From contig JAVZNT010000001.1 of the NCBI GenBank assembly GCA_038882655.1, forward strand, positions 96,001-160,000: a stretch of DNA of 64,000 nt. Reading direction: 5' to 3'. Under the pieces are notes generated by a model. That model saw nothing but the letters and a program-made list of their open reading frames with translations, ran no database searches and had not been told where the DNA came from. The stretch comes from Candidatus Bathyarchaeia archaeon. GTDB taxonomy: Archaea > Thermoproteota > Bathyarchaeia > Bathyarchaeales > Bathycorpusculaceae. Positions 1 through 64,000 of the stretch are shown in pieces (position 1 is the stretch's first letter; every line of letters begins with the position of its first letter). The translations under genes and the position numbers were made by a program.

Positions 1-2
1 TT

Positions 3-557
3 TACAACAGATGCAGCGAATCCGGAAGCAACGTTGCTGCGAACTCCATAGATGGAAGCACCTCAACCTATTGGCGACACGACTCAACATGCTACCACTG
101 GATAATCTACGACCTAGGCGAACCGATGAATATTTCAAGAGTAAGAATCTATCAAGGCCAATACGATTGGGGTAGCACAGCAGGCATAAACATTTACGTT
201 AGCAACGACTCGCAAAATTGGGGTTCAGCAGTATGGACTGGACGAATTGACGGTGATAATCAATGGGTCGCTAGCGGACAGTTTCAAGCTCAAGGCAGAT
301 ACATAAAACTTGAAAGCAGAAGCAACTCAGCTTCTCAAAGGTTAATTGAAGTTCAAGTAGAAGTACAGCAAAGAAGCACAACTATCGAGCTTTCTCCAAT
401 AAGGCTTAGGCAAGTTTCATTTAGGTTTCCGCTTGACGTCACGTGGTTCGGCGCTGTTGTAACCATTGAAAGCAACACTGACTTCATTTACGGTGCGAAT
501 GGTGTTGGCTTGTGGGTTGTTGTTGATCATCCTCCAAAAGTGGAGGCAATAGCCTAA
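3..557 (+). CDS. Discoidin (F5/8 type C)-like domain surface protein, 5' partial
   Basis: Frame is open from position 3 (YNRCSESGSNVAANSIDGSTSTYW...HWIIYDLGEPMNISRVRIY...IYVSND...W...GRYIKL), an F5/8C pattern; lies upstream of a pilin. Confidence 0.7.
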   Translation, partial: YNRCSESGSNVAANSIDGSTSTYWRHDSTCYHWIIYDLGEPMNISRVRIYQGQYDWGSTAGINIYVSNDSQNWGSAVWTGRIDGDNQWVASGQFQAQGRYIKLESRSNSASQRLIEVQVEVQQRSTTIELSPIRLRQVSFRFPLDVTWFGAVVTIESNTDFIYGANGVGLWVVVDHPPKVEAIA

Positions 558-648
558 TGCAAAACTTACTTAAAATCCACATTGAAAGTTCATACAAGTT
601 AAATAAGTATTCTTTAGATTTCATAAACCAGCAGAAGGTGCACAAACC

Positions 649-1098
649 ATGAAAACAAAAACCCTCCTTAAGTCTAGAAAAGGTATATCCCCAATCCTCG
701 CAACCCTCTTACTAATAGTAATAGCCGTAGCGGCCATAGTCGTTACATACGCATGGATAATGGTATACATGCGCAGCGCAGGACAACAAGCTGGTATACA
801 ACTAAACATAGAGGCTGTAAACTGGCCAACCAACAGCACCATTAAGCTTTATGTAAGAAACACAGGAACATCAGACGCAACAATAGATGCAGTTTATGTA
901 GGTACATCTTCAGAAAATCTTGTAAAACAAAATGATGTAACTTTCAACCCGGCTAACAAGGTTGTTACAGCCAATGGAGGAACAATAGAGATAACGATTA
1001 ATTATCAGTGGACGCCCCAAACAACATACTATTTCAAGGTTGCTCCATCAACCGGGCCAGCAGCAGAAGGCAGCACCAAAGCACCAACATCATCCTAA
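649..1098 (+). CDS. Archaeal type IV pilin (class III signal peptide)
   Basis: KSRKG|ISPILATLLLIVIAVAA class III signal; LYVRNTG motif; adjacent to prepilin peptidase. Confidence 0.9.
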   Translation: MKTKTLLKSRKGISPILATLLLIVIAVAAIVVTYAWIMVYMRSAGQQAGIQLNIEAVNWPTNSTIKLYVRNTGTSDATIDAVYVGTSSENLVKQNDVTFNPANKVVTANGGTIEITINYQWTPQTTYYFKVAPSTGPAAEGSTKAPTSS

Positions 1099-1173
1099 AA
1101 ATCCTTTCAAAACGCTTAAACTCGGCTTTTGTAAAGTGTTTATAAGATACTTTTTCTAAACCCAAAAATAGCA

Positions 1174-2004
1174 GTGACTAAAATGCAAGCCATCTTCGAA
1201 GCCGCTAAAATAGGCTTAACAGCGTCTTTTCTATTCTATGCGTCTTGGAGTGACTATAAAACTCGTGAGGTGAGCAATAACATCTGGATTCTTTTTGCTC
1301 CACTAGCATTCGCATTAACTTTTGCCGAACTCTTCCTTTTTGATTTTTCTGCTTTGCCTTTTTTTGGTTTGTGCTTTGGCTTAACATCAACTTTCGCTAT
1401 AATCCTCTTTTACGCTGGAGGTTTCGGCGGTGCAGACGCTAAAGCTTTGATGTGTCTTGCCTTGGCTTTACCCTCCTACCCGTCAGAGCTTCTAAAACCC
1501 TTAATGCCCTTAATGGGCGAAGCCTCACCAATAATGAACATGTTTTTTCCAGTGACTGTTTTTAGCAACTCTGTTATTTTGGCAGCCCTAACAGCCATAT
1601 ATTTACTGTTCCATAACCTTTTATGGCATCTAAAAACTGGCAGCCCGCTTTTCGAAGGTGAACAGCGAGAAGCGTCAATAGGCAAAAAGCTTCTATTTCT
1701 GGCGACTGGCTACAAGGTTCATGTTAAAAAGTTGAAGGAGAAATGGCACATATACCCCCTGGAAGACGTGGAAGACGTCCAAGAAGGTGAAATAAAAAGG
1801 AAGCTTCTGATTCTGCCAAGAGACGAGGAGAGAGAAGCCATAGTCAAAAGGCTGGAAAAGGCTGTTGAATCTGGAAAAATTCACGAAAAAGTTTGGGCAA
1901 CGCCTGGACTGCCAATGCTCATTTTTATAACCGTCGGTTTGGTCTTGGCGCTGGTTTACGGAGACGTTGTCTGGGCTTTAGTCCGCCTTTTCATGGGTGG
2001 ATAA
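1174..2004 (+). CDS. Prepilin/preflagellin peptidase (A24, PibD/FlaK-like)
   Basis: SDYKTREV and FGGADAKAL aspartate motifs; C-terminal VWATPGLPM; multiple TM segments. Confidence 0.9.
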   Translation: MTKMQAIFEAAKIGLTASFLFYASWSDYKTREVSNNIWILFAPLAFALTFAELFLFDFSALPFFGLCFGLTSTFAIILFYAGGFGGADAKALMCLALALPSYPSELLKPLMPLMGEASPIMNMFFPVTVFSNSVILAALTAIYLLFHNLLWHLKTGSPLFEGEQREASIGKKLLFLATGYKVHVKKLKEKWHIYPLEDVEDVQEGEIKRKLLILPRDEEREAIVKRLEKAVESGKIHEKVWATPGLPMLIFITVGLVLALVYGDVVWALVRLFMGG

Positions 2005-2064
2005 TGCTCAAAAGAGTTAATTCCGTTTAATGAGCAATACTTTTGGTTTAGGAAGGCGTAAAAC

Positions 2065-3174
2065 TTGCTGGACAAGTGTTTAGACGAAGTTAGAGATTTT
2101 CTAAAAAGCCAGCAGATAGAAGCTGAAGTTGTTGTTATGCCAGACTTCTTCCTTGACAGGTTCGTAAGCTTGAACACAAGTCCAGACCGCCTATTCAAGA
2201 TAATTATTAATGTTGTGGAGAGAAAAGGCGGGAGCATAGACGGAATAAGCCAAAAAGAGTTTAGGGGCGGAAACGCCTTAAACACCGCCGCTGCTCTGGC
2301 AAGCCTTGGTGTGAAGGTCACGCCAATAGTTTGCACCGACAAGTTTGGGCTTCAACTAATCAAATTCTATATGAAATCGCCAAGAATCAATTTAACACAC
2401 ATAAAAGTTGTGGAAAAGCCATCGATAACAACATCCTTAGAATTCAAAACAGACGACGGAAAAGTAAACGTCATGCTTAGGGATGTTGGTTCCCTTGCAG
2501 ATTTTGGACCACGAAACCTTGACGTTAATGACTTTGAAGCCGTAGAAAGGGCTGATTGCACATGTGTTTTCAACTGGGCTGGAACAAGAAAATATGGCAC
2601 GGAGTTGGCTGAAACCATTTTCCACCATATCAAAAAACGCGGGAAGGGCAAAACCTATTTTGACACCGCTGATCCAACCCCAAACAGGAAAGAAGCTAAA
2701 AAACTTCTGGAAAGAGTTCTTTTAAGCGGCTTAGTGGACATTTTAAGCCTAAACGAGAATGAAGCAGTCTTCTTCGCCTTGCTTCTGAAAGGTAAAGCTG
2801 AAGAACCCGATAAAGGCTTGAGTTTTGAAGAGTTAGCGAAGGAGTCCGCAGAGTTTTTGGCTTCCCATTTAAAGGCAAGAGTAGACCTCCACACAACAGA
2901 GTATTCTGCAACCTTTAATGGAGGAGTCGAGACGCTTGTTCCAGCCTTTCATGTCCCGGTTCTAAGGGCAACTGGTGCCGGTGACGCTTGGAACGCTGGC
3001 AACATACTTGGAACAATTTACGGATTGGGCAATGCTGTTAGGCTCACGTTGGCTAATGCTGTTGCAGCCTACTACATATCAAACCCTGAAGGCAAGCACC
3101 CCACCCGAAAAGAGCTTTTCAAGTTCTGCGATAGGCTTAAGGGCTGGTGGAAAACCAAAACAGATAAAAATTAG
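2065..3174 (+). CDS. PfkB-family carbohydrate kinase
   Basis: GGNALNTAAALASLG and ATGAGDAWNAG signatures. Confidence 0.85.
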   Translation: MLDKCLDEVRDFLKSQQIEAEVVVMPDFFLDRFVSLNTSPDRLFKIIINVVERKGGSIDGISQKEFRGGNALNTAAALASLGVKVTPIVCTDKFGLQLIKFYMKSPRINLTHIKVVEKPSITTSLEFKTDDGKVNVMLRDVGSLADFGPRNLDVNDFEAVERADCTCVFNWAGTRKYGTELAETIFHHIKKRGKGKTYFDTADPTPNRKEAKKLLERVLLSGLVDILSLNENEAVFFALLLKGKAEEPDKGLSFEELAKESAEFLASHLKARVDLHTTEYSATFNGGVETLVPAFHVPVLRATGAGDAWNAGNILGTIYGLGNAVRLTLANAVAAYYISNPEGKHPTRKELFKFCDRLKGWWKTKTDKN

Positions 3175-3209
3175 ATTGAGGCAAAGAGCATCAGCTTGGA
3201 GACCATAAA

Positions 3210-3404
3210 ATGCCGACGGAAATCCTCGACATAGACAAGTTCGTTGAAATAAGCGAAATAGCCGAATACTGCGCTGTTAAACGCCTAAAAGACGTTGTAA
3301 AACTGAAGCTTCGCACGCCGAGAATACTTTACACACTCAAGGTTGAACCTTTAAAGGCTGAAGAAGTTATAAAGAAACTCAAATGCGAAATCCGCGAAAT
3401 ATAG
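3210..3404 (+). CDS. rpl38e: 50S ribosomal protein L38e
   Basis: 64 aa; MPTEI.DIDKF...VKLKLRTPRILYTLKV matches the eL38 pattern. Confidence 0.8.
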   Translation: MPTEILDIDKFVEISEIAEYCAVKRLKDVVKLKLRTPRILYTLKVEPLKAEEVIKKLKCEIREI

Positions 3405-3408
3405 CCAA

Positions 3409-4335
3409 TTATTCTACTTCCATAACAATTTTCGCGAGGCGAACCGAGTCTTCAAGGCTTTTCATTATAGTGTTTGTCACTGTAACTTTTATTCCAAGCC
3501 TTTCTATGCGGTTTTTCTGCTCTTTATCAATTTCATCGATTATGAAGTGTTTTAGGAGTTTTCCATAAAATTTTGCCACTCCGTAGGCTGAGGGCTCGAA
3601 GCCCATGCTAGCCATAATCATGTCGGCTGGTCCTTTAAGGGCTTTTCCACCTATTATTGGGCTTATGCCTACTATTTGTGCTTCCGATTTTCCCAGCGCC
3701 TTTTTTATGGCTTTTATGGCGAGGATTGGAGCTATGCTTAGGATAGGGTTGCTGGGGCAGATTATTATGCGTTCAGCCCCTTCTATTGCTTGGACAACGC
3801 CCGGTGCTGGCTTAGCCCTTTCGACTCCCTCAAAAATTACGCTTGTGACTGTTTCCGTTGCTCCTCTCTTGACGAAGTATTCTTGGAATTCTAGGAGCAT
3901 GTTGCCAGATTGAATTTTTGTTCGCACTCGATTGTCGCTCATTGGTATAAGACGGGTTTCAACTCCAAACATTTTGCACAGCCCTTCTATGACTTGTGAT
4001 AGCGGCATGCCTTCCCGTAACATTTTGGTTCTTATTATATGAGTTGCTAAGTCTTTGTCTCCTAGGCGGAACCATGTTTCAAACCCTAAGTGTCCCAGCA
4101 TTTCAAGGCAGTTGAAGGTGTCGCCTGCTATTCCCCAGCCTTTTTCTTCGTCCACTATTCCAGCAAGCGTATACATTATTATATCTAAATCTGGGCTTAT
4201 ATGGAGTCCGTAAAGCTCTACGTCGTCGCCCACATTACCAATTATAAAGAGGTCTTTCGGCGACACGATTTTTACAAGTCCTCTTAGAAGTTTTGCTGCA
4301 CCAACGCCGCCAGCAAGCGCCACAACCTTGCCCAT
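3409..4335 (-). CDS. cofD: 2-phospho-L-lactate/PEP transferase CofD
   Basis: LAGGVGAAKL, NVGDD..LYGLHISPDLD, FQEYFV, PSNPILSI; start reassigned to ATG at 4335. Confidence 0.92.
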   Translation of the reverse strand: MGKVVALAGGVGAAKLLRGLVKIVSPKDLFIIGNVGDDVELYGLHISPDLDIIMYTLAGIVDEEKGWGIAGDTFNCLEMLGHLGFETWFRLGDKDLATHIIRTKMLREGMPLSQVIEGLCKMFGVETRLIPMSDNRVRTKIQSGNMLLEFQEYFVKRGATETVTSVIFEGVERAKPAPGVVQAIEGAERIIICPSNPILSIAPILAIKAIKKALGKSEAQIVGISPIIGGKALKGPADMIMASMGFEPSAYGVAKFYGKLLKHFIIDEIDKEQKNRIERLGIKVTVTNTIMKSLEDSVRLAKIVMEVE

Positions 4336-4393
4336 AAAACCACACCTATAAATTGGCTTTTCAATATTAAAAGTTCTTGTTAGGTGCTCAAAA

Positions 4394-5011
4394 TTGGATG
4401 TGATTGAGCTTATTAAGACTAGGCGGAGCATCCGCAAGTTTAAGCCAGCGAAAGTTCCCAGCGAAGTTATAAGCGCCATTTTGGATTTGGCTAAGTGGGC
4501 TCCTTCTGCGCATAATGCCCAGCCTTGGCGCATACTTGTGATAGACGATGACACGGTGAAGGTGAAGCTTGCCACGGCAATGGGAAGAGCTTGGCTTCAA
4601 GACATGCTTAAGGATGGCGTTCCTAAGGAGAAAGCTAAGGAGATTGTTAGGGTTGAAGGTTGGCAGCGGATAACAGAAAGCCCAGTTGTCCTCATAGTTT
4701 GTCTGTCAATGGGTGATATGCATAAATATCCAGATGGGAGGAGGCGGAGGGCAGAATATACGATGGGTGTTCAAAGCGTTGCCGCCTACGTTCAGAATTT
4801 GCTTCTTTTGGCTCATTATTATGAGCTTGGGGCATGCTGGGTTTGTGCGCCTCTATTCTGTCAAAGCGCCGTGAGGAAAGCACTGGGTTTGCCCCGTGAA
4901 ATTGAGCCCCAAGCAATGATCATAATGGGATATCCAGACGAAAAGCCAGAACCCCCGCCGAGAAAGCCTCTAGAGGCTTTTCTGCATTTAATACTTGGGG
5001 TTCAGCGTTAG
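4394..5011 (+). CDS. Nitroreductase family protein (FbiB C-terminal-like)
   Basis: RRSIRKF, APSAHNAQPWR, LGACWVCAPLF; divergent from cofD. Confidence 0.8.
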   Translation: MDVIELIKTRRSIRKFKPAKVPSEVISAILDLAKWAPSAHNAQPWRILVIDDDTVKVKLATAMGRAWLQDMLKDGVPKEKAKEIVRVEGWQRITESPVVLIVCLSMGDMHKYPDGRRRRAEYTMGVQSVAAYVQNLLLLAHYYELGACWVCAPLFCQSAVRKALGLPREIEPQAMIIMGYPDEKPEPPPRKPLEAFLHLILGVQR

Positions 5012-5059
5012 GAATAATATGTGGGACAAAAGAGTGAGTGTTTGGCAGTTTGGCGGATT

Positions 5060-5785
5060 CTATTTTCTAAACTTTTGAAGTCTTGTTAAGAGTTCTTTGT
5101 CGCCTTCATAGTCTCCAGCGCACGTTGCTATTAAGCCGTCCACCAAGCCCTCAAGTTTTGATGCTATTTCCTCAACTTTTTCCATTGTTGTTGTCACTGG
5201 CCACCCGATTAGTTTGACCATTTCCGCGTTTTTTGGTGTTCCAACAAGGAAGTATGTATAGATTGGTTTGTTTAGGCGTTTGCACTCTTTTGCCACTTGT
5301 TCCAGTGCTGGGAAGGTTTTGTCTTCAAGCCTCATGAAGAAGACGAAATCCCATGGCTCTTTTGCTCTAGCTATGGTTTCCTCGATGGTTCGGCGCGCGG
5401 TTAGCAAGCATCCTAATTTAACGTTTTTTAGGCGTATTGTTGTGCGTAGGAAGTCTCTGGCTTCCTCTGAAGATTTAAACATTTTTATTGGTTCTCCATA
5501 TTTTGGTATGTCTCCCATTGTGATTACGAGTCCGTCTAAGCCAACAGCATCTGCGGCTAAAGCCAAGCCTCCAACTTCGACTGGTCCTTTGTAGTGGAGT
5601 ATGAATATTGGTATGACAATTTTCCCCGGGTATTTGGTTTTGAGGACGCAGCCCACTGCTGTTCCACTGGGCGCTGGCATTCCGGCGGCACTATCGGTTA
5701 TGTTCCATCCATCAACAAGGTCTTTAACTTCCTCTGCAAGTTTCAAAAATTTACGTGTTGGGACAAACTCATGCAATATTTTCAT
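5060..5785 (-). CDS. MetF/methylenetetrahydrofolate reductase-like TIM-barrel protein
   Basis: HEFVP, VDGWNITDS, LVITMGD motifs resemble the MTHFR N-terminal half; divergent. Confidence 0.5.
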   Translation of the reverse strand: MKILHEFVPTRKFLKLAEEVKDLVDGWNITDSAAGMPAPSGTAVGCVLKTKYPGKIVIPIFILHYKGPVEVGGLALAADAVGLDGLVITMGDIPKYGEPIKMFKSSEEARDFLRTTIRLKNVKLGCLLTARRTIEETIARAKEPWDFVFFMRLEDKTFPALEQVAKECKRLNKPIYTYFLVGTPKNAEMVKLIGWPVTTTMEKVEEIASKLEGLVDGLIATCAGDYEGDKELLTRLQKFRK

Positions 5786-5935
5786 TGAAGCTCATCTCGC
5801 CTTTTAGAGAGAACAACTTTAGCATTAAAAATTTTTGCATTCAAACCACTGAAACCATTGTTAAAACGCCATTTTGTGCTAAAAAGGGTGGAAATTATAA
5901 AGAACACTAGCATAAAGACATGTGTTGGGTGTTTC

Positions 5936-6694
5936 ATGAACATAATCCAAATAATTGGTGTTGAGGGCTTGCCAATTATAAAAGCTGGAGACAACCTTGC
6001 AAAGCTTATATGCAGAGCTGCTGAACGTCAAGGGACACCAATACAAGATGGTGACATAATAGTTGTTACACATGTTGTTGTTTCAAGGGCTGAGGGTCGC
6101 GTTATAAACTTAGATGAGGTTACGCCCTCGCTTTTTGCGAAAACCGTTGCTGAACTTTATGATAAGGACCCCGCCTTGGTTGAGGTTGTCCTCAGAGAGG
6201 CGAAGAGCATTAGGCGCATGACCGATGGCAAAATAATAACCGAGACAAGACACGGTTTTGTCTGTGCCAACTCAGGAGTTGACAAGTCCAACGTGCCAGG
6301 AGAACGCTATGTTGCTTTGCTTCCAGAAGACCCTGACGCCTCCGCCGCTAGGATTAGACGGGAGATAAAGCGTTTAACTGGCTGTGATGTGGCTGTCATA
6401 ATTTCTGATACGCATGGCAGACCCTTAAGAGAAGGTGAAATAAATGTTGCTGTTGGCGTTTCAGGCTTAAAGCCTATAAGAGATCGTAGGGGCGAAAAGG
6501 ACTTGTTTGGTTATGTTTTGCGAGTCAAGCAGACAGCCGTTGCCGACGAGCTTTCTTCAGCAGCTGAGCTCGTTATTGGGCAAGCCGATGAGGGTGTTCC
6601 AGCGGCTATAATCCGCGGCTATAGATATATAAAGTCCGAGGATGCTAGGGCTACGGAGCTTATAAGACCACGGGAGAAAGATCTGTTCCTTTAA
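5936..6694 (+). CDS. cofE: Coenzyme F420-0:L-glutamate ligase CofE
   Basis: GLPIIKAGDNL, VSRAEGR, CANSGVDKSN, SDTHGRPLREG, ADEL; start set at ATG 5936. Confidence 0.92.
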   Translation: MNIIQIIGVEGLPIIKAGDNLAKLICRAAERQGTPIQDGDIIVVTHVVVSRAEGRVINLDEVTPSLFAKTVAELYDKDPALVEVVLREAKSIRRMTDGKIITETRHGFVCANSGVDKSNVPGERYVALLPEDPDASAARIRREIKRLTGCDVAVIISDTHGRPLREGEINVAVGVSGLKPIRDRRGEKDLFGYVLRVKQTAVADELSSAAELVIGQADEGVPAAIIRGYRYIKSEDARATELIRPREKDLFL

Positions 6695-6715
6695 ACGGCG
6701 GGGGTGCTGTGTCGT

Positions 6716-7692
6716 TTGTCTGGCAAAGGTGTCTCGCTTAGGGAGCTGAAAGCATCGAAGTAACATGTTTGATGGATAACTGTGTGGACTTTACGTCTTC
6801 CATTAATCTGCTGGAGGTTCAAAGCGTTCGAAGTTGGGTTGTAAAACGTATAAGCAAGGAATGGGCTTAGGAGAATTTTCACCTACCAATAGCTGAGCAT
6901 GGTTTGTCGATGCTTGTTACAGTGTTTTGTGATGGGAAGTCGCACAGTGTACTCTTCGATGCTGGTGTAAGTCCCCAGGGGGCGGTTTCGAACGCACGGG
7001 GTATGGGCATAGACTTTGGGCAAATAGAGGCTATTGTCTTGTCTCATGGGCATTACGACCATTTCGGCGGACTGCAAAGCTTTGTCAGAGCCATTGGTAG
7101 GGCGGGCTTGCCAATAAGAGTGCATGAGGATATGTTTAAGACGCGAGGTGTAGCCGCTTCAGATGGTTCTGTCAAGCGATATCCAGAATTCCCAAAAGAA
7201 GCGCAAATCAGCCCAGCAAAATTCTTGAAAACAAAGGAGCCTTCCTTATTGGCAGATGGTGCGGTGCTTGTGACTGGCGAAATACCAAGAAAAACGGATT
7301 TTGAGAAGGGCTATACACCGCAACGAGCATTTGTTGATGGCGAGTGGCAGCCAGACTCTTGGGTTTGGGATGACCGTGCATTAGCCGTCCATGTAAAGAA
7401 CAAGGGGCTTGTCATATTGTCTGGATGCGCCCATGCTGGAATAGTTAACACAGTGCTTCATGTCCGGCAGATAACCAGAATCGAGAGAGTCTACGCCATA
7501 ATTAATGGTTTCCACTTGTCCGGGAAAGAGTGTGAAGAGCGTATAGCCAGAACTATGGAGGCGCTTAAACAGTTAAAGCCAGAATTAGTTGCGCCCATGC
7601 ATTGCACCGGTTGGAGGGATGCCTTTGCAATGGCAAAAGCCATGCCGGAAGCCTTCGTCTGGAACAGTGTTGGAAACCTCTACACCTTTTAA
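6716..7692 (+). pseudogene. MBL-fold metallohydrolase (MJ0301-like family), disrupted 5' end
   Basis: AEHGLS, FDAG, LSHGHYDHFGG, GCAHAG, HCTG motifs; in-frame TAG at 6868-6870 and apparent 1-nt frameshift near 6744 ahead of the TCLMDN motif. Confidence 0.65.
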
Positions 7693-7789
7693 AATTTGGC
7701 ATGGAGTTTGTGGCGGATTTCTGGGAACTAAAAATTTAAAAGTGAGGTTTTGAAAATAAAGCATTCCAAAATTGTGGAGTTGAAATTCG

Positions 7790-8836
7790 GTGATAAGGGA
7801 GAAAAGACAAACTCCATTCTTTAGAAGGAAGCTTGAGCCAATAGAGGTTAAAACTCCGAGGAAAATTTCGGAACTGCTTGCGGAAATGGCTAAAACTGGT
7901 TTTCAAGGCAGAAAACTCGGTGAAGTGGCTGAAGTTTGGGAGGAAATGCTCAAAGACGACGTTGTAATCTTTTTTGGTTATGCTGGCTCCCTGAGCACCA
8001 CGGGGCAGTGGAAAATTGTTAACTGGCTTATTGAGCATCGCTTTATTGACGTTATTGTTTCCACAGGCGCAAATATATCTGAAGACATTTTGGAAGCTAT
8101 GGGAGGAACTTATTGGCAAGGGCACCACATGGTGGATGACCACCAGCTTTTAGAGTATAAGATTGACCGTTTCTACGACGTTTTTGCAGACGAGCTTGAA
8201 TACCGACAAATGGAAAGCCTCATCGCCAACTTTATGAAAAAGTTAAGCTCAAACCGCAAATATTCCTCGGCTGAATTTCTCCATCTTTTCGGAAAAGAAC
8301 TTTCACAATTGGGGATTAAAAGCATAATTGCAACAGCCTACGAGAACAAAGTGCCAGTCTTCTGTCCAGCCATAGTTGACAGCGGCTATGGAATTGCTTA
8401 TCTCCTAAACAGGAAGCTTGAAAGCAATTTCGACATAACTATTGACCAAATGCGGGATTTTGAACAGCTTGTAGATATAAAAGCTAAGGCAGCTCCAGAA
8501 AGTGGGGTAACTTATATTGGTGGCGGTGTGCCGAAAGACTTTATCCAACTAACCACTGTTGGCAGAAGTCTAACAGAGTCGAGAAAATATGAGCGCGTTT
8601 ACCCACACAAATACGCCATACAAATTACGACGGATGCGCCCCATTGGGGCGGCTTGTCCGGCTGCACTTTTGAGGAAGCCATAAGCTGGGGCAAGGAAGC
8701 CAAGGAAGGGCGGAATGTGCAGTGCTACTGCGACGCAACAATAGCCCTACCAATAATTGTTCAAGCTTTGGCAGAGAAAATCGATAAAAGGGCGAAAACA
8801 CCAGACTTGTCTTGGCTGTTTAAGGGTTTAGAATAG
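7790..8836 (+). CDS. Deoxyhypusine synthase-like protein (paralog 1; homospermidine-synthase-like)
   Basis: STGAN, IGGGVPKDF, TTDAPHWGGLSGCTFEEAISWGK. Confidence 0.85.
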   Translation: MIREKRQTPFFRRKLEPIEVKTPRKISELLAEMAKTGFQGRKLGEVAEVWEEMLKDDVVIFFGYAGSLSTTGQWKIVNWLIEHRFIDVIVSTGANISEDILEAMGGTYWQGHHMVDDHQLLEYKIDRFYDVFADELEYRQMESLIANFMKKLSSNRKYSSAEFLHLFGKELSQLGIKSIIATAYENKVPVFCPAIVDSGYGIAYLLNRKLESNFDITIDQMRDFEQLVDIKAKAAPESGVTYIGGGVPKDFIQLTTVGRSLTESRKYERVYPHKYAIQITTDAPHWGGLSGCTFEEAISWGKEAKEGRNVQCYCDATIALPIIVQALAEKIDKRAKTPDLSWLFKGLE

Positions 8837-8839
8837 CCT

Positions 8840-9775
8840 TTGGCGTTTTCCATGGAGAAAGTGAAGGACTTCGAAATTTCGAAGGATGTTTCCGCAGACA
8901 CGCTTGTCAAGCAGATGCTTGAAAGCGGAGGCTTCACAGCAAAAAACCTCGCCATAGGCGTAGATATCCTTGAAGCGATGCTGAAAGAGCGGGAAATCCT
9001 CAATTTTCTCTCCTTTCCCGCATGCATCATCGCCACCGGCACAAGGGGCATAATCCGCGACATTGTCAAGCATAAATGGTTCCATATGCTAATTACAACT
9101 TGCGGCACTTTGGACCATGATTTGGCACGTTGCTACCGTGACTATTTTCAAGGCGACTTCTACATGGACGATGAGGAACTGCATAAGAAGGGCATAAGTC
9201 GAATCGGCAATGTTCTGGTGCCAAATGCCTCTTATGGCGAAATCATCGAAAAGAAAATGATGGAGTTCTTAAATAGCCTATACGCGGAGGGCAAAAGGGA
9301 ACTTGCCACTTACGAATTATGTTGGGAAGTTGGCAAGCGCCTCAACGAAAACTCCATATTATATTGGTGCTGGAAAAACGGCATACCCGTAATCGTGCCG
9401 GGCATAACAGACGGTGCAGTGGGCTACCAGTTGTGGCAGTTCAGCCAAGATCACAAAGATCTAAAAATAAACGTGCTTAAAGACGAGCAACTCCTAAACG
9501 ACATGATCTGGGAAGCCAAAAAATCCGGAGCCCTAATAATAGGCGGAGGCATATCAAAACACCACGTCTTATGGTGGAACCTATTCAAGAAAGGACTGGA
9601 CTATGCGGTTTACATAACAACAGCCGTAGAATACGACGGAAGCCTATCCGGAGCCCGCCCAAGAGAAGCCGTATCATGGGGGAAAATTCGAGAAAAAGCA
9701 AAAACAGTAACCATAGAAATAGACGCAACAATAGCCCTACCAATAATGTATGCAGCTCTCCTCGAAAGACTCTGA
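8840..9775 (+). CDS. dys: Deoxyhypusine synthase (archaeal type)
   Basis: GGGISKHH, DGSLSGARPREAVSWGK, DATIALP. Confidence 0.9.
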   Translation: MAFSMEKVKDFEISKDVSADTLVKQMLESGGFTAKNLAIGVDILEAMLKEREILNFLSFPACIIATGTRGIIRDIVKHKWFHMLITTCGTLDHDLARCYRDYFQGDFYMDDEELHKKGISRIGNVLVPNASYGEIIEKKMMEFLNSLYAEGKRELATYELCWEVGKRLNENSILYWCWKNGIPVIVPGITDGAVGYQLWQFSQDHKDLKINVLKDEQLLNDMIWEAKKSGALIIGGGISKHHVLWWNLFKKGLDYAVYITTAVEYDGSLSGARPREAVSWGKIREKAKTVTIEIDATIALPIMYAALLERL

Positions 9776-9791
9776 AACATGTTCGGGCAAA

Positions 9792-10466
9792 TCAGACGAA
9801 ATGTAGGATTTCCTTTAAGTTCTTTATCTTTTTAATGTTCCCATCAACTATTTTGTTTTCTCTGTCAATTAGAAAAGCGTTCAATCCAGCCTTTAATGCG
9901 CCTTCATAATCAATTTCAAATTCGTCTCCAACAAAAACCACTTCACTGGGTTGAAGACCGAGCTTTTTTAAGGCATAATTGAAAATTTCCTTTTCTGGTT
10001 TTGCTTTGCCGGCAACGTCGATGCAAACCTCTACGTCGAAGAAGCCTTTAAGGTTAAGTTTTGAAAGAACCTTTTCCAAATCATATTTAAAAGTGTTTGT
10101 TATTATGCCCATCTTCATTTTTCTTTCCCTAAGCTTCTGCAAAACTTCCGGCACTTCCGGATAAAGCGTTATTTCAGCATATTCCCACCATTCCCTATCA
10201 ATAGCCTCTGCCAATGGTAACGCATCATTTTTTATTCTTAAATAATTGAGAACTATAAGGTTAAGGCTCACCCAAAATTTACTCCCAAACTCCATCATCT
10301 TTTCAACGTCCAATTTTTCTCTCGCTTTCTCCGCCGCCTCACTAATTTTTTCAATAGGCTTGATTGTTCCATACGCTTTAAGGATTTTCTCAAAAACCTT
10401 CGGCGTTGGCTCCGGCTTAACTAACGTTCCACCCATATCAAAAAGAACAGCCCTTATCTTAACCAT
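9792..10466 (-). CDS. HAD-superfamily hydrolase
   Basis: FDMGGTL, KPEKEIF, FVGDEFEID motifs. Confidence 0.88.
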   Translation of the reverse strand: MVKIRAVLFDMGGTLVKPEPTPKVFEKILKAYGTIKPIEKISEAAEKAREKLDVEKMMEFGSKFWVSLNLIVLNYLRIKNDALPLAEAIDREWWEYAEITLYPEVPEVLQKLRERKMKMGIITNTFKYDLEKVLSKLNLKGFFDVEVCIDVAGKAKPEKEIFNYALKKLGLQPSEVVFVGDEFEIDYEGALKAGLNAFLIDRENKIVDGNIKKIKNLKEILHFV

Positions 10467-10658
10467 TATGGAATACCTTCTCGGTCACACGTTTTTGCAT
10501 GTATAATGCTTTAAACTTTATTAATTCTTATAGATTTAACACAATCTTATCACATCAATAATTGCTCTATCAAAACTCACAAGCCTCTATTAGTTACGTT
10601 GCGTGTTTTTATTCATCACTAACATAATTGGTTGTTTGCTTTTCAAGAAAAAAGCGGG

Positions 10659-10894
10659 CTATTGTGGAGGCGGTTGTGGCGCAGTTCTGGGTTTTACCAT
10701 CATTCTCGTAATGAAAGCTATAGCTATGCCTAAGTCTATTGTGATTGTTAGGAAGGCGTATACCAAAATGGTCATGTTATTGTATGCCGCTTGAAGGTTT
10801 TTAAGTTGTTGTTGCAGCGTTTGCATCAAATAGCAGAGTAGAGAAGATAATTAACGTAACCACTGTTAAACAGATTCTCTTCCATTGTTATCAT
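10659..10894 (-). pseudogene. Relic of a secreted, C-terminally anchored protein
   Basis: Minus strand reads signal-like WKRICLTVVTLIIFSTLLFDANAATTT and, in another frame, MQTLQQQLKNLQAAYNNMTILVYAFLTITIDLGIAIAFITRMMVKPRTAPQPPPQ*. Confidence 0.4.
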
Positions 10895-11155
10895 TTTGAT
10901 TCGCCTTTTTATGAAAAATGCTGAACTTTGGATAAAGGACTTATGAATGCTGAATAAAGATTGTAAGCATGTTCCAAAAACCTTTCTTCAATGACTCAAA
11001 ATTAAGCCGCAACATCCAAGAGTAGGTAAGTAGCGCTCTTCAAATCAGAAAGCTTTCACATTTAACTTTTTGGTGTGGGGAAAAGGAAATAAAGAGCAAA
11101 GGATAAAACCAGCAAAAGAGCAGCTTGCTTAATCATCCAATAAAAAGGGTGAAAG

Positions 11156-12652
11156 GTGTTGGAAGCTTCTGTTAAACAGCTTGATGCCTTCTTTAATCCG
11201 AAGTCTGTGGCTGTCGTCGGCGCCACTAAAAAGATAAACAAGGCTGGGCACGTCATATTCAAAAATTTTGTTGAAAACAAGAGAAGAGGGGTTTTTAATG
11301 GGGAGCTTTACCCCGTAAACCCCCACGAAGACTACATTTTAGGCTTTCAGTGTTACCCAAAATTGACAAAAATCTCGGGAAAACTTGAACTCGTCGTCAT
11401 CGTTGTCCCAGCGGAAATCGTGCCAGAAATAATGAAAGACGCCGCAGCCAAAAAGGTTGAGGCTGCTGTTATAATCAGTTCTGGCTTCGGAGAAATTGGA
11501 AACCACGAACTAGAAAGGAAAGTTGTTGAAATTGCGAAAAAGGCGGGGATAAGGGTTCTCGGCCCCAACTGTCTAGGAGTCTACGACTCCAAAACGGGCG
11601 TGGATATGCTATTTCTACCAGAAACAAAGATTTTGACCACTGGTGAGGAGGTTGTTGCAACACCTAGACCAATGAGGGGAAACATAGCCATAGTAACCCA
11701 AAGCGGCGCCTTCGGGGTGGCAGCCCTCGACTATTTGGCTGGCAGACAGATAGGCGTCAGCAAATTTGTAAGTTTCGGGAACAAAAGCGACGTGGACGAG
11801 GCTGAAATGCTCCACTATCTATATTATGACGACGAAACCAAAGTGATACTATTATATGTTGAAGACATTAAGAATGGGAAAACCTTCATAGAGGCGGCCT
11901 CAGAAGTCACAAGGAAAAAGCCTGTAATAGCCCTTAAAGCCGGCAAAACAGAAGCCGGAGCAAGAGCAGCTGCATCCCACACAGGCGCCATGGCTGGCTC
12001 GGATCATATTTACAATGCTGCTTTTGCGCAAACTGGAATTTTAAGGGTTAGGGATATGGAAGAGTTCTTTGACGCAGCGAAAGCTTTTGTTATGCAACCG
12101 CCAGCTGCGGGGAAAAATGTGGCAATAGTAACCGACGCCGGCGGACCGGGAATATTGGCGGCTGACGAATGTGAAACACAAGGACTGATCGTTAAACGGT
12201 TCTCTGAAAAGACTCTTCAAAAATTTGAGAAGCTCAAGCGAGAGGGAAAACTCCCAAAATTCGCAACAAACCTAAACCCTGTTGACGTGACTGGTTCTGC
12301 CACTTCTGAAATGTTCGAGTTGGCAGCCGACATAGTTTTCCAAGACCCGGAAATTCATGGAATACTGCTTCTTGGACTACATCACACGCCAGCACTACAA
12401 GAAGACTATATAGACAGAGTGGCAAAGGTTGTCGGCAAATACGTAAAACCAATCGTCGCATGCGATATAGGTGAAACTGAAATGGCTTTGCATACGCGCT
12501 CCAGATTCGAAAAGCTTGGAATTCCAGCGTACTCCTCCCCAGAAGACGCCGCTAGAGCCATGAGCGCCCTTGCGAAGTATGGATTATACTTGAAAAAGAA
12601 GGGATACTTCAAAGAGTATATACACAACTTCTTCAAAGAAAAACGAAGGTAA
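11156..12652 (+). CDS. acdA: ADP-forming acyl/acetyl-CoA synthetase, alpha subunit
   Basis: SVAVVGAT, GPNCLG, TQSG, AASHTGAMAG (phospho-His), NPVDVTG. Confidence 0.9.
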   Translation: MLEASVKQLDAFFNPKSVAVVGATKKINKAGHVIFKNFVENKRRGVFNGELYPVNPHEDYILGFQCYPKLTKISGKLELVVIVVPAEIVPEIMKDAAAKKVEAAVIISSGFGEIGNHELERKVVEIAKKAGIRVLGPNCLGVYDSKTGVDMLFLPETKILTTGEEVVATPRPMRGNIAIVTQSGAFGVAALDYLAGRQIGVSKFVSFGNKSDVDEAEMLHYLYYDDETKVILLYVEDIKNGKTFIEAASEVTRKKPVIALKAGKTEAGARAAASHTGAMAGSDHIYNAAFAQTGILRVRDMEEFFDAAKAFVMQPPAAGKNVAIVTDAGGPGILAADECETQGLIVKRFSEKTLQKFEKLKREGKLPKFATNLNPVDVTGSATSEMFELAADIVFQDPEIHGILLLGLHHTPALQEDYIDRVAKVVGKYVKPIVACDIGETEMALHTRSRFEKLGIPAYSSPEDAARAMSALAKYGLYLKKKGYFKEYIHNFFKEKRR

Positions 12653-12654
12653 AC

Positions 12655-13077
12655 CTATTCAAGAGCTATCCTAACTTCCACTTCATCGCCGTCTTTAAGC
12701 TTCAACTTTTTCCTCAAATTTGAAGACGCAACAATTTCCAAAACATCGTTTGGATAATTTTCTACGCATGGCAGTACAACGGCGCATGCCACGTCACGCT
12801 CTATGTACGCCTTAAAACATTTTCCACGGCAGTATCCTGTCTTCGGTAAAATCTCTATGGCTTTTGCATTTTCTAACAGCTTTCTAACTTCCACATACTC
12901 TCCGGCTAGTTTCAAGTTTAGCGTTCCCGGACAAGGGACGAAACCAACCTTTTCCTTTATCTGTCGTCTAACCCATGGAAGTACAGTGAAGTATGCACCC
13001 TCTCCAGAACCAGAGAAGATTTTCCCCTTTACGTGAACTGTTCTTGTCGACGCTTTATTTTCTTCAGTCATGAGCAT
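12655..13077 (-). CDS. ribK: CTP-dependent riboflavin kinase
   Basis: SGSGEGAYF, PCPGTLN, LEIVA..NLRKKLKLKDGD. Confidence 0.88.
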   Translation of the reverse strand: MLMTEENKASTRTVHVKGKIFSGSGEGAYFTVLPWVRRQIKEKVGFVPCPGTLNLKLAGEYVEVRKLLENAKAIEILPKTGYCRGKCFKAYIERDVACAVVLPCVENYPNDVLEIVASSNLRKKLKLKDGDEVEVRIALE

Positions 13078-13085
13078 GTTCCAGT

Positions 13086-13463
13086 TTATGCAGTTTTTCC
13101 CTGCTCTTTCAGCCAGTTTGCAATTTTCCGAAACATGGGGTTTGAGGACATGTCTATAACTGGAACAATTATTTTTTCCCTAGTCTCAATTAACGGCTGG
13201 TATTTTGGCATGGGTGCATACCCAACAAAAGTCCAGTAAACCCTCTTATTTTCAACAAGCACCTTCGCAGCAGTTTCAGTAGACGCTGGAAGTGGGAAAT
13301 AAAGGAATACAACACCCTCAGCCCAGTACAAGCCCGCTGTTTTTCCTCCGGCTATTATTGAGGCGAACCTTGCAATATCTTCTGGCGATGCGAAAAAGTT
13401 GCGCTCCATAATAACAATTTCTTTGAAGGGCTCGAATTTGACGTCTACTTCGCCTTCAGCCAT
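13086..13463 (-). CDS. Conserved hypothetical archaeal protein
   Basis: Globular-looking 125 aa ORF from ATG 13463 (LYWAEGVVF, IIVPVIDMS); co-oriented with ribK. Confidence 0.65.
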   Translation of the reverse strand: MAEGEVDVKFEPFKEIVIMERNFFASPEDIARFASIIAGGKTAGLYWAEGVVFLYFPLPASTETAAKVLVENKRVYWTFVGYAPMPKYQPLIETREKIIVPVIDMSSNPMFRKIANWLKEQGKTA

Positions 13464-13585
13464 AACCTTTCGCCTTTCTGATAGTTTGTTAAAGTTCCCT
13501 TTTAATCTTGCCATAAGCCAGAAAAGGTTATAGATCACAAAAGCTAAACCCATCCAATCACAAACACCAAAGGAGGGAACAAAGC

Positions 13586-14665
13586 TTGACTGAAATCCGT
13601 GCGGCAATAGTTGGCGTCGGCAACTCAGCATCAGCTCTAGTCCAAGGAGTAGAATACTACAAAAGCGCAAAAGAAAGCGAGACAGTCCCGGGACTAATGC
13701 ACGTGAACTTTGGTGGATATCACGTTAGAGACATAAAGTTCGTCGCTGCTTTTGACGTGGACAAAAACAAAATTGGAAAGGACTTGGCTGAAGCCATATT
13801 TACAAAGCCGAACTGTTGCGCCAAATTTGCAAATGTGCCACCATTAGGCGTAAAGGTTTTGCCTGGACCAGTTCTTGACGGAGTGGCAAAACACATGAGG
13901 GAACCTTTCAACGTTTATAGCGAAAATGAAGTTAAACCTGCAGACGTTGCAAGCGTCCTAAAAGATTACAAAGCGGAAATTCTCATCAATTATTTGCCTG
14001 TGGGAAGCCACTACGCCACACGTTTTTATGCCCAAGCTGCTTTAGATGCGGGATGCGCCTTCATAAACTGCATACCAGAGTTTATTGCTTCAGACCCGGC
14101 ATGGAGTCGCAAATTTGAGGAGCGATGCCTTCCAGTGGCTGGCGACGACATTAAAAGCCAGCTTGGCGCAACCATACTGCACAGAAACCTTGTGCGGTTA
14201 TGCGTTGACAGAGGCGTAATCGTTGACGAGACATACCAGCTGAACCTAGGTGGGGACACAGACTTCCTAAACATGACTGTTGAAGAACGCCTCAAAACAA
14301 AGCGCATAAGCAAGACAGAAGCCGTTAAAAGCCTAGTGCCCTACGACTTGCCAACTCGCATAGGACCATCAGACTATGTGCCCTTTCTAGGGAACAAAAA
14401 GATATGCTACATATGGCTTAAGGGGAGAAAATTCGGCGACAGACCTTTAACAATAACTGTTAAGCTTGAAGTGGAAGACTCGCCCAACAGTGCCGGAGTA
14501 GTCATAGACATAATAAGGGCTGTAAAACTGGCTTTAGACCGAAAAATAGCCGGACCCCTAATAAGCATATCGTCATATGCTTTCAAACACCCACCAATAC
14601 AGGTACCAGACCCCATTGCAAAAGAATGGGTAGAGGAATACATTAAAGGCAAACGTGAACGCTAA
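13586..14665 (+). CDS. ino1: Myo-inositol-1-phosphate synthase
   Basis: GVGNSASALVQG, GDDIKSQLGAT, QLNLGGDTDFLN, DSPNSAG. Confidence 0.93.
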   Translation: MTEIRAAIVGVGNSASALVQGVEYYKSAKESETVPGLMHVNFGGYHVRDIKFVAAFDVDKNKIGKDLAEAIFTKPNCCAKFANVPPLGVKVLPGPVLDGVAKHMREPFNVYSENEVKPADVASVLKDYKAEILINYLPVGSHYATRFYAQAALDAGCAFINCIPEFIASDPAWSRKFEERCLPVAGDDIKSQLGATILHRNLVRLCVDRGVIVDETYQLNLGGDTDFLNMTVEERLKTKRISKTEAVKSLVPYDLPTRIGPSDYVPFLGNKKICYIWLKGRKFGDRPLTITVKLEVEDSPNSAGVVIDIIRAVKLALDRKIAGPLISISSYAFKHPPIQVPDPIAKEWVEEYIKGKRER

Positions 14666-14671
14666 AATATT

Positions 14672-14926
14672 TTAGCTAAGCTTGTCCAAAAGGGAGAGAA
14701 CACTGAAAATAGCTGAAATCCACCTTAAATAAGCGTTTAAAGCTGCCCGTAAAGCTACAGTGTCCTTCGCCTCAATAGCCAAAACTAGAGAAGCGCCCTC
14801 AATTTTCAAGTCTGCTTTGGAACGGATTGTGGCTGGTTTGGCAGTTTCTGGCATAAGTGCCCAATAAGCTATTTCTAGTTCCTTTTTTGACGGAAGTTTT
14901 AGGCGAACAATTGCATTAGCCTTCAT
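14672..14926 (-). CDS. pcc1: KEOPS complex subunit Pcc1
   Basis: AKDTVALRAALNAYLRW; conserved exosome-operon position. Confidence 0.88.
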   Translation of the reverse strand: MKANAIVRLKLPSKKELEIAYWALMPETAKPATIRSKADLKIEGASLVLAIEAKDTVALRAALNAYLRWISAIFSVLSLLDKLS

Positions 14927-15480
14927 GAACCCGTCAAGTCCCAGATTAAATGGGATATTCTCATTCTAGGGCCTATTTCCACATTCTCCGGAAGAAGTCT
15001 AAAAGTTGCCACCATTTCTCCGCCTGGAATGGGTGTGATTTGCATTATGGCACTGTATTCCTCATATTCATTTTTTCGGGCAACTGTGGGAATACCGAAG
15101 AAATCCGACATAGCCTTCTCCAGCCTTTTAACGTCTTGGGAAGGTTTTGGGGAAACTGCAATAGCGGTGGATTTTATTCTCCTCCCCCTAGGCATTGTTT
15201 GAAATTCTCTGCGGAGTTTTACGCTTCTTAAGTAAATTAGTGGTGGTATCGGTTGCAGTCTGCTGTCCAACTGATAGAGCTCTATTTTTCCAGGTCCGCC
15301 CTTCCAACGGTCGATAACAACCACTTTTTTTGCGCCAAGTTCTAGGGCTTTTGCCGCCACATCTTCAAGGCTTAGTTTTCCACGGTTTATTCTTAAAATG
15401 TTCGGAAACGTATGCGAGAGATCTTTGCAAAAGGTTCTTATACCCTTTGTTGGTCGCCGCGATGTAGTTAAAAGTATCAA
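14923..15480 (-). CDS. Brix-domain ribosome biogenesis protein
   Basis: LLTTSRRPT..IRTF..DL, RGKLSL, GPGKI, GPRMRI. Confidence 0.88.
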   Translation of the reverse strand: MILLTTSRRPTKGIRTFCKDLSHTFPNILRINRGKLSLEDVAAKALELGAKKVVVIDRWKGGPGKIELYQLDSRLQPIPPLIYLRSVKLRREFQTMPRGRRIKSTAIAVSPKPSQDVKRLEKAMSDFFGIPTVARKNEYEEYSAIMQITPIPGGEMVATFRLLPENVEIGPRMRISHLIWDLTGS

Positions 15481-15489
15481 GATTTCAGC

Positions 15490-15798
15490 CTATTCTTCTT
15501 CCGCTGTTGAAGCCTCAACCTCTTCTACTGGAGCCCCCCTAGCAACACGTTTAGCCACTATGCCAAGCTTTGTAGCTGGAGTATAGGCTCCACCGGTGAA
15601 TGTGAAGCCGCATTTACCGCATTTCCAAACGCCGACGCTCTTCCGCTTAACTCTTGGAAGCCCGCATTGAGGACATCTGTGGCTCTTCTTCATTTCGGCA
15701 ACTATTTTTATGTAGCGCTTTCTAACGGTGGCTCCGTATCGGGGTCCCAAACCCCTGGTTGGACCAACCTTCTTTGCTCTTTTACCCATCTTCACCAC
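15490..15798 (-). CDS. rpl37ae: 50S ribosomal protein L37ae
   Basis: GPRYGATVRKR, CPQC...WKCGKCG, FTGGAY. Confidence 0.95.
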   Translation of the reverse strand: MVKMGKRAKKVGPTRGLGPRYGATVRKRYIKIVAEMKKSHRCPQCGLPRVKRKSVGVWKCGKCGFTFTGGAYTPATKLGIVAKRVARGAPVEEVEASTAEEE

Positions 15799-16583
15799 CC
15801 TAACTTCTTCCGAATTTCTGCAGATTTTTCTCCGGCAATCTGGACTGCCTCAAACACTTGTTTAGGTGTGAAGTACCCGCTTCCGCCCTTCTGAACCGCA
15901 CATATATTGCCATTATCGTCTATGGTTATAGTCAGTCTGGCATCCATTATTTGTTCCTCTTCAAGCCAAGGGTCTACGACAAGCCTATCATTTATCTTTG
16001 CAAAGGTAACCGATACTGGATGCTTCTTAATCGGAAGCGCCGTGTATCCAGGCTTAATTTTAATTTCGCCTTCCTCAATTTCGTAGTTAAACATCTTCGT
16101 ATTGAGTAAAGCAGCCATGGCGGCTAATGATGACGCGTCAATCAAGTTTCCATCATGGTTAAGCACATAAATGTCCACAAATATCACAAAGACCTTTTTT
16201 CCTGGCGTTATGCAGAGTTTATCCATTTCTATGGCTTTTGACTCTCTAATTCCTCGGTCAACAACTCTTGCCAACTCTATTGAGTTTTCATCAGGTGGTC
16301 CGGGTTCAAAAGTCGGCGATGCTAGGGGTACAAGTTCGGCGTTTACCGTCAACACTCCCTCACTGGGCGTGTCCGGAAATGGTTCTCCAGTCTCAATTTT
16401 AACTCCAACCATAACCTCTGTTTTTCCAAGAAGAACCCGTGCTGAGCCCTCAGCCCTTTCAATTATTCCCTGTTCCACTTTTATCTCTCTATAGTCGTTT
16501 AAGCCTCTGCCGTCAAGCCTCTTCCCCTTAGCAATTAATTGCCCAATCTGCTTTTGTTTTACGCGTGTAACTATTGTCGACAT
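15792..16583 (-). CDS. rrp42: Exosome subunit Rrp42
   Basis: RLDGR, AEGSARV.LGKT, PGPPDENSIELARVVDRGIRES, HDGNLIDA. Confidence 0.95.
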   Translation of the reverse strand: MSTIVTRVKQKQIGQLIAKGKRLDGRGLNDYREIKVEQGIIERAEGSARVLLGKTEVMVGVKIETGEPFPDTPSEGVLTVNAELVPLASPTFEPGPPDENSIELARVVDRGIRESKAIEMDKLCITPGKKVFVIFVDIYVLNHDGNLIDASSLAAMAALLNTKMFNYEIEEGEIKIKPGYTALPIKKHPVSVTFAKINDRLVVDPWLEEEQIMDARLTITIDDNGNICAVQKGGSGYFTPKQVFEAVQIAGEKSAEIRKKLGW

Positions 16584-17317
16584 TACTCTTCAACCTCCTT
16601 AACGCTGACGTACTTGGCTTTTAAGGCTTCCTTCTGCATTGCATAGATTTTCTTACATCCTTCAATGGCGAGGTTAACAGCCTTCTCAAACTCTTCAGGT
16701 GTCAGGATTCCATCCATCTGAAGAAGTGTCACGACGCCTAAGTTCGGCATATAAGCCACTGGGACATCTGCCGAGCCGACTTTATCCTCAACATCCATCA
16801 AGTCTAAGACTATTGTATCCTCAACTTTTCCGGCAGAACACGCAACCACTAGGTCGCGCATGGGTATGCCAGCGTCAGCCAATGCCAGCGAAGCTGCTGT
16901 TATGCTTGTGCATCTCGTGCTTCCATCAGCCTGCAACACCTCAACAAAAATGTCTATTGCTGTGCGTGGATAGTATTCAACGAAAATAGCCGGCTCAATA
17001 GCTTCTCTAATAACCTTCGACAGTTCTATCTCCCTTCTCGACGGCGCTGGTGATTTGCGTTCTTGAACAGAAAATGGCGCCATATGATAACGGCATCTTA
17101 AAACCATGCGGTCTGGCAAGGCCATATGTTTTGGATGCAGCTCTTTCGGACCATAAACCGCCGCCAAAATTTTGTTTTTCCCCTGTTCAATGTAGGCTGA
17201 ACCATCAGCATTTGATAAAACGCCAACCTCAATTTTTATTGGTCTAAGCTCGTCTGGCTTTCTTCCGTCAAGCCTTAAACCTTTTTTATCAATTAACTTT
17301 TCAGGTTTTTGACTCAT
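16583..17317 (-). CDS. rrp41: Exosome exonuclease Rrp41
   Basis: [30 protein letters not shown]. Confidence 0.95.
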
Positions 17318-17318
17318 T

Positions 17319-18017
17319 TTAACTACCTCCTCTCTTCTCTTTTTCCTTCTTAATCATCTGGGATATGCGGTCTGTTAATCCGGTCGTGTGGGACTCCTCC
17401 TCAATCTTGCGAATTGCCATCATAGCCAGTTCCTCGTCTTCTAGGCTTTTACCGATGATTAGTATGATCCCATTATGCCCTAATATTATGTGACAACCAG
17501 TTTCCTGTTTTATCATGGATATCATTGAACCCTTTTTACCAATGACGCGGGGGATTTTCGTAGGCGTTATTTTCACTATTTGCCCGCGGGTTATTTTCTC
17601 AAGTCCGGGCTCCACGCTTAATTGTGGATTGTGGGTTCGGTCATAGGAGACTATTTTTGCCACCACAAGGTCTCCAACGTCCAACACCTCTGTCAAGTCA
17701 TTTTTCTGCGGTTTAAATGGCCTGTTAAGCACGTCAGAAGCCCTTAAGATGGCTAAGTAAGGCGCGTTTATGTCAACAGTCCATCCGCTAAATCCAACTT
17801 CGACCACTGTTCCTATAACTGTGTCGCCCACCCTTGGGATATAGAAGGCCCTTAGGGCAACAAGGCTTACCTTTTTGTCCTCGTAATCTACAAGCCCTAT
17901 TCTTGCGGCATAAATTCTGTTGTCCTCTTTATACGTGTTTTCTCCGGCTATGTAGTCGCCTTCAGCAAGCAGGTCGCCGGGAGTCGCAATCTGTCTTCTT
18001 TCAAAAAATGTCGGCAT
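17319..18017 (-). CDS. rrp4: Exosome RNA-binding subunit Rrp4
   Basis: [12 protein letters not shown]1 domain; [15 protein letters not shown] domain. Confidence 0.93.
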
Positions 18018-18048
18018 AAAACATACACCCAAACAATTTAACCATAAA

Positions 18049-18738
18049 TTATGATATTACTTTCGCCTCAGCATTTCCCTTCGTTACTTCTCCAATTTTT
18101 TCAAGGAAGGGCCCATAAAGGCCTGCGGGCATTTCAAGAACTCCGTGCCATGAGCCGTCCGCCCGCCATTCCTCACGTTTTATCGTTCCAAAGGCTTTTA
18201 GCGTTCCATAGACTCTCGCCGCGTATTCAGCTGGTATGTGCACGCTGACGGAGATTTGTTCCATTTTTAACGGTAGAATCTGCCTAAGCAACTTTATTAT
18301 CTCTCTTGCTTGCTCTTCAGTTGGCTTGAAAGGGTCTATTGAATAGTGAATCTGCTCCATGGCTTGCTCGATACGCATAGGTGGGTGCGGTAGATTCGTC
18401 CTTGGGTCCACGCACTGCCTTGATATGAAGGCCACTATTTGCCTCCGCTTTTCCTCGATCATTTTTCTGCGCTGTTCCGTTGTAAGCTGCAATGTACCCT
18501 TCTTTATGATTATATCCGCCACTTTAAGAGGGTCTATGGTTCCAAAGGCTTTGCGTACAGCTTCTTCGGAAACTTTTGTGCCTTTATTAGCGTCGGAAAA
18601 AATTGTTTCTGTGACGAGAACGTCTGCTATTGAGGATATTTTGCCCAGACGGTAGTCAAGCGCTTTGTCTGGTTTAACAAGAACCTCGAAATGCTCATTA
18701 TCCTTTGTAATACGTGCAACGGTATATTTTTCACTCAT
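18049..18738 (-). CDS. Ribosome maturation factor SBDS/Sdo1
   Basis: HFEVLV, QLTTEQRR, DPRTNLPHPPMRIE. Confidence 0.93.
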   Translation of the reverse strand: MSEKYTVARITKDNEHFEVLVKPDKALDYRLGKISSIADVLVTETIFSDANKGTKVSEEAVRKAFGTIDPLKVADIIIKKGTLQLTTEQRRKMIEEKRRQIVAFISRQCVDPRTNLPHPPMRIEQAMEQIHYSIDPFKPTEEQAREIIKLLRQILPLKMEQISVSVHIPAEYAARVYGTLKAFGTIKREEWRADGSWHGVLEMPAGLYGPFLEKIGEVTKGNAEAKVIS

Positions 18739-18745
18739 CCCCTCT

Positions 18746-19474
18746 TCACTTGCCTGAAGCAAACTTCTTTACATATCCCTCAACTTTCTCGTCGCTGAGC
18801 ATCTCCATCTTCTTTGTCACTGATGGTATAACAGCAATCTTTATCCTTGGCGGAAGTTGCCTAGCTTCAAGAGCCTTAACTAAACATTTTACTGCGAGCT
18901 TTGTGGTGTCTTCAAGGCTCATGTCCTCGCGGTACTCTTCCTTCAAAATGTTCATTACAGTTTCTCTTCCAGCACCCACAGCTGTGGCTTTATGCCCCTT
19001 GTATGTCCCGCTTGGATGTGTTATGAAAAGGCGATTTCCAGTTTTGTCAACTCCTCCAAATATAAGTGAAACGCCGAAGGGCCTGACGCCAGCGTGTTGC
19101 GTGTAAAGCTGTTGTATGTCGCATATACGTTTAGTCACAACTTCAACATCTATTGGTTCATCATAGGTTAACCGATTACTCTGCGCATAAATCCGCGCTT
19201 GGTCTATCAAAATCCTCGCATCTGAACTTAAACCAACTATGGCTGCACCTATATGCTCGTCTATTCTGAAAATCTTCCATGAAGAACCCGTTTCTTCAAG
19301 AGGCTCAACCGTTTCTTCAGCCCCCAAAACAACACCTTCAGAACATTTTATTCCCAAAATTGTTGCTCCACGGTTAACAAGTTCCATGGCATACTCAACT
19401 TGGAAAAGCCTTCCATCCGGTGAAAAAACCGTTATAGCACGGTCATATGCTCCTGGAGCTGCAAACACAGACAT
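18746..19474 (-). CDS. psmA: Proteasome subunit alpha
   Basis: YDRAITVFSPDGRLFQVEYA, RPFGVSL. Confidence 0.96.
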   Translation of the reverse strand: MSVFAAPGAYDRAITVFSPDGRLFQVEYAMELVNRGATILGIKCSEGVVLGAEETVEPLEETGSSWKIFRIDEHIGAAIVGLSSDARILIDQARIYAQSNRLTYDEPIDVEVVTKRICDIQQLYTQHAGVRPFGVSLIFGGVDKTGNRLFITHPSGTYKGHKATAVGAGRETVMNILKEEYREDMSLEDTTKLAVKCLVKALEARQLPPRIKIAVIPSVTKKMEMLSDEKVEGYVKKFASGK

Positions 19475-19870
19475 CCAACATCAACCTCGCATATCAGTCA
19501 CTAAACACTTGCAGAACATATAACAACTTAACTAAAAACCTTTTCCTATAAGATAATTGTTGTATTAGTTTTCAGCTTTTGGTTGGAGATGTGAGTACGT
19601 TGCGTTAGTTGTTTAAGCTTCAACACCGCTAATCTGCAGCCACTTGAAAAATGCTGAAAAAGGTTAAGTAAAAACCAGCCTTTAGAACAATAGGACTTAT
19701 TGGCGATATTTCTTTTCACTATCAGGCGTTAAATAAACGGTAAACCTAAAATTGACTCTTTTGACCAATTAAAAATTAAAATGCCATTCCGAGCCGCGGA
19801 AAGGCTGATCGCCTCTAGATTTTCGCAAGTTTTAAATGTATCCTAACTTATAAAAATATTCTACTTTTGT

Positions 19871-20149
19871 TTGCTGGAAAGGTCGAATATGGGGCGTCAT
19901 CGCCGTGGTGAAGTTCAGATTCTGATGGATATTCTAACTCTGTCTTTAAAAGGAGTTAAGGCAACTCACTTGATGTATAAGGCTAATCTGAGTTATTCTA
20001 CTCTTTGTAAGTATCTTTCCGTGGCGTTAAAGCAAGATCTAATTAAGAAAATATATGACAATGATGGATCCACTGTTTATTGCATAACTGAGAAGGGCAA
20101 GCTTCTTTTAGAGAGGCTCAAAGATATAAAGTATGTTTTATATTCTTAA
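19871..20149 (+). CDS. Winged helix-turn-helix regulator (archaeal HTH_45-like)
   Basis: ILMDIL...ATHLMYKANLSY...YCITEKG. Confidence 0.82.
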   Translation: MLERSNMGRHRRGEVQILMDILTLSLKGVKATHLMYKANLSYSTLCKYLSVALKQDLIKKIYDNDGSTVYCITEKGKLLLERLKDIKYVLYS

Positions 20150-20152
20150 TGT

Positions 20153-20515
20153 TTAGGTTACCTCACATATCGCTATTTCTTTTAGTCTAGCCTTCAATCG
20201 AACTTTTAACTCCAAATCCTTTGTGGTGTAATTTCCAATAATTATATCCTGTATTGCTATTTCCCTGTACTTGGGGAGAATGATCTCTCCGGTTGGGGGT
20301 CTGCTTTTTTCAATCCTTTTGCTAATATCTAGCAGCCATTCAGGCAGTTTTACTTCTCCAGTTTTGGCGTCATATTTTATAAGGTTACGCTGAGTTAGGT
20401 CTGTTAGGATCAAATGAAGTTTTTCTTTTGGAATCTCTGTTTCCTTAGCTAGCTGCTTAATACTTTTTGTTTTCTGCTCTTCGATGAGCGATAAAAGGTC
20501 TGCAACTGTTAGCAT
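20153..20515 (-). CDS. Putative HTH-containing protein
   Basis: SIKQLAKETEIPKEKLHLILTDL is wHTH-like. Confidence 0.6.
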   Translation of the reverse strand: MLTVADLLSLIEEQKTKSIKQLAKETEIPKEKLHLILTDLTQRNLIKYDAKTGEVKLPEWLLDISKRIEKSRPPTGEIILPKYREIAIQDIIIGNYTTKDLELKVRLKARLKEIAICEVT

Positions 20516-20664
20516 AGGTTTAAATTTATGTTTCGTTGATATTAAGGTTAGGAATTTTTCGTCTATCTAAGCTTAGGAATTTTGTAGAAAAATAGAGGAT
20601 TTGTCTAGACAATTATCCTAGATTTTTCATACTTAACCATTTAAATACATGTTATATCACTTTA

Positions 20665-21138
20665 ATGAGAGGGCGGGGAAAAGGCGAGGAACCAGTAATA
20701 AGCCTAACCTTTTCGCGTCCGCTCCCTTCAGGGAGGGACTTAATAGTGGAAAACGTTGCGGATAAAGGATTCGTGGAAGAGCTTAAAAAGGAGTGGCGAA
20801 CCCTGTGGCAGGAGCGGATAGACGATAAGATTAGGGCTGAAGCCGTAGCCAACAGAGACTATGCTGCTTTGTTTGTTGAACGGGGCACTGTGATCTTCGC
20901 AACAAAAAAGTTTAAACTGCTAAGCTTAAAAGAAATTTTGCAGATGCACGGCATTTTAGACGCAGACACATTTGTCCCGCCGAATCCGTCCGTTGGCGGG
21001 TGGGGAAAATTCATAAGAACCGTGATAGCTAACCAGCAATGTTCAAAGCGAAGAAAACGGGCACAACAATATATAGAAGACGAAAAGGAGAGGCAGCAGC
21101 TAAAAAAGGGCGGAAGAGGCTGGCTTCACGTAATCTAG
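20665..21138 (+). CDS. Hypothetical protein
   Basis: 157 aa ORF, co-oriented with the downstream regulator; true start may be near 20746. Confidence 0.6.
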   Translation: MRGRGKGEEPVISLTFSRPLPSGRDLIVENVADKGFVEELKKEWRTLWQERIDDKIRAEAVANRDYAALFVERGTVIFATKKFKLLSLKEILQMHGILDADTFVPPNPSVGGWGKFIRTVIANQQCSKRRKRAQQYIEDEKERQQLKKGGRGWLHVI

Positions 21139-21159
21139 ATAGCCGCTAAGTAAACTTCC

Positions 21160-21519
21160 ATGTCCCCCCTTCGAGTAAAGTCTGGTTCGAGCGGATTAGT
21201 TTTGGGCAGCTATAGGAGCAGATTGGACATTATAGCTGACATCCTTTCAGTTGTTAGGGGTAATGGAAAGGCTAGAAAAACACAAATTATGTACGGTGCG
21301 AATTTAAGCTACGCTGTTTTGACGCGATATCTATCTGACGTTCTAAATGCTTGTCTAATAAAATTTGAAAGCAGTAAACGCTGTTATGTACTAACAGAAA
21401 AGGGAAGAAAGTTCCTTGAGCATTATCGTGAGTATTCTAGACGTAATAGGCATGTGGAACGCCAACTAGAGACCGTTAACGCGAAAAGAAAAGTTTTGGA
21501 GGAACTCTGCTCTGCATAA
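21160..21519 (+). CDS. Winged helix-turn-helix regulator (archaeal HTH_45-like)
   Basis: YRSRLDIIADIL...KTQIMYGANLSY...YVLTEKG. Confidence 0.85.
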   Translation: MSPLRVKSGSSGLVLGSYRSRLDIIADILSVVRGNGKARKTQIMYGANLSYAVLTRYLSDVLNACLIKFESSKRCYVLTEKGRKFLEHYREYSRRNRHVERQLETVNAKRKVLEELCSA

Positions 21520-21531
21520 GGCTCAGTTAAG

Positions 21532-22005
21532 GTGACAATCTTGCATGTTTCGAAAATTTTGATGGTTGTTCTTTTGATTTCGACTGCGCTTTTCATATCG
21601 CCGGCTGCATGCTCCAGTCAGAGAGAGGCCGAATCACGGATTCAATCGGTTGAGGAAGAGGTTCTAAACTGTTACAGGGCTGCTTATGAGGCTGAAAAGG
21701 CTGGGGCTAATGTAAGCGAATTACTCCATAATTTAAATGAGGCTGGATGGCTTTTATCCCAAGCTAAGCACGCCTATAACTGTGAAGATTATGACTTGGC
21801 GGTTTATTTTGCAAATCTGAGCCTAACAAAGCTAGCGGGTTTAGTTGACAAAGCTAACGGTTTAAGGATAGATGCTGAGCAAACTCACTTTTATGATTTC
21901 ATGATCAATTTCGTAGGTTCAGCTGTCGGCGCTGTAGCTATTCTTGTGGTTGGCTACGGTGTTTGGGTTTTCTTAAAAAGACGAGAAAAAACTGTGAGGG
22001 TGTAA
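21532..22005 (+). CDS. Secreted helical protein with C-terminal membrane anchor
   Basis: N-terminal signal, AEKAGANVS.L...LN.A helical motif, C-terminal TM then KRREK. Confidence 0.7.
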   Translation: MTILHVSKILMVVLLISTALFISPAACSSQREAESRIQSVEEEVLNCYRAAYEAEKAGANVSELLHNLNEAGWLLSQAKHAYNCEDYDLAVYFANLSLTKLAGLVDKANGLRIDAEQTHFYDFMINFVGSAVGAVAILVVGYGVWVFLKRREKTVRV

Positions 22006-22008
22006 ATT

Positions 22009-22623
22009 TTGAAAATCGTTGAAAATGGGCTTCTTTATTGGACTGCTGTCGGCGTTTTGGCTTTACTCGTAGCTTCACCTTTCCTTAGCAAGGTTCTGGT
22101 TTATCCTCGAACAGAATTCTTTACGGAACTTTGGATTTTGGATGCTGACCATAAGACTGAAAATTATCCATTTAATGTTACGCCCAATCAACCCTACACT
22201 ATTCATTTGGGCATCGGAAACCGTTTAGGTTATTGCGCCTATTACATGGTTCAAGTGAAGTTTCGAAATCAAACGCAGCCAGAACCGTCAAGTTTCGGAC
22301 CTATTGAAGACCGTGTTCCTAGCAACTTAACCTCACTCTTCAATATTACAGCTTTTGTGGCAGACGAGCAAGTTTACGAGATTCCCTTAACCTTTTCCTT
22401 TAACTATACTTGGGATGAACAGTTTTCAAAAGTTAAGTTCTCATATTTGAGGCTTAATGGTCTATGGTTGAACATGAGCGACTACACGATTTCTTGGGAT
22501 GCTGGAAAAAGAGAGTTTCGGGGATGCTTATTTTTTGAGTTATGGCTATACAATAACGGTGCAAATGATTTTCGATATCATGGGCGTTTTGTTAGGTTAT
22601 GGCTTAACATGACGGTTTATTAA
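22009..22623 (+). CDS. DUF1616-like membrane protein
   Basis: TM followed by EFFTELWIL...ENYPFNV, LGIGNRLG...YY.V.VK, LWLNMT. Confidence 0.7.
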   Translation: MKIVENGLLYWTAVGVLALLVASPFLSKVLVYPRTEFFTELWILDADHKTENYPFNVTPNQPYTIHLGIGNRLGYCAYYMVQVKFRNQTQPEPSSFGPIEDRVPSNLTSLFNITAFVADEQVYEIPLTFSFNYTWDEQFSKVKFSYLRLNGLWLNMSDYTISWDAGKREFRGCLFFELWLYNNGANDFRYHGRFVRLWLNMTVY

Positions 22624-22662
22624 TGGCGTTTGTCATAATGTTTTAGCCATAAGTATTTCTGT

Positions 22663-22736
22663 GCCGGGGTGGCTGAGAAATTAAGCGGCGGCCTGCAGAG
22701 CCGCTTACGTTGGTGAAAATCCAACCCCCGGCTCCA
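22663..22736 (+). tRNA. tRNA-Cys(GCA) with non-canonical D/T loops and encoded CCA
   Basis: Acceptor GCCGGGG/CCCCGGC, D stem GCT/AGC, anticodon stem GCGGC/GCCGC with loop CTGCAGA, T stem GTTGG/CCAAC with loop TGAAAAT, discriminator T then CCA. Confidence 0.9.
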
Positions 22737-22757
22737 TACAATTTCGAGGTGTGAACT

Positions 22758-23876
22758 TTGGTTTGTAGGCGAAGTTTAGAATGGCTTAAAGAGAAGGTTA
22801 AAGATATGCGTTCATTTGAGGGTTCACTTCTTAGCTATGTAGGTTTGCCTATAGAAGCTGAAAGCTGTGATGTATTGAAGCTGGATTCGAATGAAAACTT
22901 TTTTGTGGATGCTAATTTTTTGAGGCAGATTTTTATGGAGGCTTTGGGTGATGTTGATTTAAGGCTTTATAATCCCGGTGTTATGGCGTCTTTAAAGGAA
23001 ACTTTGGGCAAGTATGTTGGTGTTCCCGGCGGATGTGTTTGTGTTGGAAGCGGCGCGGAGCATTTGATCGATTTTATTGCTCAGTCTTTTTTGGGTGCTG
23101 GCGATATGGTTGTTTCCATTGTGCCTAGCTTTTTTATGTATGGAAAGAGGGTTTCGCTTTGTGGCGCCAGCATTGCTAATGTTCCCCTTAAAGGTGATTT
23201 GTCTCTTGATGTCGATGAGATTCTAGCCAAATGCACGGATAAGACCCGACTTGTTTTTATCTGTTCGCCGAACAACCCTACAGGGAATGAGTTTAGCTGG
23301 GGTGAGGTTGAGGCTTTAGCTGATGGGTGTTCCGCTCTTATAGTTGTGGATGAGGCGTATGCAGAGTTTGGTGAAGGCTCTGCATGTCCTAATGCGGTTG
23401 AGAAGGAAAACGTTGTTGTTGTGAGGACTTTTTCTAAGGCTTTCGGTTTGGCTGGGTTGCGTTTTGGCTTTTTGGTTGCAAATGAGAAATTGGCTTCTGC
23501 GTTTTCTGAGGTTATTCCATACACTGTTGGCACTGTTGTGGCGCGTTTTATTGAAAGATTGCTTGAAAAGTGTGATGTTGTGGTAGGCTGGGTTAACGAG
23601 GTCAAAAAGGAGAGGGAGAGGTTGATAAGGGAATTGCGTTCTATTAGCGAAGTTGAAGTTTTTGATTCTAAGGCGAATTTTGTTACTTTTCGACCAGATA
23701 TGAATGCGAACCGCGTTTATAATGGGCTTCTTAAGAGAGGTGTTGTTGTCAAGAACCTTGGCGATTTGCCGGTTATTGGACACTGTTTGAGGGTTACTGT
23801 TGGGCTTCCAGAAATGAACGACAAGTTCCTCAACATGTTAAGGCAAGTTTTAAAAGAAAATGGGCACGGCCCTTAA
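22758..23876 (+). CDS. HisC/CobD-family PLP-dependent aminotransferase
   Basis: LDSNEN, CSPNNPTG, DEAYAEF, RTFSKAFGLAGLRFG, LRVTVG. Confidence 0.88.
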   Translation: MVCRRSLEWLKEKVKDMRSFEGSLLSYVGLPIEAESCDVLKLDSNENFFVDANFLRQIFMEALGDVDLRLYNPGVMASLKETLGKYVGVPGGCVCVGSGAEHLIDFIAQSFLGAGDMVVSIVPSFFMYGKRVSLCGASIANVPLKGDLSLDVDEILAKCTDKTRLVFICSPNNPTGNEFSWGEVEALADGCSALIVVDEAYAEFGEGSACPNAVEKENVVVVRTFSKAFGLAGLRFGFLVANEKLASAFSEVIPYTVGTVVARFIERLLEKCDVVVGWVNEVKKERERLIRELRSISEVEVFDSKANFVTFRPDMNANRVYNGLLKRGVVVKNLGDLPVIGHCLRVTVGLPEMNDKFLNMLRQVLKENGHGP

Positions 23877-23888
23877 GGCAGCATTTTT

Positions 23889-25766
23889 ATGGGCGGAATT
23901 TGCGGCTTTTTAGATTTAGGCGATAAATCGTTACTTAAAAGAATGTCTCAAGAAATTTCACATAGAGGTTTCCACGAAGACTTTTTCGTAGACAAATATG
24001 TGGGCATGTGCTCAAGAAGCATAACCAAAGAAGATGGTTTAGGCAAAAATGAGGACGGTAGCTTACGGGTAGCCTTTGATGGCGAGATTTTCAACGTGGA
24101 AGATTTGCGAGGCGATTTAGAGAAAAGGGGGCATAGTTTTTCTTCTTCTTGCACGGCGGAATTAATAGCCCACCTTTATGAAGAACATGGCTATTCATTA
24201 GTCGATGAGCTTAGAGGAGGTTTTTCCTTCGCTTTATGGGATACCGATAAAAAATTGCTTTTGCTGGCGAGGGATAGGGAAGGCGAAAAATCGGTTTTCT
24301 ACGCTTTTCTTAATGGAAGCATCTATTTTGCGTCTGAAATAAAGCCACTTTTATGCTGCGAGGCAATAGAGAAGAAGTTAAACCCTAGCGGTTTGGACTA
24401 TTATTTTTCATGGGGGCACGTTCCAGCCCCAGAAACCCTTTTTATAGACGTGAAGAAACTTCCTCCTTCACATTTATTAATATATAATTTTGGCGATAAA
24501 AAAATAGTCTTGCATAAGTATTGGGATTTAGACCTTTCAAAAATTGAATACAGTGTTAGCGAAGAGGAGTGGTGTAAAAGAATATATAGTATGCTTGTTG
24601 AATCCGTTTCCATACGATTAAAAGAGAGCCCCTTCGGAATTCTTTTAGGCGGACTTGATTCTAGTGCAGTAGTAGCGTTAATGAAGAAGTTGACGGATAA
24701 ACCGATGAGCTCCGTAACCATAATGTTTGAAAATGAAGAATTTAACGAATCTTACTCTAAATACGTTGCTGAATGGTTAGGAATAGAAGCATATGAGAAG
24801 ACATTGTGTGCAAAGGACTTTATCCGAATAACCCAAAAATTAGCGCAAATTTTTGACGATTTGAGAATAGATCTGCTTATTACAATACCTTCTTTTTTGG
24901 CTCTTGAAACAGCTAAGGAAAAAGCTAAAACAGTGTTTACTGGAGATGGTGCTGATTGCACCTTTTGGAGTTGGGGATGGGACTTTAAACCAAGGAAGTT
25001 GAAAATGCTCTCCATTCGCTCCAGTCTTAAGATGATACGAGAGCATTCGATAAGTTCTTATGAGCTAATGAATGCATCGTTAAAAGTTTGGCATGCCTTC
25101 AAAGATGCTGTTAAGGCAAGGGTATTAACTGTGCATCTTCCGTTTGAATTGCAATCGCTTTATAGTGAACAATACTTTCATGAAGATGAACTTCAAGAAC
25201 TGCTAGGACGCAATTGCACCGTAAATGTATATTCCCCGTTTCTTGAATGTTTGATAAGTCCTGCCGACAATCTTGGGAGTAAGATGAACAAGATGCGATT
25301 AATAAATAGGAAGTTTGAAGTTATTGGAGGATGGGGTGTGGAAAGACTTGGGAATATATGCTCGCATTTTCATCTAGGACTGAGAACCCCTTTTGAAGAT
25401 CATAAGTTAAGAGAACTGGCTGCACGTATTCCACCACAATTAAAACAGCCTAACGTTTTACTTGACAAATTCATCTTTAGGAAGACGTTGTTAAAGTACT
25501 CGCTTTTACCAAAAGAGGTCGTTAAACAGAAGAAATGGGGATTCGGATGGGGACTTGGCGAAATGGCAGCTAAATGGTTTAAGGGAGAGCTAAAAGATTA
25601 TGTTGAACAAGTCGTTAATGAAGAGGCAGCTCTAATTGAACCGGTGTTAGGGAAAAACGTTGTGAAAAAATATATGTGTAAAGGTCGTCCCTTGCAGGTT
25701 TTATCGCTTGTAACTTTTATGCTTTGGTATAAGCGCTTCTTTGAACAAGATAAAGTGGTGGGATAA
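23889..25766 (+). CDS. Asparagine-synthetase-like amide ligase
   Basis: FDGEIFN, LARDR.G.K, FASEIK, GGLDSS, TGDGAD, RTPF, K.GF; N-terminus MGGICG lacks Cys2. Confidence 0.85.
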   Translation: MGGICGFLDLGDKSLLKRMSQEISHRGFHEDFFVDKYVGMCSRSITKEDGLGKNEDGSLRVAFDGEIFNVEDLRGDLEKRGHSFSSSCTAELIAHLYEEHGYSLVDELRGGFSFALWDTDKKLLLLARDREGEKSVFYAFLNGSIYFASEIKPLLCCEAIEKKLNPSGLDYYFSWGHVPAPETLFIDVKKLPPSHLLIYNFGDKKIVLHKYWDLDLSKIEYSVSEEEWCKRIYSMLVESVSIRLKESPFGILLGGLDSSAVVALMKKLTDKPMSSVTIMFENEEFNESYSKYVAEWLGIEAYEKTLCAKDFIRITQKLAQIFDDLRIDLLITIPSFLALETAKEKAKTVFTGDGADCTFWSWGWDFKPRKLKMLSIRSSLKMIREHSISSYELMNASLKVWHAFKDAVKARVLTVHLPFELQSLYSEQYFHEDELQELLGRNCTVNVYSPFLECLISPADNLGSKMNKMRLINRKFEVIGGWGVERLGNICSHFHLGLRTPFEDHKLRELAARIPPQLKQPNVLLDKFIFRKTLLKYSLLPKEVVKQKKWGFGWGLGEMAAKWFKGELKDYVEQVVNEEAALIEPVLGKNVVKKYMCKGRPLQVLSLVTFMLWYKRFFEQDKVVG

Positions 25767-25767
25767 A

Positions 25768-27117
25768 ATGAGTGCTGGAGAACATCTCAAGGTCAACGAG
25801 AATAACCACTTAGCACTTCATGAAGTTGATTTAGTTAGTCTGTGCGAGAAGTATGGCACTCCGCTTTTTGTTTTCGATGAGACTAGCTTAGTTGAAAGTT
25901 TTGAGAGGTTTAAGCGGGCTTTTGAGAGTATTTATCCAAAGGTTATGGTTTGTTATTCTATTAAAACCAACAATAACCTAGCTTTATGCAAAATACTCTT
26001 CGAAAGAGGCGCTTACGCGGAAGTTTCTTCAGAACTGGATTTGCACGTAGCTTTGAAAGCTGGATTCCACGGAGACCGAATAATTTATGATGGGCCCTTT
26101 AAGCCTACCAAGACATTGGAAAAGGCCGTTGAAAATGAGGTTCTGCTTATCAACTGTGAGTCTTTTGTTGAGTTGGAAAGGCTTAATGAAGTCGCTGAGA
26201 AGTTTAAGGTTAAGCAATCAATAGGGTTAAGGGTTAATCCTTTTAAGCGTCCAAGTTTTCTGCGAAGTTTGCATCCGAAAACTCTTTTAGAAGAGGCCGC
26301 TTTTTGTTTCCCAAGCTGTAGGTTTGGTTTTTCTATAAGCGAAGTTTATGAAGCTTTTAAATTATTGAAAAAGCTTGAAAATTTGCGTCTTGAGTGTCTT
26401 ATGACGCATCCCTATCACAGGGCGATTAGTGTTCTTATGCCCCTTTTTAAGGAAGCTCATCGGAATCTTGGCTTTGAAATTAAATATCTCAATGTTGGGG
26501 GTGGCTTTAACCCTGGCACAAGTGGTTCAACGGGAGACCTTTTGTTGGCTTTAGACCATGTCAAAAGGGGTTTAAGGATGAAGTCTACTTTAGATCAGGA
26601 GAGGCACATGAGAAGCATCGATGATGTTGCCCGAACAGTTGTAAATGAAGTTAAGCAAAACCTTGAAGGTTTGCCTGAACCAACTTTGATAACTGAGCCT
26701 GGCCGCTTTATTGTCGGTCCTTCTGGGTTGCTGCTTTTGAGGGTTGATCACGTTAAATCTGCTGGTGGTTTCAAATGGATTATTGTGAATGGTGGTACAA
26801 ACATTGTTCCAAGCTTCTATGAGAGGCGTGAAATTCTAGTTGCTAACAATGGTTCTGCTTCGGAGAAGGAGTTAGTTAATGTTGTTGGTCCGCTTTTGTA
26901 TCCTAAGGATTTTATTGCTATCAAGACGTGGCTTCCGAAGGCTAAGGAAGGGGACATACTGGCTGTTCTTGATTGCGGAGCTTATTCGCTTTCAAGTTCC
27001 ACACAGTTTCTTTACCCCAGACCGCCAGCGGTTTTGGTAAACTCGCGTGGAGATGTGTATCTAATTCGTGAAAGAGAGAGTTTTGAAGACGTAACTGCAA
27101 AGGATATAGTTCCCTAA
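25768..27117 (+). CDS. Fold-III PLP-dependent decarboxylase (LysA-like)
   Basis: YGTPLFV, YSIKTN (PLP Lys), NVGGGF, EPGRFIV, GAY; GPLLYP in place of the usual GP.C motif. Confidence 0.85.
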   Translation: MSAGEHLKVNENNHLALHEVDLVSLCEKYGTPLFVFDETSLVESFERFKRAFESIYPKVMVCYSIKTNNNLALCKILFERGAYAEVSSELDLHVALKAGFHGDRIIYDGPFKPTKTLEKAVENEVLLINCESFVELERLNEVAEKFKVKQSIGLRVNPFKRPSFLRSLHPKTLLEEAAFCFPSCRFGFSISEVYEAFKLLKKLENLRLECLMTHPYHRAISVLMPLFKEAHRNLGFEIKYLNVGGGFNPGTSGSTGDLLLALDHVKRGLRMKSTLDQERHMRSIDDVARTVVNEVKQNLEGLPEPTLITEPGRFIVGPSGLLLLRVDHVKSAGGFKWIIVNGGTNIVPSFYERREILVANNGSASEKELVNVVGPLLYPKDFIAIKTWLPKAKEGDILAVLDCGAYSLSSSTQFLYPRPPAVLVNSRGDVYLIRERESFEDVTAKDIVP

Positions 27118-27126
27118 CGCTTTTGG

Positions 27127-28251
27127 TTGGTTATTATGCTTAGCTTGCGTGTTATCGCCGATTTAGAGGATTTTGAAAATTTAGGAAGCATGTGGAACAA
27201 AATATTAGCAAAGTCTTTAGATAACGATGTCTTTTCCACACGGGAATGGATCTGGTGTTGGTGGAAGCATTTTGGCAAAAAAAGAAGTTTACGAGTGCTT
27301 GTCGCTGAAGAAAATGGCGAGATTGTTGGCTTAGCCCCTTTTGCACTTACAGAATATTCTTTCTTGCGTGTTGGAAAGTTGAGGCGCATCGAGTTTATTG
27401 GTTTCCCTCATGCAGATTATAACAACTTTATTTTAGTCAGAAATCCATCTGATTGTTTAAGGCTCTTTATTGAAGGCTTAATGAAGTTTGCAGACTGGGA
27501 TTTTCTGGATTTAAGGGATATTCGCGAACAAAGTGCATCAGCAAACAGTTTACGTATGCTCCTAAACATTGAAGGAGCAAAGTTAAGGTTAACAAATGGC
27601 ACTCTTTGCCCCTGCATTAATTTGCCAAGATCCATTGAAACCTTCCAAAGCAACTTAAGTCGCAACATGCGGAGAAACCTACGGAAAAGGTTAAGGAAGC
27701 TTCGCGAAAGCTATAAAGTTGAATTTAAGACGCAGCGGGATTTTGACTCTATTGATGAGGCGATGGAAATATTTTTCAACCTCCACCAGAAACGTTGGAA
27801 ATCTAAGGGAAAGCAAGGCGCCTTCGCAGCTGAGGATTTCAGAAAGTTTCATTTGGACGTTGCAAAAGTTTTCGATAAAAAAGGTTGGCTTGACTTGCAT
27901 TTCTTAATGGCAAACGACGAGCCAGTTGCCGCAGCCTACACCTTCGACTATAACTCGAAGAAGTATGGCTATTTAACTGGTTTCGATCCTGAATTTGGGC
28001 ATTTCGGTGTTGGAAATCTGTTAAAGTTGCATCTAATTGAGGAATGCATCAAAAAGGGGTTTAGGGAGTACGATTTAACAAGGGAATTTGAACCCTATAA
28101 GGCGGAGTGGGCAACTGTTATTAGGAAAAATCTGATTGCGAGAATTGTTCGACGGGGCTTGTCCGCCAAAATGTATTGCTGGGCTTTAGAGAACAAGTTT
28201 TCACAATGGCTTTTCACTAGATTGGGTGTTCGTTTATCAGTTAGAGAATAG
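27127..28251 (+). CDS. CelD/BcsL-type (Fem-related) GNAT transferase
   Basis: W..CWWKHF, VGLAPF, DYNNF, LSRNMRRNLRKRLRKL, YDLTR..EPYK.EW. Confidence 0.82.
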   Translation: MVIMLSLRVIADLEDFENLGSMWNKILAKSLDNDVFSTREWIWCWWKHFGKKRSLRVLVAEENGEIVGLAPFALTEYSFLRVGKLRRIEFIGFPHADYNNFILVRNPSDCLRLFIEGLMKFADWDFLDLRDIREQSASANSLRMLLNIEGAKLRLTNGTLCPCINLPRSIETFQSNLSRNMRRNLRKRLRKLRESYKVEFKTQRDFDSIDEAMEIFFNLHQKRWKSKGKQGAFAAEDFRKFHLDVAKVFDKKGWLDLHFLMANDEPVAAAYTFDYNSKKYGYLTGFDPEFGHFGVGNLLKLHLIEECIKKGFREYDLTREFEPYKAEWATVIRKNLIARIVRRGLSAKMYCWALENKFSQWLFTRLGVRLSVRE

Positions 28252-28266
28252 CTAAATGCCACTTGG

Positions 28267-29298
28267 GTGAGTATCAGAATGACAGAATATCGCGTGATTG
28301 AAGATTCGCCGAAAGATTCATGGGATTCATTTCTACAGAAACATTCTGTTGGGAATTTTGAGCAGTGTTTTGAGTATGGCGAAATATCGAGAAAGGCTTT
28401 TCCAAAAACAAATGTTGTTAGACTAGCGTGTACGCGTGGAAACGAAGTCGCTGGTGTACTTCAAGGAACTTACTCTAAATATTTCGGGTTTGGCATGACT
28501 TTAGGCGTCATGCGTGCTCCTTTTGTGAATTTCGAAGATGAAGACGCTGTAAACATTGTGAAGAGTCTTCTTGAGAGTTTAGAAGACTATGCCAAGAGAA
28601 ACCGGATTATTGAAGTCCGTGTCTTTGTGCCCGAAGCATGGGGTTTCCACAATGTGTTTCAATCTCTTGGGTACACGGTTACTGAACAGCTGAACGAATA
28701 TATCGTGGATTTAGAGAAAGGTGTCGACGAGCTTTGGAAGGGCGTCTCCCATAACAAGAGGAAAAATATTAAAAAGGCTATGAGTCAAGGCGTAGAGGTC
28801 TTCGAATCTCGGAAAAGAGAGGATCTGTTGACTTTTTACTCTATGCTTAGGGCTGCAGAAGAAAGGGGGGGATTTACAAGCTACCCATTGTCTTGGTTTG
28901 AAGCGGCTTTGGAATTGTACAATCCAGACTTGTTAAGGGTTTTTCTTGCAAGCTGGAATGGGAAAGCTGTTTCAGGAGTTTTTACCGTTGCACATGGCAG
29001 GACTGTTTTCGCTTTGGCTGCTGGCTCGTTTAGCGAAGGCTGGAAAGTTAGACCCAACGATATTATGCACTGGAAAGTCATGGAGTGGGCTTGCCAAAAA
29101 GGATACAGCAGGTATCAGATGGGTCTAGTTTCAGAACCACCGCCGAGTGAAGGCTCGAAGGCTTGGGGAATTTGGAGATGGAAAAGGGAATGGGGTGGAA
29201 GCCTAAACAAACTTCAAGTTTACCATAAGTACTTTAAGCCTCGATACAAGCTTATTTTAAAAGCTAAAAAGATTGTAGAAAAGTTTGCTGCACGATGA
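28267..29298 (+). CDS. FemAB/FemX-family (aminoacyl-tRNA-dependent) transferase
   Basis: WDSFLQ..GNFEQ, VDLEKGVDELWKGVSHNKRKNIKKA..QGV, PNDIMHW..MEWA...GY..Y.MG, GIWRWKREWGG. Confidence 0.8.
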   Translation: MSIRMTEYRVIEDSPKDSWDSFLQKHSVGNFEQCFEYGEISRKAFPKTNVVRLACTRGNEVAGVLQGTYSKYFGFGMTLGVMRAPFVNFEDEDAVNIVKSLLESLEDYAKRNRIIEVRVFVPEAWGFHNVFQSLGYTVTEQLNEYIVDLEKGVDELWKGVSHNKRKNIKKAMSQGVEVFESRKREDLLTFYSMLRAAEERGGFTSYPLSWFEAALELYNPDLLRVFLASWNGKAVSGVFTVAHGRTVFALAAGSFSEGWKVRPNDIMHWKVMEWACQKGYSRYQMGLVSEPPPSEGSKAWGIWRWKREWGGSLNKLQVYHKYFKPRYKLILKAKKIVEKFAAR

Positions 29299-29347
29299 TT
29301 CAACCAATTTCCCGTATGAACCGTAAAACCTACAAGAAATGGCTGGG

Positions 29348-30038
29348 ATGAACATCGAACAGAAAGCGAATAATAATATTTGCACCCCACCCCGATGACG
29401 AGACCTTCGGTTGTGGAGGAACAATCGCTAGGCGAGTAAGTGAAGGATACGATGTTTTAATCGTCGTTATGACCGATGGTAGATACGCCTTCCTAAAAAT
29501 GCTAAACATTGATTCCGACCCCACTCCTGAAGAATTGAAAGAGATTAGAAAAGAAGAAGTGAAAAGAGCCACAAAAATTTTGGGAGTACCCGAAGAAAAT
29601 TTAATCTTCCTCAATTTTGAGGACGGAACCCTTCGAAACAGCATGGAAGAAGCTGAAAGAAAAGTTACCGAAATATTAAAGATGTACCGTCCAGTTGAAG
29701 TTTATTTCCCTTATAAAAGTGATGTTCATCCAGATCATCAAGCTGCGTACCACATTGTCAAAGGTGCCGTTGCAAGAGCTGGTTTCCCGATAAATGGCTA
29801 TCAGTATTCCACATTTCATAAGTATATGCGCCTAGGTCCGATTATTGATAGGACACTGGGCATTATTAGGCGTAATATAATTCGAGTCGATGTTTCAAAA
29901 TTTCTTTCAAAAAAGGAAGCAGCCATTAAGGAGTTCAAAAGTGAACTATCGATCATATCAAACGTCCAGAAAAATCCTCTTATAAAAGCCAAAGATATCA
30001 AAAATTATTTGAAAAGTAAAGAGCTGTTTTTAAAATAG
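29348..30038 (+). CDS. PIG-L/LmbE family deacetylase (start anomalous)
   Basis: APHPDDETFGCGG lies in frame upstream of the ORF-track start; R.EE..RA..ILG and DVHPDH follow; in-frame TGA at 29349-29351. Confidence 0.75.
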
Positions 30039-30089
30039 ACTATTAAGTGTGCAATGTGACACGGCTTTTATTGTAAGGAGAAAGAGGAC

Positions 30090-31142
30090 ATGATAAACGT
30101 TGGAATTATTGGCCTTGGCCATATGGGTATACTTCACTTAATGAATTGCCGACATATTGATGGCGTTAAAGTTGTTGCTGTAGCTGACAAGTCTAAAGGA
30201 GCCTTAAAAAAGGCTGAACTTTTTGGTGTGAAAGCTTTTTTCACAGATTATCAAGATTTATTGAAGGGACCTCCTAAGGTTGATACAGTCATTATTGCTT
30301 TGCCTAATTTTATGCATTTTGAGAGCATTCAGAGCGCGCTAGAAGCAGGTGTTGATGTTTTTGTAGAAAAACCGTTGGCAAACACCGTTGAAGAATGCGA
30401 GAAAATCATTAAGCTTGTCGAAAAAAGTGGCAGAAAATTAATGGTAGGTCATAATATGCGATTTATTGAGGCAGTTGCGAAAATGAAGGGGGCCATAGAT
30501 AGAGGACATATTGGCGATGTAGAGGCAATTACACTTGAACAGATATTAAATGGACCCTTTGCTCACGGTGCAATTCCTAGGCCCGTGGCGGAATGGTGGT
30601 TCGATCCTAAACGGGCAGGGGGTGGAGTTTTACTGGACTTGGGATATCACATGCTTGATTTGTTTCGTTTCTTTGTCGGGGAAGATCCAGAAGTGATATT
30701 TTCATATTTAAGCTACAAATTTAACTTACCAACGGAAGACGGCGCAATTGTTATACTACGATCCCCCGTTTCAGGTGCAAGGGGAATAGTCAACGTTGGT
30801 TGGTTTCAAAAATCCGTTTTCCCGGAATACAATTTCCGCGTAGTTCTTCATGGTTGCGCAGGCTTCATTTCCAGTGAAAACCTTGCACCGAGAAACATTT
30901 ACTTTCATGCAATTAAAGAAGGAACGAAAAATATTCTGCGGAAAACTTTCGGGAGGAAAATAAAGCCTTTATCTTGGTCTTACTATTACGAAGCCTATTA
31001 TAAAGAACTCCAAAGCTTTTTCAGTTGTGTAAGGAATGACTCGGAACCGCCTGTTTCAGCTGTTGATGGCCTAAAGACCGTGGAGCTTATCGAGAAGGTC
31101 TACAAAAAGTTTGGTAAAAAAGAACCTCGACGGGACGTATAG
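30090..31142 (+). CDS. Gfo/Idh/MocA oxidoreductase
   Basis: GIIGLGHMG, VEKPLA, GGGVLLDLGYHMLD. Confidence 0.9.
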   Translation: MINVGIIGLGHMGILHLMNCRHIDGVKVVAVADKSKGALKKAELFGVKAFFTDYQDLLKGPPKVDTVIIALPNFMHFESIQSALEAGVDVFVEKPLANTVEECEKIIKLVEKSGRKLMVGHNMRFIEAVAKMKGAIDRGHIGDVEAITLEQILNGPFAHGAIPRPVAEWWFDPKRAGGGVLLDLGYHMLDLFRFFVGEDPEVIFSYLSYKFNLPTEDGAIVILRSPVSGARGIVNVGWFQKSVFPEYNFRVVLHGCAGFISSENLAPRNIYFHAIKEGTKNILRKTFGRKIKPLSWSYYYEAYYKELQSFFSCVRNDSEPPVSAVDGLKTVELIEKVYKKFGKKEPRRDV

Positions 31143-32070
31143 AAAATTGGGCGACATTGTAGGTTTAGTCCGAACACTAGACTCAAAAGAGGAAATAAAA
31201 AGTTCCATAGGAAAAGCCCTCGACCTCATAAATTTTAAACCAAAGGGTCGTGTAAAAGTTATAGACATCAAGGTTAACTTGTGTTATTATTGGCATGCTT
31301 CTACGGGTTGCACAACAGACCCCCGGGTTGTTAGTGCGATAATAGACTGTGTGCGTGAACGGTATGGTGAGAACGTTCGCATTCGAGTTGTTGAGGCCGA
31401 TGGAACTGCAATGAGAACAAAATATGCCTTTCTGATGCTGGGCTATGAAAAGCTAGCCAAGGAGAAAAATGTGGAACTTTTTAACCTCTCGGAAGACGAG
31501 GTACGTGAAGAAAAGGCTTATGTAAATGGGCATGAAATCCGATTCCAAATACCTACGTCGCTTTTAAAATCTGATCTTTTTATTAATGTGCCAAAACTGA
31601 AAACTCTTAGGGAAACCGGATTCTCATGTGCCCTCAAAAATATTTATGGTTGTATAGCCTATCCCAGGAAGATAATTTATCATCCCATTTTAGATGAAGC
31701 AATCGTTGGAATAAACAAGATACTGCAGCCAAACCTCACGATAGTTGACGGTATTATTGCCCTTGGACGTTTTCCAATTAAGCTTGGGCTTATTATGGCT
31801 GGTAGAGATCCATTTTCTATTGACTGGGTTGCCGCGAAAATAATGGGTTTTAATCCTTCAAAAGTTAAGTTCTTGAAGATCGCTATAAAAGAGAATGTTG
31901 GAAGTTTAAATGGTCTTCAAGTTCAAGGAGACGATATCATTTTTTTCCGGAAATCCTTTCCTAAAGTAGGCTTATTTTCGTCTAAGCGTTGGTGGAATTT
32001 GCTTTTTGGTTTATTTCATTTATATATTAAATTGACTGGTGATGTAATTCCTCCAATGCTTGAAAAATAA
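31111..32070 (+). CDS. DUF362-domain protein
   Basis: IKVNLC, TTDPRVV, INVPKLKT, ALKNIYG, IVDGI, DPFSID. Confidence 0.82.
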   Translation: MVKKNLDGTYRKLGDIVGLVRTLDSKEEIKSSIGKALDLINFKPKGRVKVIDIKVNLCYYWHASTGCTTDPRVVSAIIDCVRERYGENVRIRVVEADGTAMRTKYAFLMLGYEKLAKEKNVELFNLSEDEVREEKAYVNGHEIRFQIPTSLLKSDLFINVPKLKTLRETGFSCALKNIYGCIAYPRKIIYHPILDEAIVGINKILQPNLTIVDGIIALGRFPIKLGLIMAGRDPFSIDWVAAKIMGFNPSKVKFLKIAIKENVGSLNGLQVQGDDIIFFRKSFPKVGLFSSKRWWNLLFGLFHLYIKLTGDVIPPMLEK

Positions 32071-32081
32071 ATTGAGGTCAA

Positions 32082-33254
32082 TTGTGGATGGGCATTCTCG
32101 TTTTAACTGTTCTATGGCTGGTATTTTGCATTTTTTCGTTCGGGGCGTCAGCTCTAATTTTTGTTTTAATGAAAAATGCCGCAAAAAAGCCTTGGCGAAT
32201 AAAGATAGACGAAAATTATAAGCCGAGAGTGTCTGTGTTGGTTCCAACTTTTAATGAAGCAGATGTTATCCGTTTTAAGCTTGAAAATTTAATTAAAGTG
32301 AAATATCCAGAGGATTTGATGCAGATAATTGTTGTGGATTCAAACTCTCAGGATCAAACAGTTGACATGGTGAAAACCTTCATGGCACAATGCCCAAGAA
32401 ACAATATTCAGGTTTTGGTAGAAAATGAGCGTAGAGGGAAATCTGCAGCTTTGAATTTTGCTCTCAAAAAATGCAAAGGGAACGTTGTGATAGTTTCAGA
32501 TGCTGATTGTTTTTGGCCTTCAGATATCATGGAAAAGACTTTACCTTTCTTAGCTGATCCAAGCATAGGGGCGGTTTCCGGCCCTAAAGTTCTTTTAAAT
32601 CCGGATCAAACTTGGGTGACGAGAACTGAGGATTCTTATCTGAATTCAATGAATATGGTGAGGGTTGGTGAATCAAAGGTGGGTTCAACCTTGCTTTTTG
32701 AGGGCGGTTTCAGTGCTTATAGAAAAGAGCTGTTAGATTCTTTTGACCCTTATGATACTGGTTCGGACGATTGCGGTACTATAGTGGCTTTAGTGGAGAA
32801 GGGGTATAGGGCTATATGCGTTCCTGAAGCCCGTTTTTACAGCACTTTTCCAAAGTCTTGGAGAGAGAAAATAGACATAAAAATGAGAAGAGCTAATCAG
32901 CTTGTGAGGGTTTTATGGAAGTATCTTGGTCTGCTTTTAAGAGGTCGTGTGAGGGTTTCAAAGAGGATCATAGTTCAAGGCATCTTTATTTACCTCATCA
33001 GCCCAATAATGTTCATTGCTTTGGCTGTAACCACTGCTTGCTTATTGTTTAATTTTCCATATTTGTCTCTGGCTTTTTTGGTTTTCCTTATACCTCATGT
33101 TGGCCTTTATTTATTTGAGTTGATTCAAAGCTACCTTATACTTTTCGTTTCCATGTTTGCTGTATTAATGAACAAAAAATTCGTGATGTGGAAAAAACCA
33201 AGGGACAGGTTGCTTCTTCAAGAGGATGTCTTACGTAAATATCAATTGATTTAG
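32082..33254 (+). CDS. Membrane GT2 glycosyltransferase (PgaC/cellulose-synthase-like)
   Basis: VPTFNE, DSNSQDQT, GKSAALN, SDAD, SDD; N- and C-terminal TMs. Confidence 0.88.
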   Translation: MWMGILVLTVLWLVFCIFSFGASALIFVLMKNAAKKPWRIKIDENYKPRVSVLVPTFNEADVIRFKLENLIKVKYPEDLMQIIVVDSNSQDQTVDMVKTFMAQCPRNNIQVLVENERRGKSAALNFALKKCKGNVVIVSDADCFWPSDIMEKTLPFLADPSIGAVSGPKVLLNPDQTWVTRTEDSYLNSMNMVRVGESKVGSTLLFEGGFSAYRKELLDSFDPYDTGSDDCGTIVALVEKGYRAICVPEARFYSTFPKSWREKIDIKMRRANQLVRVLWKYLGLLLRGRVRVSKRIIVQGIFIYLISPIMFIALAVTTACLLFNFPYLSLAFLVFLIPHVGLYLFELIQSYLILFVSMFAVLMNKKFVMWKKPRDRLLLQEDVLRKYQLI

Positions 33255-33277
33255 CGTTCATAACGAATTGGGAAACT

Positions 33278-34267
33278 TTGCTGCCAAAACTTTTGGGGCT
33301 TAGTGTCATGGATCTTGTCTTTGCGAAGCAACAGAATTCTGGGGTGAAGCCTAAGGTTACCATAGGGATATGTGTACGGAATTGTGAAGCAACGCTAAGG
33401 AAGACTCTTAACAGCGTTTTAAATCAAGACTTTCCTCATGAGCTTGTGGAAGTGATAATCGTTGACGATGGCAGCGAGGACAAAACCCTTAATATTGCGC
33501 TTGAATTAGCCTCGAAAATAGATATGCAGGTTAAAGTTTTTTCTGGTAAATGGATGGGCATAGGACCTGCTAGGAATGTTGTAGTGGATAACGCGGAAGG
33601 TGATTATATCATCTGGGTGGATGGGGATATGATTTTACCGAAGGATCATGTGAGAAAGCATGTTGATTTTATGGAGAGGAACCCGAAAGTTGGAATTGCA
33701 AAAGCAAGACATAAAGTTTTGCCAGAAGAAAACATAGTTGCTTTTCTTGAACATGTACCCTACTTGATTTACGATAGTAAGCCAAAAGTTTTAAGATCCA
33801 AATTACCTGGCACCGGAGGAAGCATTTACCGCACTTCAGCAATTAAGCAGGCTAAAGGGTTCGATAATAACTTAAGAAACGCTGGAGAGGATCAAGATGC
33901 CGCCTATAGGGTTAGTAAGACAAATTGGCTCATATGTCAGTCCCCAGCCTTCTTTTATGAGAAAAGGGTGGAAACATGGCGAACGCTTTTGAAAAAATAT
34001 GTTTGGTATGGTTATGGAAATCACGATTTATACAATAAGAACCGCGACATTTTTTACCTCACCCGAATGAATCCTTTGGCAGGCTTTATAACTGGGGTTT
34101 TATACGCTTCTGTTGCTTACAGATTAACAAAGCGTAAAGCGCTTATTTTGCTGCCTCTCCATTTCTTTTTGAAGATGAGCGCTTGGTTTTTTGGCTTTAC
34201 TAAGGCGCGGATGGATTACTTAACAAGAAATCATACGCGTAAGTCGCTACACATATCCTCTTCTTAA
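33278..34267 (+). CDS. GT2 glycosyltransferase
   Basis: VDDGSEDKT, WVDGD, GEDQD; paralog of 38992..39885. Confidence 0.9.
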   Translation: MLPKLLGLSVMDLVFAKQQNSGVKPKVTIGICVRNCEATLRKTLNSVLNQDFPHELVEVIIVDDGSEDKTLNIALELASKIDMQVKVFSGKWMGIGPARNVVVDNAEGDYIIWVDGDMILPKDHVRKHVDFMERNPKVGIAKARHKVLPEENIVAFLEHVPYLIYDSKPKVLRSKLPGTGGSIYRTSAIKQAKGFDNNLRNAGEDQDAAYRVSKTNWLICQSPAFFYEKRVETWRTLLKKYVWYGYGNHDLYNKNRDIFYLTRMNPLAGFITGVLYASVAYRLTKRKALILLPLHFFLKMSAWFFGFTKARMDYLTRNHTRKSLHISSS

Positions 34268-34290
34268 AATTAAAATTCAAGGGAAGAATT

Positions 34291-35286
34291 TTGGCAGAGA
34301 AACTTCGTGTTGCCGTTGTGGGTCTAGGCAAAATGGGATTGATGCATGTTGGAATTTTAAACACTTTACCAAAAGTTGAATTGGTCGCGGTGTGTGAGAA
34401 AAATTGGCTGATCCGGAGAGTTGCAAAAAAAGTGTTTAAGCCGACTCATGTAGTTGATGACTTGAAGAAACTTCGTGGTTTAAACCTTGATGCTGTTTAT
34501 GTTACAACACCCATAAAGTCCCATTTCCCTATAGTGAAAGCTATGTATTCAGAGGGAATAACCTCCAACGTTTTTGTTGAAAAAACTCTTGCGTCCAGTT
34601 TTAATGAAGCAAAAGAACTGTGCGATTTAGCTCGAAAATTTGGCGGCATCAATATGGTTGGCTATCAAAGAAGGTTTTCTGTTGTATATAGAAAGGCGAA
34701 AGATTTGCTTGATCAAAAAGTTATAGGAAAACCTATATTATTCGAGGCGTACGCGTATTCATCCGACTTTTTTGGAATCCAAAACTCTCTTGAAACCTCA
34801 ACACTTGGTGTAGACGCTATTAGGGATATAGGGTGTCATGCAATAGATGTGGCTTTATGGTTTTTCGGAGAACTGCAAATTAAATCAGCAAAGGAAGAAA
34901 CACCAGCAAATATCCATTTTGAATGTGGGGGGTTGCATGGTATAAGCGGAAAATTCAGCGTGTCACAGTGTATGAAAAATTACCGCATGCCAGAGGTTGG
35001 TTTAAAAATCACCGGTTCTATGGGAATCATGGAAGTGAATGATGACAAATTGTTTTTAAAGCGAAAAGATGGGAAGTCCTCTACGTGGTATAGGCACGAT
35101 CTCGGCGATAACGTCGCATTTTTGCTCGGATCACCTGAATACTTCCGCGAGGATGAGCATTTTATAAATTCAGTTTTACAAGGAAGCCCAGCGGGGTCGA
35201 GCTTTGACACCGCCATGAAAGTTGACGAGCTAATAGATCAAATAATGGATAAGTTTGATGGCGATGATAAACCTTCTAACGATTGA
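34291..35286 (+). CDS. Gfo/Idh/MocA oxidoreductase
   Basis: VVGLGKMG, VEKTLA, DIGCHAID. Confidence 0.88.
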   Translation: MAEKLRVAVVGLGKMGLMHVGILNTLPKVELVAVCEKNWLIRRVAKKVFKPTHVVDDLKKLRGLNLDAVYVTTPIKSHFPIVKAMYSEGITSNVFVEKTLASSFNEAKELCDLARKFGGINMVGYQRRFSVVYRKAKDLLDQKVIGKPILFEAYAYSSDFFGIQNSLETSTLGVDAIRDIGCHAIDVALWFFGELQIKSAKEETPANIHFECGGLHGISGKFSVSQCMKNYRMPEVGLKITGSMGIMEVNDDKLFLKRKDGKSSTWYRHDLGDNVAFLLGSPEYFREDEHFINSVLQGSPAGSSFDTAMKVDELIDQIMDKFDGDDKPSND

Positions 35287-36103
35287 TGTTGAAGACTGGT
35301 ATCATGATCTAAAGCCGTCTTTATGGAAGGTATGCGAGGATAGGGTAGTCGAAAATACGCAGAAAATACTTTACATGATTGAAAAGCACAAGCATAACGC
35401 AACATTCTTTACACTCGGATGCGTGGCGGAACGCTTTCCAGAATTAATCAAACAAATCAGTGACGAAGGACATGAAATCGCCACACATGGATATTTACAC
35501 AAACCAATAACCAAGATAAGCAAAACTGAATTCGAAGAAGACTTAAAAAAATCGCTTTCCATCTTAACGCATATAACAAACCGCAAGATAATAGGACATA
35601 GAGCATGCAAATTTTCAATCACCCAAAAAACTGCATGGGCTGTAGATACACTCAAAAAGAACGGACTAAAATATGACTCAAGCATATTCCCCGCAAAAAC
35701 CCCAGAATATGGTGTTCCAAGAGCCCCAATTCATCCTTACCTTATCTCATCAGCAAACATCGAGAAAAATAACCAGAACGGTGACCTCATAGAATTTCCG
35801 TTATCCGTTCTCAGAATCCCAATTCTAGATATAAGTATTCCAGTGGCTGGTGGATTTTATCTGCGTCTTCTCCCTTACTGGTTAATCAGAGCTTCTTTGA
35901 GAAAAATAAACAGAATGGGATATCCAGCTGTTGTTTTTATTCACCCAAAGGATTTAGACCCGCAAAAACCACGGGTGAAAGAGTTGAGTTGGCACCATTA
36001 TTATGGTTTGGAAGGTGCAGAAGAAAAATTTGCTAAATTACTTGGCGATTTTAGGTTTACATCTATTGAAAACTACCTAAGAGAGTTTGGTTTCGATGCC
36101 TAA
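35255..36103 (+). CDS. Polysaccharide deacetylase with DUF3473-like C-terminus (PEP-CTERM-locus type)
   Basis: LTIDVEDWYH, ATFFTLG, GHEIATHG..H, YDSSIFP, GGFYLRLLP, FIHPKDLDP. Confidence 0.88.
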   Translation: MMAMINLLTIDVEDWYHDLKPSLWKVCEDRVVENTQKILYMIEKHKHNATFFTLGCVAERFPELIKQISDEGHEIATHGYLHKPITKISKTEFEEDLKKSLSILTHITNRKIIGHRACKFSITQKTAWAVDTLKKNGLKYDSSIFPAKTPEYGVPRAPIHPYLISSANIEKNNQNGDLIEFPLSVLRIPILDISIPVAGGFYLRLLPYWLIRASLRKINRMGYPAVVFIHPKDLDPQKPRVKELSWHHYYGLEGAEEKFAKLLGDFRFTSIENYLREFGFDA

Positions 36104-36740
36104 AACCGTTAGCGAATACTTTGAGAGCATAGCCTTAGACTTTGACTCCTATTATGAACAGCCAAAGGGACTTGTCAACAAAATCGTAAACAATTGGCTT
36201 AGAAAGCCAGGCTTAATAAAAAGAATGGAAATAACATTAGAGCTCATCAAGCCAAGCGCTGGTAAAAGAATCTTAGATGTGGGCTGTGGCTCTGGAAAAC
36301 TTGCAGTTGAATGTGCAAAAAGAGGGGCAGAGGTATATGGCATTGATATTTCAAAAAATATGATAGAAATTGCCAAAGACCACTGCAAGAAAGAGAAGGT
36401 AAAAGTCGAGCTTATGGTTGGAGACGCTCTCCAAGGGCTTCCAAAAAATTTTGACTTTTCAGTCGCGTTGGGAGTACTTGAATATCTCGAACGTCCCAAG
36501 AATCTGCTGGAAAATATGTTGGCTTCCGTTAAAAATGAAGGAAAAGTAATTTTCAGTGTTCCATCACTTTATGCCTTCCAAACACCAATTAGAAGGGTAT
36601 ACTTACACTTTAGGGGGGTTAATTGCTACTTCTATACTAGGAAGAAGCTGCTAAATCTTATCAGAGAATTCCAAGAAGTTGGCAGCGTGGAAATCCACAG
36701 TTATGGCCCAGGTTTTGTCGTTCAATTAACGAAAATTTAA
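36087..36740 (+). CDS. Class I SAM-dependent methyltransferase
   Basis: ILDVGCGSG, GIDIS, LGVLEY. Confidence 0.88.
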   Translation: MVSMPKTVSEYFESIALDFDSYYEQPKGLVNKIVNNWLRKPGLIKRMEITLELIKPSAGKRILDVGCGSGKLAVECAKRGAEVYGIDISKNMIEIAKDHCKKEKVKVELMVGDALQGLPKNFDFSVALGVLEYLERPKNLLENMLASVKNEGKVIFSVPSLYAFQTPIRRVYLHFRGVNCYFYTRKKLLNLIREFQEVGSVEIHSYGPGFVVQLTKI

Positions 36741-36754
36741 GGGTTAACACTTGT

Positions 36755-38011
36755 TTACAATAATGCATCTTTCAAAATTTGACCAGATATTGTGGGGCCA
36801 AAGTTTGGTGGACCATAATGTAATGGGAAAGCGCCTATTTCTCTCCACCAAAAAGCTGCGTAATGAATTCCCCATTCGTTTAGGATTTTTAAGGTGTTGT
36901 TCCAAGCGGTGATTTCTCTTTGTAATTCATCACCTGTCCATGTTAAGGCGCATCCCATCTCTCCAATAAATAACGGCTTGTTTAACGTGTTGCCCACCCA
37001 ATCAATCTTTTCAATCTGAAAAGCCGTTCTCACGTCATCATAGAGATAACCATATGGGGTGCCTTTTTCTCCTGCGAGGTTTTGCCATAATCCACATCCT
37101 CCATAAATTCTGTAGATATGCGTGCTATACAAGATGTTTCCTAGAGGGTCTGTGAGGTTGAAGTCGAGAATCCACTCGACCCCTTCGCCATCACCGCTTG
37201 CCAGTCCTGCCCAAACACCATATCCCCATTGGAATATTATTATTTGCTGTGCTTCTAGATTGCGAATTGCGTTAATACATTGCTGAGCAACATTTTTCCA
37301 AGAGGCTTTAGCGGTTTCATCTCCGTTGGGCTCATTCCACAATTCAAAAAGTACGTTTGGATAAGCTTTAAATTCTTGTGCTATGCTTGTCCACCACTCT
37401 ATGAATTCCGCTTCGTTGGCTATGACTTCAGATGCCCTTGTACTTGTCTGATATGGTGGATATGGCAACGGATCTTGGTTTCCACCGCTCCAGTAACTTT
37501 TCACGGTATAGCCGTCCAAAATGACATAAATGCCTCTTTCCGCGGCCATAACAACAAGCCTTTTTATGGCTTCTCTAGCTGGTAATGCGCAATATGGTGA
37601 AGATGGATGCCCAGAGTTTGGCCCAATGTTGTATTTCCATGTTTCAACGGACATGTGACAGCGTATGACGTTTATCCCCCAGCTTTTCATGGCATCCAGC
37701 TCGGCGGCTACATTCACATCGGACCAGTAAGTGTTGCCCATCCAAATGCCGTCAGGGTCGTCTGCAAACTCCACTTTATTAACGCCTCTAAGCGTCACAG
37801 TCTTGTTAAACGAGTTTTTAATATACCGCCCTTCAATGTGGAGGGGGCTGACGGTAACTATCTTGCCAGAACTAGTTATGGCCACGGTGCCCATGAACGA
37901 TGACATTACGGACGTTAACAAAAGAGCCTCGGTCAGCACGACTAAGGAAAGGAGCGCTGGATAAAACTTTACAGTTTGCAACTTTCGACTCCGCATTGAA
38001 ATTGGCGACAC
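36755..38011 (-). CDS. Secreted glycoside hydrolase family 5
   Basis: LRGVN, WGINVIR, FELWNEP (acid/base), STHIY, FIGEMG (nucleophile); N-terminal hydrophobic signal. Confidence 0.88.
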   Translation of the reverse strand: MSPISMRSRKLQTVKFYPALLSLVVLTEALLLTSVMSSFMGTVAITSSGKIVTVSPLHIEGRYIKNSFNKTVTLRGVNKVEFADDPDGIWMGNTYWSDVNVAAELDAMKSWGINVIRCHMSVETWKYNIGPNSGHPSSPYCALPAREAIKRLVVMAAERGIYVILDGYTVKSYWSGGNQDPLPYPPYQTSTRASEVIANEAEFIEWWTSIAQEFKAYPNVLFELWNEPNGDETAKASWKNVAQQCINAIRNLEAQQIIIFQWGYGVWAGLASGDGEGVEWILDFNLTDPLGNILYSTHIYRIYGGCGLWQNLAGEKGTPYGYLYDDVRTAFQIEKIDWVGNTLNKPLFIGEMGCALTWTGDELQREITAWNNTLKILNEWGIHYAAFWWREIGAFPLHYGPPNFGPTISGQILKDALL

Positions 38012-38050
38012 ATTGTAATAAATCTTACGTGTTACGAAACAGAATCAGCC

Positions 38051-38995
38051 ATGAAGAGGCGAAGAACGAAATTGAATGAAAACAAAATAACTTTACTGGT
38101 CGGCGATAATCCTTTCCTAGGCATAAGTCACCTATCCCAAGAAAGAGCCAGAGACAGAGAAAATACCTTGGACGATCCCAAAAACTGTGCCCACCTAGTT
38201 GCGGTCTCCGTCATGAACGGAGCTGACGGTTTCATGTTCTCAGTATGCGACAAAACCCTCGCGATTATAAAGGAACTGCACAAAAATGACATAATCACCG
38301 ATGTAGACCTTTATGCGATAGTGCCATATGCCTTTGAATATGTTAGACTGGCTGCTCAAACCGGAGGTTTTTCAGGTTTAGCTAAGAAAGTTTTAAAGGA
38401 TATGGTTTCAACTGGAGACTTGATGGCTATTTTGAGGGGGTTGAAAGGAGTAGCCATGGTCGATATTTCATCATTAATAAAGGCTTATCTCTCTTATGAA
38501 ATCTCAAGAATAAAATCTTCAGCGGGAAAAAAGGGACATTTAAAGTCAATTATGCTTCATCAAGCTGTAACCGACTTAGCCTTATCCTTTAACCTTAAAT
38601 CCCTTTTTAAAGCGTATGCCAACTTCACTTCGGGTTTAGGGATAAAACCTGGCTTTAACACTGGAAACTTTCCGCTTTTGGTTCAGAGATTAAAAGAATG
38701 GGGTATCAACTTAAGCGAAACTGTAATTGCTGCTCCATTTAACAAGGTTGGGTTTCAAATGAACCCCTCAAAGGAGGGGTGCGAAAAGGCTCTAGCGGCT
38801 TTTCCCGAACCAACGGTTATTGCAATTAGTGTCTTAGCTGCTGGTTATCTGAAACCGTTGGAGGCTGTAGATTACATAAAGGCTTTACCCAACATAGACG
38901 GAGTTGTCGTGGGCGTATCTAAAGAAAAACATGCAAACGAGACTTTTAGGCTGTTTAGAGAAAGTTTTGCGGAAACTGGAATGAAAACGGGATGA
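38051..38995 (+). CDS. Hypothetical TIM-barrel-like protein
   Basis: LLVGDNPFLGISHLSQ, PFNKVGFQMNP, IAISVLAAGYL. Confidence 0.6.
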   Translation: MKRRRTKLNENKITLLVGDNPFLGISHLSQERARDRENTLDDPKNCAHLVAVSVMNGADGFMFSVCDKTLAIIKELHKNDIITDVDLYAIVPYAFEYVRLAAQTGGFSGLAKKVLKDMVSTGDLMAILRGLKGVAMVDISSLIKAYLSYEISRIKSSAGKKGHLKSIMLHQAVTDLALSFNLKSLFKAYANFTSGLGIKPGFNTGNFPLLVQRLKEWGINLSETVIAAPFNKVGFQMNPSKEGCEKALAAFPEPTVIAISVLAAGYLKPLEAVDYIKALPNIDGVVVGVSKEKHANETFRLFRESFAETGMKTG

Positions 38996-39885
38996 GGGAC
39001 GACATAATAATTACCATTGGTCTTTGTGTCAGAAATGCTGAGGCAACTGTTGGTCGGGCAATAGATAGCATATTAAACCAAGATTTTCCACGCAAACATA
39101 TGGAGTTGGTTGTGGTTGATGGATGTAGCACTGATTCAACACTTAACATTATAAAAGATAAGCTTAGAGGCTCTAATTTGAAGACGAGAATTTTTCGTGA
39201 AAACAAGGGTCTAGGTTACGCAAGGCAACTTGTCGTTAACAACGCCAGCGGTGAATACATTTTATGGGTTGACGCAGATATGATCCTGCCCAAAGATTTC
39301 GCTAAAAAGCAAGTTTTGTTTATGGAGAGAAGCCCAAAAGTTGGAATCGCTAAAGGAAGATACGGCATATGTATGAAAGACAATTTGGTAGCTATGTTGG
39401 AAGATGTGGAGTTTGCAATAAGTTTTAGAAGTGAAGGAGAAGCAAATTTACCTGCTTTAGGTACCTCTGGTTGCATTTATCGGGTTGAAGCCGTAAAACA
39501 GGCAGGCGGATTTGACCCAGACATGAGAGGTGTGGGGGAGGACCAAGATATTGAAAGTAGAGTTAAGGCGGCTGGGTGGTTGCTTCATATTAGCCCAGCG
39601 GTTTTTTATGAAAGGCGTAGGGAAACTTGGAAGTCCTTGTGGGATGAGTATTTTTGGCATGGAGTTGGCGCGGCTCATCTTTTTAGTAAGAATAAGCGGG
39701 CGGTTAAAATTTTCAAGATGCTGCCTCCTGTGGCGCTTTTTACGGAGTTTCTACGTGTGCCTCTTGCCTATAAATTGACGGGTAGGTTTGCTGTGCTATT
39801 GTTGCCTTTTCACTATGTTTTTAAGAGGGTGGCTTGGATGATGGGTTTCGTTAGGGGCAAGCTTTTAATCTTCTGGTCTTCTTAG
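38992..39885 (+). CDS. GT2 glycosyltransferase
   Basis: VDGCSTDST, WVDAD, GEDQD. Confidence 0.9.
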   Translation: MRDDIIITIGLCVRNAEATVGRAIDSILNQDFPRKHMELVVVDGCSTDSTLNIIKDKLRGSNLKTRIFRENKGLGYARQLVVNNASGEYILWVDADMILPKDFAKKQVLFMERSPKVGIAKGRYGICMKDNLVAMLEDVEFAISFRSEGEANLPALGTSGCIYRVEAVKQAGGFDPDMRGVGEDQDIESRVKAAGWLLHISPAVFYERRRETWKSLWDEYFWHGVGAAHLFSKNKRAVKIFKMLPPVALFTEFLRVPLAYKLTGRFAVLLLPFHYVFKRVAWMMGFVRGKLLIFWSS

Positions 39886-39912
39886 AGTTTCCAGCGTTGC
39901 GCAGCAGAAGTT

Positions 39913-40998
39913 TTGGTAAAATGTTTGATGTGTGATTGGAAAATGAAAGTTGGGCTGATTGGTTGTGGCGGGATTGCCAATATTCATATGGGGGCATATA
40001 AGCGTATAAAGGATGTTGAGGTCACGGCTGTTTGTGATTTAAATCTTGATAGGGCTAAGGGTCTTGCAAAAAAGTTTGGGGTTGAAAAGGTTTTTGGTGA
40101 TTATATGGATATGGTTGAGGCTGAGCAGCTTGACTTGGTTGATGTTTGTACACCTGTTTCTACACATGCCAAGATAGTTATTGACGTTTCAAGGGATGTT
40201 CCGGCGGTTTTTGTTGAAAAGCCCATGGCGTTAAGCGTTCAAGAATGCGACGAAATTATAGAGGAAATCAGGCGGCGTGGAACTAAGCTTTGTGTTGGAC
40301 ATAATCAGCTTTTTCTGCCGACTATTCAAAGGGCGAAGGCTTTGGTGGATTCTGGTAGTTTTGATTTGCTTTCTTTCAAGACTGTTGTGAAGGAGGATTA
40401 TGAGTTTCTTAGGGCGCATGGTTGGCTGGCTCCTTGGGCTGTTGCGCCCGAGCAGAAGGGTGTTTTATGGGAGTCGTGTTGCCACCTGGCTTATTTGCAC
40501 CTTCACTTTTTGCCAAACATTGTTGAGGTTTATGCGGTTGGCAATAAGGTTAAGTATCCGGTTTACGACGATTTTGCAGTTTTATTGAGAACAGCGGATA
40601 GCCGCTTTGGGATTATTGAGCTTTCATGGCTTTCAAAGGAAACTGAAATTTCTTATGAGTTGAGGGATAAGACTGGAAGACGTTTGGAGATTTACCGTGA
40701 CTTTGACTATTTGATTGAGAAGATGGAGAAGCCGCCATACAACGTTTGGTATACTTTTCGCAATGTACTTGTGGATGAAGGACGTGTACTTAAAAAATGG
40801 ATAAAATATGGCGTTAGGTACCTCAAAAACGGTAAAACGCTGCCCATATATATCCTCTTAAACGAGTTCATCGAATCAATTAAAAAGGATACACAACCAC
40901 CAGTCACACCAGAAGACGGAAAACAAACAATAGCCCTATTAGAATGTATAGAAAAATCACTTGACAGTAACAAACCAATGGCAATGTTGCAATCTTAA
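39913..40998 (+). CDS. Gfo/Idh/MocA oxidoreductase
   Basis: LIGCGGIA, VEKPMA, PPVTPEDG. Confidence 0.88.
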   Translation: MVKCLMCDWKMKVGLIGCGGIANIHMGAYKRIKDVEVTAVCDLNLDRAKGLAKKFGVEKVFGDYMDMVEAEQLDLVDVCTPVSTHAKIVIDVSRDVPAVFVEKPMALSVQECDEIIEEIRRRGTKLCVGHNQLFLPTIQRAKALVDSGSFDLLSFKTVVKEDYEFLRAHGWLAPWAVAPEQKGVLWESCCHLAYLHLHFLPNIVEVYAVGNKVKYPVYDDFAVLLRTADSRFGIIELSWLSKETEISYELRDKTGRRLEIYRDFDYLIEKMEKPPYNVWYTFRNVLVDEGRVLKKWIKYGVRYLKNGKTLPIYILLNEFIESIKKDTQPPVTPEDGKQTIALLECIEKSLDSNKPMAMLQS

Positions 40999-41039
40999 CA
41001 TTCTAAATGTTCACTTTGAAATTAACGAGGATAAATTAA

Positions 41040-42878
41040 ATGATTTGTGGCTATGTAGCCAGCACACAGCAACCTACGGTAGAAAATATTCTCTGCAAAG
41101 TGAATCCCCAAGCTGAAGTGTTCATTTATAAGCGGAGGAAATTTATAGGGTGGTTCTTAGCTAGCAAAAAAGATAAGGTGATATATGAAAATAATCAACT
41201 ACTTTTAATTGATGGGCTTCCTGTTTTAAAAATCTCGCCTTATGATTACGATGTATGGGACAAAAACGAAGACTATATTAAAAAACAAATTAAAGTGAAA
41301 CGTTTTCTAGATCTGCTTGAACAAATAGTTTCTAATGTAAATTCCATATTTTTTGATGCGAATGAGGGTAAGCTTTTGCTTGCCTCAAATAGAGCTGCCG
41401 CGGGAAGGATATATTATAAACGTATTCAAGAGGGCCTTGTTTTTTCAAATAATTTTCTTTGCTTAATGAAAATGGGTGAAATAGATCTAAACTGGGATGC
41501 CGTCTATGCGATTATTAAATATGGGGCGCCTCCAGACCCGCTGACCATTTCTAAAGACATATTTTCAATACCGGTAGGACATTATGGGATCTGCAGCATT
41601 CCTAAGTTTAATATTTCCATTCAGCCCTACTTCCAGTTTGACTTTCCACAAAAACATAATGGTAATTTAGAAGCCGTCAAAAAGTATTTACTTGGTTCTG
41701 CAAAGCTGTTGGGTTCATTAAAGGCGTCTATCTTGTTAAGTGGTGGGGTTGATTCAACTTTATATGCGCATTTGTTATGTGAAAACGCAGACGATGAGAT
41801 ACGAGCTTTTTATCTTTGCTTTGGAGAAAATGATCCCGAGATAACTTTTGCTGAAAAAGCAGCAGCGGAATCTGGTTGCTCCTTGGAGATAATTGAAATG
41901 CAAGAGAACGATGTGGTTGATTCAATAAGTGAAATGGTGGAAATGTACTCTCATCCATTTTCCGATTATTCTACCATTCCGACATACTATCTGTTGAGGC
42001 AAATTTGGAACAAAGTGGAGTCAGGGATTTTAGTTGAGGGGACAGGTGGTGATGCTTGTTTTGGTTTTAGCACTCTTTTGAACGCTAACAGGTGGATTAG
42101 GGTATTTAACGCTCCGTTTTTCATTAAGGCGCTGGCTAGGAAGTTGTATTCAACACCAGGTTTTTGGGATGCCAACGTTTTTTTTGTAAGGTATTTAGCG
42201 GCATTTGCTGCATGCTGTGAACCATATATGACGCTAAGTCCGCTTGTTCTGTGTCCTGCAGATAATGTTTTCAATGAATCTTATGTTTCCAAAACGGACA
42301 TTACAGGGCATTACTTACGCCTTTTCAGTAATCTAATCAAAAAAGAGGAACATAACCTCTCATTTCACGCGATGGCTACGGTGGCTGATATAGCTCATAC
42401 CTGCAGTAAATTGTATACTGCAAAGACTTATGGATTATTTAGTAGTAAAATCCAAGTAGTTTACCCATATTTATGGCGGGACATTCTGATAGAGCAGGGT
42501 AATATTTCTTGGACGATAAAAATTCGAAATGGTATTGTAAAGTGGCCTTTGAAGTCTTTGTTAGAAAAATATATGTCAAAAGAGTTTGTATATCGGAAGA
42601 AGAGTGCTTTCCTCCCACCGTTGGAACGATGGTTAAGAGACGAGAGTGTTTACAAATTTTTTAGGGAAACGTTGGTTGATCAAGAGATTATAGTTGGCAG
42701 GGTTGTTTCTCAAGAAAAGTCGGCAAAGTTGGTTAATCGGTTATCAAAGTCACGTAATATTTCGCCTTCGCTTTGCCATTTTCTTTGGGGAACCTTATTT
42801 ACAGAACTATGGCTAAGACGAAACTTGAAAAACGCTACAAACATCTCACAGCAAGAACGCAATTACTTTGCTTTTTAA
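41040..42878 (+). CDS. Asparagine-synthetase-like amide ligase (second, divergent)
   Basis: LLSGGVDS, EGTGGDACFG, KWPLK, YRKKSAF..P...W. Confidence 0.8.
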   Translation: MICGYVASTQQPTVENILCKVNPQAEVFIYKRRKFIGWFLASKKDKVIYENNQLLLIDGLPVLKISPYDYDVWDKNEDYIKKQIKVKRFLDLLEQIVSNVNSIFFDANEGKLLLASNRAAAGRIYYKRIQEGLVFSNNFLCLMKMGEIDLNWDAVYAIIKYGAPPDPLTISKDIFSIPVGHYGICSIPKFNISIQPYFQFDFPQKHNGNLEAVKKYLLGSAKLLGSLKASILLSGGVDSTLYAHLLCENADDEIRAFYLCFGENDPEITFAEKAAAESGCSLEIIEMQENDVVDSISEMVEMYSHPFSDYSTIPTYYLLRQIWNKVESGILVEGTGGDACFGFSTLLNANRWIRVFNAPFFIKALARKLYSTPGFWDANVFFVRYLAAFAACCEPYMTLSPLVLCPADNVFNESYVSKTDITGHYLRLFSNLIKKEEHNLSFHAMATVADIAHTCSKLYTAKTYGLFSSKIQVVYPYLWRDILIEQGNISWTIKIRNGIVKWPLKSLLEKYMSKEFVYRKKSAFLPPLERWLRDESVYKFFRETLVDQEIIVGRVVSQEKSAKLVNRLSKSRNISPSLCHFLWGTLFTELWLRRNLKNATNISQQERNYFAF

Positions 42879-42895
42879 TTAAAAACGTGCATTTT

Positions 42896-44059
42896 ATGGT
42901 GATATTATTGCGTGTTGGCATTTTTATTCCGACATTGAACGTTTGTGGAGGGGCTGAATATGTGGCGATTGCCATGGCAAATGCATTAGCTAGGCAATCT
43001 TATGAGGTTGTACTTTTTACGAATGAGCCGGTAAATCATTATCAAATACGGAATTTTTTGGGTGTAAGTTTAAATCCGTCCATTAAATGTATCGTTTTTC
43101 CATCATTAGCTCGACCTTATTATCTTCTGGATTTTTATCAAACGATTTTTCGTTCTTACATTTTTAGACTGAAGTGTGATTTATGGATCGATGTGTATTC
43201 TCGTCGTATTTTCCCATGGACGAATATTACGTACATTCACTTTCCGTTTTCGCGTAGTCAATGGTATAGGCCGAAGTTTCCATATCTGAGGCGCCCGCGT
43301 TTCATGCAAGCTGCCATTTTACCGTACGTCATATTTGAAAAAAAGCTAGTGCGCGATGATGGAAAACTAATACTTGCCAATAGTCAGTACACGGCTGAGG
43401 AAATAAGAACTTTTTTGGGTAAAAAAGCGGAAGTGCTTTATCCACCGGTTCAATCTACTTGTTTTGAGAGTAAAACAGAAAAATTGGTCAAAAAACCGCG
43501 AAAAGATCTGGTAGTCACTGTTTCACGCTATTCATTGCCAAAGCAATTGGAAATGATTCCTTACATAGCTTCGTTTACAAGATCTAGTGTGGAGTTTGCG
43601 TTGATTGGACGCGTTTATGATAATGATACGTTAAGGACGTTGATTTCATTACAAAGATTGACTAAAAAGCTTGGTTTAACCGATAGAATAAAGTTTTTCA
43701 CAAATATTTCTAGGGGCAATTTAAAGGAGATATTAAAAAGTGCGAAAGTTTACTTACATACAATGGTTGGCGAACATTTTGGAATATCTATAGTTGAAGC
43801 CATGGCGATGGGTTGTATCTCAATAGTTCACGACTCCGGAGGACCAAGAGAATTTGTTCCAGACAATCTTAGATATAAAACCGTTAAAGAGGCAGCAGAA
43901 AAAATTGAGAAAGAAATCTGTGGTTGGACTCCTCAGAAAGCTAATGAAATGATCGAAATTGCTCAAAGATTCAAAGAAGAAAACTTCTCCAAGAAATTTA
44001 TCGACTTTTTCAACCAATACAAAACAACTTTTGAAAACAACTTAAAATATAAAATTTGA
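42896..44059 (+). CDS. GT4 glycosyltransferase (ALG11-like)
   Basis: GGAEYV, ANSQYT, LYPPV, YLHTMVGEHFGISIVEAMAMG, HDSGGP. Confidence 0.9.
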   Translation: MVILLRVGIFIPTLNVCGGAEYVAIAMANALARQSYEVVLFTNEPVNHYQIRNFLGVSLNPSIKCIVFPSLARPYYLLDFYQTIFRSYIFRLKCDLWIDVYSRRIFPWTNITYIHFPFSRSQWYRPKFPYLRRPRFMQAAILPYVIFEKKLVRDDGKLILANSQYTAEEIRTFLGKKAEVLYPPVQSTCFESKTEKLVKKPRKDLVVTVSRYSLPKQLEMIPYIASFTRSSVEFALIGRVYDNDTLRTLISLQRLTKKLGLTDRIKFFTNISRGNLKEILKSAKVYLHTMVGEHFGISIVEAMAMGCISIVHDSGGPREFVPDNLRYKTVKEAAEKIEKEICGWTPQKANEMIEIAQRFKEENFSKKFIDFFNQYKTTFENNLKYKI

Positions 44060-44075
44060 CCGAATAATTACTGAG

Positions 44076-44942
44076 ATGTCTACTATGCGTTATCCTTTTG
44101 TTTCCGTAATTGTTTGCACTTTAAATAGAAAGGAATTTTTGAGAAGATGCCTTAACGAATTACTTAATGTTAATTATCCAGAATCACAATATAAGATAAT
44201 TGTTGTTGACGGCGGATCTGTAGACGGAACAGAGAATATGGTGAAGAATGAATTTCCCAGTGTTAAGTATGTAGTTGAAAAACGGAGTGGTGTGTCTTAT
44301 GCAAGAAATAAAGGGTTAGAAATCGCAAGGGGAGAGGTTATCGCGTTTACAGACGACGATTGTATTGTAACAAAGGATTGGTTGTATAATTTGGTAATCA
44401 GCTTTGATTCGCCCGAAATTGGGGCTGTTGGGGGGCCTGTCCGTTTTACAAGGAAAATCCCACGTAAACTTTTAGTCAAAGCTGCTTTAGGCGGGTATGA
44501 TCTTGGTGAGAGAAGGCAATTTGTAGGTTATTTGGTTACAAGTAACATAGCGGTAAAGCGTAAAGTTTTCCGGAAAATAAGATTTGATGAGAATCTAGGA
44601 CGAAAGGGAGACATGCTTTTTGATAACGAAGATATCGACTTTTGCGAAAGAATTTTGAGGATGGGATATAAACTTGTATACAATCCTAAAGCCATAGTTT
44701 ATCATAATATTAACCCAGAGAGAATCAAAGTGAAATATATTTTGGTGAGAGCATTTTACTCTGGCAAAAGTCTCTATTTAATGAAAAGAAAATATGCACG
44801 CTCGAGTGTTCACTTGTTTAGAGACATTGTTAGATCAACTATAGGAGCAGCGCTTCTCTTTTTATTTAACATAAATCTGGAGAATTTTTATTTTTTAATA
44901 AGGAATTTTTCAATGTGTTTGGCATTCATTAACTTAATTTAA
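44076..44942 (+). CDS. GT2 glycosyltransferase
   Basis: VIVCTLNR, VDGGSVDGT, ARNKG, FTDDD, EDIDF. Confidence 0.9.
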   Translation: MSTMRYPFVSVIVCTLNRKEFLRRCLNELLNVNYPESQYKIIVVDGGSVDGTENMVKNEFPSVKYVVEKRSGVSYARNKGLEIARGEVIAFTDDDCIVTKDWLYNLVISFDSPEIGAVGGPVRFTRKIPRKLLVKAALGGYDLGERRQFVGYLVTSNIAVKRKVFRKIRFDENLGRKGDMLFDNEDIDFCERILRMGYKLVYNPKAIVYHNINPERIKVKYILVRAFYSGKSLYLMKRKYARSSVHLFRDIVRSTIGAALLFLFNINLENFYFLIRNFSMCLAFINLI

Positions 44943-45002
44943 GTTTAGTAGTAGAACAGTTATATCGATACACCAGAGAAAATATGGTGAAAACGGGTAA
45001 TG

Positions 45003-46268
45003 TTAAGGCATCGTTAACGGGTGTGGATATAGGTATGGCGTATACCAGTCTGGTTTGTATAGGAAATAGTGAACGCCAGGCTCCATTGGTCCGCTTTCCA
45101 ACGTCATACCGCCAATATTGTTGTTCCAAATGTAGAAGTCCTTAGGTCCTTGCACGTCAGGGTTCCAAGATGTAGGAGAGTCTCGTATGAAGTATCTGTA
45201 TCCAGATGCGGTGTTATTGAATATTATGCCACTGCCAGCATACAATTCTATCACACAGTCGCTTGAATCTACTGGGTTGGCGAACGTGCACTCGTAAAGT
45301 TCCAACGCCCTTCCACTAGCATATGGAGAATTCCACGCTGGATGCACATCTACTTCCCCGCGTCCAAGACCATCTGTGAAAACACAATGCCTAACAACCA
45401 CATGCCCTCCATAGTTTGTAGTAACGCATGAACGCCACTTTGTGAAAAGACAGTCTTCCACAAAAACTGTGTAACTGAGGTATTTCCCTAAAATTTCCGT
45501 TATATCATCCCATACTGCGCATCCATCTTCCCTACAAACAGATATAGCATATCCAACCTCCCTAGTAGCCCAGTCCATAGTCCATGAAACGTTGACGTTA
45601 TGGAATATACAATGGTCTATTACTCCGCAGCATCTGTGCCAAGCAGTTATTCCCTCACCAAACGATATAAAAGCGCAATGGTCTACACGAAAATTAAAAA
45701 GTGCATTAAGTTTAAGCGCTTTATAGAAACCTACAGCAGAAGCGTTGAACCATTTATACCCCACCAATTTAAGGTCAGAAAACCTAGACGACTTGACGGG
45801 ATTACTGGTCCCTGTAATCAAAAACCAATGAGGCGGGTCACCAGCCTTACTACCAGGCATATCCCAAGGCATAACGAGGACCGTTTTCCATTCTTTAACT
45901 GAACCATTTTCATATCTTTCCGTGGGTGCACCAAAAACACTCACCCCCTCTGGAACAGTCACCCTTGCGCCGGACCAGCTTTCTCCTAGATTAACAAAGT
46001 TCCATGTGCCTTCTGGGATGCGGACTATGCCTATTCCGTTAGAAGCGGCCAGGTTTACAGCGTCTTGTATATCCCGCCAATAGCCGCTTCTCGCTGTGAT
46101 TTCTGGAGCTATCCTCCCAGTATTGGATATAATTACTCTTCCAATGTCTGCAGCAAAAGAAAAGCCCACAACTCCAACAAGAACCGCTAGAATTAAAGCA
46201 ACTTTGTAAAAGCGTAAATCCCGCAACTTTAAGCCGCCTTGAGCTGCTGTGGCTTTAAACATCCACAA
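45003..46268 (-). CDS. Secreted pectin-lyase-like right-handed beta-helix protein
   Basis: Signal peptide; DIQDAVN...VRIPEGT; repeated RVDHCAF / VIDHCIF / FVEDCLF / VVRHCVF rungs; YTPYLYPHPL tail. Confidence 0.7.
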   Translation of the reverse strand: MWMFKATAAQGGLKLRDLRFYKVALILAVLVGVVGFSFAADIGRVIISNTGRIAPEITARSGYWRDIQDAVNLAASNGIGIVRIPEGTWNFVNLGESWSGARVTVPEGVSVFGAPTERYENGSVKEWKTVLVMPWDMPGSKAGDPPHWFLITGTSNPVKSSRFSDLKLVGYKWFNASAVGFYKALKLNALFNFRVDHCAFISFGEGITAWHRCCGVIDHCIFHNVNVSWTMDWATREVGYAISVCREDGCAVWDDITEILGKYLSYTVFVEDCLFTKWRSCVTTNYGGHVVVRHCVFTDGLGRGEVDVHPAWNSPYASGRALELYECTFANPVDSSDCVIELYAGSGIIFNNTASGYRYFIRDSPTSWNPDVQGPKDFYIWNNNIGGMTLESGPMEPGVHYFLYKPDWYTPYLYPHPLTMP

Positions 46269-46332
46269 ATCCCTTAATAAGGTTATTTGTGTTTCAAACT
46301 AATTAATCTTATGTATTACGATACAATTTAAA

Positions 46333-48474
46333 ATGGTGAAAGAAATGCAAAACAAAACGAAATTAAAAACATTCCTAACATTAATAGCCCTCCAACTCAC
46401 AGCAAACGCCCTAATACTCCTTAATATTCCAATAGTAAGACAAACCTTCATCTTCGCATATTTCACACTAATGCCGGGCCTACTCATCATTCAACTACTA
46501 AAGCCCAAGGACCTTAGAAAAACCGAAATCCTCACTTTTTCTGTGGGAATAAGCGTTGCCCTACTAATGTTCATCGGCCTATTCGTAAACGAACTCGGAT
46601 TTTCAATAGGCATAACTCGCCCCCTCTCACTTGTTCCCTTATTAACAGCCCTAAACATTTTCATACTCGCAAGCACCATCCTCGTAATTTCAAAAGGAGA
46701 CTACACCATTTTACAAAAAATAAAAATAAATGAAAAACCCCATACAATCCACCTACTCATACTATTAATAATCACCACAAGCATACTAGGCGCCATATGG
46801 GTAACTATCTACAGAAACAATACAATCCTAATGTTAACCATAGCCCTAATAGCCATAACCTTCTCCATAGGATTATTCTCAAACAAAGTCTTTCCACCAA
46901 AAAGCTACAAAATCGCCATTTTAGGAATAGCGCTCGCCATCCTCCTCCACGCAACGCTAATATACAAATACCCCATTCCCTACGGATCTGACACATCATA
47001 CGAACTTTACATCTACGAATCCACAGAAAACAAAGCCTACTGGAACTCAACCCTTTTCCGAGACCAGTTGCACGGCAGACTAAACTCAATGGCAAGCATT
47101 ACAGTTCTCCCAACAATCTACTCGACAATATTAAATTTAGATCCATTATACGTGAGGAAAATTCTATACGCGGTAATCTTCTCATTTGTACCATTAATCC
47201 TATTTCAATTTTGGCAAAAAAACTTCGGATATAAAAGATCCTTTATCGCAGTTTTCTTCTTCATGTCATCTATAACATTTTTTACAGAAATGGTTGGGCT
47301 TGGCAGACAAATGATTGCCGAGCTTTTCTTTGCCCTACTGCTAATAATAATTTTCAACAGAAAAAGGACATTCTTCGATAACGCATGTTACGCAATCTTC
47401 AGCGTGGCGTTGGTGATATCCCATTACGCTTTAGCAGAAATTTTCCTAGGGCTGATCATCCTCACAACGTTAATTGTGCTAATATTAACAAGGAAACCAA
47501 CCAGAAAAGCCACAATAACCATGACCGCATTCTTCCTCGTCGTAATGTTCACATGGTACATATATACTTCCCACTCAACAGTATTCGAAAGCACAGTATC
47601 CTTCGGAAACTACGTGCTTGAACAACTAGACGAATTCTTCAACCTATCATCAAGAGAGCCAACAATACTGAGAGCGCTTGGACTTGAAAAACCAGAAACC
47701 ATCTGGAACCTTGCAAGCAGAGTTTTCTTTTATCTTACCGAACTCTTAATAGCCCTTGGCTTTATAGCACTGATCACAAAACGAACAGATATAAAACTTG
47801 AAAACGAACAATTCATCTTTACAATAGTGGCAATGTTCTTCCTAGGCTTAACTATAGTAATGCCGGGCATGTCCAAAACCCTTAACGCAACAAGGTTCTA
47901 TCACATTTTGCTGTTCATACTAGCGCCCCTATGCGTATTAGGAAGCGAGTTCCTAACCAAACTAATATTTAAACAAAGGCATAATCTCGCGTCCACAAGC
48001 TTACTCTTCATGGTTTTGGTGCCCTACTTTCTATTCCAGTCAGGCTTCATCTACGAACTAGTAAATAACGAAAGCTATGCACCCCTCAGCCTCCACAGAA
48101 TGGACCCATATCGCCTCTACTTCTGGGCTGGATTCGCAGACGACCCAAGCGTGCACGGTGTTAAATGGTTATCCGCAAACGTAAACTTTAAGCAAACCCA
48201 TATATTTGCAGACCTATCTTCAATAAGGCACCTATTGCGCGCTTACGGCCTTATACCTGATAGATATGTCACCTCTGTTTCTAATACAACTATAATGTCA
48301 CAAGGGCAACTAGTCTACCTAAACTCGCTAAACACTGTCCACAACGTAACAGTTACCGGATCAATGGCTATTGGACGTGTTTACACTCCCCCCACAAACG
48401 AGATTTCATTCTTAGAAAACATGAACAAAATATACACAAACGGAGGAGCTGAAATTTTACAGAACCAGCCTTAG
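46333..48474 (+). CDS. DUF2206-like polytopic membrane protein (possible GT-C/polymerase)
   Basis: Many TMs; GSD..YE, SITVLPTIYS, RQMIAELF, SHYA, RFYHI, NKIYTNG. Confidence 0.75.
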   Translation: MVKEMQNKTKLKTFLTLIALQLTANALILLNIPIVRQTFIFAYFTLMPGLLIIQLLKPKDLRKTEILTFSVGISVALLMFIGLFVNELGFSIGITRPLSLVPLLTALNIFILASTILVISKGDYTILQKIKINEKPHTIHLLILLIITTSILGAIWVTIYRNNTILMLTIALIAITFSIGLFSNKVFPPKSYKIAILGIALAILLHATLIYKYPIPYGSDTSYELYIYESTENKAYWNSTLFRDQLHGRLNSMASITVLPTIYSTILNLDPLYVRKILYAVIFSFVPLILFQFWQKNFGYKRSFIAVFFFMSSITFFTEMVGLGRQMIAELFFALLLIIIFNRKRTFFDNACYAIFSVALVISHYALAEIFLGLIILTTLIVLILTRKPTRKATITMTAFFLVVMFTWYIYTSHSTVFESTVSFGNYVLEQLDEFFNLSSREPTILRALGLEKPETIWNLASRVFFYLTELLIALGFIALITKRTDIKLENEQFIFTIVAMFFLGLTIVMPGMSKTLNATRFYHILLFILAPLCVLGSEFLTKLIFKQRHNLASTSLLFMVLVPYFLFQSGFIYELVNNESYAPLSLHRMDPYRLYFWAGFADDPSVHGVKWLSANVNFKQTHIFADLSSIRHLLRAYGLIPDRYVTSVSNTTIMSQGQLVYLNSLNTVHNVTVTGSMAIGRVYTPPTNEISFLENMNKIYTNGGAEILQNQP

Positions 48475-48769
48475 TAAATTTTAAAGCATTTCACAAGCTA
48501 CACTCGCTTCAGTACTTATTTAAATCAGCTGCATGGTACGCGGGTTTTATAACCAGTCATCTACACAATTACGAACCAAAAACACTTCAGTATAAACCTA
48601 ACTTGCGCATAACAAACAGCAAATTAATAGAATAATAACAATTTTGTTCAGAATAAAATATATCTTTCATCATCTTCACCCGAACAAACTGGAAAACTAT
48701 GCCGCTCTAAAAAAGTTTATTGAACCTCTAGAAACCTTAAATGCTTGCTCAACCCATTTTCAGTTTGAA

Positions 48770-49672
48770 ATGTGCCCAGAAACAAGCAAAAAAGCCGAAG
48801 AAAAATCATTTGAAATAATGACCACCCAGCATTTAATAGAAACAATAAATCAGCTTCAAACAGAAGTTGAAAATCTGAAACAAGAATTAAAAAAAGCCAA
48901 AAGCATACCATCCGGAAAAATAGGTTTAGCCTTCATAATTCTTAGCACATCGGCCCTAATTGCTTCTGTTTTAATTAACTTGTATATCTTAGCCTTCATA
49001 GGTTTAGCCTTAGCCTTTTGGGGTGCCCTTTTCTTTTTCGTGAAGCCAGCGCGATATGCTCAAAGCAGCTTGTTAGCCCTAACAGCAACATCAACATACA
49101 CAACAATCGACAGAATAATAAAAGACTTAAAATTCAAAGGTAAAAGCTATTACATACCACCTTCTCCACAAGCAGATTCGCATGAATACTCTCAGGGCCT
49201 CAAAGACCCTGTAGTTTTCATAGCTGGCGATTCGCGTGGAATACTACCACTAGAGGAGGCTGTAGAAAGCAAGTTTCTACTCAAGAACCCCCACGGAATA
49301 TACATTACTCCACCAGGACTTGGGCTTCTAAAACAGTTTGAAAAAGAATTAAGAAAGGACTTATCGAAGCTTAAATTAACTGAATTATGCAAAATCCTGC
49401 CACCATTAATTGTTGATAATTTGCAATTGGCAAAAAATATTGAAATGCAAGCCAGAGATAGCCATGTTTACCTCAAAATATTAAACTCAACCTATATGGA
49501 TTTATATATCACAGAGGAAAAATTGAAAAGCATTTACTTCCTTGGATGCCCACTCATAAGCGCTATAGCTTGCGCAGTAGCCAAGACTTCTGGAAAAACT
49601 GTTACAGTAGAAGGACAAAAAGTATCTAACGATAAGCAGACAGTCGAAGTTTGGTATCGTATAATGGAATAA
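48770..49672 (+). CDS. Hypothetical membrane protein (paralog of 55848..56771)
   Basis: Coiled coil, two TMs, PPGLGL, LGCPLISAIACA; start set at ATG 48770 by comparison with the paralog. Confidence 0.72.
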   Translation: MCPETSKKAEEKSFEIMTTQHLIETINQLQTEVENLKQELKKAKSIPSGKIGLAFIILSTSALIASVLINLYILAFIGLALAFWGALFFFVKPARYAQSSLLALTATSTYTTIDRIIKDLKFKGKSYYIPPSPQADSHEYSQGLKDPVVFIAGDSRGILPLEEAVESKFLLKNPHGIYITPPGLGLLKQFEKELRKDLSKLKLTELCKILPPLIVDNLQLAKNIEMQARDSHVYLKILNSTYMDLYITEEKLKSIYFLGCPLISAIACAVAKTSGKTVTVEGQKVSNDKQTVEVWYRIME

Positions 49673-49888
49673 AATATCTATAACAATGTTTTTAGCCGCG
49701 CACTGATAATGGCAAACTAAGACCCAGTAGTCTTAGATGCAGCAACAAGCGTACAAAACAAAGTTTCTTTTTCACCTTTCTGCTCAGATAGGTAAGGATA
49801 AGTTTTTAAACTCCTAGAACTCTCAAAGGAATGTTCTATAGCATATGTTCAGAAACCTTCTTATCTTCTTCCCAGCTACAATGATTAG

Positions 49889-50659
49889 GTGAAAATATAT
49901 ATGAATATGAAAAGAGGAGAAGTATACATTTCTATAGCCATCGCTTTAATTATAGCCTCAGCATTTATTCAACCTGCATTAGCATGCTACGTCTACGTAG
50001 AAGGATATGTGACATATTGCGGATGTACCCCTGCAGAAGGCCTAATAATCAAAGTCTACTACATACCATCAGTTATTCCCGGTCCCGAACAGCTAGTAGG
50101 AACCGACATAACAGACTCCAGCGGATATTATAGGATAGATTTCCACCTGCCCTACTGGAATGAACAGTACAGAATAGAACTTTGGTCTTCAGATGGCATC
50201 ACACTTTTAAACCAAACAACAATACTATGGGTAATGAATGTTGATCATTATAGGATCGACTTCAAATTGCCTGGCATATGTGGAGAAGGTTTCACGCCAG
50301 GCTTCTGGAGAAACCACTTAGAAATCTGGGTCACCTACACTCCAAGCACGCTTTGGAAAGATGTTTTCGAAGACCCAATATCAATAAGAATTGGTAAAAA
50401 GACAATCACAAATCCCACATTAGGACAAGTAATAATCGCTACAGGCGGAATCAACGAGAAAATAGGCGTATATGACGCATTAGCAAGGCACGCCGTTGCA
50501 GCCCTTCTAAACGCAGCCCACCCCAACGTGGACTACCCAATGACGATAGCCGAAATAATAAACGCAGTCAATGAAGTGATCGGCAACGCTGACTATACAG
50601 ACGCAGCAACATTGAAGAACACTCTAGAAGCGTACAACAACTTTGGCGGCACAATATAA
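49889..50659 (+). CDS. Secreted protein: beta-sandwich domain plus TPGFWRNH helical domain
   Basis: Signal peptide; TDSSGYY; GFTPGFWRNH...LARHAVAALLNAAHP. Confidence 0.65.
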   Translation: MKIYMNMKRGEVYISIAIALIIASAFIQPALACYVYVEGYVTYCGCTPAEGLIIKVYYIPSVIPGPEQLVGTDITDSSGYYRIDFHLPYWNEQYRIELWSSDGITLLNQTTILWVMNVDHYRIDFKLPGICGEGFTPGFWRNHLEIWVTYTPSTLWKDVFEDPISIRIGKKTITNPTLGQVIIATGGINEKIGVYDALARHAVAALLNAAHPNVDYPMTIAEIINAVNEVIGNADYTDAATLKNTLEAYNNFGGTI

Positions 50660-50882
50660 ACAAACAATTACAGTTAAATGGACAAATCATCCCAAGAGCT
50701 GGCAAGCCTTAGAGGGCGTCTAAAGCTGTAAAGCTTTATAACTTTGCAACTACAACAACTTAGACTTCCAACACAAGAAAGATTGGGAAAAACAATCGAA
50801 ATCGTACTAGTATTGCTAGAAAATATTAGAACAAAAATAACTTAATATAAACCGATAAACTTCTAATATTCCGAATTAAAAA

Positions 50883-51449
50883 TTGGACTGGAAACATATG
50901 AAAATGCCGCTAAAAACTCTGATCGGTTTCATAAGACGGCATCGGAAAACTTTGCTCCTAAGCATAACCGTTTCCTCAGCAACATTGCTGGTGAGCACAA
51001 TAGTTTCCATATGGCTCAACAACTTTCACAACGTGCGCTTGCCAACTCTAGGAACTATAAGAGCAATTGGCGTTGAAGTTTATGGCGGCAATTTAACCAA
51101 CGGTGCACAACTTGACTGGGGAACTATTTACCCGGGAACCTTGACAAACCGCTCATTTTACGTTCAAAGCGAAAGTAACACGCCAGTAACTTTAAGCCTA
51201 AAACAATTAAACTTCACACTCCTAAATTCAAAAGGAGAAAATGTCACTGACTATTTACCATTACCCCCAACAGAAGCATTAAACATCACATGGAACTGTG
51301 GTGGCGTTGTTTTAAACCCTAGACAAGAAACTTTTGCAACATTAACTCTAAACGTAACTAGAGATTTCGGTTTTGTACAGTTTTTGATAAACTATAATGT
51401 GGTTGAGTTTAATTTTGATATCCGCATTGAGGCAAAGCCGATAGAATAA
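50883..51449 (+). CDS. Secreted/anchored beta-rich protein (DWG..PG family)
   Basis: TM then LPTLGTIRAIGVEVY...LDWGTIYPG...LTLNV...FNFDIRI; similar to 57002..57448. Confidence 0.7.
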   Translation: MDWKHMKMPLKTLIGFIRRHRKTLLLSITVSSATLLVSTIVSIWLNNFHNVRLPTLGTIRAIGVEVYGGNLTNGAQLDWGTIYPGTLTNRSFYVQSESNTPVTLSLKQLNFTLLNSKGENVTDYLPLPPTEALNITWNCGGVVLNPRQETFATLTLNVTRDFGFVQFLINYNVVEFNFDIRIEAKPIE

Positions 51450-51548
51450 TTTCTGTTCTATAACTTTAAGGCAAATTTTCTATATCATTAATCCATAGGG
51501 GTTTAATTTTCAGTTCTGAAAATTCTAAATAGAGAAAGGAGAGCATCA

Positions 51549-52262
51549 ATGCAAAATACGCCAAACAATGTTATTTCAGTGGTTATTCCAGCCTACAACG
51601 AAGAGAAAACCATTGGAAGCGTCATTGAAGAAACCCTTCAAGTAATGGACAGCTTAGGTTTACCCTATGAAATTATTGTTGTCGATGATGGTTCAACAGA
51701 CGGCACTAAAGAGATAGCAAGCAAATATAAGGCTAGAGTATTATCCAATGGAAGAAATCAAGGAAAGGGTTACGCCCTAAGGAAGGGTTTCCAACATGCT
51801 CGAGGCGAAATAGTTGTAACAATTGACGCTGACGGTTCTCATAAACCAAAGGAAATCCCGGATTTGCTTTATCCGCTATTTAACGGGGCGGACATCGTAG
51901 CTGGTTCAAGATTCTTAGGTAAGGGGGAAGATTATACATCCAAACTTCATATGCTTGGTAACCATCTAATCAATATGACAATAATGTTGCTGACACGAAA
52001 GCTTATCACAGATAGCCAAACAGGTCTAAGAGCCTTTAAAAGAAAATTACTTGAAAAAGTGAATTTAGAATCCTACGGATATGAAATTGAAACCGAAATA
52101 ACCGTTAAGGGACTAAAAAATGGCTTTAAGTTTCAAGAAATCCCGATTAGTTGCCAGAAGAGAGAGCACAGCGTTTCCAGGTTAAGGATACTTTCAGATG
52201 GGTTTAAAATTCTTAAAACAATTCTAACGTCCGTTGCTAAAAACAACAATGGTGATTCTTAG
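51549..52262 (+). CDS. GT2, DPM1-like polyprenol-phosphate glycosyltransferase
   Basis: IPAYNEE, DDGSTDGT, NQGKG.A, DADGSH, GSRF, TDSQTG.RAF. Confidence 0.9.
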   Translation: MQNTPNNVISVVIPAYNEEKTIGSVIEETLQVMDSLGLPYEIIVVDDGSTDGTKEIASKYKARVLSNGRNQGKGYALRKGFQHARGEIVVTIDADGSHKPKEIPDLLYPLFNGADIVAGSRFLGKGEDYTSKLHMLGNHLINMTIMLLTRKLITDSQTGLRAFKRKLLEKVNLESYGYEIETEITVKGLKNGFKFQEIPISCQKREHSVSRLRILSDGFKILKTILTSVAKNNNGDS

Positions 52263-52347
52263 AAAATTTTGGAAGTGTAGAAAATTGTTTCAAATCTTCT
52301 ATATCTCATCTCCATACGCTCTTATATAGCGCTCTGATAAATTATTA

Positions 52348-52923
52348 GTGTGGTTACCAATGAAAACTGTTTACGTAGCATTGGCCGTTCTATTAATTGG
52401 ACTATTTCTAGCAACAGCTAATATAGCCCATGCACAATGGCCTGCGTTAAGCTCAGGTTATGCTGTAACAACAAACTGGCATGGGAAAGAAGTTCCGCTG
52501 GGCGAAAGCGTCACCGTATGGGCAGGAACAACTGACTCGAATGTTCAAGAAGTGCTGTTCCGATGGAAAAGGCCAGATGAAACAATATTTGTTGAGATTA
52601 ACGTTCCAGTAGTTGGTCCGTACACAACGCCCAACGTTCCTGAAGGCGTGCCACAAGAAATTATTAACTGGGCTAACAGTAACCCAGGCATAAACGTCTA
52701 TTACGCAAATAACACGCAAACTCCAGACACGCTTGGCGATTGGGGCGTTCAAGCTTTCTTCAGAGGACCAGGCGGGAAAACAAAAGCAGGCGTCGAAGAG
52801 ACAATAGCTATAAGGGCAACGTCATTTAATGTCATACCAGACCTTCCCGTAGTCGGTACCGCAGGCGCGGTAACAGCAATGCTTTTAGGTTTAGGATTGT
52901 TTTTCCAGAAAAAGAAACAATAA
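52348..52923 (+). CDS. Secreted protein with C-terminal sorting signal (predicted exosortase substrate)
   Basis: Signal peptide; ends VIPDLPVVGTAGAVTAMLLGLGLFFQKKKQ. Confidence 0.8.
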   Translation: MWLPMKTVYVALAVLLIGLFLATANIAHAQWPALSSGYAVTTNWHGKEVPLGESVTVWAGTTDSNVQEVLFRWKRPDETIFVEINVPVVGPYTTPNVPEGVPQEIINWANSNPGINVYYANNTQTPDTLGDWGVQAFFRGPGGKTKAGVEETIAIRATSFNVIPDLPVVGTAGAVTAMLLGLGLFFQKKKQ

Positions 52924-53074
52924 AACTCTTGAGAACGATTTTAAAACATGCGGTTGTACCAAGATAATGGGTTTTTAATAGAAAATTTTGTTAAAGGGTC
53001 TATACTTGTTTTCCATGTCGATTTATAAGAGTGCGATTTCAAATATTTTATCGACGCACAAAGAGGGGAAAGGA

Positions 53075-53689
53075 TTGAACCTTAAAAAATTGCTGCTAGC
53101 GCTTGTAATTGTTGCTTTTGCTGCTAGTTCTATTTTTATATTAGGTGTCAAAGCGGAGGATGAAATAAACGACTATGACAATGTACTTGCGGAACAAGTA
53201 ATTAATGACATCAACAGCACTGTTAACTCAGGTCTTAATGAAGGAGAAATAAAATATGACCAAAATTACACGCTTTACAGGTTAACAGTGATGCCGAAAA
53301 GTGTTACCGTTGGGCAACAGGTAACTGCAATAGCGGAAACAGATAATAAACATGTGACCCATGTCACATTCGTGTGGGTAAAAGCGTTTGATGGAATCAG
53401 AAAAATAGAAACTGTTCCAGTTTATTTGGAAAACGGTTTGAAAAAAGCTGAAAGCACATACAACCCTGACGAGCGAGGTTCATGGTGGGTGTTCGCTTTG
53501 TTTGAGCAAAGATATGTTGATTCATGTAAATGTGGATGGTTGTTCGCCATGCGGTGGGCATGCTTTAGGGTCACTGGAATCCAACAACAAGTACCAGATT
53601 ATCCAGTGGTTGGCACCGCTGGCGCCGTGACAAGCATGCTTGTGAGTTTAAGTTTATTCCTAAATAAGAAAAAACAAAAGCCCATTTAG
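53075..53689 (+). CDS. Secreted protein with C-terminal sorting signal (predicted exosortase substrate)
   Basis: TTG start before LKKLLLALVIVAFAA; ends QVPDYPVVGTAGAVTSMLVSLSLFLNKKKQKPI. Confidence 0.8.
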   Translation: MNLKKLLLALVIVAFAASSIFILGVKAEDEINDYDNVLAEQVINDINSTVNSGLNEGEIKYDQNYTLYRLTVMPKSVTVGQQVTAIAETDNKHVTHVTFVWVKAFDGIRKIETVPVYLENGLKKAESTYNPDERGSWWVFALFEQRYVDSCKCGWLFAMRWACFRVTGIQQQVPDYPVVGTAGAVTSMLVSLSLFLNKKKQKPI

Positions 53690-53749
53690 CGGGCTCAATT
53701 TATTCTTAAACTTGCTTTCGGTTTTATTTTTGTTTGAAGGGTTGATATC

Positions 53750-55807
53750 GTGAAGAAGGTTCTAGACAAAATTAGGTGGGTAACCAGTATATTGAAGGAT
53801 TATTGGCAACACATTTTAGCCGTATCTCTTTTTCTGTCAATAATTTGGGTGGTTTATTGGCATGACCTAGAAATATTGGCAAATGAAGCTCTTCATACTG
53901 AAGCTCTTTCCCACGTCTTTTTAATACCTCTTTTCGTAGGCGTTCTTCTCTACTTGAAGAGAGATGTGTTTAAGGCTTCGTTTGCTTTAAATTCTCTGCG
54001 GAAGAAATCGGGGAGCATGTTTTTTGACGAGCTTGTCGGATTAAGCCTATGCCTCATAGCCTTTCTCGTCTACTGGTATGGTTCTTACACGCTCTACCCG
54101 TTGGAATATCATATGCTCGCCCTACCCATATTCGTGGCGGGCATTATACTAATTCTCTTTAACCTAAAAGCCTTGAAAGCGCTCACTGTCCCTGTGGTTC
54201 TCCTCATTTTTCTGGTTCCAATTCCCAACGAGATAGCATACACTTTGGGCGGAAGCTTAGCCAACTTTAACACTCAAGCCTCCTACACACTACTGAAGGG
54301 ACTAGGAGTCCCAGTAACATTAAACACAACGTATGGTTCTCCAACCATAATGTTGGTAAAACCCCAAGAGCCGCCTATTCCATTTACGGTGGACATTCCA
54401 TGCTCAGGAATTTATATGTTAACCGCCTTTTCCATGTTCGCCGTTTTCTTAGCGGCGATTGTGCAAGCCTCAACTCTTAAAAAGGCTTGGATTTTCATGC
54501 TTGGATTCGCCATATTCGAGGTTTTAAACATAATCCGCATAACATCCATAGTTTCTGCAGCCTACCTTTTCAGCGAAGAAGTCGCCATGCTGATTTTCCA
54601 TTCAGCGGCAGGCTTGATCCTCACATTTATTGGAATATTCATCACTCTAATTGTGTCTGAAAAGCTATTAGGGATAAAAGTTGCCACCAGCAAGATCGAA
54701 ACGCCTTCATGTTCAGAGTGTAATAAACTGCGGGAGAAATTCCAGAACTTTTGCTTAAACTGTGGAAGGTTCTTTAACCCGTTTAAAAAGAAGCCCTCTA
54801 AAATTTTTTGGACAAAACTAATACTGCTGCTGGTCGGCTGTTTTCTAATATCCTTGAGTGTCAACGCACCAGTTTTCGCGATCTCTAAGGAAACAATGGA
54901 AGTAACCTCGTGGGAAAGAACAACAGAAATTTTGCCGCAGATTCCAGAGCACCGACTCGTTTTTCTATATCGGGATACAGACTATGAACGAATAGCGAAA
55001 CAGGATGCGTCGCTGGTTTACGCCTATTTTCCAGCAAACCTTTCAAGGCCAGTTACTTATGTCCTTATAGGCGTGGCAAGCAGCATCTCAAACCTTCACA
55101 ATTGGGAAGTCTGCCTCATATCATGGCAGACAGCTTACGGACGTTATCCGCTGGTTGAAGTTCTAGTCTCTAAAGACATACAATTACTTGAAGGTAACCA
55201 GTTGATTGCAAGGTACCTAGTTTTTCAAAATTCCGAGGAAAACTATACGCAATTCACCCTTTATTGGTATGAAAAGGCAACATTCAAATTAGGCGCCACC
55301 GTGCAGCAGCGGTACGTTAGAATAAGCCTTATAATATTAGCAGGGAATGCTTTCAGTCATCAACAATATGAAAGCCAGCTTCTAGAGTTTGGAGAGGCCG
55401 TGGCCCACCACTGGGAACCAATAAAGACACATTCCTTGTTTTCTTTAGGAATAACCGCGCAACAAACCCTTCTCGTCTTTTCAATAGCCCTCATAATAAT
55501 CACAAAAGTAGCCCAGTCCACTCACGAGTGGCGCAAAAAAATGAATAACCTTAAAATATTCAACAATCTCGCTTCGCCAACAGATAAGCTTGTGCTTCAG
55601 ACAATCACCGAACTGAGCAAAGCCAAAGGGACCGCCACAACAGCTGAAATAAGCTTTGCAATCAAGAACAAAACTGGAAAAACATTGAGACTTGAAAGGC
55701 TTGTAGAACGGTTAAACCGCCTACAAGAATATAATTTCGTAAAAATGGATATAACCGCGAACAATAACAAGCCTCTACTAGTTTGGAAAAGTTTAGTAAA
55801 CCTCTAG
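53750..55807 (+). CDS. Exosortase/archaeosortase family protein, multidomain
   Basis: SHVFLIP, FLVPIP; catalytic triad pattern VDIPCSG, LNIIRI, IFHSAAG; then CxxC..CxxC, HNWEVC, YWY and a C-terminal wHTH-like region. Confidence 0.88.
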   Translation: MKKVLDKIRWVTSILKDYWQHILAVSLFLSIIWVVYWHDLEILANEALHTEALSHVFLIPLFVGVLLYLKRDVFKASFALNSLRKKSGSMFFDELVGLSLCLIAFLVYWYGSYTLYPLEYHMLALPIFVAGIILILFNLKALKALTVPVVLLIFLVPIPNEIAYTLGGSLANFNTQASYTLLKGLGVPVTLNTTYGSPTIMLVKPQEPPIPFTVDIPCSGIYMLTAFSMFAVFLAAIVQASTLKKAWIFMLGFAIFEVLNIIRITSIVSAAYLFSEEVAMLIFHSAAGLILTFIGIFITLIVSEKLLGIKVATSKIETPSCSECNKLREKFQNFCLNCGRFFNPFKKKPSKIFWTKLILLLVGCFLISLSVNAPVFAISKETMEVTSWERTTEILPQIPEHRLVFLYRDTDYERIAKQDASLVYAYFPANLSRPVTYVLIGVASSISNLHNWEVCLISWQTAYGRYPLVEVLVSKDIQLLEGNQLIARYLVFQNSEENYTQFTLYWYEKATFKLGATVQQRYVRISLIILAGNAFSHQQYESQLLEFGEAVAHHWEPIKTHSLFSLGITAQQTLLVFSIALIIITKVAQSTHEWRKKMNNLKIFNNLASPTDKLVLQTITELSKAKGTATTAEISFAIKNKTGKTLRLERLVERLNRLQEYNFVKMDITANNNKPLLVWKSLVNL

Positions 55808-55847
55808 AAACCTTAAATGATGGCCTGCAATATTTTTAATTAAGAAA

Positions 55848-56771
55848 ATGTGCCCAAAACCGAAAAAAGAGAGAACAATCAAAAAATCTGAGGATAAATT
55901 ATACGAATTAACAACCACGCAGCATCTAGTTGAAACGATTAAGCAGCTTCAGACGGAAATCGAAGATTTAAAAGCAGAATTGAAGAAGGTTAAGAGTATC
56001 CCAACTGGAAAAATAGGTTTAGCCTTCATAATTCTAGGCGTATTAGCATTCATCTTCGCTATGTCATATGACTCAAACATTTTAGCCTTTATAGGTTTAG
56101 GTTTAACCTTTTGGGGTGCTCTCTTCTTTTTTATAAGACCAGCAAAATACGCCCAAAGTAGTCTATTAGATTCAACAGCAGTCTCCACTTATACAACAAC
56201 CGACAGAATAATAAAGGACCTAAAATTTAAAGGCAAAAGCTACTACATACCACCGTACCCAAAAGAAGTTTACCTTCCTGAATATCTTAAAGGACTAAAA
56301 GAACCAGTAGTTTTCATTTCGGCCGACACTGGTGGTATGCCATCTATAGAAGAACTTGCTAAAAGCAAATTTCTACTCGCAAACCCAAAGGGAATATGTA
56401 TAGTCCCACCTGGTCTAGGACTGTTGACCAAGTTCGAGAATGAGCTTAGAAAGGATATGGCAAAGTTTCCGTTAAATGAATTATGTGAAATCCTTCCGTC
56501 AATAATTACCGAGAACTTACAGTTAGCAAAAGAAATGGAGATCAAGGTTGAAGACCGCGGAGTTTACTTAAAAATGTTGGACGCTGTATATATGAACCTT
56601 TATAGTGCAGAAAGAAATCTGATAAGCATCCATCGCCTTGGATGTCCTATTATAAGTGCGATAGCATGTGCGCTGTCTAAGGCTGCAGGAAAAATTGTTA
56701 CAATCCAGAGGGACAATGTTTCCCCCGATGGCCAAACTATTGAGGTTTGGTACCGTTTCATGGAGGCGTAA
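55848..56771 (+). CDS. Hypothetical membrane protein (paralog of 48770..49672)
   Basis: TTQHL.ETI.QLQTE, GKIGLAFIIL, FWGALFFF, PPGLGL, LGCPIISAIACA. Confidence 0.75.
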   Translation: MCPKPKKERTIKKSEDKLYELTTTQHLVETIKQLQTEIEDLKAELKKVKSIPTGKIGLAFIILGVLAFIFAMSYDSNILAFIGLGLTFWGALFFFIRPAKYAQSSLLDSTAVSTYTTTDRIIKDLKFKGKSYYIPPYPKEVYLPEYLKGLKEPVVFISADTGGMPSIEELAKSKFLLANPKGICIVPPGLGLLTKFENELRKDMAKFPLNELCEILPSIITENLQLAKEMEIKVEDRGVYLKMLDAVYMNLYSAERNLISIHRLGCPIISAIACALSKAAGKIVTIQRDNVSPDGQTIEVWYRFMEA

Positions 56772-56772
56772 A

Positions 56773-56967
56773 ATGAATTTTCCAATGTCGTTGTCGGACA
56801 TAAGCCTATGGCTTGCAGTTATGGCAATGATCTTACTTATAACATCTGCCGTCACAGAGTACTCGAGTTACCTAGTTATTGAAAAAAAGCGGCTTAGAAT
56901 AGTTGCTATAGCTTTGGGTTTAGGGTTCATGTCCACAGTTATCATGCGCATATTTCAGACATTCTAA
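56773..56967 (+). CDS. Small two-TM membrane protein
   Basis: MNFPMSLSDISLWLAVMAMILLITS...KKRLRIVAIALG; ATG immediately after the upstream stop. Confidence 0.65.
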   Translation: MNFPMSLSDISLWLAVMAMILLITSAVTEYSSYLVIEKKRLRIVAIALGLGFMSTVIMRIFQTF

Positions 56968-57001
56968 GAGATGCAAAGTTACAATTAAAGAAGGAGGGGA
57001 G

Positions 57002-57448
57002 CTACTGCTCTGTCCCGGATATAATTATGCTAAATGAAAAGTTTGTTATTCCACTGATGGCTGGGTTAACACTTAAAGTTAAATTTACGCCGACAATATG
57101 GCCGGCATTTAAGACGTAGCCACTACGGTCCCATGTCACTGTGATATAGTTTGCAGCTGCAGCGGGAGACCACCCAGAAGTTGTCATACTCAAGACAACG
57201 GGCACTGTTCCGTTGTTACGTACGTAAATAGTTTTGGTCACAGTTTCTCCAGGTGCTAGCATTCCCCAATCTATGGTTGTAACAGGACTTGTCCCGTTAC
57301 TATACCAGTAAACACTCACCCCAGCTGCTTTAATAGTTGCAGTATTATGGAATGAATATAACGCTGTAAGTGCACTTAAAGCAACTGCAACAAATGTTAC
57401 TGTAACGATGGTCAATAGCATACCTACCTTGATTCGTTGCATAGCCAT
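57002..57448 (-). CDS. Secreted beta-rich protein (DWG..PG family; candidate fibre subunit)
   Basis: Signal then FHNTATIKAAGVSVY...IDWGMLAPG...IYVRNNGTVP...LTLSV...FSFSIII. Confidence 0.75.
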   Translation of the reverse strand: MAMQRIKVGMLLTIVTVTFVAVALSALTALYSFHNTATIKAAGVSVYWYSNGTSPVTTIDWGMLAPGETVTKTIYVRNNGTVPVVLSMTTSGWSPAAAANYITVTWDRSGYVLNAGHIVGVNLTLSVNPAISGITNFSFSIIISGTEQ

Positions 57449-57969
57449 TTTTTCCCACCTTCTAATCTTCGAAAATCGTGCGTCTTAATAAACGTTATTG
57501 TTAACTTATTCAACATAAATACAGAATATACATAATTCGTCTAAATCCAAAATTGAGCGAGGATCAAGCTATCGGCACAACAACTTTACCACGGAACCAG
57601 CAGAAAAATAGCAAGCGAAACTGAAAAGAAAAGTGAAAAAGGCCAAGGAAGCTAAAAGCCAACAAAACTCCTTAAAGGCTCTTTGGTTTTAATTGCCACA
57701 ATGTTGGGCAGTCATTCGAGCCAGCAAAAGTCTGGCAGCTGCTCAACATCTAGAGTACACTATGTAGAGGTTTCGCTTTCACAACTGGAAAGAGGGAAAT
57801 AAATCGTTTGCAGTTGGGGTTGGGCTTTGCACTTGTAGTTGTTAATTCTCAGAATCAATTATAATATGAGTTAAAGAATTCGCGATGTAATCGCCAAGTT
57901 TATATTGCCCACTAATATTCTATTCAACGGCACTATATCAGTTTGCACGTTAATGGGGTGTTTCGGTAA

Positions 57970-58785
57970 ATGGAAATAGAGGTGCTTGAAAGAGACGATA
58001 AAAACTTGCGCTTGCTTATAAAGGGAGTCGACACCCCGTTTATTAACGCCTTGAGAAGGAATGTTATCACAGAAGTTCCTTGTATGGCAATAGATGATGT
58101 TGTGATTATTGAGAATTCTTCAGTTTTTCATGATGAAATTATAGCCCATAGGCTTGGATTAATCCCGTTAAGGACCGACCTTGACGGCTACAATCTTCCA
58201 GAAGAATGCTCATGTAAAAGCGAGTTTGGATGCAACCTTTGCAGAGTTACATTCACATTGGATAGAGAGGCAAAGGAAGGAACAATAACAGTTTATTCCG
58301 GCGAGCTCGTTTCCGAGAACCCAAACATTGTTCCCGTTAGCGACAAGATCCCAATAGTTAAGCTTGCAAAAGGGCAGAAGTTGAGGCTTGAAGCCTACGC
58401 GAGACTTGGGAAAGGAAAAAACCACGCGAAGTGGCAACCGGTTTCGCTATGCTCCTACAAACATTTGCCACAAATAAAAATAGCTGATGAAAGCTGTGAT
58501 GCTTGCGCAAAATGCGTTGAAATATGCCCAAGAAAAGTTTTGATAAAAAATGAGGGAAAAATAGAAGTTCGCAACTTGTTGGCTTGCACTCTATGCCAGG
58601 ACTGCGTGGACGTTTGCCCAAAACAACCGCCAGCAATAGAGGTCAACTGGGAGAAAAACGCCTTTATATTCAGCATCGAATCAACTGGTGTGCTTCCACC
58701 AGAAAGAATTATGATGGAAGCAGCAAAAATTTTGGATAAGGACCTAAAAGAGCTCACAAAACAGATTGGGGTGCAAAAGTCTTGA
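57970..58785 (+). CDS. rpoD: DNA-directed RNA polymerase subunit D (Rpo3)
   Basis: NALRR, AHRLGLIP, HAKWQP; two CxxCxxCxxxCP ferredoxin motifs. Confidence 0.96.
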   Translation: MEIEVLERDDKNLRLLIKGVDTPFINALRRNVITEVPCMAIDDVVIIENSSVFHDEIIAHRLGLIPLRTDLDGYNLPEECSCKSEFGCNLCRVTFTLDREAKEGTITVYSGELVSENPNIVPVSDKIPIVKLAKGQKLRLEAYARLGKGKNHAKWQPVSLCSYKHLPQIKIADESCDACAKCVEICPRKVLIKNEGKIEVRNLLACTLCQDCVDVCPKQPPAIEVNWEKNAFIFSIESTGVLPPERIMMEAAKILDKDLKELTKQIGVQKS

Positions 58786-59144
58786 GAAAAGTTGAGGCGA
58801 CAAATCCAGAGCTCATCGAAACCATTCGCTTCTTGAAAAAGCAGAGCGCTGAAAATGAGGCGAAAATTTGGAGAAGCATAGCTGAACTTTTGGCGAAGTC
58901 TAGAAGAAAACGCGTAGCCGTGAACATTAGCCGATTGAACAGATATACAGAAAAGAATGAAACTGTGGTTGTTCCAGGCAAAGTGTTGGGCGCTGGCGAA
59001 ATAGACCATCCGATAACTGTTGCAGCCTTCGCATTTTCACAGAAAGCACGGGAAAAAATAAAGAGGGCACGAGGGAAATGTCTATCCATAATCGAACTTG
59101 TCAAAAAGAATCCAAAGGGTTCAAAAGTTAAGATTATAGGGTGA
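58782..59144 (+). CDS. rpl18e: 50S ribosomal protein L18e
   Basis: TNPEL, VNISRLNR, VVPGKVLGAG. Confidence 0.95.
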   Translation: MRKVEATNPELIETIRFLKKQSAENEAKIWRSIAELLAKSRRKRVAVNISRLNRYTEKNETVVVPGKVLGAGEIDHPITVAAFAFSQKAREKIKRARGKCLSIIELVKKNPKGSKVKIIG

Positions 59145-59148
59145 AAAA

Positions 59149-59586
59149 ATGCAGCTCAAAAGCGATTACAAACTCATTAATGCTGATGGACTAATTCTTG
59201 GAAGAATGGCTAGCATAATCGCCAAACGCTTACTAAAGGGTGAAAAAATAGCCGTTGTAAACGCTGAAAAAGCCATAATATCCGGTAAAAAGAAAAGTAA
59301 AGCTGGAGAAGCAAAAGAGTTTCTTGAAGTTGGACACCCCGGAAAAGGCCCCTTGCATCCTAGGAGACCAGACAGAATTCTTAGAAGAACCGTTAGGGGG
59401 ATGCTTCCCTATAGGCAGCCTAAGGGGAAGCAGGCCTACAAGAGGCTTAGGGTCTTTATTGGCGTTCCAGATGAGCTTAAAAATCTAGAAATGGAAACCA
59501 TAGAGGAGGCGCAAGCCAAAAAGCTAAGTTGTTCCTACTTCACACTGGGAGAGCTTGCAAAAGAAATAGGTTGGAGTGGCGAATAG
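59149..59586 (+). CDS. rpl13: 50S ribosomal protein L13
   Basis: [21 protein letters not shown]. Confidence 0.95.
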
Positions 59587-59588
59587 TT

Positions 59589-59999
59589 ATGCCTGCAAAA
59601 AAAGTTCTAGTTGTCAGTGGAAAAAGAAAGACAGCCACGGCACGAGCAGTTGTCAAGCCCGGTTTAGGAAGAGTAAGAATTAACATGACTCCGCTGGAAA
59701 TTTACCGCCCGGAAGTCGCACGTCAAAAAATAATGGAGCCGCTTATACAAGCTGGCGATGAGGTTTGGAAACAGTTAGATATGGATATTAAGGTTTCCGG
59801 CGGAGGCTACATGGGACAGGCGGAGGCAGTTAGGATAGCCATTGCAAATGCCCTATTAAAATGGACTAAGAGCACACAGTTACGCACAGCGTTTAGTGAG
59901 TATGACAGAACAATGGTTGTGGGCGACTCCCGAAGAAAGGAGCCTAAAAAGTTTGGAGGCCCTGGTGCAAGAGCGAGGGATCAGAAGAGCTATAGGTAA
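59589..59999 (+). CDS. rps9: 30S ribosomal protein S9
   Basis: [37 protein letters not shown]. Confidence 0.95.
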
Positions 60000-60257
60000 T
60001 TGGAGGTTAAAGCGAAATTGATTATACCTATAAGATGTTTTACATGTGGCAAGTTAATTGGTGATAAGTGGGAGGAGTTCGCGAGAAGAGTTAAGATGGG
60101 GGAAGATGCTGGCGACGTTTTAGATAGTTTGGGTATAAAGAGGTATTGCTGCAGGCGTATGCTTCTTTCTCATATTGAAATTGTCGACGAGATTTTACGC
60201 TTTTATGAGGAAGCAGAAAAGAGAAGGGAAGCTAGAATGCAGTATTACCAGCAATAG
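60000..60257 (+). CDS. rpoN: RNA polymerase subunit N (Rpo10)
   Basis: [22 protein letters not shown]; true start may be TTG 60018. Confidence 0.95.
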
Positions 60258-60273
60258 GGAGCCATGGTAAGGC

Positions 60274-61527
60274 ATGTCCACAGTTATTGAGGATGTAATT
60301 GCACGGAAAATTTTTAACAGTCGTGGAGAAGAAACGATAGAGGTTGACGTTATCACCGCTTCTGGCTTTGGGAGAGCCTCAGCCCCAGCTGGAGAAAGCC
60401 GAGGAAAAGCCGAAGTGGTTTATTATCCGCGAGGTGGAGTGGACGAGGCGATTAAGAAAGTTGAAGAACTCATATCTCCGGAACTCATCGGGCTAAACGC
60501 AGATTTCCAAGAAGAAATCGATAAAACGCTTCACGAGGTAGACAACACGAAAGACTTCAGAATTATTGGTGGAAACACAGCCTTTGCAGTTTCCTTAGCG
60601 AACGCAGAGGCTGCCGCAAACTCTTATGGCTTACCTCTATTCCAATATTTAGGCGGCTACACAGCCCATGAACTCCCATACCCCCTTGGAAACATCATCA
60701 GCGGTGGAAAGCACACAAGTGGAAAATCTCCGGACATACAGGAGTTTCTAGCTCTTCCTTACGGCGCTGACTCTTTTCTGGAAGCGGCAACAGCCAATGT
60801 AAAAATCCATAGCAAAGTTAAGGAAGCTTTGAAGAAAAAGGATAAACTTTTCAGTGGTGGCAGAAGTGATGAAGGTGCATGGATTGCAAATGTCACAAAC
60901 TTGGAAGCCTTTGAAATTATGGCTTCGGTATGCGAAGAGATAAGCAACGAATTAGGATTCAAATGTGGTTTCGGCGTTGATGTTGCGGCTTCGTCCCTCT
61001 GGAATGCTAAAAAGAAGAAATACGTGTATGAAAGAACTGGAAAAGAGTTAGACTCCGGAGAACAGTTGGAAGTTATTCGGCAAATTATCGAAAAGTATCA
61101 TCTGGTTTATGTGGAAGACCCATTACATGAGGAAGATTACGAAGGCTTCGCAGAACTCACAAAAAAGATTAAGAATTGCCTCATCTGCGGTGACGACTTG
61201 TTCGCCACAAACAATGAAAGACTAGCTCGTGGAATTAAAATGCATGCAGCCAACGCTATAATAGTTAAAGTGAACCAAGTTGGCACGCTCACAGATACGT
61301 TGGACACTATTGAAACGGCAAAAAGGGCTGGATACGTTCCAGTTGTTTCCCATCGTTCCGGCGATACTTGTGATTGGCACATCGCCCACTTAGCTGTAGC
61401 GTTTAAATGTCCCATAATTAAGGCTGGCGTGGTGGAAGGAACGCGAATAGCAAAAATAAATGAGTTGTTGAGGATTGAGGAATTTCTTGGAGAGAGAGCT
61501 AAAATGGCTAAACTCCAAATTCCATAA
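60274..61527 (+). CDS. eno: Enolase
   Basis: NSRGEETIEV, DIQEF, EDPLHE, GDDLF, KVNQVGT, SHRSGDT. Confidence 0.93.
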   Translation: MSTVIEDVIARKIFNSRGEETIEVDVITASGFGRASAPAGESRGKAEVVYYPRGGVDEAIKKVEELISPELIGLNADFQEEIDKTLHEVDNTKDFRIIGGNTAFAVSLANAEAAANSYGLPLFQYLGGYTAHELPYPLGNIISGGKHTSGKSPDIQEFLALPYGADSFLEAATANVKIHSKVKEALKKKDKLFSGGRSDEGAWIANVTNLEAFEIMASVCEEISNELGFKCGFGVDVAASSLWNAKKKKYVYERTGKELDSGEQLEVIRQIIEKYHLVYVEDPLHEEDYEGFAELTKKIKNCLICGDDLFATNNERLARGIKMHAANAIIVKVNQVGTLTDTLDTIETAKRAGYVPVVSHRSGDTCDWHIAHLAVAFKCPIIKAGVVEGTRIAKINELLRIEEFLGERAKMAKLQIP

Positions 61528-61544
61528 CGGAGAGTGAAGCGAAC

Positions 61545-62207
61545 TTGGCTGAAAAAGATAAGATTGAAGAGGAAACAAGTGTAAGTGTAGAAGAAGAGCT
61601 CTTATTGCCTAGGGACACGCTTCTCTCAGCTGGAATACACATTGGAACTAGAATGAAGACCAAAGACATGGAGCAGTTCATATATCGCATTAGACCAGAC
61701 GGCCTATTTGTTTTGGACGTGAAAAAGACTGATGAGCGCATAAGAGTGGCCGCCAAATTCTTGGCAAGGTTTGAACCTTCAAGGATAGCTGCTGCCGCTG
61801 CGAGGCTATATGCACAAGAACCAGTGAAAAAGTTCTGCGAGGCAATTGGCGCAACCCCAATTGTTGGACGCTTCATTCCTGGATTGCTTTCAAACCCGCT
61901 CTACCCCAACCGCATTGAACCCAATGTGCTGATAGTTTCAGACCCCCGGGCAGATTCTCAAGCTGTGAGGGAGGCAGCCTCAGTAGGCGTTCCGGTGATA
62001 GCTTTATGCAGCACAGACAACGACTTTTCTGGAGTTGACCTAGTAATACCCACGAATAACAAGGGCAGAAGAGCCTTAGCAGTTATTTACTGGCTTCTTG
62101 CGAGGCAAGTTTTACGTGAAAAGGGAGAGCTTCCACTAGACAAGGACATGTCGCTAACTATTGAGGATTTTGAAGCTAAAATCTCAAAAGAGGAAGAGGA
62201 GAGCTAG
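61545..62207 (+). CDS. rps2: 30S ribosomal protein S2
   Basis: AGIHIGT, GRFIPG, DPRAD.QAVREA, IPTNNKGRRAL. Confidence 0.96.
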   Translation: MAEKDKIEEETSVSVEEELLLPRDTLLSAGIHIGTRMKTKDMEQFIYRIRPDGLFVLDVKKTDERIRVAAKFLARFEPSRIAAAAARLYAQEPVKKFCEAIGATPIVGRFIPGLLSNPLYPNRIEPNVLIVSDPRADSQAVREAASVGVPVIALCSTDNDFSGVDLVIPTNNKGRRALAVIYWLLARQVLREKGELPLDKDMSLTIEDFEAKISKEEEES

Positions 62208-62212
62208 CCGTA

Positions 62213-63061
62213 ATGGTGAAGATTCGGCTTCCAAGCCAGGCTGGAGCCTTCTACGCTGGAAAAGCCGAATCGTTGAAGAGGCAAATTGAAGAATGTTTTC
62301 TTCATAAGCTGGGACCCGGCAAAATTCCAACAGTTGTTGAGGGGCCAAGGCGCATAGTTGGGCTTATTTGTCCCCATGCTGGATATATGTATTCTGGACC
62401 AGTAGCAGCCCACGCATATTACAGGTTGGCTTCTGATGGCAAGCCAGATATCGTGGTTCTTTTTGGTCCGAATCACACGGGTTATGGCAGTGCCTTGGCT
62501 TTGATGAATGAAGGTTTTTGGCGCACGCCACTAGGCGATGTTGAGGTAGACGGGGAAACAGCCAACAAAATTGTTAAAGAAGCTCGCACCGTTGATGTTG
62601 ATGATTCCGCCCATCGATATGAGCATTCCATTGAAGTGCAGCTTCCATTTCTGCAATATCTTTTCGGCTCAGCATTCAAAATTGTGCCCATAGGCTTTTT
62701 AATGCAGGATTTGCACTCTGCAAGAGAAGTTGGACAAGCTGTTGCAAAAGTTGTAGCTGGAAAAAACGCCTTAATTATAGCTTCTTCAGATATGACCCAC
62801 TACGAGCCGCAGAGAATCGCTGAAAAGAAGGATATGTTGGCGCTTAAGGCTATTGAAGCGATGGAGGAGGAGCGCTTCTACTCCATAGTTGAAGAACACC
62901 GGATTACCGCGTGTGGTTATGGTCCCATAATTGCCCTCATTACAGCTGCAAAAACTTTGGATGCAAGAGAGGCAAAATTATTATGTTACAAGACCAGTGG
63001 AGATGTTACTGGCGACTACTCAGCTGTTGTTGGGTACGCCGCCGTGCAATTCACAAAATAG
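62213..63061 (+). CDS. MEMO1-family (AmmeMemoRadiSam protein B)
   Basis: AGAFY, PHAGYMYSG, GPNHTG, EHSIEVQLPFLQ, SSDMTHY, CGYGP. Confidence 0.92.
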   Translation: MVKIRLPSQAGAFYAGKAESLKRQIEECFLHKLGPGKIPTVVEGPRRIVGLICPHAGYMYSGPVAAHAYYRLASDGKPDIVVLFGPNHTGYGSALALMNEGFWRTPLGDVEVDGETANKIVKEARTVDVDDSAHRYEHSIEVQLPFLQYLFGSAFKIVPIGFLMQDLHSAREVGQAVAKVVAGKNALIIASSDMTHYEPQRIAEKKDMLALKAIEAMEEERFYSIVEEHRITACGYGPIIALITAAKTLDAREAKLLCYKTSGDVTGDYSAVVGYAAVQFTK

Positions 63062-63070
63062 TGGTTTAGG

Positions 63071-64000
63071 ATGGGAGTTATTGCTTCGGCTCCCGCGAAA
63101 ATAATACTTTTCGGAGAACACTTCGTCGTCTATGGTGAACCCGCCATTGTCCTAGCCATAGACAAAAGGGCCTACGCGAAAGCAGAACTACGAGAGGATA
63201 AGAGGCTTTTTCTACGCTCTTTAAACCTAAATGTCGCCGGATTTTTTGAAAATGGAAACTTTAGGGTTGAAGAGGGAAGCCCAAAAGAGGCGAAAATGAA
63301 GCTTGAACCGCTTAAATGTGCTGTGGAAAAGGTTCTAGAAATTTCGGGTGAAAAGGTAGGTTTAAACATAGAGGTTAACTCAACAGTCCCCGTTGCCGCT
63401 GGTTTAGGGTCTTCAGCAGCTGTGGCTGCTGCTGTAGCTGCGGCTATCGGTGCATTATTAAATGTGAAAATTTCAAAGGAGGATGTTTTCCGCATAGCCT
63501 ATGATGCTGAAAAAATCATGCATGGTACGCCTTCAGGCGTGGATCCGGCGATATCAACTTTTGGAGGCACACTGCTTTTCCAAATAGACACGGGATTTAA
63601 GCCTTTGGATGTTAAGGCGGACATACCGCTTGTTATAGGCAATACTGGTGTTGAAAGATCAACGCGGAGTCAAGTGGCAAAGGTTCGAAGCTTAAAGGAT
63701 CGTTACCCACAGATTGTTGAGCCTATGATGAGAGCTGCCCGTGAAATAGTCTTAAGAGCCATTGAAGCCCTAAAAGAAGGCGACTTGGAGACTGTTGGGG
63801 AATTGATGAACATAAACCACGCGTTGCTCTATGGATTAGGAGTTTCAGATGAGTCTCTGGAGTGGCTTATTAACGCTGCCCGTAAGGCAGGCGCGCTAGG
63901 CGCAAAACTGACTGGTGCGGGTGGCGGCGGGTGTATGATAGCCCTTGCAAGCAGGGATAGGGTTGGAAGTGTTTTGGAGGCTGTGCAAAGGGCTGGGGGA
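63071..64000 (+). CDS. mvk: Mevalonate kinase, 3' partial
   Basis: APAKIILFGEHFVVYG, PVAAGLGSSAA, HGTPSGVD, GAKLTGAGGGGC; runs off the window. Confidence 0.93.
   Translation, partial: MGVIASAPAKIILFGEHFVVYGEPAIVLAIDKRAYAKAELREDKRLFLRSLNLNVAGFFENGNFRVEEGSPKEAKMKLEPLKCAVEKVLEISGEKVGLNIEVNSTVPVAAGLGSSAAVAAAVAAAIGALLNVKISKEDVFRIAYDAEKIMHGTPSGVDPAISTFGGTLLFQIDTGFKPLDVKADIPLVIGNTGVERSTRSQVAKVRSLKDRYPQIVEPMMRAAREIVLRAIEALKEGDLETVGELMNINHALLYGLGVSDESLEWLINAARKAGALGAKLTGAGGGGCMIALASRDRVGSVLEAVQRAGG

What the first reader, a model, noticed from the sequence alone, without database searches (positions are those of the whole stretch)
22663..29298. Elbow-less tRNA-Cys leading a gene run with a FemAB-type transferase: candidate dedicated non-ribosomal tRNA system
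Seen: acceptor, anticodon and T stems pair perfectly, and the Cys identity elements (GCA anticodon, U73) plus G37 and an encoded CCA are present. The near-universal D-loop GG is absent (loop region AGAAATTA) and the T loop is TGAAAAT rather than TTCRAAT. The tRNA ends ~20 bp before a co-oriented run: HisC-like, AsnB-like, decarboxylase, CelD-type GNAT, FemAB-like. Established: Fem ligases use aminoacyl-tRNA as donor, and staphylococcal non-proteinogenic tRNA-Gly species used for peptidoglycan bridges lose these same two elements (G18G19 and GTpsiC). Inference: an archaeon with no known peptidoglycan may use a specialised tRNA-Cys to deliver Cys (or phosphoserine, if SepRS charges it) to a surface glycan or sorted protein. 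Intact stems with changes confined to the elbow argue for selection rather than decay.
Basis: partly seen in the sequence, partly recalled or inferred. Interest (0 to 1): 0.9.

Follow-up and report, generated by a model that had tools for sequence, protein, structure and literature searches.

The report
Extra tRNA-Cys heading archaeal glycan operon
Several Bathyarchaeia carry a second, oddly built cysteine tRNA gene directly in front of a sugar-coat gene cluster that usually includes two Fem-type enzymes, which suggests, without proving, that these archaea attach cysteine to a surface sugar using a private tRNA.

Summary
Window 22663-22736 (+) is a tRNA-Cys(GCA) with intact stems, U73, G37 and encoded CCA. 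Its T loop is TGAAAAT and its D loop has no GG. It ends 21 nt before a co-oriented gene run that includes a true FemAB-family gene.

New here:
- The genome also has a canonical tRNA-Cys, as do all six genomes that carry the variant.
- The variant is a conserved family: 18 distinct sequences, with compensatory changes in 10 of 20 stem pairs.
- In 8 of 8 genomes found only through the cluster's HisC-like protein, a tRNA-Cys lies right upstream of that gene. Five have the variant T loop, two a normal one, and one is a 5' stump.
- The Fem-like protein is closest in sequence and fold to aminoacyl-tRNA-dependent transferases. The neighbouring "CelD-type GNAT" is its paralogue.

- "Elbow-less" is wrong. 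G19:C56 appears rewritten to U19:A56.
- The variant also heads glycan operons without Fem.
- Fem modules survive with a normal or broken tRNA.
- Bacterial tRNA arrays carry the same T loop.

Best reading (about 0.4): a co-transcribed, specialised Cys-tRNA donor for glycan aminoacylation.

The parts
21160..21519 (+). Winged-helix regulator (HTH_45), conserved upstream member of the cluster
   Evidence: Pfam PF14947, 81.4 bits. Homologues lie upstream in G026, G041, G043, G160 and G296.
21532..22623 (+). DUF1616-like membrane protein, read here as two ORFs (21532-22005 and 22009-22623). It ends 39 nt before the tRNA.
   Evidence: PF07760, 30.3 bits, just under the cut-off of 31.6. It is a single 384-aa ORF in G026, whose residues 31-382 match window 21556-22617 in one reading frame.
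22663..22736 (+). Variant tRNA-Cys(GCA), called tRNA* in this report. T loop TGAAAAT, D loop AGAAATTA, 4-nt variable loop, U73, CCA encoded.
   Evidence: Family conservation and covariation.
22758..23876 (+). HisC-like class I/II aminotransferase, first gene after tRNA*
   Evidence: TIGR01141, 287.8 bits. It is the only hit over that cut-off in the genome. Cluster-type orthologues are 52-78% identical, while the best matches in other relatives are at most 43% identical.
23889..25766 (+). AsnB-like glutamine amidotransferase. It is present only in this genome's version of the module.
   Evidence: PF00733 and PF13537. Best NCBIfam hit is TIGR03108, 290 bits, far below its cut-off of 817. No orthologue was found in the other modules.
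25741..27117 (+). Orn/DAP/Arg-type PLP decarboxylase, a core gene of the module
   Evidence: PF02784 and PF00278. Orthologues are 54-67% identical in all modules.
27127..28251 (+). Acetyltransf_6 protein, a full-length paralogue of the Fem-like protein
   Evidence: PF13480, 131.3 bits. hhalign against the Fem alignment gives probability 95.3%, E 2.1e-8, over 294 columns. Its Y324-K325 aligns with W305-K306 of the Fem-like protein. The AF2 model is poor, pLDDT 66.
28267..29298 (+). FemAB-family transferase
   Evidence: PF02388, 85.8 bits. PDB by sequence: S. aureus FemX 4e-17 and W. viridescens FemX 5.5e-11. AF2 pLDDT 89.2. The top 11 Foldseek matches are all aminoacyl-tRNA-dependent enzymes, TM 0.70-0.80. 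The WRWK motif is invariant in 8 orthologues.
29355..30038 (+). PIG-L family de-N-acetylase. The called ORF is 29469-30038, but homology runs in frame from 29355.
   Evidence: PF02585. tblastn with the G160 orthologue gives 61% identity from window 29355 and includes the HPDDE motif. No ATG, GTG or TTG lies in that frame before 29469.
30090..31142 (+). GFO/IDH/MocA oxidoreductase, resembling sugar 3-dehydrogenases
   Evidence: PF01408 and PF02894. NF040723, archaeal UDP-GlcNAc 3-dehydrogenase, 1.5e-43, below its cut-off.
31111..32070 (+). DUF362 protein, a core gene of the module
   Evidence: PF04015, 129 bits. Orthologues are present in G026, G042, G043, L110, G160 and G296.
32082..33254 (+). 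Membrane family-2 glycosyltransferase of the synthase type
   Evidence: PF13641 and PF00535. Weak matches to NodC, PgaC and CelA.
35255..36103 (+). CE4 polysaccharide deacetylase with DUF3473
   Evidence: PF01522 and PF11959. TIGR03006, XrtA-system polysaccharide deacetylase, 261.1 bits against a cut-off of 276.2.

Best explanation
tRNA* is a specialised extra copy of tRNA-Cys. It is transcribed as the leader of a glycan-modification operon and cut out of that transcript. The cell's ordinary CysRS charges it. It then donates cysteine to one or both Fem-fold transferases of the operon (28267-29298 and perhaps 27127-28251). These would put Cys on a free amine of a sugar or sugar polymer, for example an amine exposed by the PIG-L or CE4 deacetylases or made by the oxidoreductase and aminotransferase pair.

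The changes in its T arm and D loop (A18 U19, G55 A56, no G51:C63) keep the L shape. I propose that they alter recognition by elbow-reading or T-arm-reading factors, so that part of the Cys-tRNA pool is kept for this pathway.

Shown: the extra copy, its conservation, its linkage to the operon, and the Fem family membership. Inferred: charging, transfer, the acceptor, and any exclusion from the ribosome.
For: 1. It is an extra copy. All 6 genomes with tRNA* also have a canonical tRNA-Cys. In G002 the canonical copy is cut by a contig end. G000 has CysRS at 522.9 bits and no SepRS over its cut-off.

2. It is under selection as a tRNA. Across 18 distinct sequences, 99.4% of stem cells pair and 10 of 20 pairs changed on both sides. 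None of 500 shuffles reached that. The GCA anticodon and U73 are kept in 7 of 7 intact syntenic copies that were found only through the HisC-like protein.

3. It is linked to the operon. In 8 of 8 genomes with the cluster-type HisC, out of 401 sampled in the order, a tRNA-Cys or its stump lies directly upstream and co-oriented. The gaps of 4-24 nt leave no room for a separate promoter.

4. Fem genes lie close by. A Fem gene is 3.9-7.3 kb downstream in 5 of the 7 loci with at least 5 kb of downstream sequence.

5. Fem is rare and tRNA* tracks it. Fem was found in 6 of 401 genomes of the class sample. The 3 real tRNA* in that same sample are all in Fem-positive genomes.

6. The Fem protein matches tRNA-dependent enzymes. 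It passes PF02388. Its best PDB matches by sequence and by fold are FemX, FemA and Sbb17/Sba18, which put Gly from Gly-tRNA on an amino sugar. Acyl-CoA tandem GNATs match worse, at TM 0.4-0.6. The aromatic-Lys motif is invariant. It aligns with the F-K of S. aureus FemX.

7. There is a precedent. The staphylococcal cell-wall tRNA-Gly lack G18, G19, U55 and C56 and have U19 (passages of PMC4574755). They also lack G51-C63 (introduction of PMC12256121).

8. CCA tracks the T loop. Encoded CCA goes with the variant T loop in the syntenic tRNAs: 5 of 5 variant copies have it, and 0 of 2 normal-T-loop copies do. G000 has a CCA-adding enzyme, and its canonical tRNA-Cys lacks an encoded CCA.
Against: 1. 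tRNA* also precedes glycan genes with no Fem or paralogue. This holds in L119 over 10.6 kb downstream, and in L111, L133 and L114.

2. In G002 (80% complete) neither Fem protein was found anywhere in the genome. There tRNA* sits by a truncated HisC among PIN-domain genes.

3. Intact HisC-decarboxylase-GNAT-Fem-PIG-L modules exist where the syntenic tRNA has a normal T loop (G160) or is only a 5' half (G296). One genus shows all three states. So the special loops are not needed for the module.

4. The 19:56 pair seems kept as U:A. The tRNA may therefore fold normally and work on the ribosome.

5. A pair other than G:C at 51:63 also occurs in 5 of the 20 other tRNAs of G000. It is not diagnostic.

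6. Bacterial tRNA arrays hold tRNA-Cys with the same T loop and no visible Fem link.

7. There are no expression, charging or transfer data. Cys is chosen as the donor only because of adjacency.
Confidence: 0.4

Rival explanations
1. tRNA* is a redundant but translation-competent tRNA-Cys. Its elbow is a neutral alternative solution (U19:A56). It travels with the glycan cluster only because it lies inside it.
For: - The 19:56 covariation keeps a Watson-Crick pair.
- All identity elements are intact.
- The same T loop occurs in tRNA-Cys of bacterial tRNA arrays.
- Syntenic copies flip between variant and normal T loops within one genus.
- tRNA* persists where Fem is absent.
Against: - These genomes of about 1-3 Mb otherwise show one canonical tRNA-Cys, and tRNA* is confined to this locus.
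- 18 sequences keep the odd loops, although the search patterns fixed part of that.
- Its position 4-24 nt before the first gene of the module, in 8 of 8 genomes found through the protein, is hard to credit as chance.
Confidence: 0.25
2. tRNA* acts mainly in cis. It would be a tRNA-shaped leader that brings a strong promoter and an RNase P / tRNase Z cutting site, giving the operon mRNA a defined short 5' end. The tRNA released would be a by-product.
For: - The gap to the first gene is only 4-24 nt.
- A/T-rich, TATA-like stretches lie 20-30 nt upstream of the tRNA in most loci, judged by eye.
- It heads several kinds of glycan operon, not only those with Fem.
Against: - A pure processing signal would not need GCA, G37 and U73. 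Yet all 7 intact copies found through the protein keep them.
- G296 keeps an intact module with only half a tRNA.
Confidence: 0.2
3. The tRNA gene is a recombination or integration landmark at which glycan cassettes are exchanged. Its odd sequence would be a scar of such events.
For: - Gene content downstream of tRNA* varies: a HisC module, a GFO-type oxidoreductase plus unknown gene, or GT2.
- L110 and L124 share the same 70 nt upstream but differ downstream.
- G042 has a second, degenerate copy inside the module, next to a decarboxylase fragment.
Against: - No integrase or transposase was seen in the Pfam scans of window ORFs 11156-48474.
- Both halves of the tRNA carry the variant features, the D loop and the T loop, unlike a simple 3'-half replacement.
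- Stem covariation shows selection on the RNA itself.
Confidence: 0.1
4. tRNA* is a decaying pseudogene.
For: Truncated or degenerate copies exist: the G296 stump, the second copy in G042, and G002 with a one-base insertion.
Against: 99.4% of stem cells pair, with 10 compensated pairs across 18 sequences from several families of the order.
Confidence: 0.03

Closest known systems
Staphylococcal non-proteinogenic tRNA-Gly used by FemX/FemA/FemB
   Same: Both are extra isoacceptors with the same identity as the translational tRNA. Both lack G18, G19, U55 and C56, carry U19, and lack G51-C63 (passages of PMC4574755 and PMC12256121). Both are paired with Fem-family enzymes.
   Different: The amino acid here is Cys, not Gly. 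The organism is an archaeon with no shown peptidoglycan. The tRNA gene sits at the head of the operon that encodes the Fem-like proteins. By the introduction of PMC12256121, the staphylococcal genes lie in a unit with other tRNAs and rRNAs. Here 19:56 looks re-paired as U:A. Nothing has been tested at the bench.
FemX of Weissella viridescens and S. aureus (PDB 1NE9, 4II9, 6SNR)
   Same: Pfam FemAB membership. A double-GNAT fold at TM 0.76-0.80. An aromatic-Lys motif aligned with the F-K of S. aureus FemX.
   Different: Identity is only 17-20%. No peptidoglycan precursor pathway is evident in the cluster. The acceptor is probably a sugar amine.
Sbb17/Sba18 (Orf11-type) Gly-tRNA-dependent transferases acting on streptothrisamine
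   Same: Fem-fold enzymes that put an amino acid from aminoacyl-tRNA on an amine of an amino-sugar compound. Foldseek TM 0.70-0.73. Review PMC12945691, passages.
   Different: They belong to a bacterial antibiotic pathway. No dedicated tRNA is described in the passages I read.
XrtA/PEP-CTERM exopolysaccharide locus proteins (TIGR03019 FemAB-type, TIGR03006 deacetylase, TIGR03108 amidotransferase, TIGR03099 decarboxylase)
   Same: The same four kinds of protein occur together in a polysaccharide locus. Those models are the best or near-best NCBIfam matches.
   Different: All four scores are below the curated cut-offs. An exosortase or archaeosortase was not sought. No tRNA gene is known to me in those loci; this is recalled, not searched.
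Mycothiol and bacillithiol synthesis (PIG-L deacetylase, Cys ligase, GNAT)
   Same: A PIG-L deacetylase whose best NCBIfam match is BshB1, together with a candidate Cys-adding step and a GNAT-fold protein. The pathway logic is recalled.
   Different: BshB1 scores 69.9 bits against a cut-off of 182.5. The Cys step would depend on tRNA. The many glycosyltransferases point to a polymer and not a small thiol.

Membership tests
tRNA-Cys (Rfam RF00005 tRNA) | Cloverleaf scored over the Rfam gathering threshold | tested here: met
   54.4 bits against 29. ARAGORN also calls it.
tRNA-Cys (Rfam RF00005 tRNA) | GCA anticodon, U73 discriminator and G37 | tested here: met
   Read. Kept in all 18 variant sequences, though 15 of them were found with patterns that fixed TGCAGA and TCCA. 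Also kept in 7 of 7 intact copies found through the protein.
tRNA-Cys (Rfam RF00005 tRNA) | Near-universal G18 G19 in the D loop and T54 Psi55 C56 in the T loop | tested here: not met
   The D loop is AGAAATTA and the T loop is TGAAAAT. 20 of 21 tRNAs of the genome have both elements.
tRNA-Cys (Rfam RF00005 tRNA) | Charged with cysteine by CysRS | not testable with these tools
   CysRS is present in the genome.
FemABX aminoacyl-tRNA transferases (PF02388) | Score over the Pfam gathering threshold | tested here: met
   85.8 bits against 24.
FemABX aminoacyl-tRNA transferases (PF02388) | Double-GNAT fold like FemX | tested here: met
   AF2 pLDDT 89.2. TM 0.76-0.80 to FemX structures.
FemABX aminoacyl-tRNA transferases (PF02388) | Catalytic Lys (Lys305 of W. 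viridescens FemX) next to an aromatic residue | tested here: inconclusive
   W305-K306 is invariant in 8 orthologues and aligns with the F-K of S. aureus FemX. Equivalence to Lys305 rests on review passages. No residue-level alignment to the W. viridescens chain covers that region.
FemABX aminoacyl-tRNA transferases (PF02388) | Uses aminoacyl-tRNA as donor | not testable with these tools
   Supported only by likeness.
FemABX aminoacyl-tRNA transferases (PF02388) | Acceptor is a peptidoglycan precursor | not tested
   No Mur-type genes appeared in the scanned ORFs of the cluster. The genome was not searched for them.
Non-proteinogenic (cell-wall type) tRNA | An extra isoacceptor beside a canonical one of the same identity | tested here: met
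   6 of 6 genomes.
Non-proteinogenic (cell-wall type) tRNA | Loss of G18, G19, U55 and C56 | tested here: met
   The precedent is in passages of PMC4574755.
Non-proteinogenic (cell-wall type) tRNA | T-stem pairs that weaken elongation-factor binding | tested here: inconclusive
   51:63 is U:A or C:G in 17 of 18 variants, against G:C in 21 of 21 canonical-type tRNA-Cys other than the G160 syntenic copy (U:G). However, 5 of the 20 other tRNAs of G000 also lack G:C there. The rules for archaeal aEF1A are unknown to me.
Non-proteinogenic (cell-wall type) tRNA | Kept out of ribosomal translation | not testable with these tools
   This needs binding and translation assays.
XrtA/PEP-CTERM EPS locus | Proteins over the curated cut-offs of TIGR03019, TIGR03006, TIGR03108 and TIGR03099 | tested here: not met
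   Scores against cut-offs: 72.1 vs 260.35, 261.1 vs 276.2, 290.3 vs 816.9, 137.1 vs 478.45.

The most novel reading that the evidence does not exclude
This would be the first archaeal tRNA-dependent, non-ribosomal aminoacylation system. A private tRNA-Cys with a rewritten elbow (A18 U19 / G55 A56) is encoded as the leader of the operon. It would feed two Fem-fold transferases that decorate a surface glycan, or a small sugar thiol, with cysteine. That would give these wall-less archaea thiol-bearing, possibly disulfide-linked, sugar chains. It would be a functional analogue of the staphylococcal Fem and tRNA-Gly bridge system.
Probability: 0.35. Interest if true: 0.85.

Novelty: new variant of a known kind. 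Interest (0 to 1): 0.7.

Why it matters
Dedicated tRNAs that serve something other than the ribosome are known from very few systems, chiefly the staphylococcal cell wall. Here an archaeal lineage keeps a second tRNA-Cys with a specific, conserved rewrite of the elbow. It sits in the leader position of an operon with two Fem-fold enzymes.

If the link is functional, three things follow:
- tRNA-dependent aminoacyl transfer extends to archaeal glycans.
- Cysteine becomes a donor amino acid for Fem-type enzymes.
- A natural pair of tRNAs with the same identity but different elbows becomes available. It could be used to ask which factors (CCA-adding enzyme, aEF1A, ribosome, modification enzymes) read G18/G19/Psi55/C56 in archaea.

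Even if the Fem link fails, the paired change from GG/UC to AU/GA is a clean natural test of the 19:56 tertiary pair. It occurs in the archaeal sequences and in bacterial tRNA arrays.

Tried and rejected
- Phosphoserine route. TIGR00470 (SepRS) gave only an 89-bit hit, cut-off 380.65, in G000. I rejected this route for this genome, with the caveat that it is 84% complete.
- Housekeeping hisC next to a tRNA by chance. The cluster HisC-like proteins form a group at 52-78% identity. The best matches in other relatives are at most 43% identical, and most genomes of the genus have none at E 1e-40. Rejected.
- Expression. No RNA holder was listed for window 22500-25000. Laying contigs of four runs on 21000-31000 gave only short contig pieces and says nothing on transcription.
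- Structure of the Acetyltransf_6 protein. The AF2 model is poor (pLDDT 66). Its Foldseek matches to FemX have TM of about 0.3, so I did not use them. The profile-profile comparison carries that point. A PDB sequence search found nothing.
- The 314-aa gene at 38051-38995, which often travels with tRNA*. It has no Pfam or NCBIfam family, and the Atlas gives only hypothetical proteins.
- The 51:63 pair as a mark of exclusion from the elongation factor. I weakened this after the control.
- Mobile-element signs. No integrase or transposase family appeared among the window ORFs scanned from 11156 to 48474. This was not exhaustive.
- The sigma-70 promoter scanner was not used, because it does not cover archaeal promoters. 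The promoter statements rest on reading by eye.
- Literature. Searches for Bathyarchaeota + tRNA-Cys and Bathyarchaeia + FemAB each found 0 papers. 'Dedicated tRNA' + gene cluster + aminoacyl-tRNA-dependent (listing only) showed no archaeal case. PEP-CTERM + FemAB and passages of PMC1569441 gave no statement on tRNA use. The sequences of the staphylococcal tRNAs are in a supplemental figure of PMC4574755, which I could not see.
I did not call it.

Full report
WHAT IS THERE. ARAGORN finds a single tRNA in the window, tRNA-Cys(GCA) at 22663-22736 on the + strand. The Rfam tRNA model scores it 54.4 bits against a gathering score of 29. Reading the sequence gives these features:
- The acceptor stem has 7 pairs, the anticodon stem 5 and the T stem 5. 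The D stem has 3 pairs plus G13/A22.
- The anticodon loop is CTGCAGA, so position 37 is G. Position 73 is U and CCA is encoded. The variable loop has 4 nt.
- The D loop is AGAAATTA and the T loop is TGAAAAT.

In the same genome 20 of 21 ARAGORN tRNAs have a TTC-type T loop and a GG in the D loop. This tRNA is the only exception.

The tRNA ends 21 nt before a co-oriented gene run. In order, the run holds:
- a HisC-like aminotransferase;
- an AsnB-like amidotransferase;
- an Orn/DAP-type PLP decarboxylase;
- an Acetyltransf_6 protein;
- a FemAB-family protein (PF02388, 85.8 bits, cut-off 24);
- a PIG-L de-N-acetylase;
- a GFO/IDH/MocA oxidoreductase;
- a DUF362 protein;
- a membrane GT2.

The run continues with more glycosyltransferases, a CE4-DUF3473 deacetylase, a methyltransferase, a GH5 enzyme, a second AsnB-like protein and a DUF2206 membrane protein. 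Upstream lie an HTH_45 regulator and a DUF1616 protein. Beyond them are housekeeping exosome and proteasome genes.

The assembly (G000: 1.02 Mb, 27 contigs, 84% complete) holds a second tRNA-Cys at contig 3, 51691-51764. It has the same acceptor stem, a D loop with GG, a TTCAACT T loop, a 5-nt variable loop and no encoded CCA. CysRS is present at 522.9 bits. No SepRS was found over its cut-off. So the odd tRNA, called tRNA* below, is an extra copy.

tRNA* IS A CONSERVED FAMILY. I found further copies by three routes:
- BLAST of the 74 bases against 41 relatives found close copies in G002 (same genus) and G026 (another family of the order), next to canonical copies elsewhere.
- A pattern scan of 185,579 species genomes gave 41 stretches. 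Six are real tRNA-Cys with this T loop. Four are Bathyarchaeota-type genomes, labelled G041, G042, G043 and G002. Two lie in bacterial tRNA arrays.
- A metagenome scan gave 31 stretches. Fourteen are archaeal-type tRNA* and nine are bacterial array tRNAs.

Together these give 18 distinct archaeal sequences. On their alignment, 99.4% of stem cells pair and 10 of 20 pairs changed on both sides. None of 500 shuffles reached these values, and slid controls fall to 30-52% paired. One caution applies. Fifteen of the 18 were found with patterns that fixed TGCAGA, the T-loop core and TCCA, so the constancy of those letters is partly built in. The stem covariation is not.

All six genomes with tRNA* also have a canonical tRNA-Cys. 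In G002 only its first 44 bases are visible, at a contig end.

LINKAGE, ASCERTAINED WITHOUT LOOKING AT THE tRNA. I searched 401 genomes of the order with the cluster's HisC-like protein at E 1e-110 or better. Eight genomes matched: G000, G026, G160, G296 and G441, plus three handles that are the same records as G041, G042 and G043 (same contigs). In all eight a tRNA-Cys gene or its remnant lies directly upstream of that gene and is co-oriented:
- Five have the TGAAANT loop.
- G160 and G441 have normal loops, TTCAAAT and TTCAAGT.
- G296 keeps only the 5' half.

One genus contains all three states. The gap between the tRNA and the first codon of the HisC-like gene is 4-24 nt. That leaves no room for a separate archaeal promoter, so the operon must be transcribed through the tRNA. 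This step is inference.

Across all 20 archaeal loci, meaning six genomes and 14 metagenome contigs, the first downstream gene is as follows:
- a full HisC-like gene in 10;
- a truncated one in 2 (G002 and L124);
- another glycan gene in 4 (L111, L119, L133, L114);
- unknown in 4.

A Fem orthologue lies 3.9-7.3 kb downstream in 5 of the 7 loci with at least 5 kb of downstream sequence. The exceptions are L119, with 10.6 kb of glycan genes and no Fem-fold gene, and G002. In G002 tRNA*, a truncated HisC and a methyltransferase sit among PIN-domain genes, and neither Fem-fold protein was found in the 80%-complete genome.

Fem is rare. It was found in 3 of 41 relatives and in 6 of 401 genomes of the class sample. 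In that same class sample, a pattern without the CCA requirement hit 17 genomes. Only 3 hits are real tRNAs, and all three are in Fem-positive genomes. The other three Fem-positive genomes are G160, G296 and G407. In G407 Fem stands in another context with no tRNA.

The core of the module is HisC-like, decarboxylase, Fem, the Acetyltransf_6 paralogue, PIG-L, GFO, DUF362 and GT2. An ATP-grasp ligase occurs in G026, G042, G043 and L110. G000 alone has the AsnB-like gene.

THE ELBOW IS REWRITTEN, NOT LOST. Count from A14 as place 1 of the D loop. Canonical tRNA-Cys of these archaea have GG at places 4-5 in 20 of 24 distinct sequences, together with U55 C56. The two syntenic copies with normal T loops have AG there.

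The 18 tRNA* have G55 A56 together with AU at places 4-5 in 15. The script counted 14, and the G026 loop was mis-cut by one base. Two have AA and one has GA. Four of five bacterial array sequences also have AU.

So G19:C56 has become U19:A56, which still pairs, and G18/Psi55 has become A18/G55. This argues that the L shape is kept and that "elbow-less" is the wrong description. The numbering is by position in loops of equal length, so this is an inference from alignment. The staphylococcal cell-wall tRNA-Gly likewise carry U19 with U18 or C18 (PMC4574755, passages).

Two further differences:
- The 51:63 pair is U:A or C:G in 17 of 18 tRNA*. It is G:C in 21 of the 21 canonical-type sequences other than the G160 syntenic copy, which has U:G. 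However, 5 of the 20 other tRNAs of G000 also lack G:C there, so the point is weak.
- Among the syntenic tRNAs found through the protein, encoded CCA goes with the variant loop: 5 of 5 variant copies have it, against 0 of 2 normal-loop copies. G000 has an archaeal CCA-adding enzyme and leaves its canonical tRNA-Cys without CCA. This hints that the altered T loop changes recognition by at least one elbow-reading enzyme. The sample is small, and the reasoning about that enzyme is recalled knowledge.

THE FEM-LIKE PROTEINS. The product of 28267-29298 matches S. aureus FemX over residues 18-335 (E 4e-17) and W. viridescens FemX (E 5.5e-11). An AlphaFold model built on 8 orthologues has pLDDT 89.2. 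Its top 11 PDB matches are all aminoacyl-tRNA-dependent transferases: FemX, FemA and Sbb17/Sba18, at TM 0.70-0.80. Acyl-CoA tandem GNATs and MprF domains follow at TM 0.4-0.6.

W300, W303, R304, W305, K306, E308 and W309 are invariant in the 8 orthologues. W305-K306 aligns with the F-K of S. aureus FemX. A review describes Lys305 of the W. viridescens enzyme as the only reactive residue at the active site, with Phe328-Lys329 as its counterpart in DhpH-C (PMC12945691, passages).

The neighbouring Acetyltransf_6 protein is a full-length paralogue by hhalign (95.3%, E 2.1e-8, 294 columns). It keeps Y324-K325 at the same place. The operon therefore encodes two Fem-fold enzymes.

More than 120 clusters of orthologues at 45% identity or more exist in public data. 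Where they are named, the names are from Bathyarchaeota-type and Asgard archaea, with automatic labels such as 'lipid II:glycine glycyltransferase'.

HOW IT MOST LIKELY WORKS (inference). The tRNA and the operon are made together, and the tRNA is cut out. CysRS charges it, since GCA, G37, U73 and the acceptor stem match the canonical copy. One or both Fem-fold enzymes then move Cys to an amine on a sugar. Candidate sources of that amine are de-N-acetylation by PIG-L or CE4, or oxidation followed by transamination by GFO and the HisC-like enzyme. The decarboxylase, with the ATP-grasp or AsnB-type ligase, could build a further amine-bearing side chain.

The four-protein set resembles the bacterial XrtA/PEP-CTERM polysaccharide loci, but every score is under the curated cut-off. 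I put this reading at about 0.4.

WHAT SPEAKS AGAINST IT. tRNA* heads Fem-less glycan operons. Fem modules survive with a normal or broken tRNA. The elbow pair is preserved, so ribosomal use is possible. Bacterial arrays carry the same T loop. There are no expression or biochemical data.

The rivals are listed separately. They are a redundant translational copy (0.25), a cis-acting leader (0.2), a recombination landmark (0.1) and a pseudogene (0.03). They are not all exclusive of the main reading.

NOVELTY. I found no paper linking Bathyarchaeota with tRNA-Cys variants or with FemAB (0 hits each). I found no archaeal case in the listing for dedicated tRNAs in clusters of aminoacyl-tRNA-dependent enzymes. 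The principle of a special tRNA plus a Fem enzyme is known from staphylococci. New here would be the archaeal host, cysteine as donor, a glycan cluster as context, and a tRNA gene built into the operon. I file it as a new variant of a known kind, of high interest if the bench tests hold.

Noticed in passing
L077 3315-3389; L091 1014-1088; L113, L118, L123, L126, L127, L134, L136, L138, L140: Bacterial tRNA gene arrays of up to 17 tRNAs per locus each hold a tRNA-Cys with the same TGAAART T loop and a D loop without the usual GG. Two have titled records: an Acidimicrobiales MAG and a Planctomycetota MAG. The neighbouring tRNAs printed have normal T loops. Four of five distinct sequences also have A-U at D-loop places 4-5.
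   Followed up: partly
L107 14225-14296 (-), in G042: A second, degenerate copy of tRNA* has T loop TGCAAAT and broken stems. It lies inside the module just upstream of the full decarboxylase gene. A 98-aa decarboxylase fragment and two inserted glycan genes lie upstream of it. This is a sign of rearrangement at the tRNA.
   Followed up: partly
window 29349-29469: The PIG-L gene's conserved N-terminus, including the HPDDE motif, is encoded in frame from 29355. No ATG, GTG or TTG occurs in that frame before 29469, and an ATG at 29347 is in another frame. This may be a frameshift, an assembly error or an unusual start codon.
   Followed up: partly
window 21532-22623: DUF1616 is read as two ORFs (21532-22005 and 22009-22623). 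In G026 it is one 384-aa ORF, and its residues 31-382 match the window in a single frame. The split may be a read-through stop or an error.
   Followed up: partly
L173 1501-2619 (G441): The cluster-type HisC-like gene carries one in-frame TAA in the genome whose syntenic tRNA-Cys has a normal T loop and no CCA. This module may be decaying.
   Followed up: no
L146 6028-6062 (G296): Only the 5' half of the syntenic tRNA (acceptor strand, D arm and 5' anticodon stem) remains just before an intact HisC-decarboxylase-GNAT-Fem-PIG-L module.
   Followed up: yes
window 38051-38995: A 314-aa protein with no Pfam or NCBIfam family is the best-conserved gene of the cluster, at about 54-70% identity across loci. 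It nearly always sits beside a GFO-type oxidoreductase and often next to tRNA*.
   Followed up: partly
G000 contig 2, 116809-116887: A tRNA-Met(CAT) is the only other tRNA of the genome with U:A at 51:63. It may be the initiator, which would fit a link between that pair and elongation-factor avoidance.
   Followed up: no
L035 6000-15000 (G002): At least six PIN-domain genes surround the relic made of tRNA*, a truncated HisC and a methyltransferase.
   Followed up: no

Follow-up and report, generated by a model that had tools for sequence, protein, structure and literature searches.

The locus and its genes

The window, a stretch of 64,000 nucleotides, belongs to the 1.02-Mb genome of an uncultured hot-spring archaeon, Candidatus Bathyarchaeia. 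Two adjacent open reading frames (ORF1, 52348-52923, and ORF2, 52988-53689, both on the forward strand) lie directly upstream of a gene of the exosortase family (53750-55807, same strand). For ORF1, which codes for 191 residues, the reading frame, an alignment with 26 relatives, an AF2 model and Foldseek comparisons point to an N-terminal signal peptide, a single Ig-like beta-sandwich and a sorting tail, with hardly any linker between the Ig-like domain and the signature of the tail, unlike many known substrates. In the model (pLDDT 88.9), strands span residues 38-163 and a helix residues 169-190; its Foldseek matches are CARDB, filamin and CBM domains (E 3e-4 to 1e-3). ORF2 comprises 233 residues when counted from its first TTG, the start being uncertain, and has a Cys-rich domain end; BLASTP and the alignment place it as a distant paralogue of ORF1. 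The tails carry IPDLPVVGTAGAVT in ORF1 and VPDYPVVGTAGAVT in ORF2, each followed by a transmembrane helix and a Lys cluster, so that the proteins end in IPDLPVVGTAGAVTAMLLGLGLFFQKKKQ and VPDYPVVGTAGAVTSMLVSLSLFLNKKKQKPI, respectively. The tail of ORF1 (52834-52920, forward strand) consists of IPDLP-VVGTAGA, the helix and KKKQ, and that of ORF2 (53591-53686, forward strand) of VPDYP-VVGTAGA, the helix and KKKQKPI; against the tail profile they score 59 bits (E 6.3e-16) and 55.8 bits (E 6.3e-15).

The exosortase-family protein, of 685 residues, is made up of four modules: a sortase core, a Zn ribbon, an extracytoplasmic alpha/beta domain and a cytoplasmic winged helix. The core (residues 1-312; 53750-54685) is a polytopic exosortase domain, as judged from PF09721 (106.7 bits, cutoff 25.7), TIGR04178 (48.1 bits, cutoff 23), its invariant residues and its predicted helices. 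Cys218 (54401-54403), Arg263 (54536-54538) and His284 (54599-54601) are invariant in 43 aligned orthologues, and likewise in a set of 10 sequences; conservation suggests a role for His284 in the predicted active site. In successive loops, Lys and Arg alternate between 2.0-2.6 and 0-0.3 per 10 residues, a pattern by which the Zn ribbon and winged helix would be cytoplasmic and Cys218 would lie where an outside loop ends. In the AF2 model (pLDDT 79.9) and this predicted topology, the conserved Cys, Arg and His would sit at the outer leaflet, a position suitable for the putative catalysis.

The Zn-ribbon-like CxxC...CxxC knuckle (residues 318-340; 54701-54769), predicted to be cytoplasmic, is recognised by the conservation of its Cys residues (C324, C335 and C338 invariant, C321 in at least 90% of 43 sequences), and Zn-ribbon Pfam models match it below threshold (E 0.23-0.66). 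The extracytoplasmic domain (residues 384-558; 54899-55423), between two transmembrane helices, is defined by structure comparison and conserved residues, among them Cys455 (55112-55114), which is invariant in the motif WEVCL in the alignment of 43 orthologues. Its resemblance to SciW/EagT6, DcrB, Tsi3, PsbP and 3lyd is middling (VIA Z 7.5-8.5), Foldseek gives probabilities of up to 0.98 with E values of at least 0.059, and neither Pfam nor the EpsI model (PF11984/DUF3485) matches it. In bacterial exosortase fusions, EpsI occupies the same position. The C-terminal winged helix (residues 595-685; 55532-55804) is comparable to the winged-helix domain of Orc1/Cdc6 and to MecI, RosR, Fur, ArsR, PadR and MarR (Z 10.5-8.5, rmsd 1.7-2.9 over 71-90 residues), and its predicted cytoplasmic location agrees with the 17 Lys and Arg in residues 591-685. 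To our knowledge, ArtA has not been described with fused modules of this kind.

Several neighbours recur at the 58 loci with an orthologous sortase that were compared. Directly downstream of the sortase gene, a DUF7982-family protein of 307 residues (55848-56771, forward strand) has a coiled coil, two transmembrane segments and a Cys-containing C-terminal domain; a homologue occurs in 44 of the 58 loci, and in 20 of the 21 loci listed its gene immediately follows that of the sortase. Its match to DUF7982 clusters scores 0.93 in the ESM Atlas, where these clusters are all archaeal and commonest in Bathyarchaeota. A second paralogue of this type (342 residues; 48644-49672, forward strand) picks out the same 44 loci. 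Directly upstream of the two tail genes lies a GT2 glycosyltransferase (51549-52262, forward strand) resembling AglJ or a dolichyl-phosphate hexose transferase (TIGR04182 170.8 bits, below the cutoff of 325; PF00535 135 bits), with a homologue in 29 of the 58 loci (median identity 70%). Two small proteins complete the recurrent cassette: a beta-rich one of 188 residues, N-terminally anchored or secreted (50883-51449, forward strand; 36 of 58 loci), for which family-model and structure searches returned no family or solved relative, and a secreted Ig-like one of 148 residues (57002-57448, reverse strand; 35 of 58 loci), with weak, sub-threshold matches to choice-of-anchor D, CARDB and HYDIN/VesB Ig-like domains. 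The cassette sits inside a glycan-synthesis cluster, and such surroundings are described for exosortase loci in the Haft 2023 preprint (10.1101/2023.06.07.544157).

The tails and the proteins that carry them

By hand count, the tails of ORF1 and ORF2 are identical at 21 of the 29 positions that they share. The bodies without the tails, which fall into one single-linkage cluster, are 26.9% identical over 93 residues (BLASTP E=0.02). At the DNA level, the 87 nucleotides of the tails differ at 27 positions, 17 of them third, 8 first and 2 second codon positions, so that 12 codons differ silently and 8 alter the residue. In the core of 13 codons, PDxPVVGTAGAVT, 8 codon differences are silent and 1 alters the residue. 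The prevalence of silent differences in this core points to selection acting on the protein sequence of the tail rather than to a recent copy. In these respects, the first-pass annotation of this DNA was borne out: it had described two secreted proteins with motif, transmembrane segment and basic tail upstream of a Cys-Arg-His exosortase, tails more alike than the bodies, and tail DNA that differs mainly at third codon positions. Its caveat that both proteins share an Ig-like domain was also justified, as ORF1 models as an Ig-like sandwich and the two align as distant paralogues.

Such tails are rare in this genome. Among 10,814 six-frame ORFs, ORF1 and ORF2 are the only ones with a GTAG-type tail, and they are also the only matches of the tail profile at E<=0.01. 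The same genome also has tails of another type (LEFP..). As the only two carriers are distant paralogues, the system looks dedicated here rather than one-to-many; in relatives, carriers number 1-3 per genome, likewise few and closer to a dedicated system.

Across the family, the signature is [VI]-P-[E>D]-x-P-(x)-x-G, and the Asp form of the window is a minority variant. At its third position, the 58 locus tails have E in 41, D in 14, Q in 2 and Y in 1, and the best 150 of 465 worldwide matches have E in 132 and D in 13. The two prolines (P4 and P7) are invariant and the glycine (G10) is kept in at least 90% of 52 aligned tails, while P-x-x-P is found in 148 of the best 150 worldwide matches. 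In six loci, a D-type and an E-type tail occur together beside a single sortase. The string VVGTAGA belongs to one body family, others having P-[LF]-G-T instead. Consequently, the earlier proposal of PDxP-VVGTAGA as a distinct or variant signal holds as regards the signal, but its exact wording was over-specified. The basic end of the 58 tails is rich in Lys (159 K, 71 R), whereas the Haft 2023 preprint (10.1101/2023.06.07.544157) describes Arg as typical of the basic cluster of such tails.

In a search of 1.84 billion proteins, the tag was found on 465 cluster representatives at E<=1e-3. It is strictly C-terminal: in the best 150 of these, the match always ends 0-22 residues from the C-terminus, and in 112 of the 150 within 5 residues. 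The scan with a tail profile that the first-pass annotation had suggested recovered carriers with unrelated bodies, both at the sortase loci and worldwide: the 58 tail-bearing bodies of the locus set fall into 15 clusters unlinked by BLASTP at 1e-5, and 124 worldwide carrier bodies into 29 clusters at the same threshold. A crude hydropathy test finds an N-terminal hydrophobic segment in 100 of 115 full-length carriers, compared with 104 of 621 control ORFs.

It might be argued that the tail is an uncleaved, conserved membrane anchor, inherited within a family of small Ig-domain membrane proteins whose operon also includes, by chance, the sortase. In favour of this, the two carriers of the window genome are distant paralogues and so share more than the signal, and the fold of ORF1 runs into the motif without a linker. 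Moreover, within the ORF1 body family alone, none of 111 homologues is tail-less (108 have the tail at 20 bits or more and 3 a degenerate form), and common descent alone could therefore explain the tail in this body family. By contrast, the helix does not include the invariant Pro-x-x-Pro and the Gly, which are common to the 15 locus clusters and the 29 worldwide, the carriers range from ORFs of 76 residues to a protein of 936, and the tail tracks the sortase across families. Such a signature is more than a plain anchor needs, and we regard a mere anchor as highly improbable.

Association of the tails with the sortase

The 58 orthologous sortase loci, 54 of which are titled Bathyarchaeia, -ota or -ales, yielded 2,185 ORF C-termini, among which the tail profile (E<=0.01) detected 57 ORFs in 39 loci. 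These ORFs are concentrated around the sortase, with 55 of the 57 on its strand and 55 of the 57 within 2.5 kb of it; in 35 of the 39 tail-bearing loci, one abuts the sortase gene (<=250 bp). No tail was found in the other 19 of the 58 loci, many of which have truncated flanks, but it is also missing in seven with ample flanks (L038, L043, L064, L069, L076, L080 and L081). Not all tail genes are close by: some are about 21 kb distant or on separate contigs, as is expected for a sorting signal.

Tail and sortase also occur together in whole genomes. Of 40 relatives, 10 have the full-length sortase; tails at E<=1e-8 were found in 6 of these 10 and in 1 of the remaining 30, and among 150 other genomes of the class, 9 have both, 2 only the sortase, 2 only the tail and 137 neither, counts that overstate the association, since the profile was trained on sortase-adjacent tails, the sampled genomes may include source genomes of the loci and related genomes are not independent. 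In one family of 27 genomes (f24), the sole genome with the sortase is also the sole one with the tail. The exceptions run in both directions: the sortase was detected without a tail in G122 and in G005, a genome of the same genus that is 79% complete; G015 has divergent tails only (E about 1e-4); and G039 and G154 have the tail and no detected 685-residue sortase.

The genome contains another sortase, a thaumarchaeosortase-like protein of 328 residues (C1:38142-39128), and this enzyme, rather than the adjacent one, might be the partner of the tails. It scores 50.4 bits (cutoff 23) for the exosortase/archaeosortase signature, and G039, in which the tail but not the 685-residue protein was detected, has it too. 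However, its distribution is unrelated to that of the tail: of the 22 of 40 relatives in which it is found (with this protein as query, E<=1e-10), 5 are among the 7 strong-tail genomes and 17 among the 33 others, and two strong-tail genomes, G017 and G031, gave no match to it. The 685-residue sortase, on the other hand, is found in 6 of the 7 and 4 of the 33. Additionally, the 328-residue sortase is never a neighbour of the tails, and the LEFP.. tails in the genome are of a different type. That it is the cognate enzyme is hence barely conceivable. The signal co-occurs and is co-located with the 685-residue sortase family, not with the genome's other sortase.

Relation to known sorting systems and a possible mechanism

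The simplest classification would be that the tails are ordinary PEP-CTERM signals, as in bacteria, or PEF-CTERM signals, as in archaea, and the enzyme merely another exosortase. The signature does open V-P-E, as PEP- and PEF-type signals do; the locus lies among glycan genes, as in PEP-CTERM systems; and the best named-subfamily scores of the sortase are to bacterial models, namely XrtW (82.5 bits, cutoff 425), XrtA (68.8, cutoff 208) and EpsH (56.3, cutoff 105.55), with archaeal ArtC at 21 bits (cutoff 100). All of these are far below the cutoffs, nevertheless; no model of a named subfamily (XrtA-X, ArtA-G, thaumarchaeosortase, pacearchaeosortase) is passed, ArtA is absent among the matches listed at E<=1, and public sources give only the generic name 'exosortase/archaeosortase family protein'. 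By its sequence, then, the protein belongs to the superfamily and passes the generic exosortase signature alone. As for the tails, no NCBIfam CTERM model is significant on any of the 52 that were scanned alone: PEP-CTERM (TIGR02595) weakly matches 5 (best E 0.13), Loki-CTERM 2 (best E 0.012), PFE-CTERM and Heimdall-CTERM 1 each at E<=10, and PEF-, PEFG-, PGF-, PIP- and VPXXXP-CTERM none at E<=10. In a genome-wide scan, PEF-CTERM (TIGR03024) leaves both tails untouched, its best match lying elsewhere at 12.6 bits (cutoff 23). Considering also the extra residue (P-E-x-P, not P-E-P), the conserved Gly and the Lys-rich end, we find membership of an ordinary class unlikely.

The first-pass annotation had named two outcomes that would count against a variant signal paired with the neighbouring exosortase: a tail above the cutoff of a PEF- or PEFG-CTERM model, and a tail confined to one paralogue family regardless of the sortase. 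As neither was observed, with no PEF or PEFG match among the 52 tails, 15 body clusters and a tail that tracks the sortase, including in the genome-level co-occurrence that it had proposed to look for, the pairing stands.

Similarities to several systems are nonetheless evident. With the PEP-CTERM/exosortase systems of Gram-negative bacteria (XrtA, EpsH), the locus shares a polytopic Cys enzyme of the same superfamily, a tripartite C-terminal signal and a glycan or EPS gene cluster, but the host is archaeal, the signature is P-E/D-x-P-(x)-x-G, the basic end is not Arg-rich, the enzyme bears the three additional modules, and there are 1-3 mostly adjacent substrates per genome instead of at least 20. 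The exosortase-EpsI fusions (XrtD, XrtW; about 490 residues) resemble it in having a core, a transmembrane segment and an extracytoplasmic domain; the alignments, however, end at model positions 307 of 494 (XrtW) and 242 of 486 (XrtD), leaving out what we take to be the EpsI part, and the Zn ribbon, second transmembrane segment and winged helix are extra here. PEF-CTERM/ArtC and VPXXXP-CTERM/ArtB of methanogens are likewise archaeal, with signals opening P-E or V-P, yet the prolines are spaced V-P-x-x-P here and V-P-x-x-x-P in the latter. PMC5244752 gives the pairings of ArtA with PGF and of ArtC with PEF. In the experimental account given in PMC9263693, ArtA of Haloferax volcanii cleaves the tripartite PGF-CTERM signal, after which a lipid is attached, and Cys173, Arg214 and Arg253 are critical. 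ArtA, an archaeal member of the superfamily in which Cys and Arg are likewise conserved, is our model for the mechanism, although its signature is PGF and its third critical residue is Arg253, where the sortase of the window has an invariant His284.

Finally, dedicated JDVT-CTERM/myxosortase-type proteases also have consecutive enzyme and target genes and one or few targets per genome, but they are glutamic-type proteases of an unrelated family, and the signal described here has no invariant Cys. Section 5 of the Haft 2023 preprint (10.1101/2023.06.07.544157) accepts consecutive enzyme and target genes in place of multiplicity, and the enzyme and its candidate targets are indeed in consecutive or nearby genes. 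Of the other marks of a sorting signal given in that section, the tail has a C-terminal location, a conserved signature, a helix with a basic cluster, a signal peptide on most carriers and, across genomes, unrelated bodies; homologues without the signal, or with another, do not occur among the 111 of the ORF1 body.

Taken as a whole, we consider it probable that the locus encodes an exosortase-type protein-sorting system specific to Bathyarchaeia, in which the adjacent sortase acts on the tails. The signal is borne by unrelated proteins and the enzyme keeps the conserved residues of its family. In the mechanism that we propose, Sec would export the two small proteins via their N-terminal signal peptides. 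The C-terminal helix would then keep them in the membrane, with the Lys cluster that follows it in the cytoplasm, an orientation that would expose [VI]-P-[D/E]-x-P-x-x-G at the outer face to the 685-residue enzyme. With its active site (Cys218, together with Arg263 and His284), this enzyme could cleave within or just after the signature and hand over the lone Ig-like domain to another anchor, perhaps a membrane lipid, as in the case of ArtA, or else a glycan produced by the glycosylation genes nearby. We infer the cleavage, its site and the acceptor of this predicted sorting reaction, as well as any role in it of the DUF7982 protein, the Zn ribbon, the ectodomain or the winged helix.

Most likely, then, the neighbouring enzyme would cut off the tag and thereby fasten the two proteins to the cell surface. 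The tag and its enzyme are new in that no curated model covers them and no published description was found; by type, they are a PEP-CTERM-like variant. They represent a widespread, yet uncatalogued, variant of a known protein-sorting system.

A probable sorting tail shared by two adjacent secreted proteins

The three open reading frames described in the first-pass annotation are present: two small secreted proteins, ORF1 (52348-52923, 191 aa) and ORF2 (52988-53689, 233 aa when counted from the first TTG), each with a C-terminal tail composed of signature, hydrophobic helix and Lys cluster, followed by a 685-aa protein of the exosortase family (53750-55807). The true start of ORF2 is probably later, just 5′ of the hydrophobic segment KKLLLALVIV... 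As had been claimed, the tails are more alike than the bodies: by our own count, 21 of the 29 positions common to both tails are identical, while the tail-less bodies share 26.9% identity over 93 aa (E = 0.02). In the DNA of the tails, 17 of the 27 differences over 87 nt fall at third codon positions, again as described, and the 13 codons of the core PDxPVVGTAGAVT hold eight silent codon differences and one residue change. As the differences are mostly third-position or silent, the likeness appears to have been kept by selection on the peptide and not to derive from a recent DNA copy. In the source genome (1.02 Mb, 84% complete), such a tail is found in just two of 10,814 six-frame ORFs, and ORF1 and ORF2 are also the sole genome-wide matches of the tail profile.

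The annotation had itself cautioned that the two proteins share an Ig-like domain, and this is borne out, since the largest cluster of substrate bodies contains both, making them distant paralogues of a single Ig-like family. The tail is nevertheless carried by diverse proteins, as the proposed scan for unrelated carriers showed: the bodies of 58 carriers (strict tail cut; L078_7266, whose motif was missed by the regular expression, left out) form 15 clusters, and those of 124 form 29. Additionally, a search with the tail profile at E ≤ 1e-3 retrieved 465 of 1.84 billion cluster representatives. Among the best 150 of these 465, which range from fragments up to proteins of 936 aa, the match ends 0-22 residues from the C-terminus in every case, P-x-x-P is present in 148, and two registers are observed, P-E-x-P-x-G (89) and P-E-x-P-x-x-G (59), with E, D, Q and Y following the first proline in a ratio of 132:13:4:1.

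All 52 tails collected from related loci have both prolines, and at least 90% have the glycine; the consensus is N-V-[IV]-P-E-x-P-x(-x)-G-T, followed by the helix and then by K/R. In 58 tails the first proline is succeeded by E (41), D (14), Q (two) or Y (one), and D-type and E-type tails occur beside one sortase at six loci; the Asp of the window is thus a tolerated minority form. Consequently, the proposal that PDxP-VVGTAGA is a distinct or variant signal stands only in part: the signal is a variant for which there is no curated model, but its Asp does not define it (14 of 58 tails). A direct scan of NCBIfam release 20 confirmed that none of the CTERM models captures the 52 tails. The PEF-, PGF-, PIP- and VPXXXP-CTERM models matched none of them; weak matches were obtained with PEP-CTERM (five tails, best E = 0.13), Loki-CTERM (two), PFE-CTERM (one) and Heimdall-CTERM (one), and the LPXTG-anchor matches to 15 are limited to the helix and basic end.

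The basic cluster is rich in Lys (159 K vs 71 R in 58 tails), where Arg is typical of such signals according to a preprint (10.1101/2023.06.07.544157); the bias may simply be due to a genome of ~40% G+C. Of the sorting-signal attributes listed in that preprint (10.1101/2023.06.07.544157), numbers 1 and 3-7 are seen in these tails, multiple occurrence per genome (number 2) is weak, and homologues without the signal or with another one (number 8) were not seen among 111 homologues of the ORF1 body, all of which retain the tail or a degenerate version of it. The alternative described there, a "dedicated system" with enzyme and target in consecutive genes, is the arrangement found here. Two short ORFs of 76-85 codons from stop to stop (L054:7523-7753 and L077:5651-5908) consist of scarcely more than the sorting tail.

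Association of the tail with the 685-aa sortase

Among GTDB species representatives, 58 sortase loci were found, 54 of them titled Bathyarchaeia, Bathyarchaeota or Bathyarchaeales and the other four Thermoproteota, "uncultured archaeon", Baldrarchaeota and a Desulfobacterales bin. Sortase fragments with 44-63% identity to the window enzyme in Baldrarchaeota, Desulfobacterales and Fervidobacterium bins (L085, L086 and protein P0192) are likely to be mis-binned contigs, not transfers. An HMM trained on 13 tails and run against the 2,185 ORF C-termini of the 58 loci (E ≤ 0.01), matched 57 ORFs in 39 loci; 55 of the 57 lie on the sortase strand, 55 lie within 2.5 kb of the sortase, and in 35 of the 39 tail-bearing loci a tail ORF abuts it. 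No tail was detected in the remaining 19 loci, of which many are truncated in their flanks and seven have ample flanking sequence.

The association extends to whole genomes, for which a profile of 52 tails was used. Full-length sortase orthologues are patchy among 40 relatives, being present in ten, with weak matches alone (E 1e-4 to 1e-5) in five more. The co-occurrence that the annotation had suggested checking was observed: the tail (E ≤ 1e-8) is found in six of the ten sortase genomes vs one of the 30 others, counts that come from kin that are not independent and from thresholds set after the score gaps had been seen. In a class-level sample of 150 genomes, nine had sortase and tail, two the sortase alone, two the tail alone and 137 neither, with the profile trained on sortase-adjacent tails, some of which possibly come from the sampled genomes. 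In family f24, just one of 27 genomes has the sortase, and just that one has the tail. Some tail genes lie on contigs other than that of the sortase.

Individual genomes depart from this pattern. Two close relatives, L022 (G005:C33) and L023 (G017:C23), have the sortase and DUF7982 with no substrate gene alongside; in G017 a substrate gene lies on another contig, and in G005 (79% complete) none was found. The tail-bearing exception among the 30 sortase-less relatives is G039 (94% complete), which yielded no 685-aa sortase; in its orphan tail protein (L097, G039:C124, 910-1608; VPEIQLAGTAGS..) the second Pro is replaced by Gln.

A second sortase of 328 aa, encoded outside the window (C1:38142-39128 of the source genome; L001:829-1815), was also considered as the partner of the tail. 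It passes TIGR04178, reaches 53 bits with the thaumarchaeosortase model (cutoff 250), is unclassified, and is present in 22 of the 40 relatives (source-genome query, E ≤ 1e-10). This is improbable, as its presence is unrelated to that of the tail: it was detected in five of seven strong-tail genomes and 17 of 33 others, while the 685-aa enzyme occurs in six of seven and four of 33. Three secreted proteins with a C-terminal helix, a basic end and another motif (..LEFPxS.. or ..IPELQPSE..) are encoded at C1:184012-185073(+), C2:6624-9026(-) and C12:8804-10495(+), and are possible substrates of the 328-aa sortase; because the hydropathy scan for other C-terminal anchors overlooked both Gly/Thr-rich window tails, its finds are leads only.

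Architecture of the enzyme and a proposed mechanism

The 685-aa protein scores above cutoff with two general models, Pfam Exosortase_EpsH (106.7 bits, cutoff 25.7) and TIGR04178, the exosortase/archaeosortase signature (48.1 bits, cutoff 23). It remains below cutoff for every named subfamily model, among them XrtW (82.5, cutoff 425), XrtA (68.8, cutoff 208) and ArtC (21, cutoff 100). Public sources name its relatives generically only (425 proteins at E ≤ 1e-5 among 8,000 candidates scored). The Cys-Arg-His assignment holds: no substitution of Cys218 (PCSGIY), Arg263 (N..RIT) or His284 (FH) is seen in alignments of 10 and 43 orthologues. In the AF2 model (pLDDT 79.9, pTM 0.75), K+R per 10 residues swings between 2.0-2.6 and 0-0.3 from loop to next loop, which is consistent with a predicted topology in which the N-terminus would be inside, Cys218 would end a long outside loop, and Arg263 and His284 would lie in the outer halves of the two following helices.

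Three further modules follow the PF09721-type core: a CxxC...CxxC knuckle, predicted inside the cell (C324, C335 and C338 invariant, C321 in at least 90%); an alpha/beta ectodomain (aa 384-558), predicted outside; and a C-terminal winged helix (aa 595-685), predicted inside. One TM helix separates knuckle from ectodomain and another ectodomain from winged helix. The winged-helix assignment is well supported by model comparisons (VIA-align Z 10.5-8.5 vs the Orc1/Cdc6 WH domain, MecI, RosR, Fur and ArsR). The ectodomain resembles SciW/EagT6, DcrB, Tsi3 and PsbP-type structures at middling Z (7.5-8.5), and its Cys455 (WEVCL; 55112-55114) is invariant in 43 of 43 aligned orthologues. It matched no Pfam or EpsI model, the EpsI model run across the source genome gave nothing at the sortase, and Pfam scans of the ectodomain alone and of the winged helix alone gave nothing useful. 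A PDB sequence search with the sortase profile had no match (best E = 0.48), and Foldseek with the whole model returned nothing at E ≤ 0.001, the structural searches having barely probed the membrane core.

As for the mechanism, Sec would export the substrates, and the C-terminal helix would keep the signature at the outer membrane face, where Cys218 could attack within or after P-D/E-x-P, so that the helix and Lys tail would be set free and the Ig-like domain handed to a lipid or glycan. In the ORF1 model the signature follows the last strand (..RATSFNV) with scarcely any linker, and the domain would therefore lie close to its anchor. ArtA serves as precedent: its PGF tripartite signal is cleaved and a lipid then attached, with Cys173, Arg214 and Arg253 being critical (PMC9263693). 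Modelling the sortase core (aa 20-312) and ORF1 (aa 31-191) as a complex gave a score of 0.00 (mark 0.32), which is evidence neither way.

It is also conceivable, though we consider it improbable, that this four-module enzyme is more than a sortase, with Cys455 taking part in transfer chemistry and the cytoplasmic Zn ribbon and winged helix forming a membrane-tethered sensor/regulator through which transcription of the cassette genes (substrates, DUF7982 and glycosyltransferase) would respond to how surface cargo is processed or to its occupancy. If so, a single polypeptide would act both in sorting and in one-component signalling.

The cassette and its significance

Directly 3′ of the sortase lies a DUF7982 membrane protein (55848-56771) with a homologue in 44 of the 58 loci and regularly placed next to the sortase (20 of the 21 loci listed), and a paralogue is encoded at 48644-49672; both have a coiled coil, two TM segments and a conserved LGCP..SA.ACA.AK motif, and we found no literature on DUF7982. 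Two small beta-rich secreted proteins, for which a PDB sequence search gave no convincing match, recur in 36 and 35 of the 58 loci, and an AglJ-like GT2 in 29. Upstream are more glycosyltransferases, an Asn-synthase-like enzyme, a GFO/IDH/MocA oxidoreductase and a DUF2206 membrane protein, surroundings that fit the EPS gene context of exosortases described in the preprint (10.1101/2023.06.07.544157). The cassette also includes a secreted Cys-rich protein of 256 aa (49889-50659) with no family match and no counterpart in the 58 related loci. Nearly identical cassettes occur in hot-spring metagenome contigs, one of which (1,575 nt) runs from the ORF1 tail across ORF2 into the start of the sortase gene with zero differences; two "metatranscriptomic" runs are probably DNA, and the contigs are not expression data.

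Our search of titles and abstract beginnings for archaeosortase or exosortase in Bathyarchaeota/Bathyarchaeia found no publication on this sortase-tail system among the papers listed. It is a PEP-CTERM-like exosortase system, to be regarded as a new, uncurated variant and not as a new category. The tail can be converted into an annotation model, which would give a name to at least 465 protein clusters.

The abundant, uncultured Bathyarchaeia have a cell envelope that, to our knowledge, has not been characterised to date. The locus provides a concrete, testable handle on that envelope: it would offer a lineage-wide anchoring enzyme, and a single surface structure is probably built by its conserved cassette, which comprises DUF7982, two small Ig-like proteins and a dolichyl-phosphate-type glycosyltransferase. 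The fused winged helix and invariant ectodomain cysteine constitute a natural experiment on the role of the exosortase accessory ectodomain, and exosortase-type sorting, nearest by score to the bacterial Xrt models, is extended into Archaea with a distinct signature.
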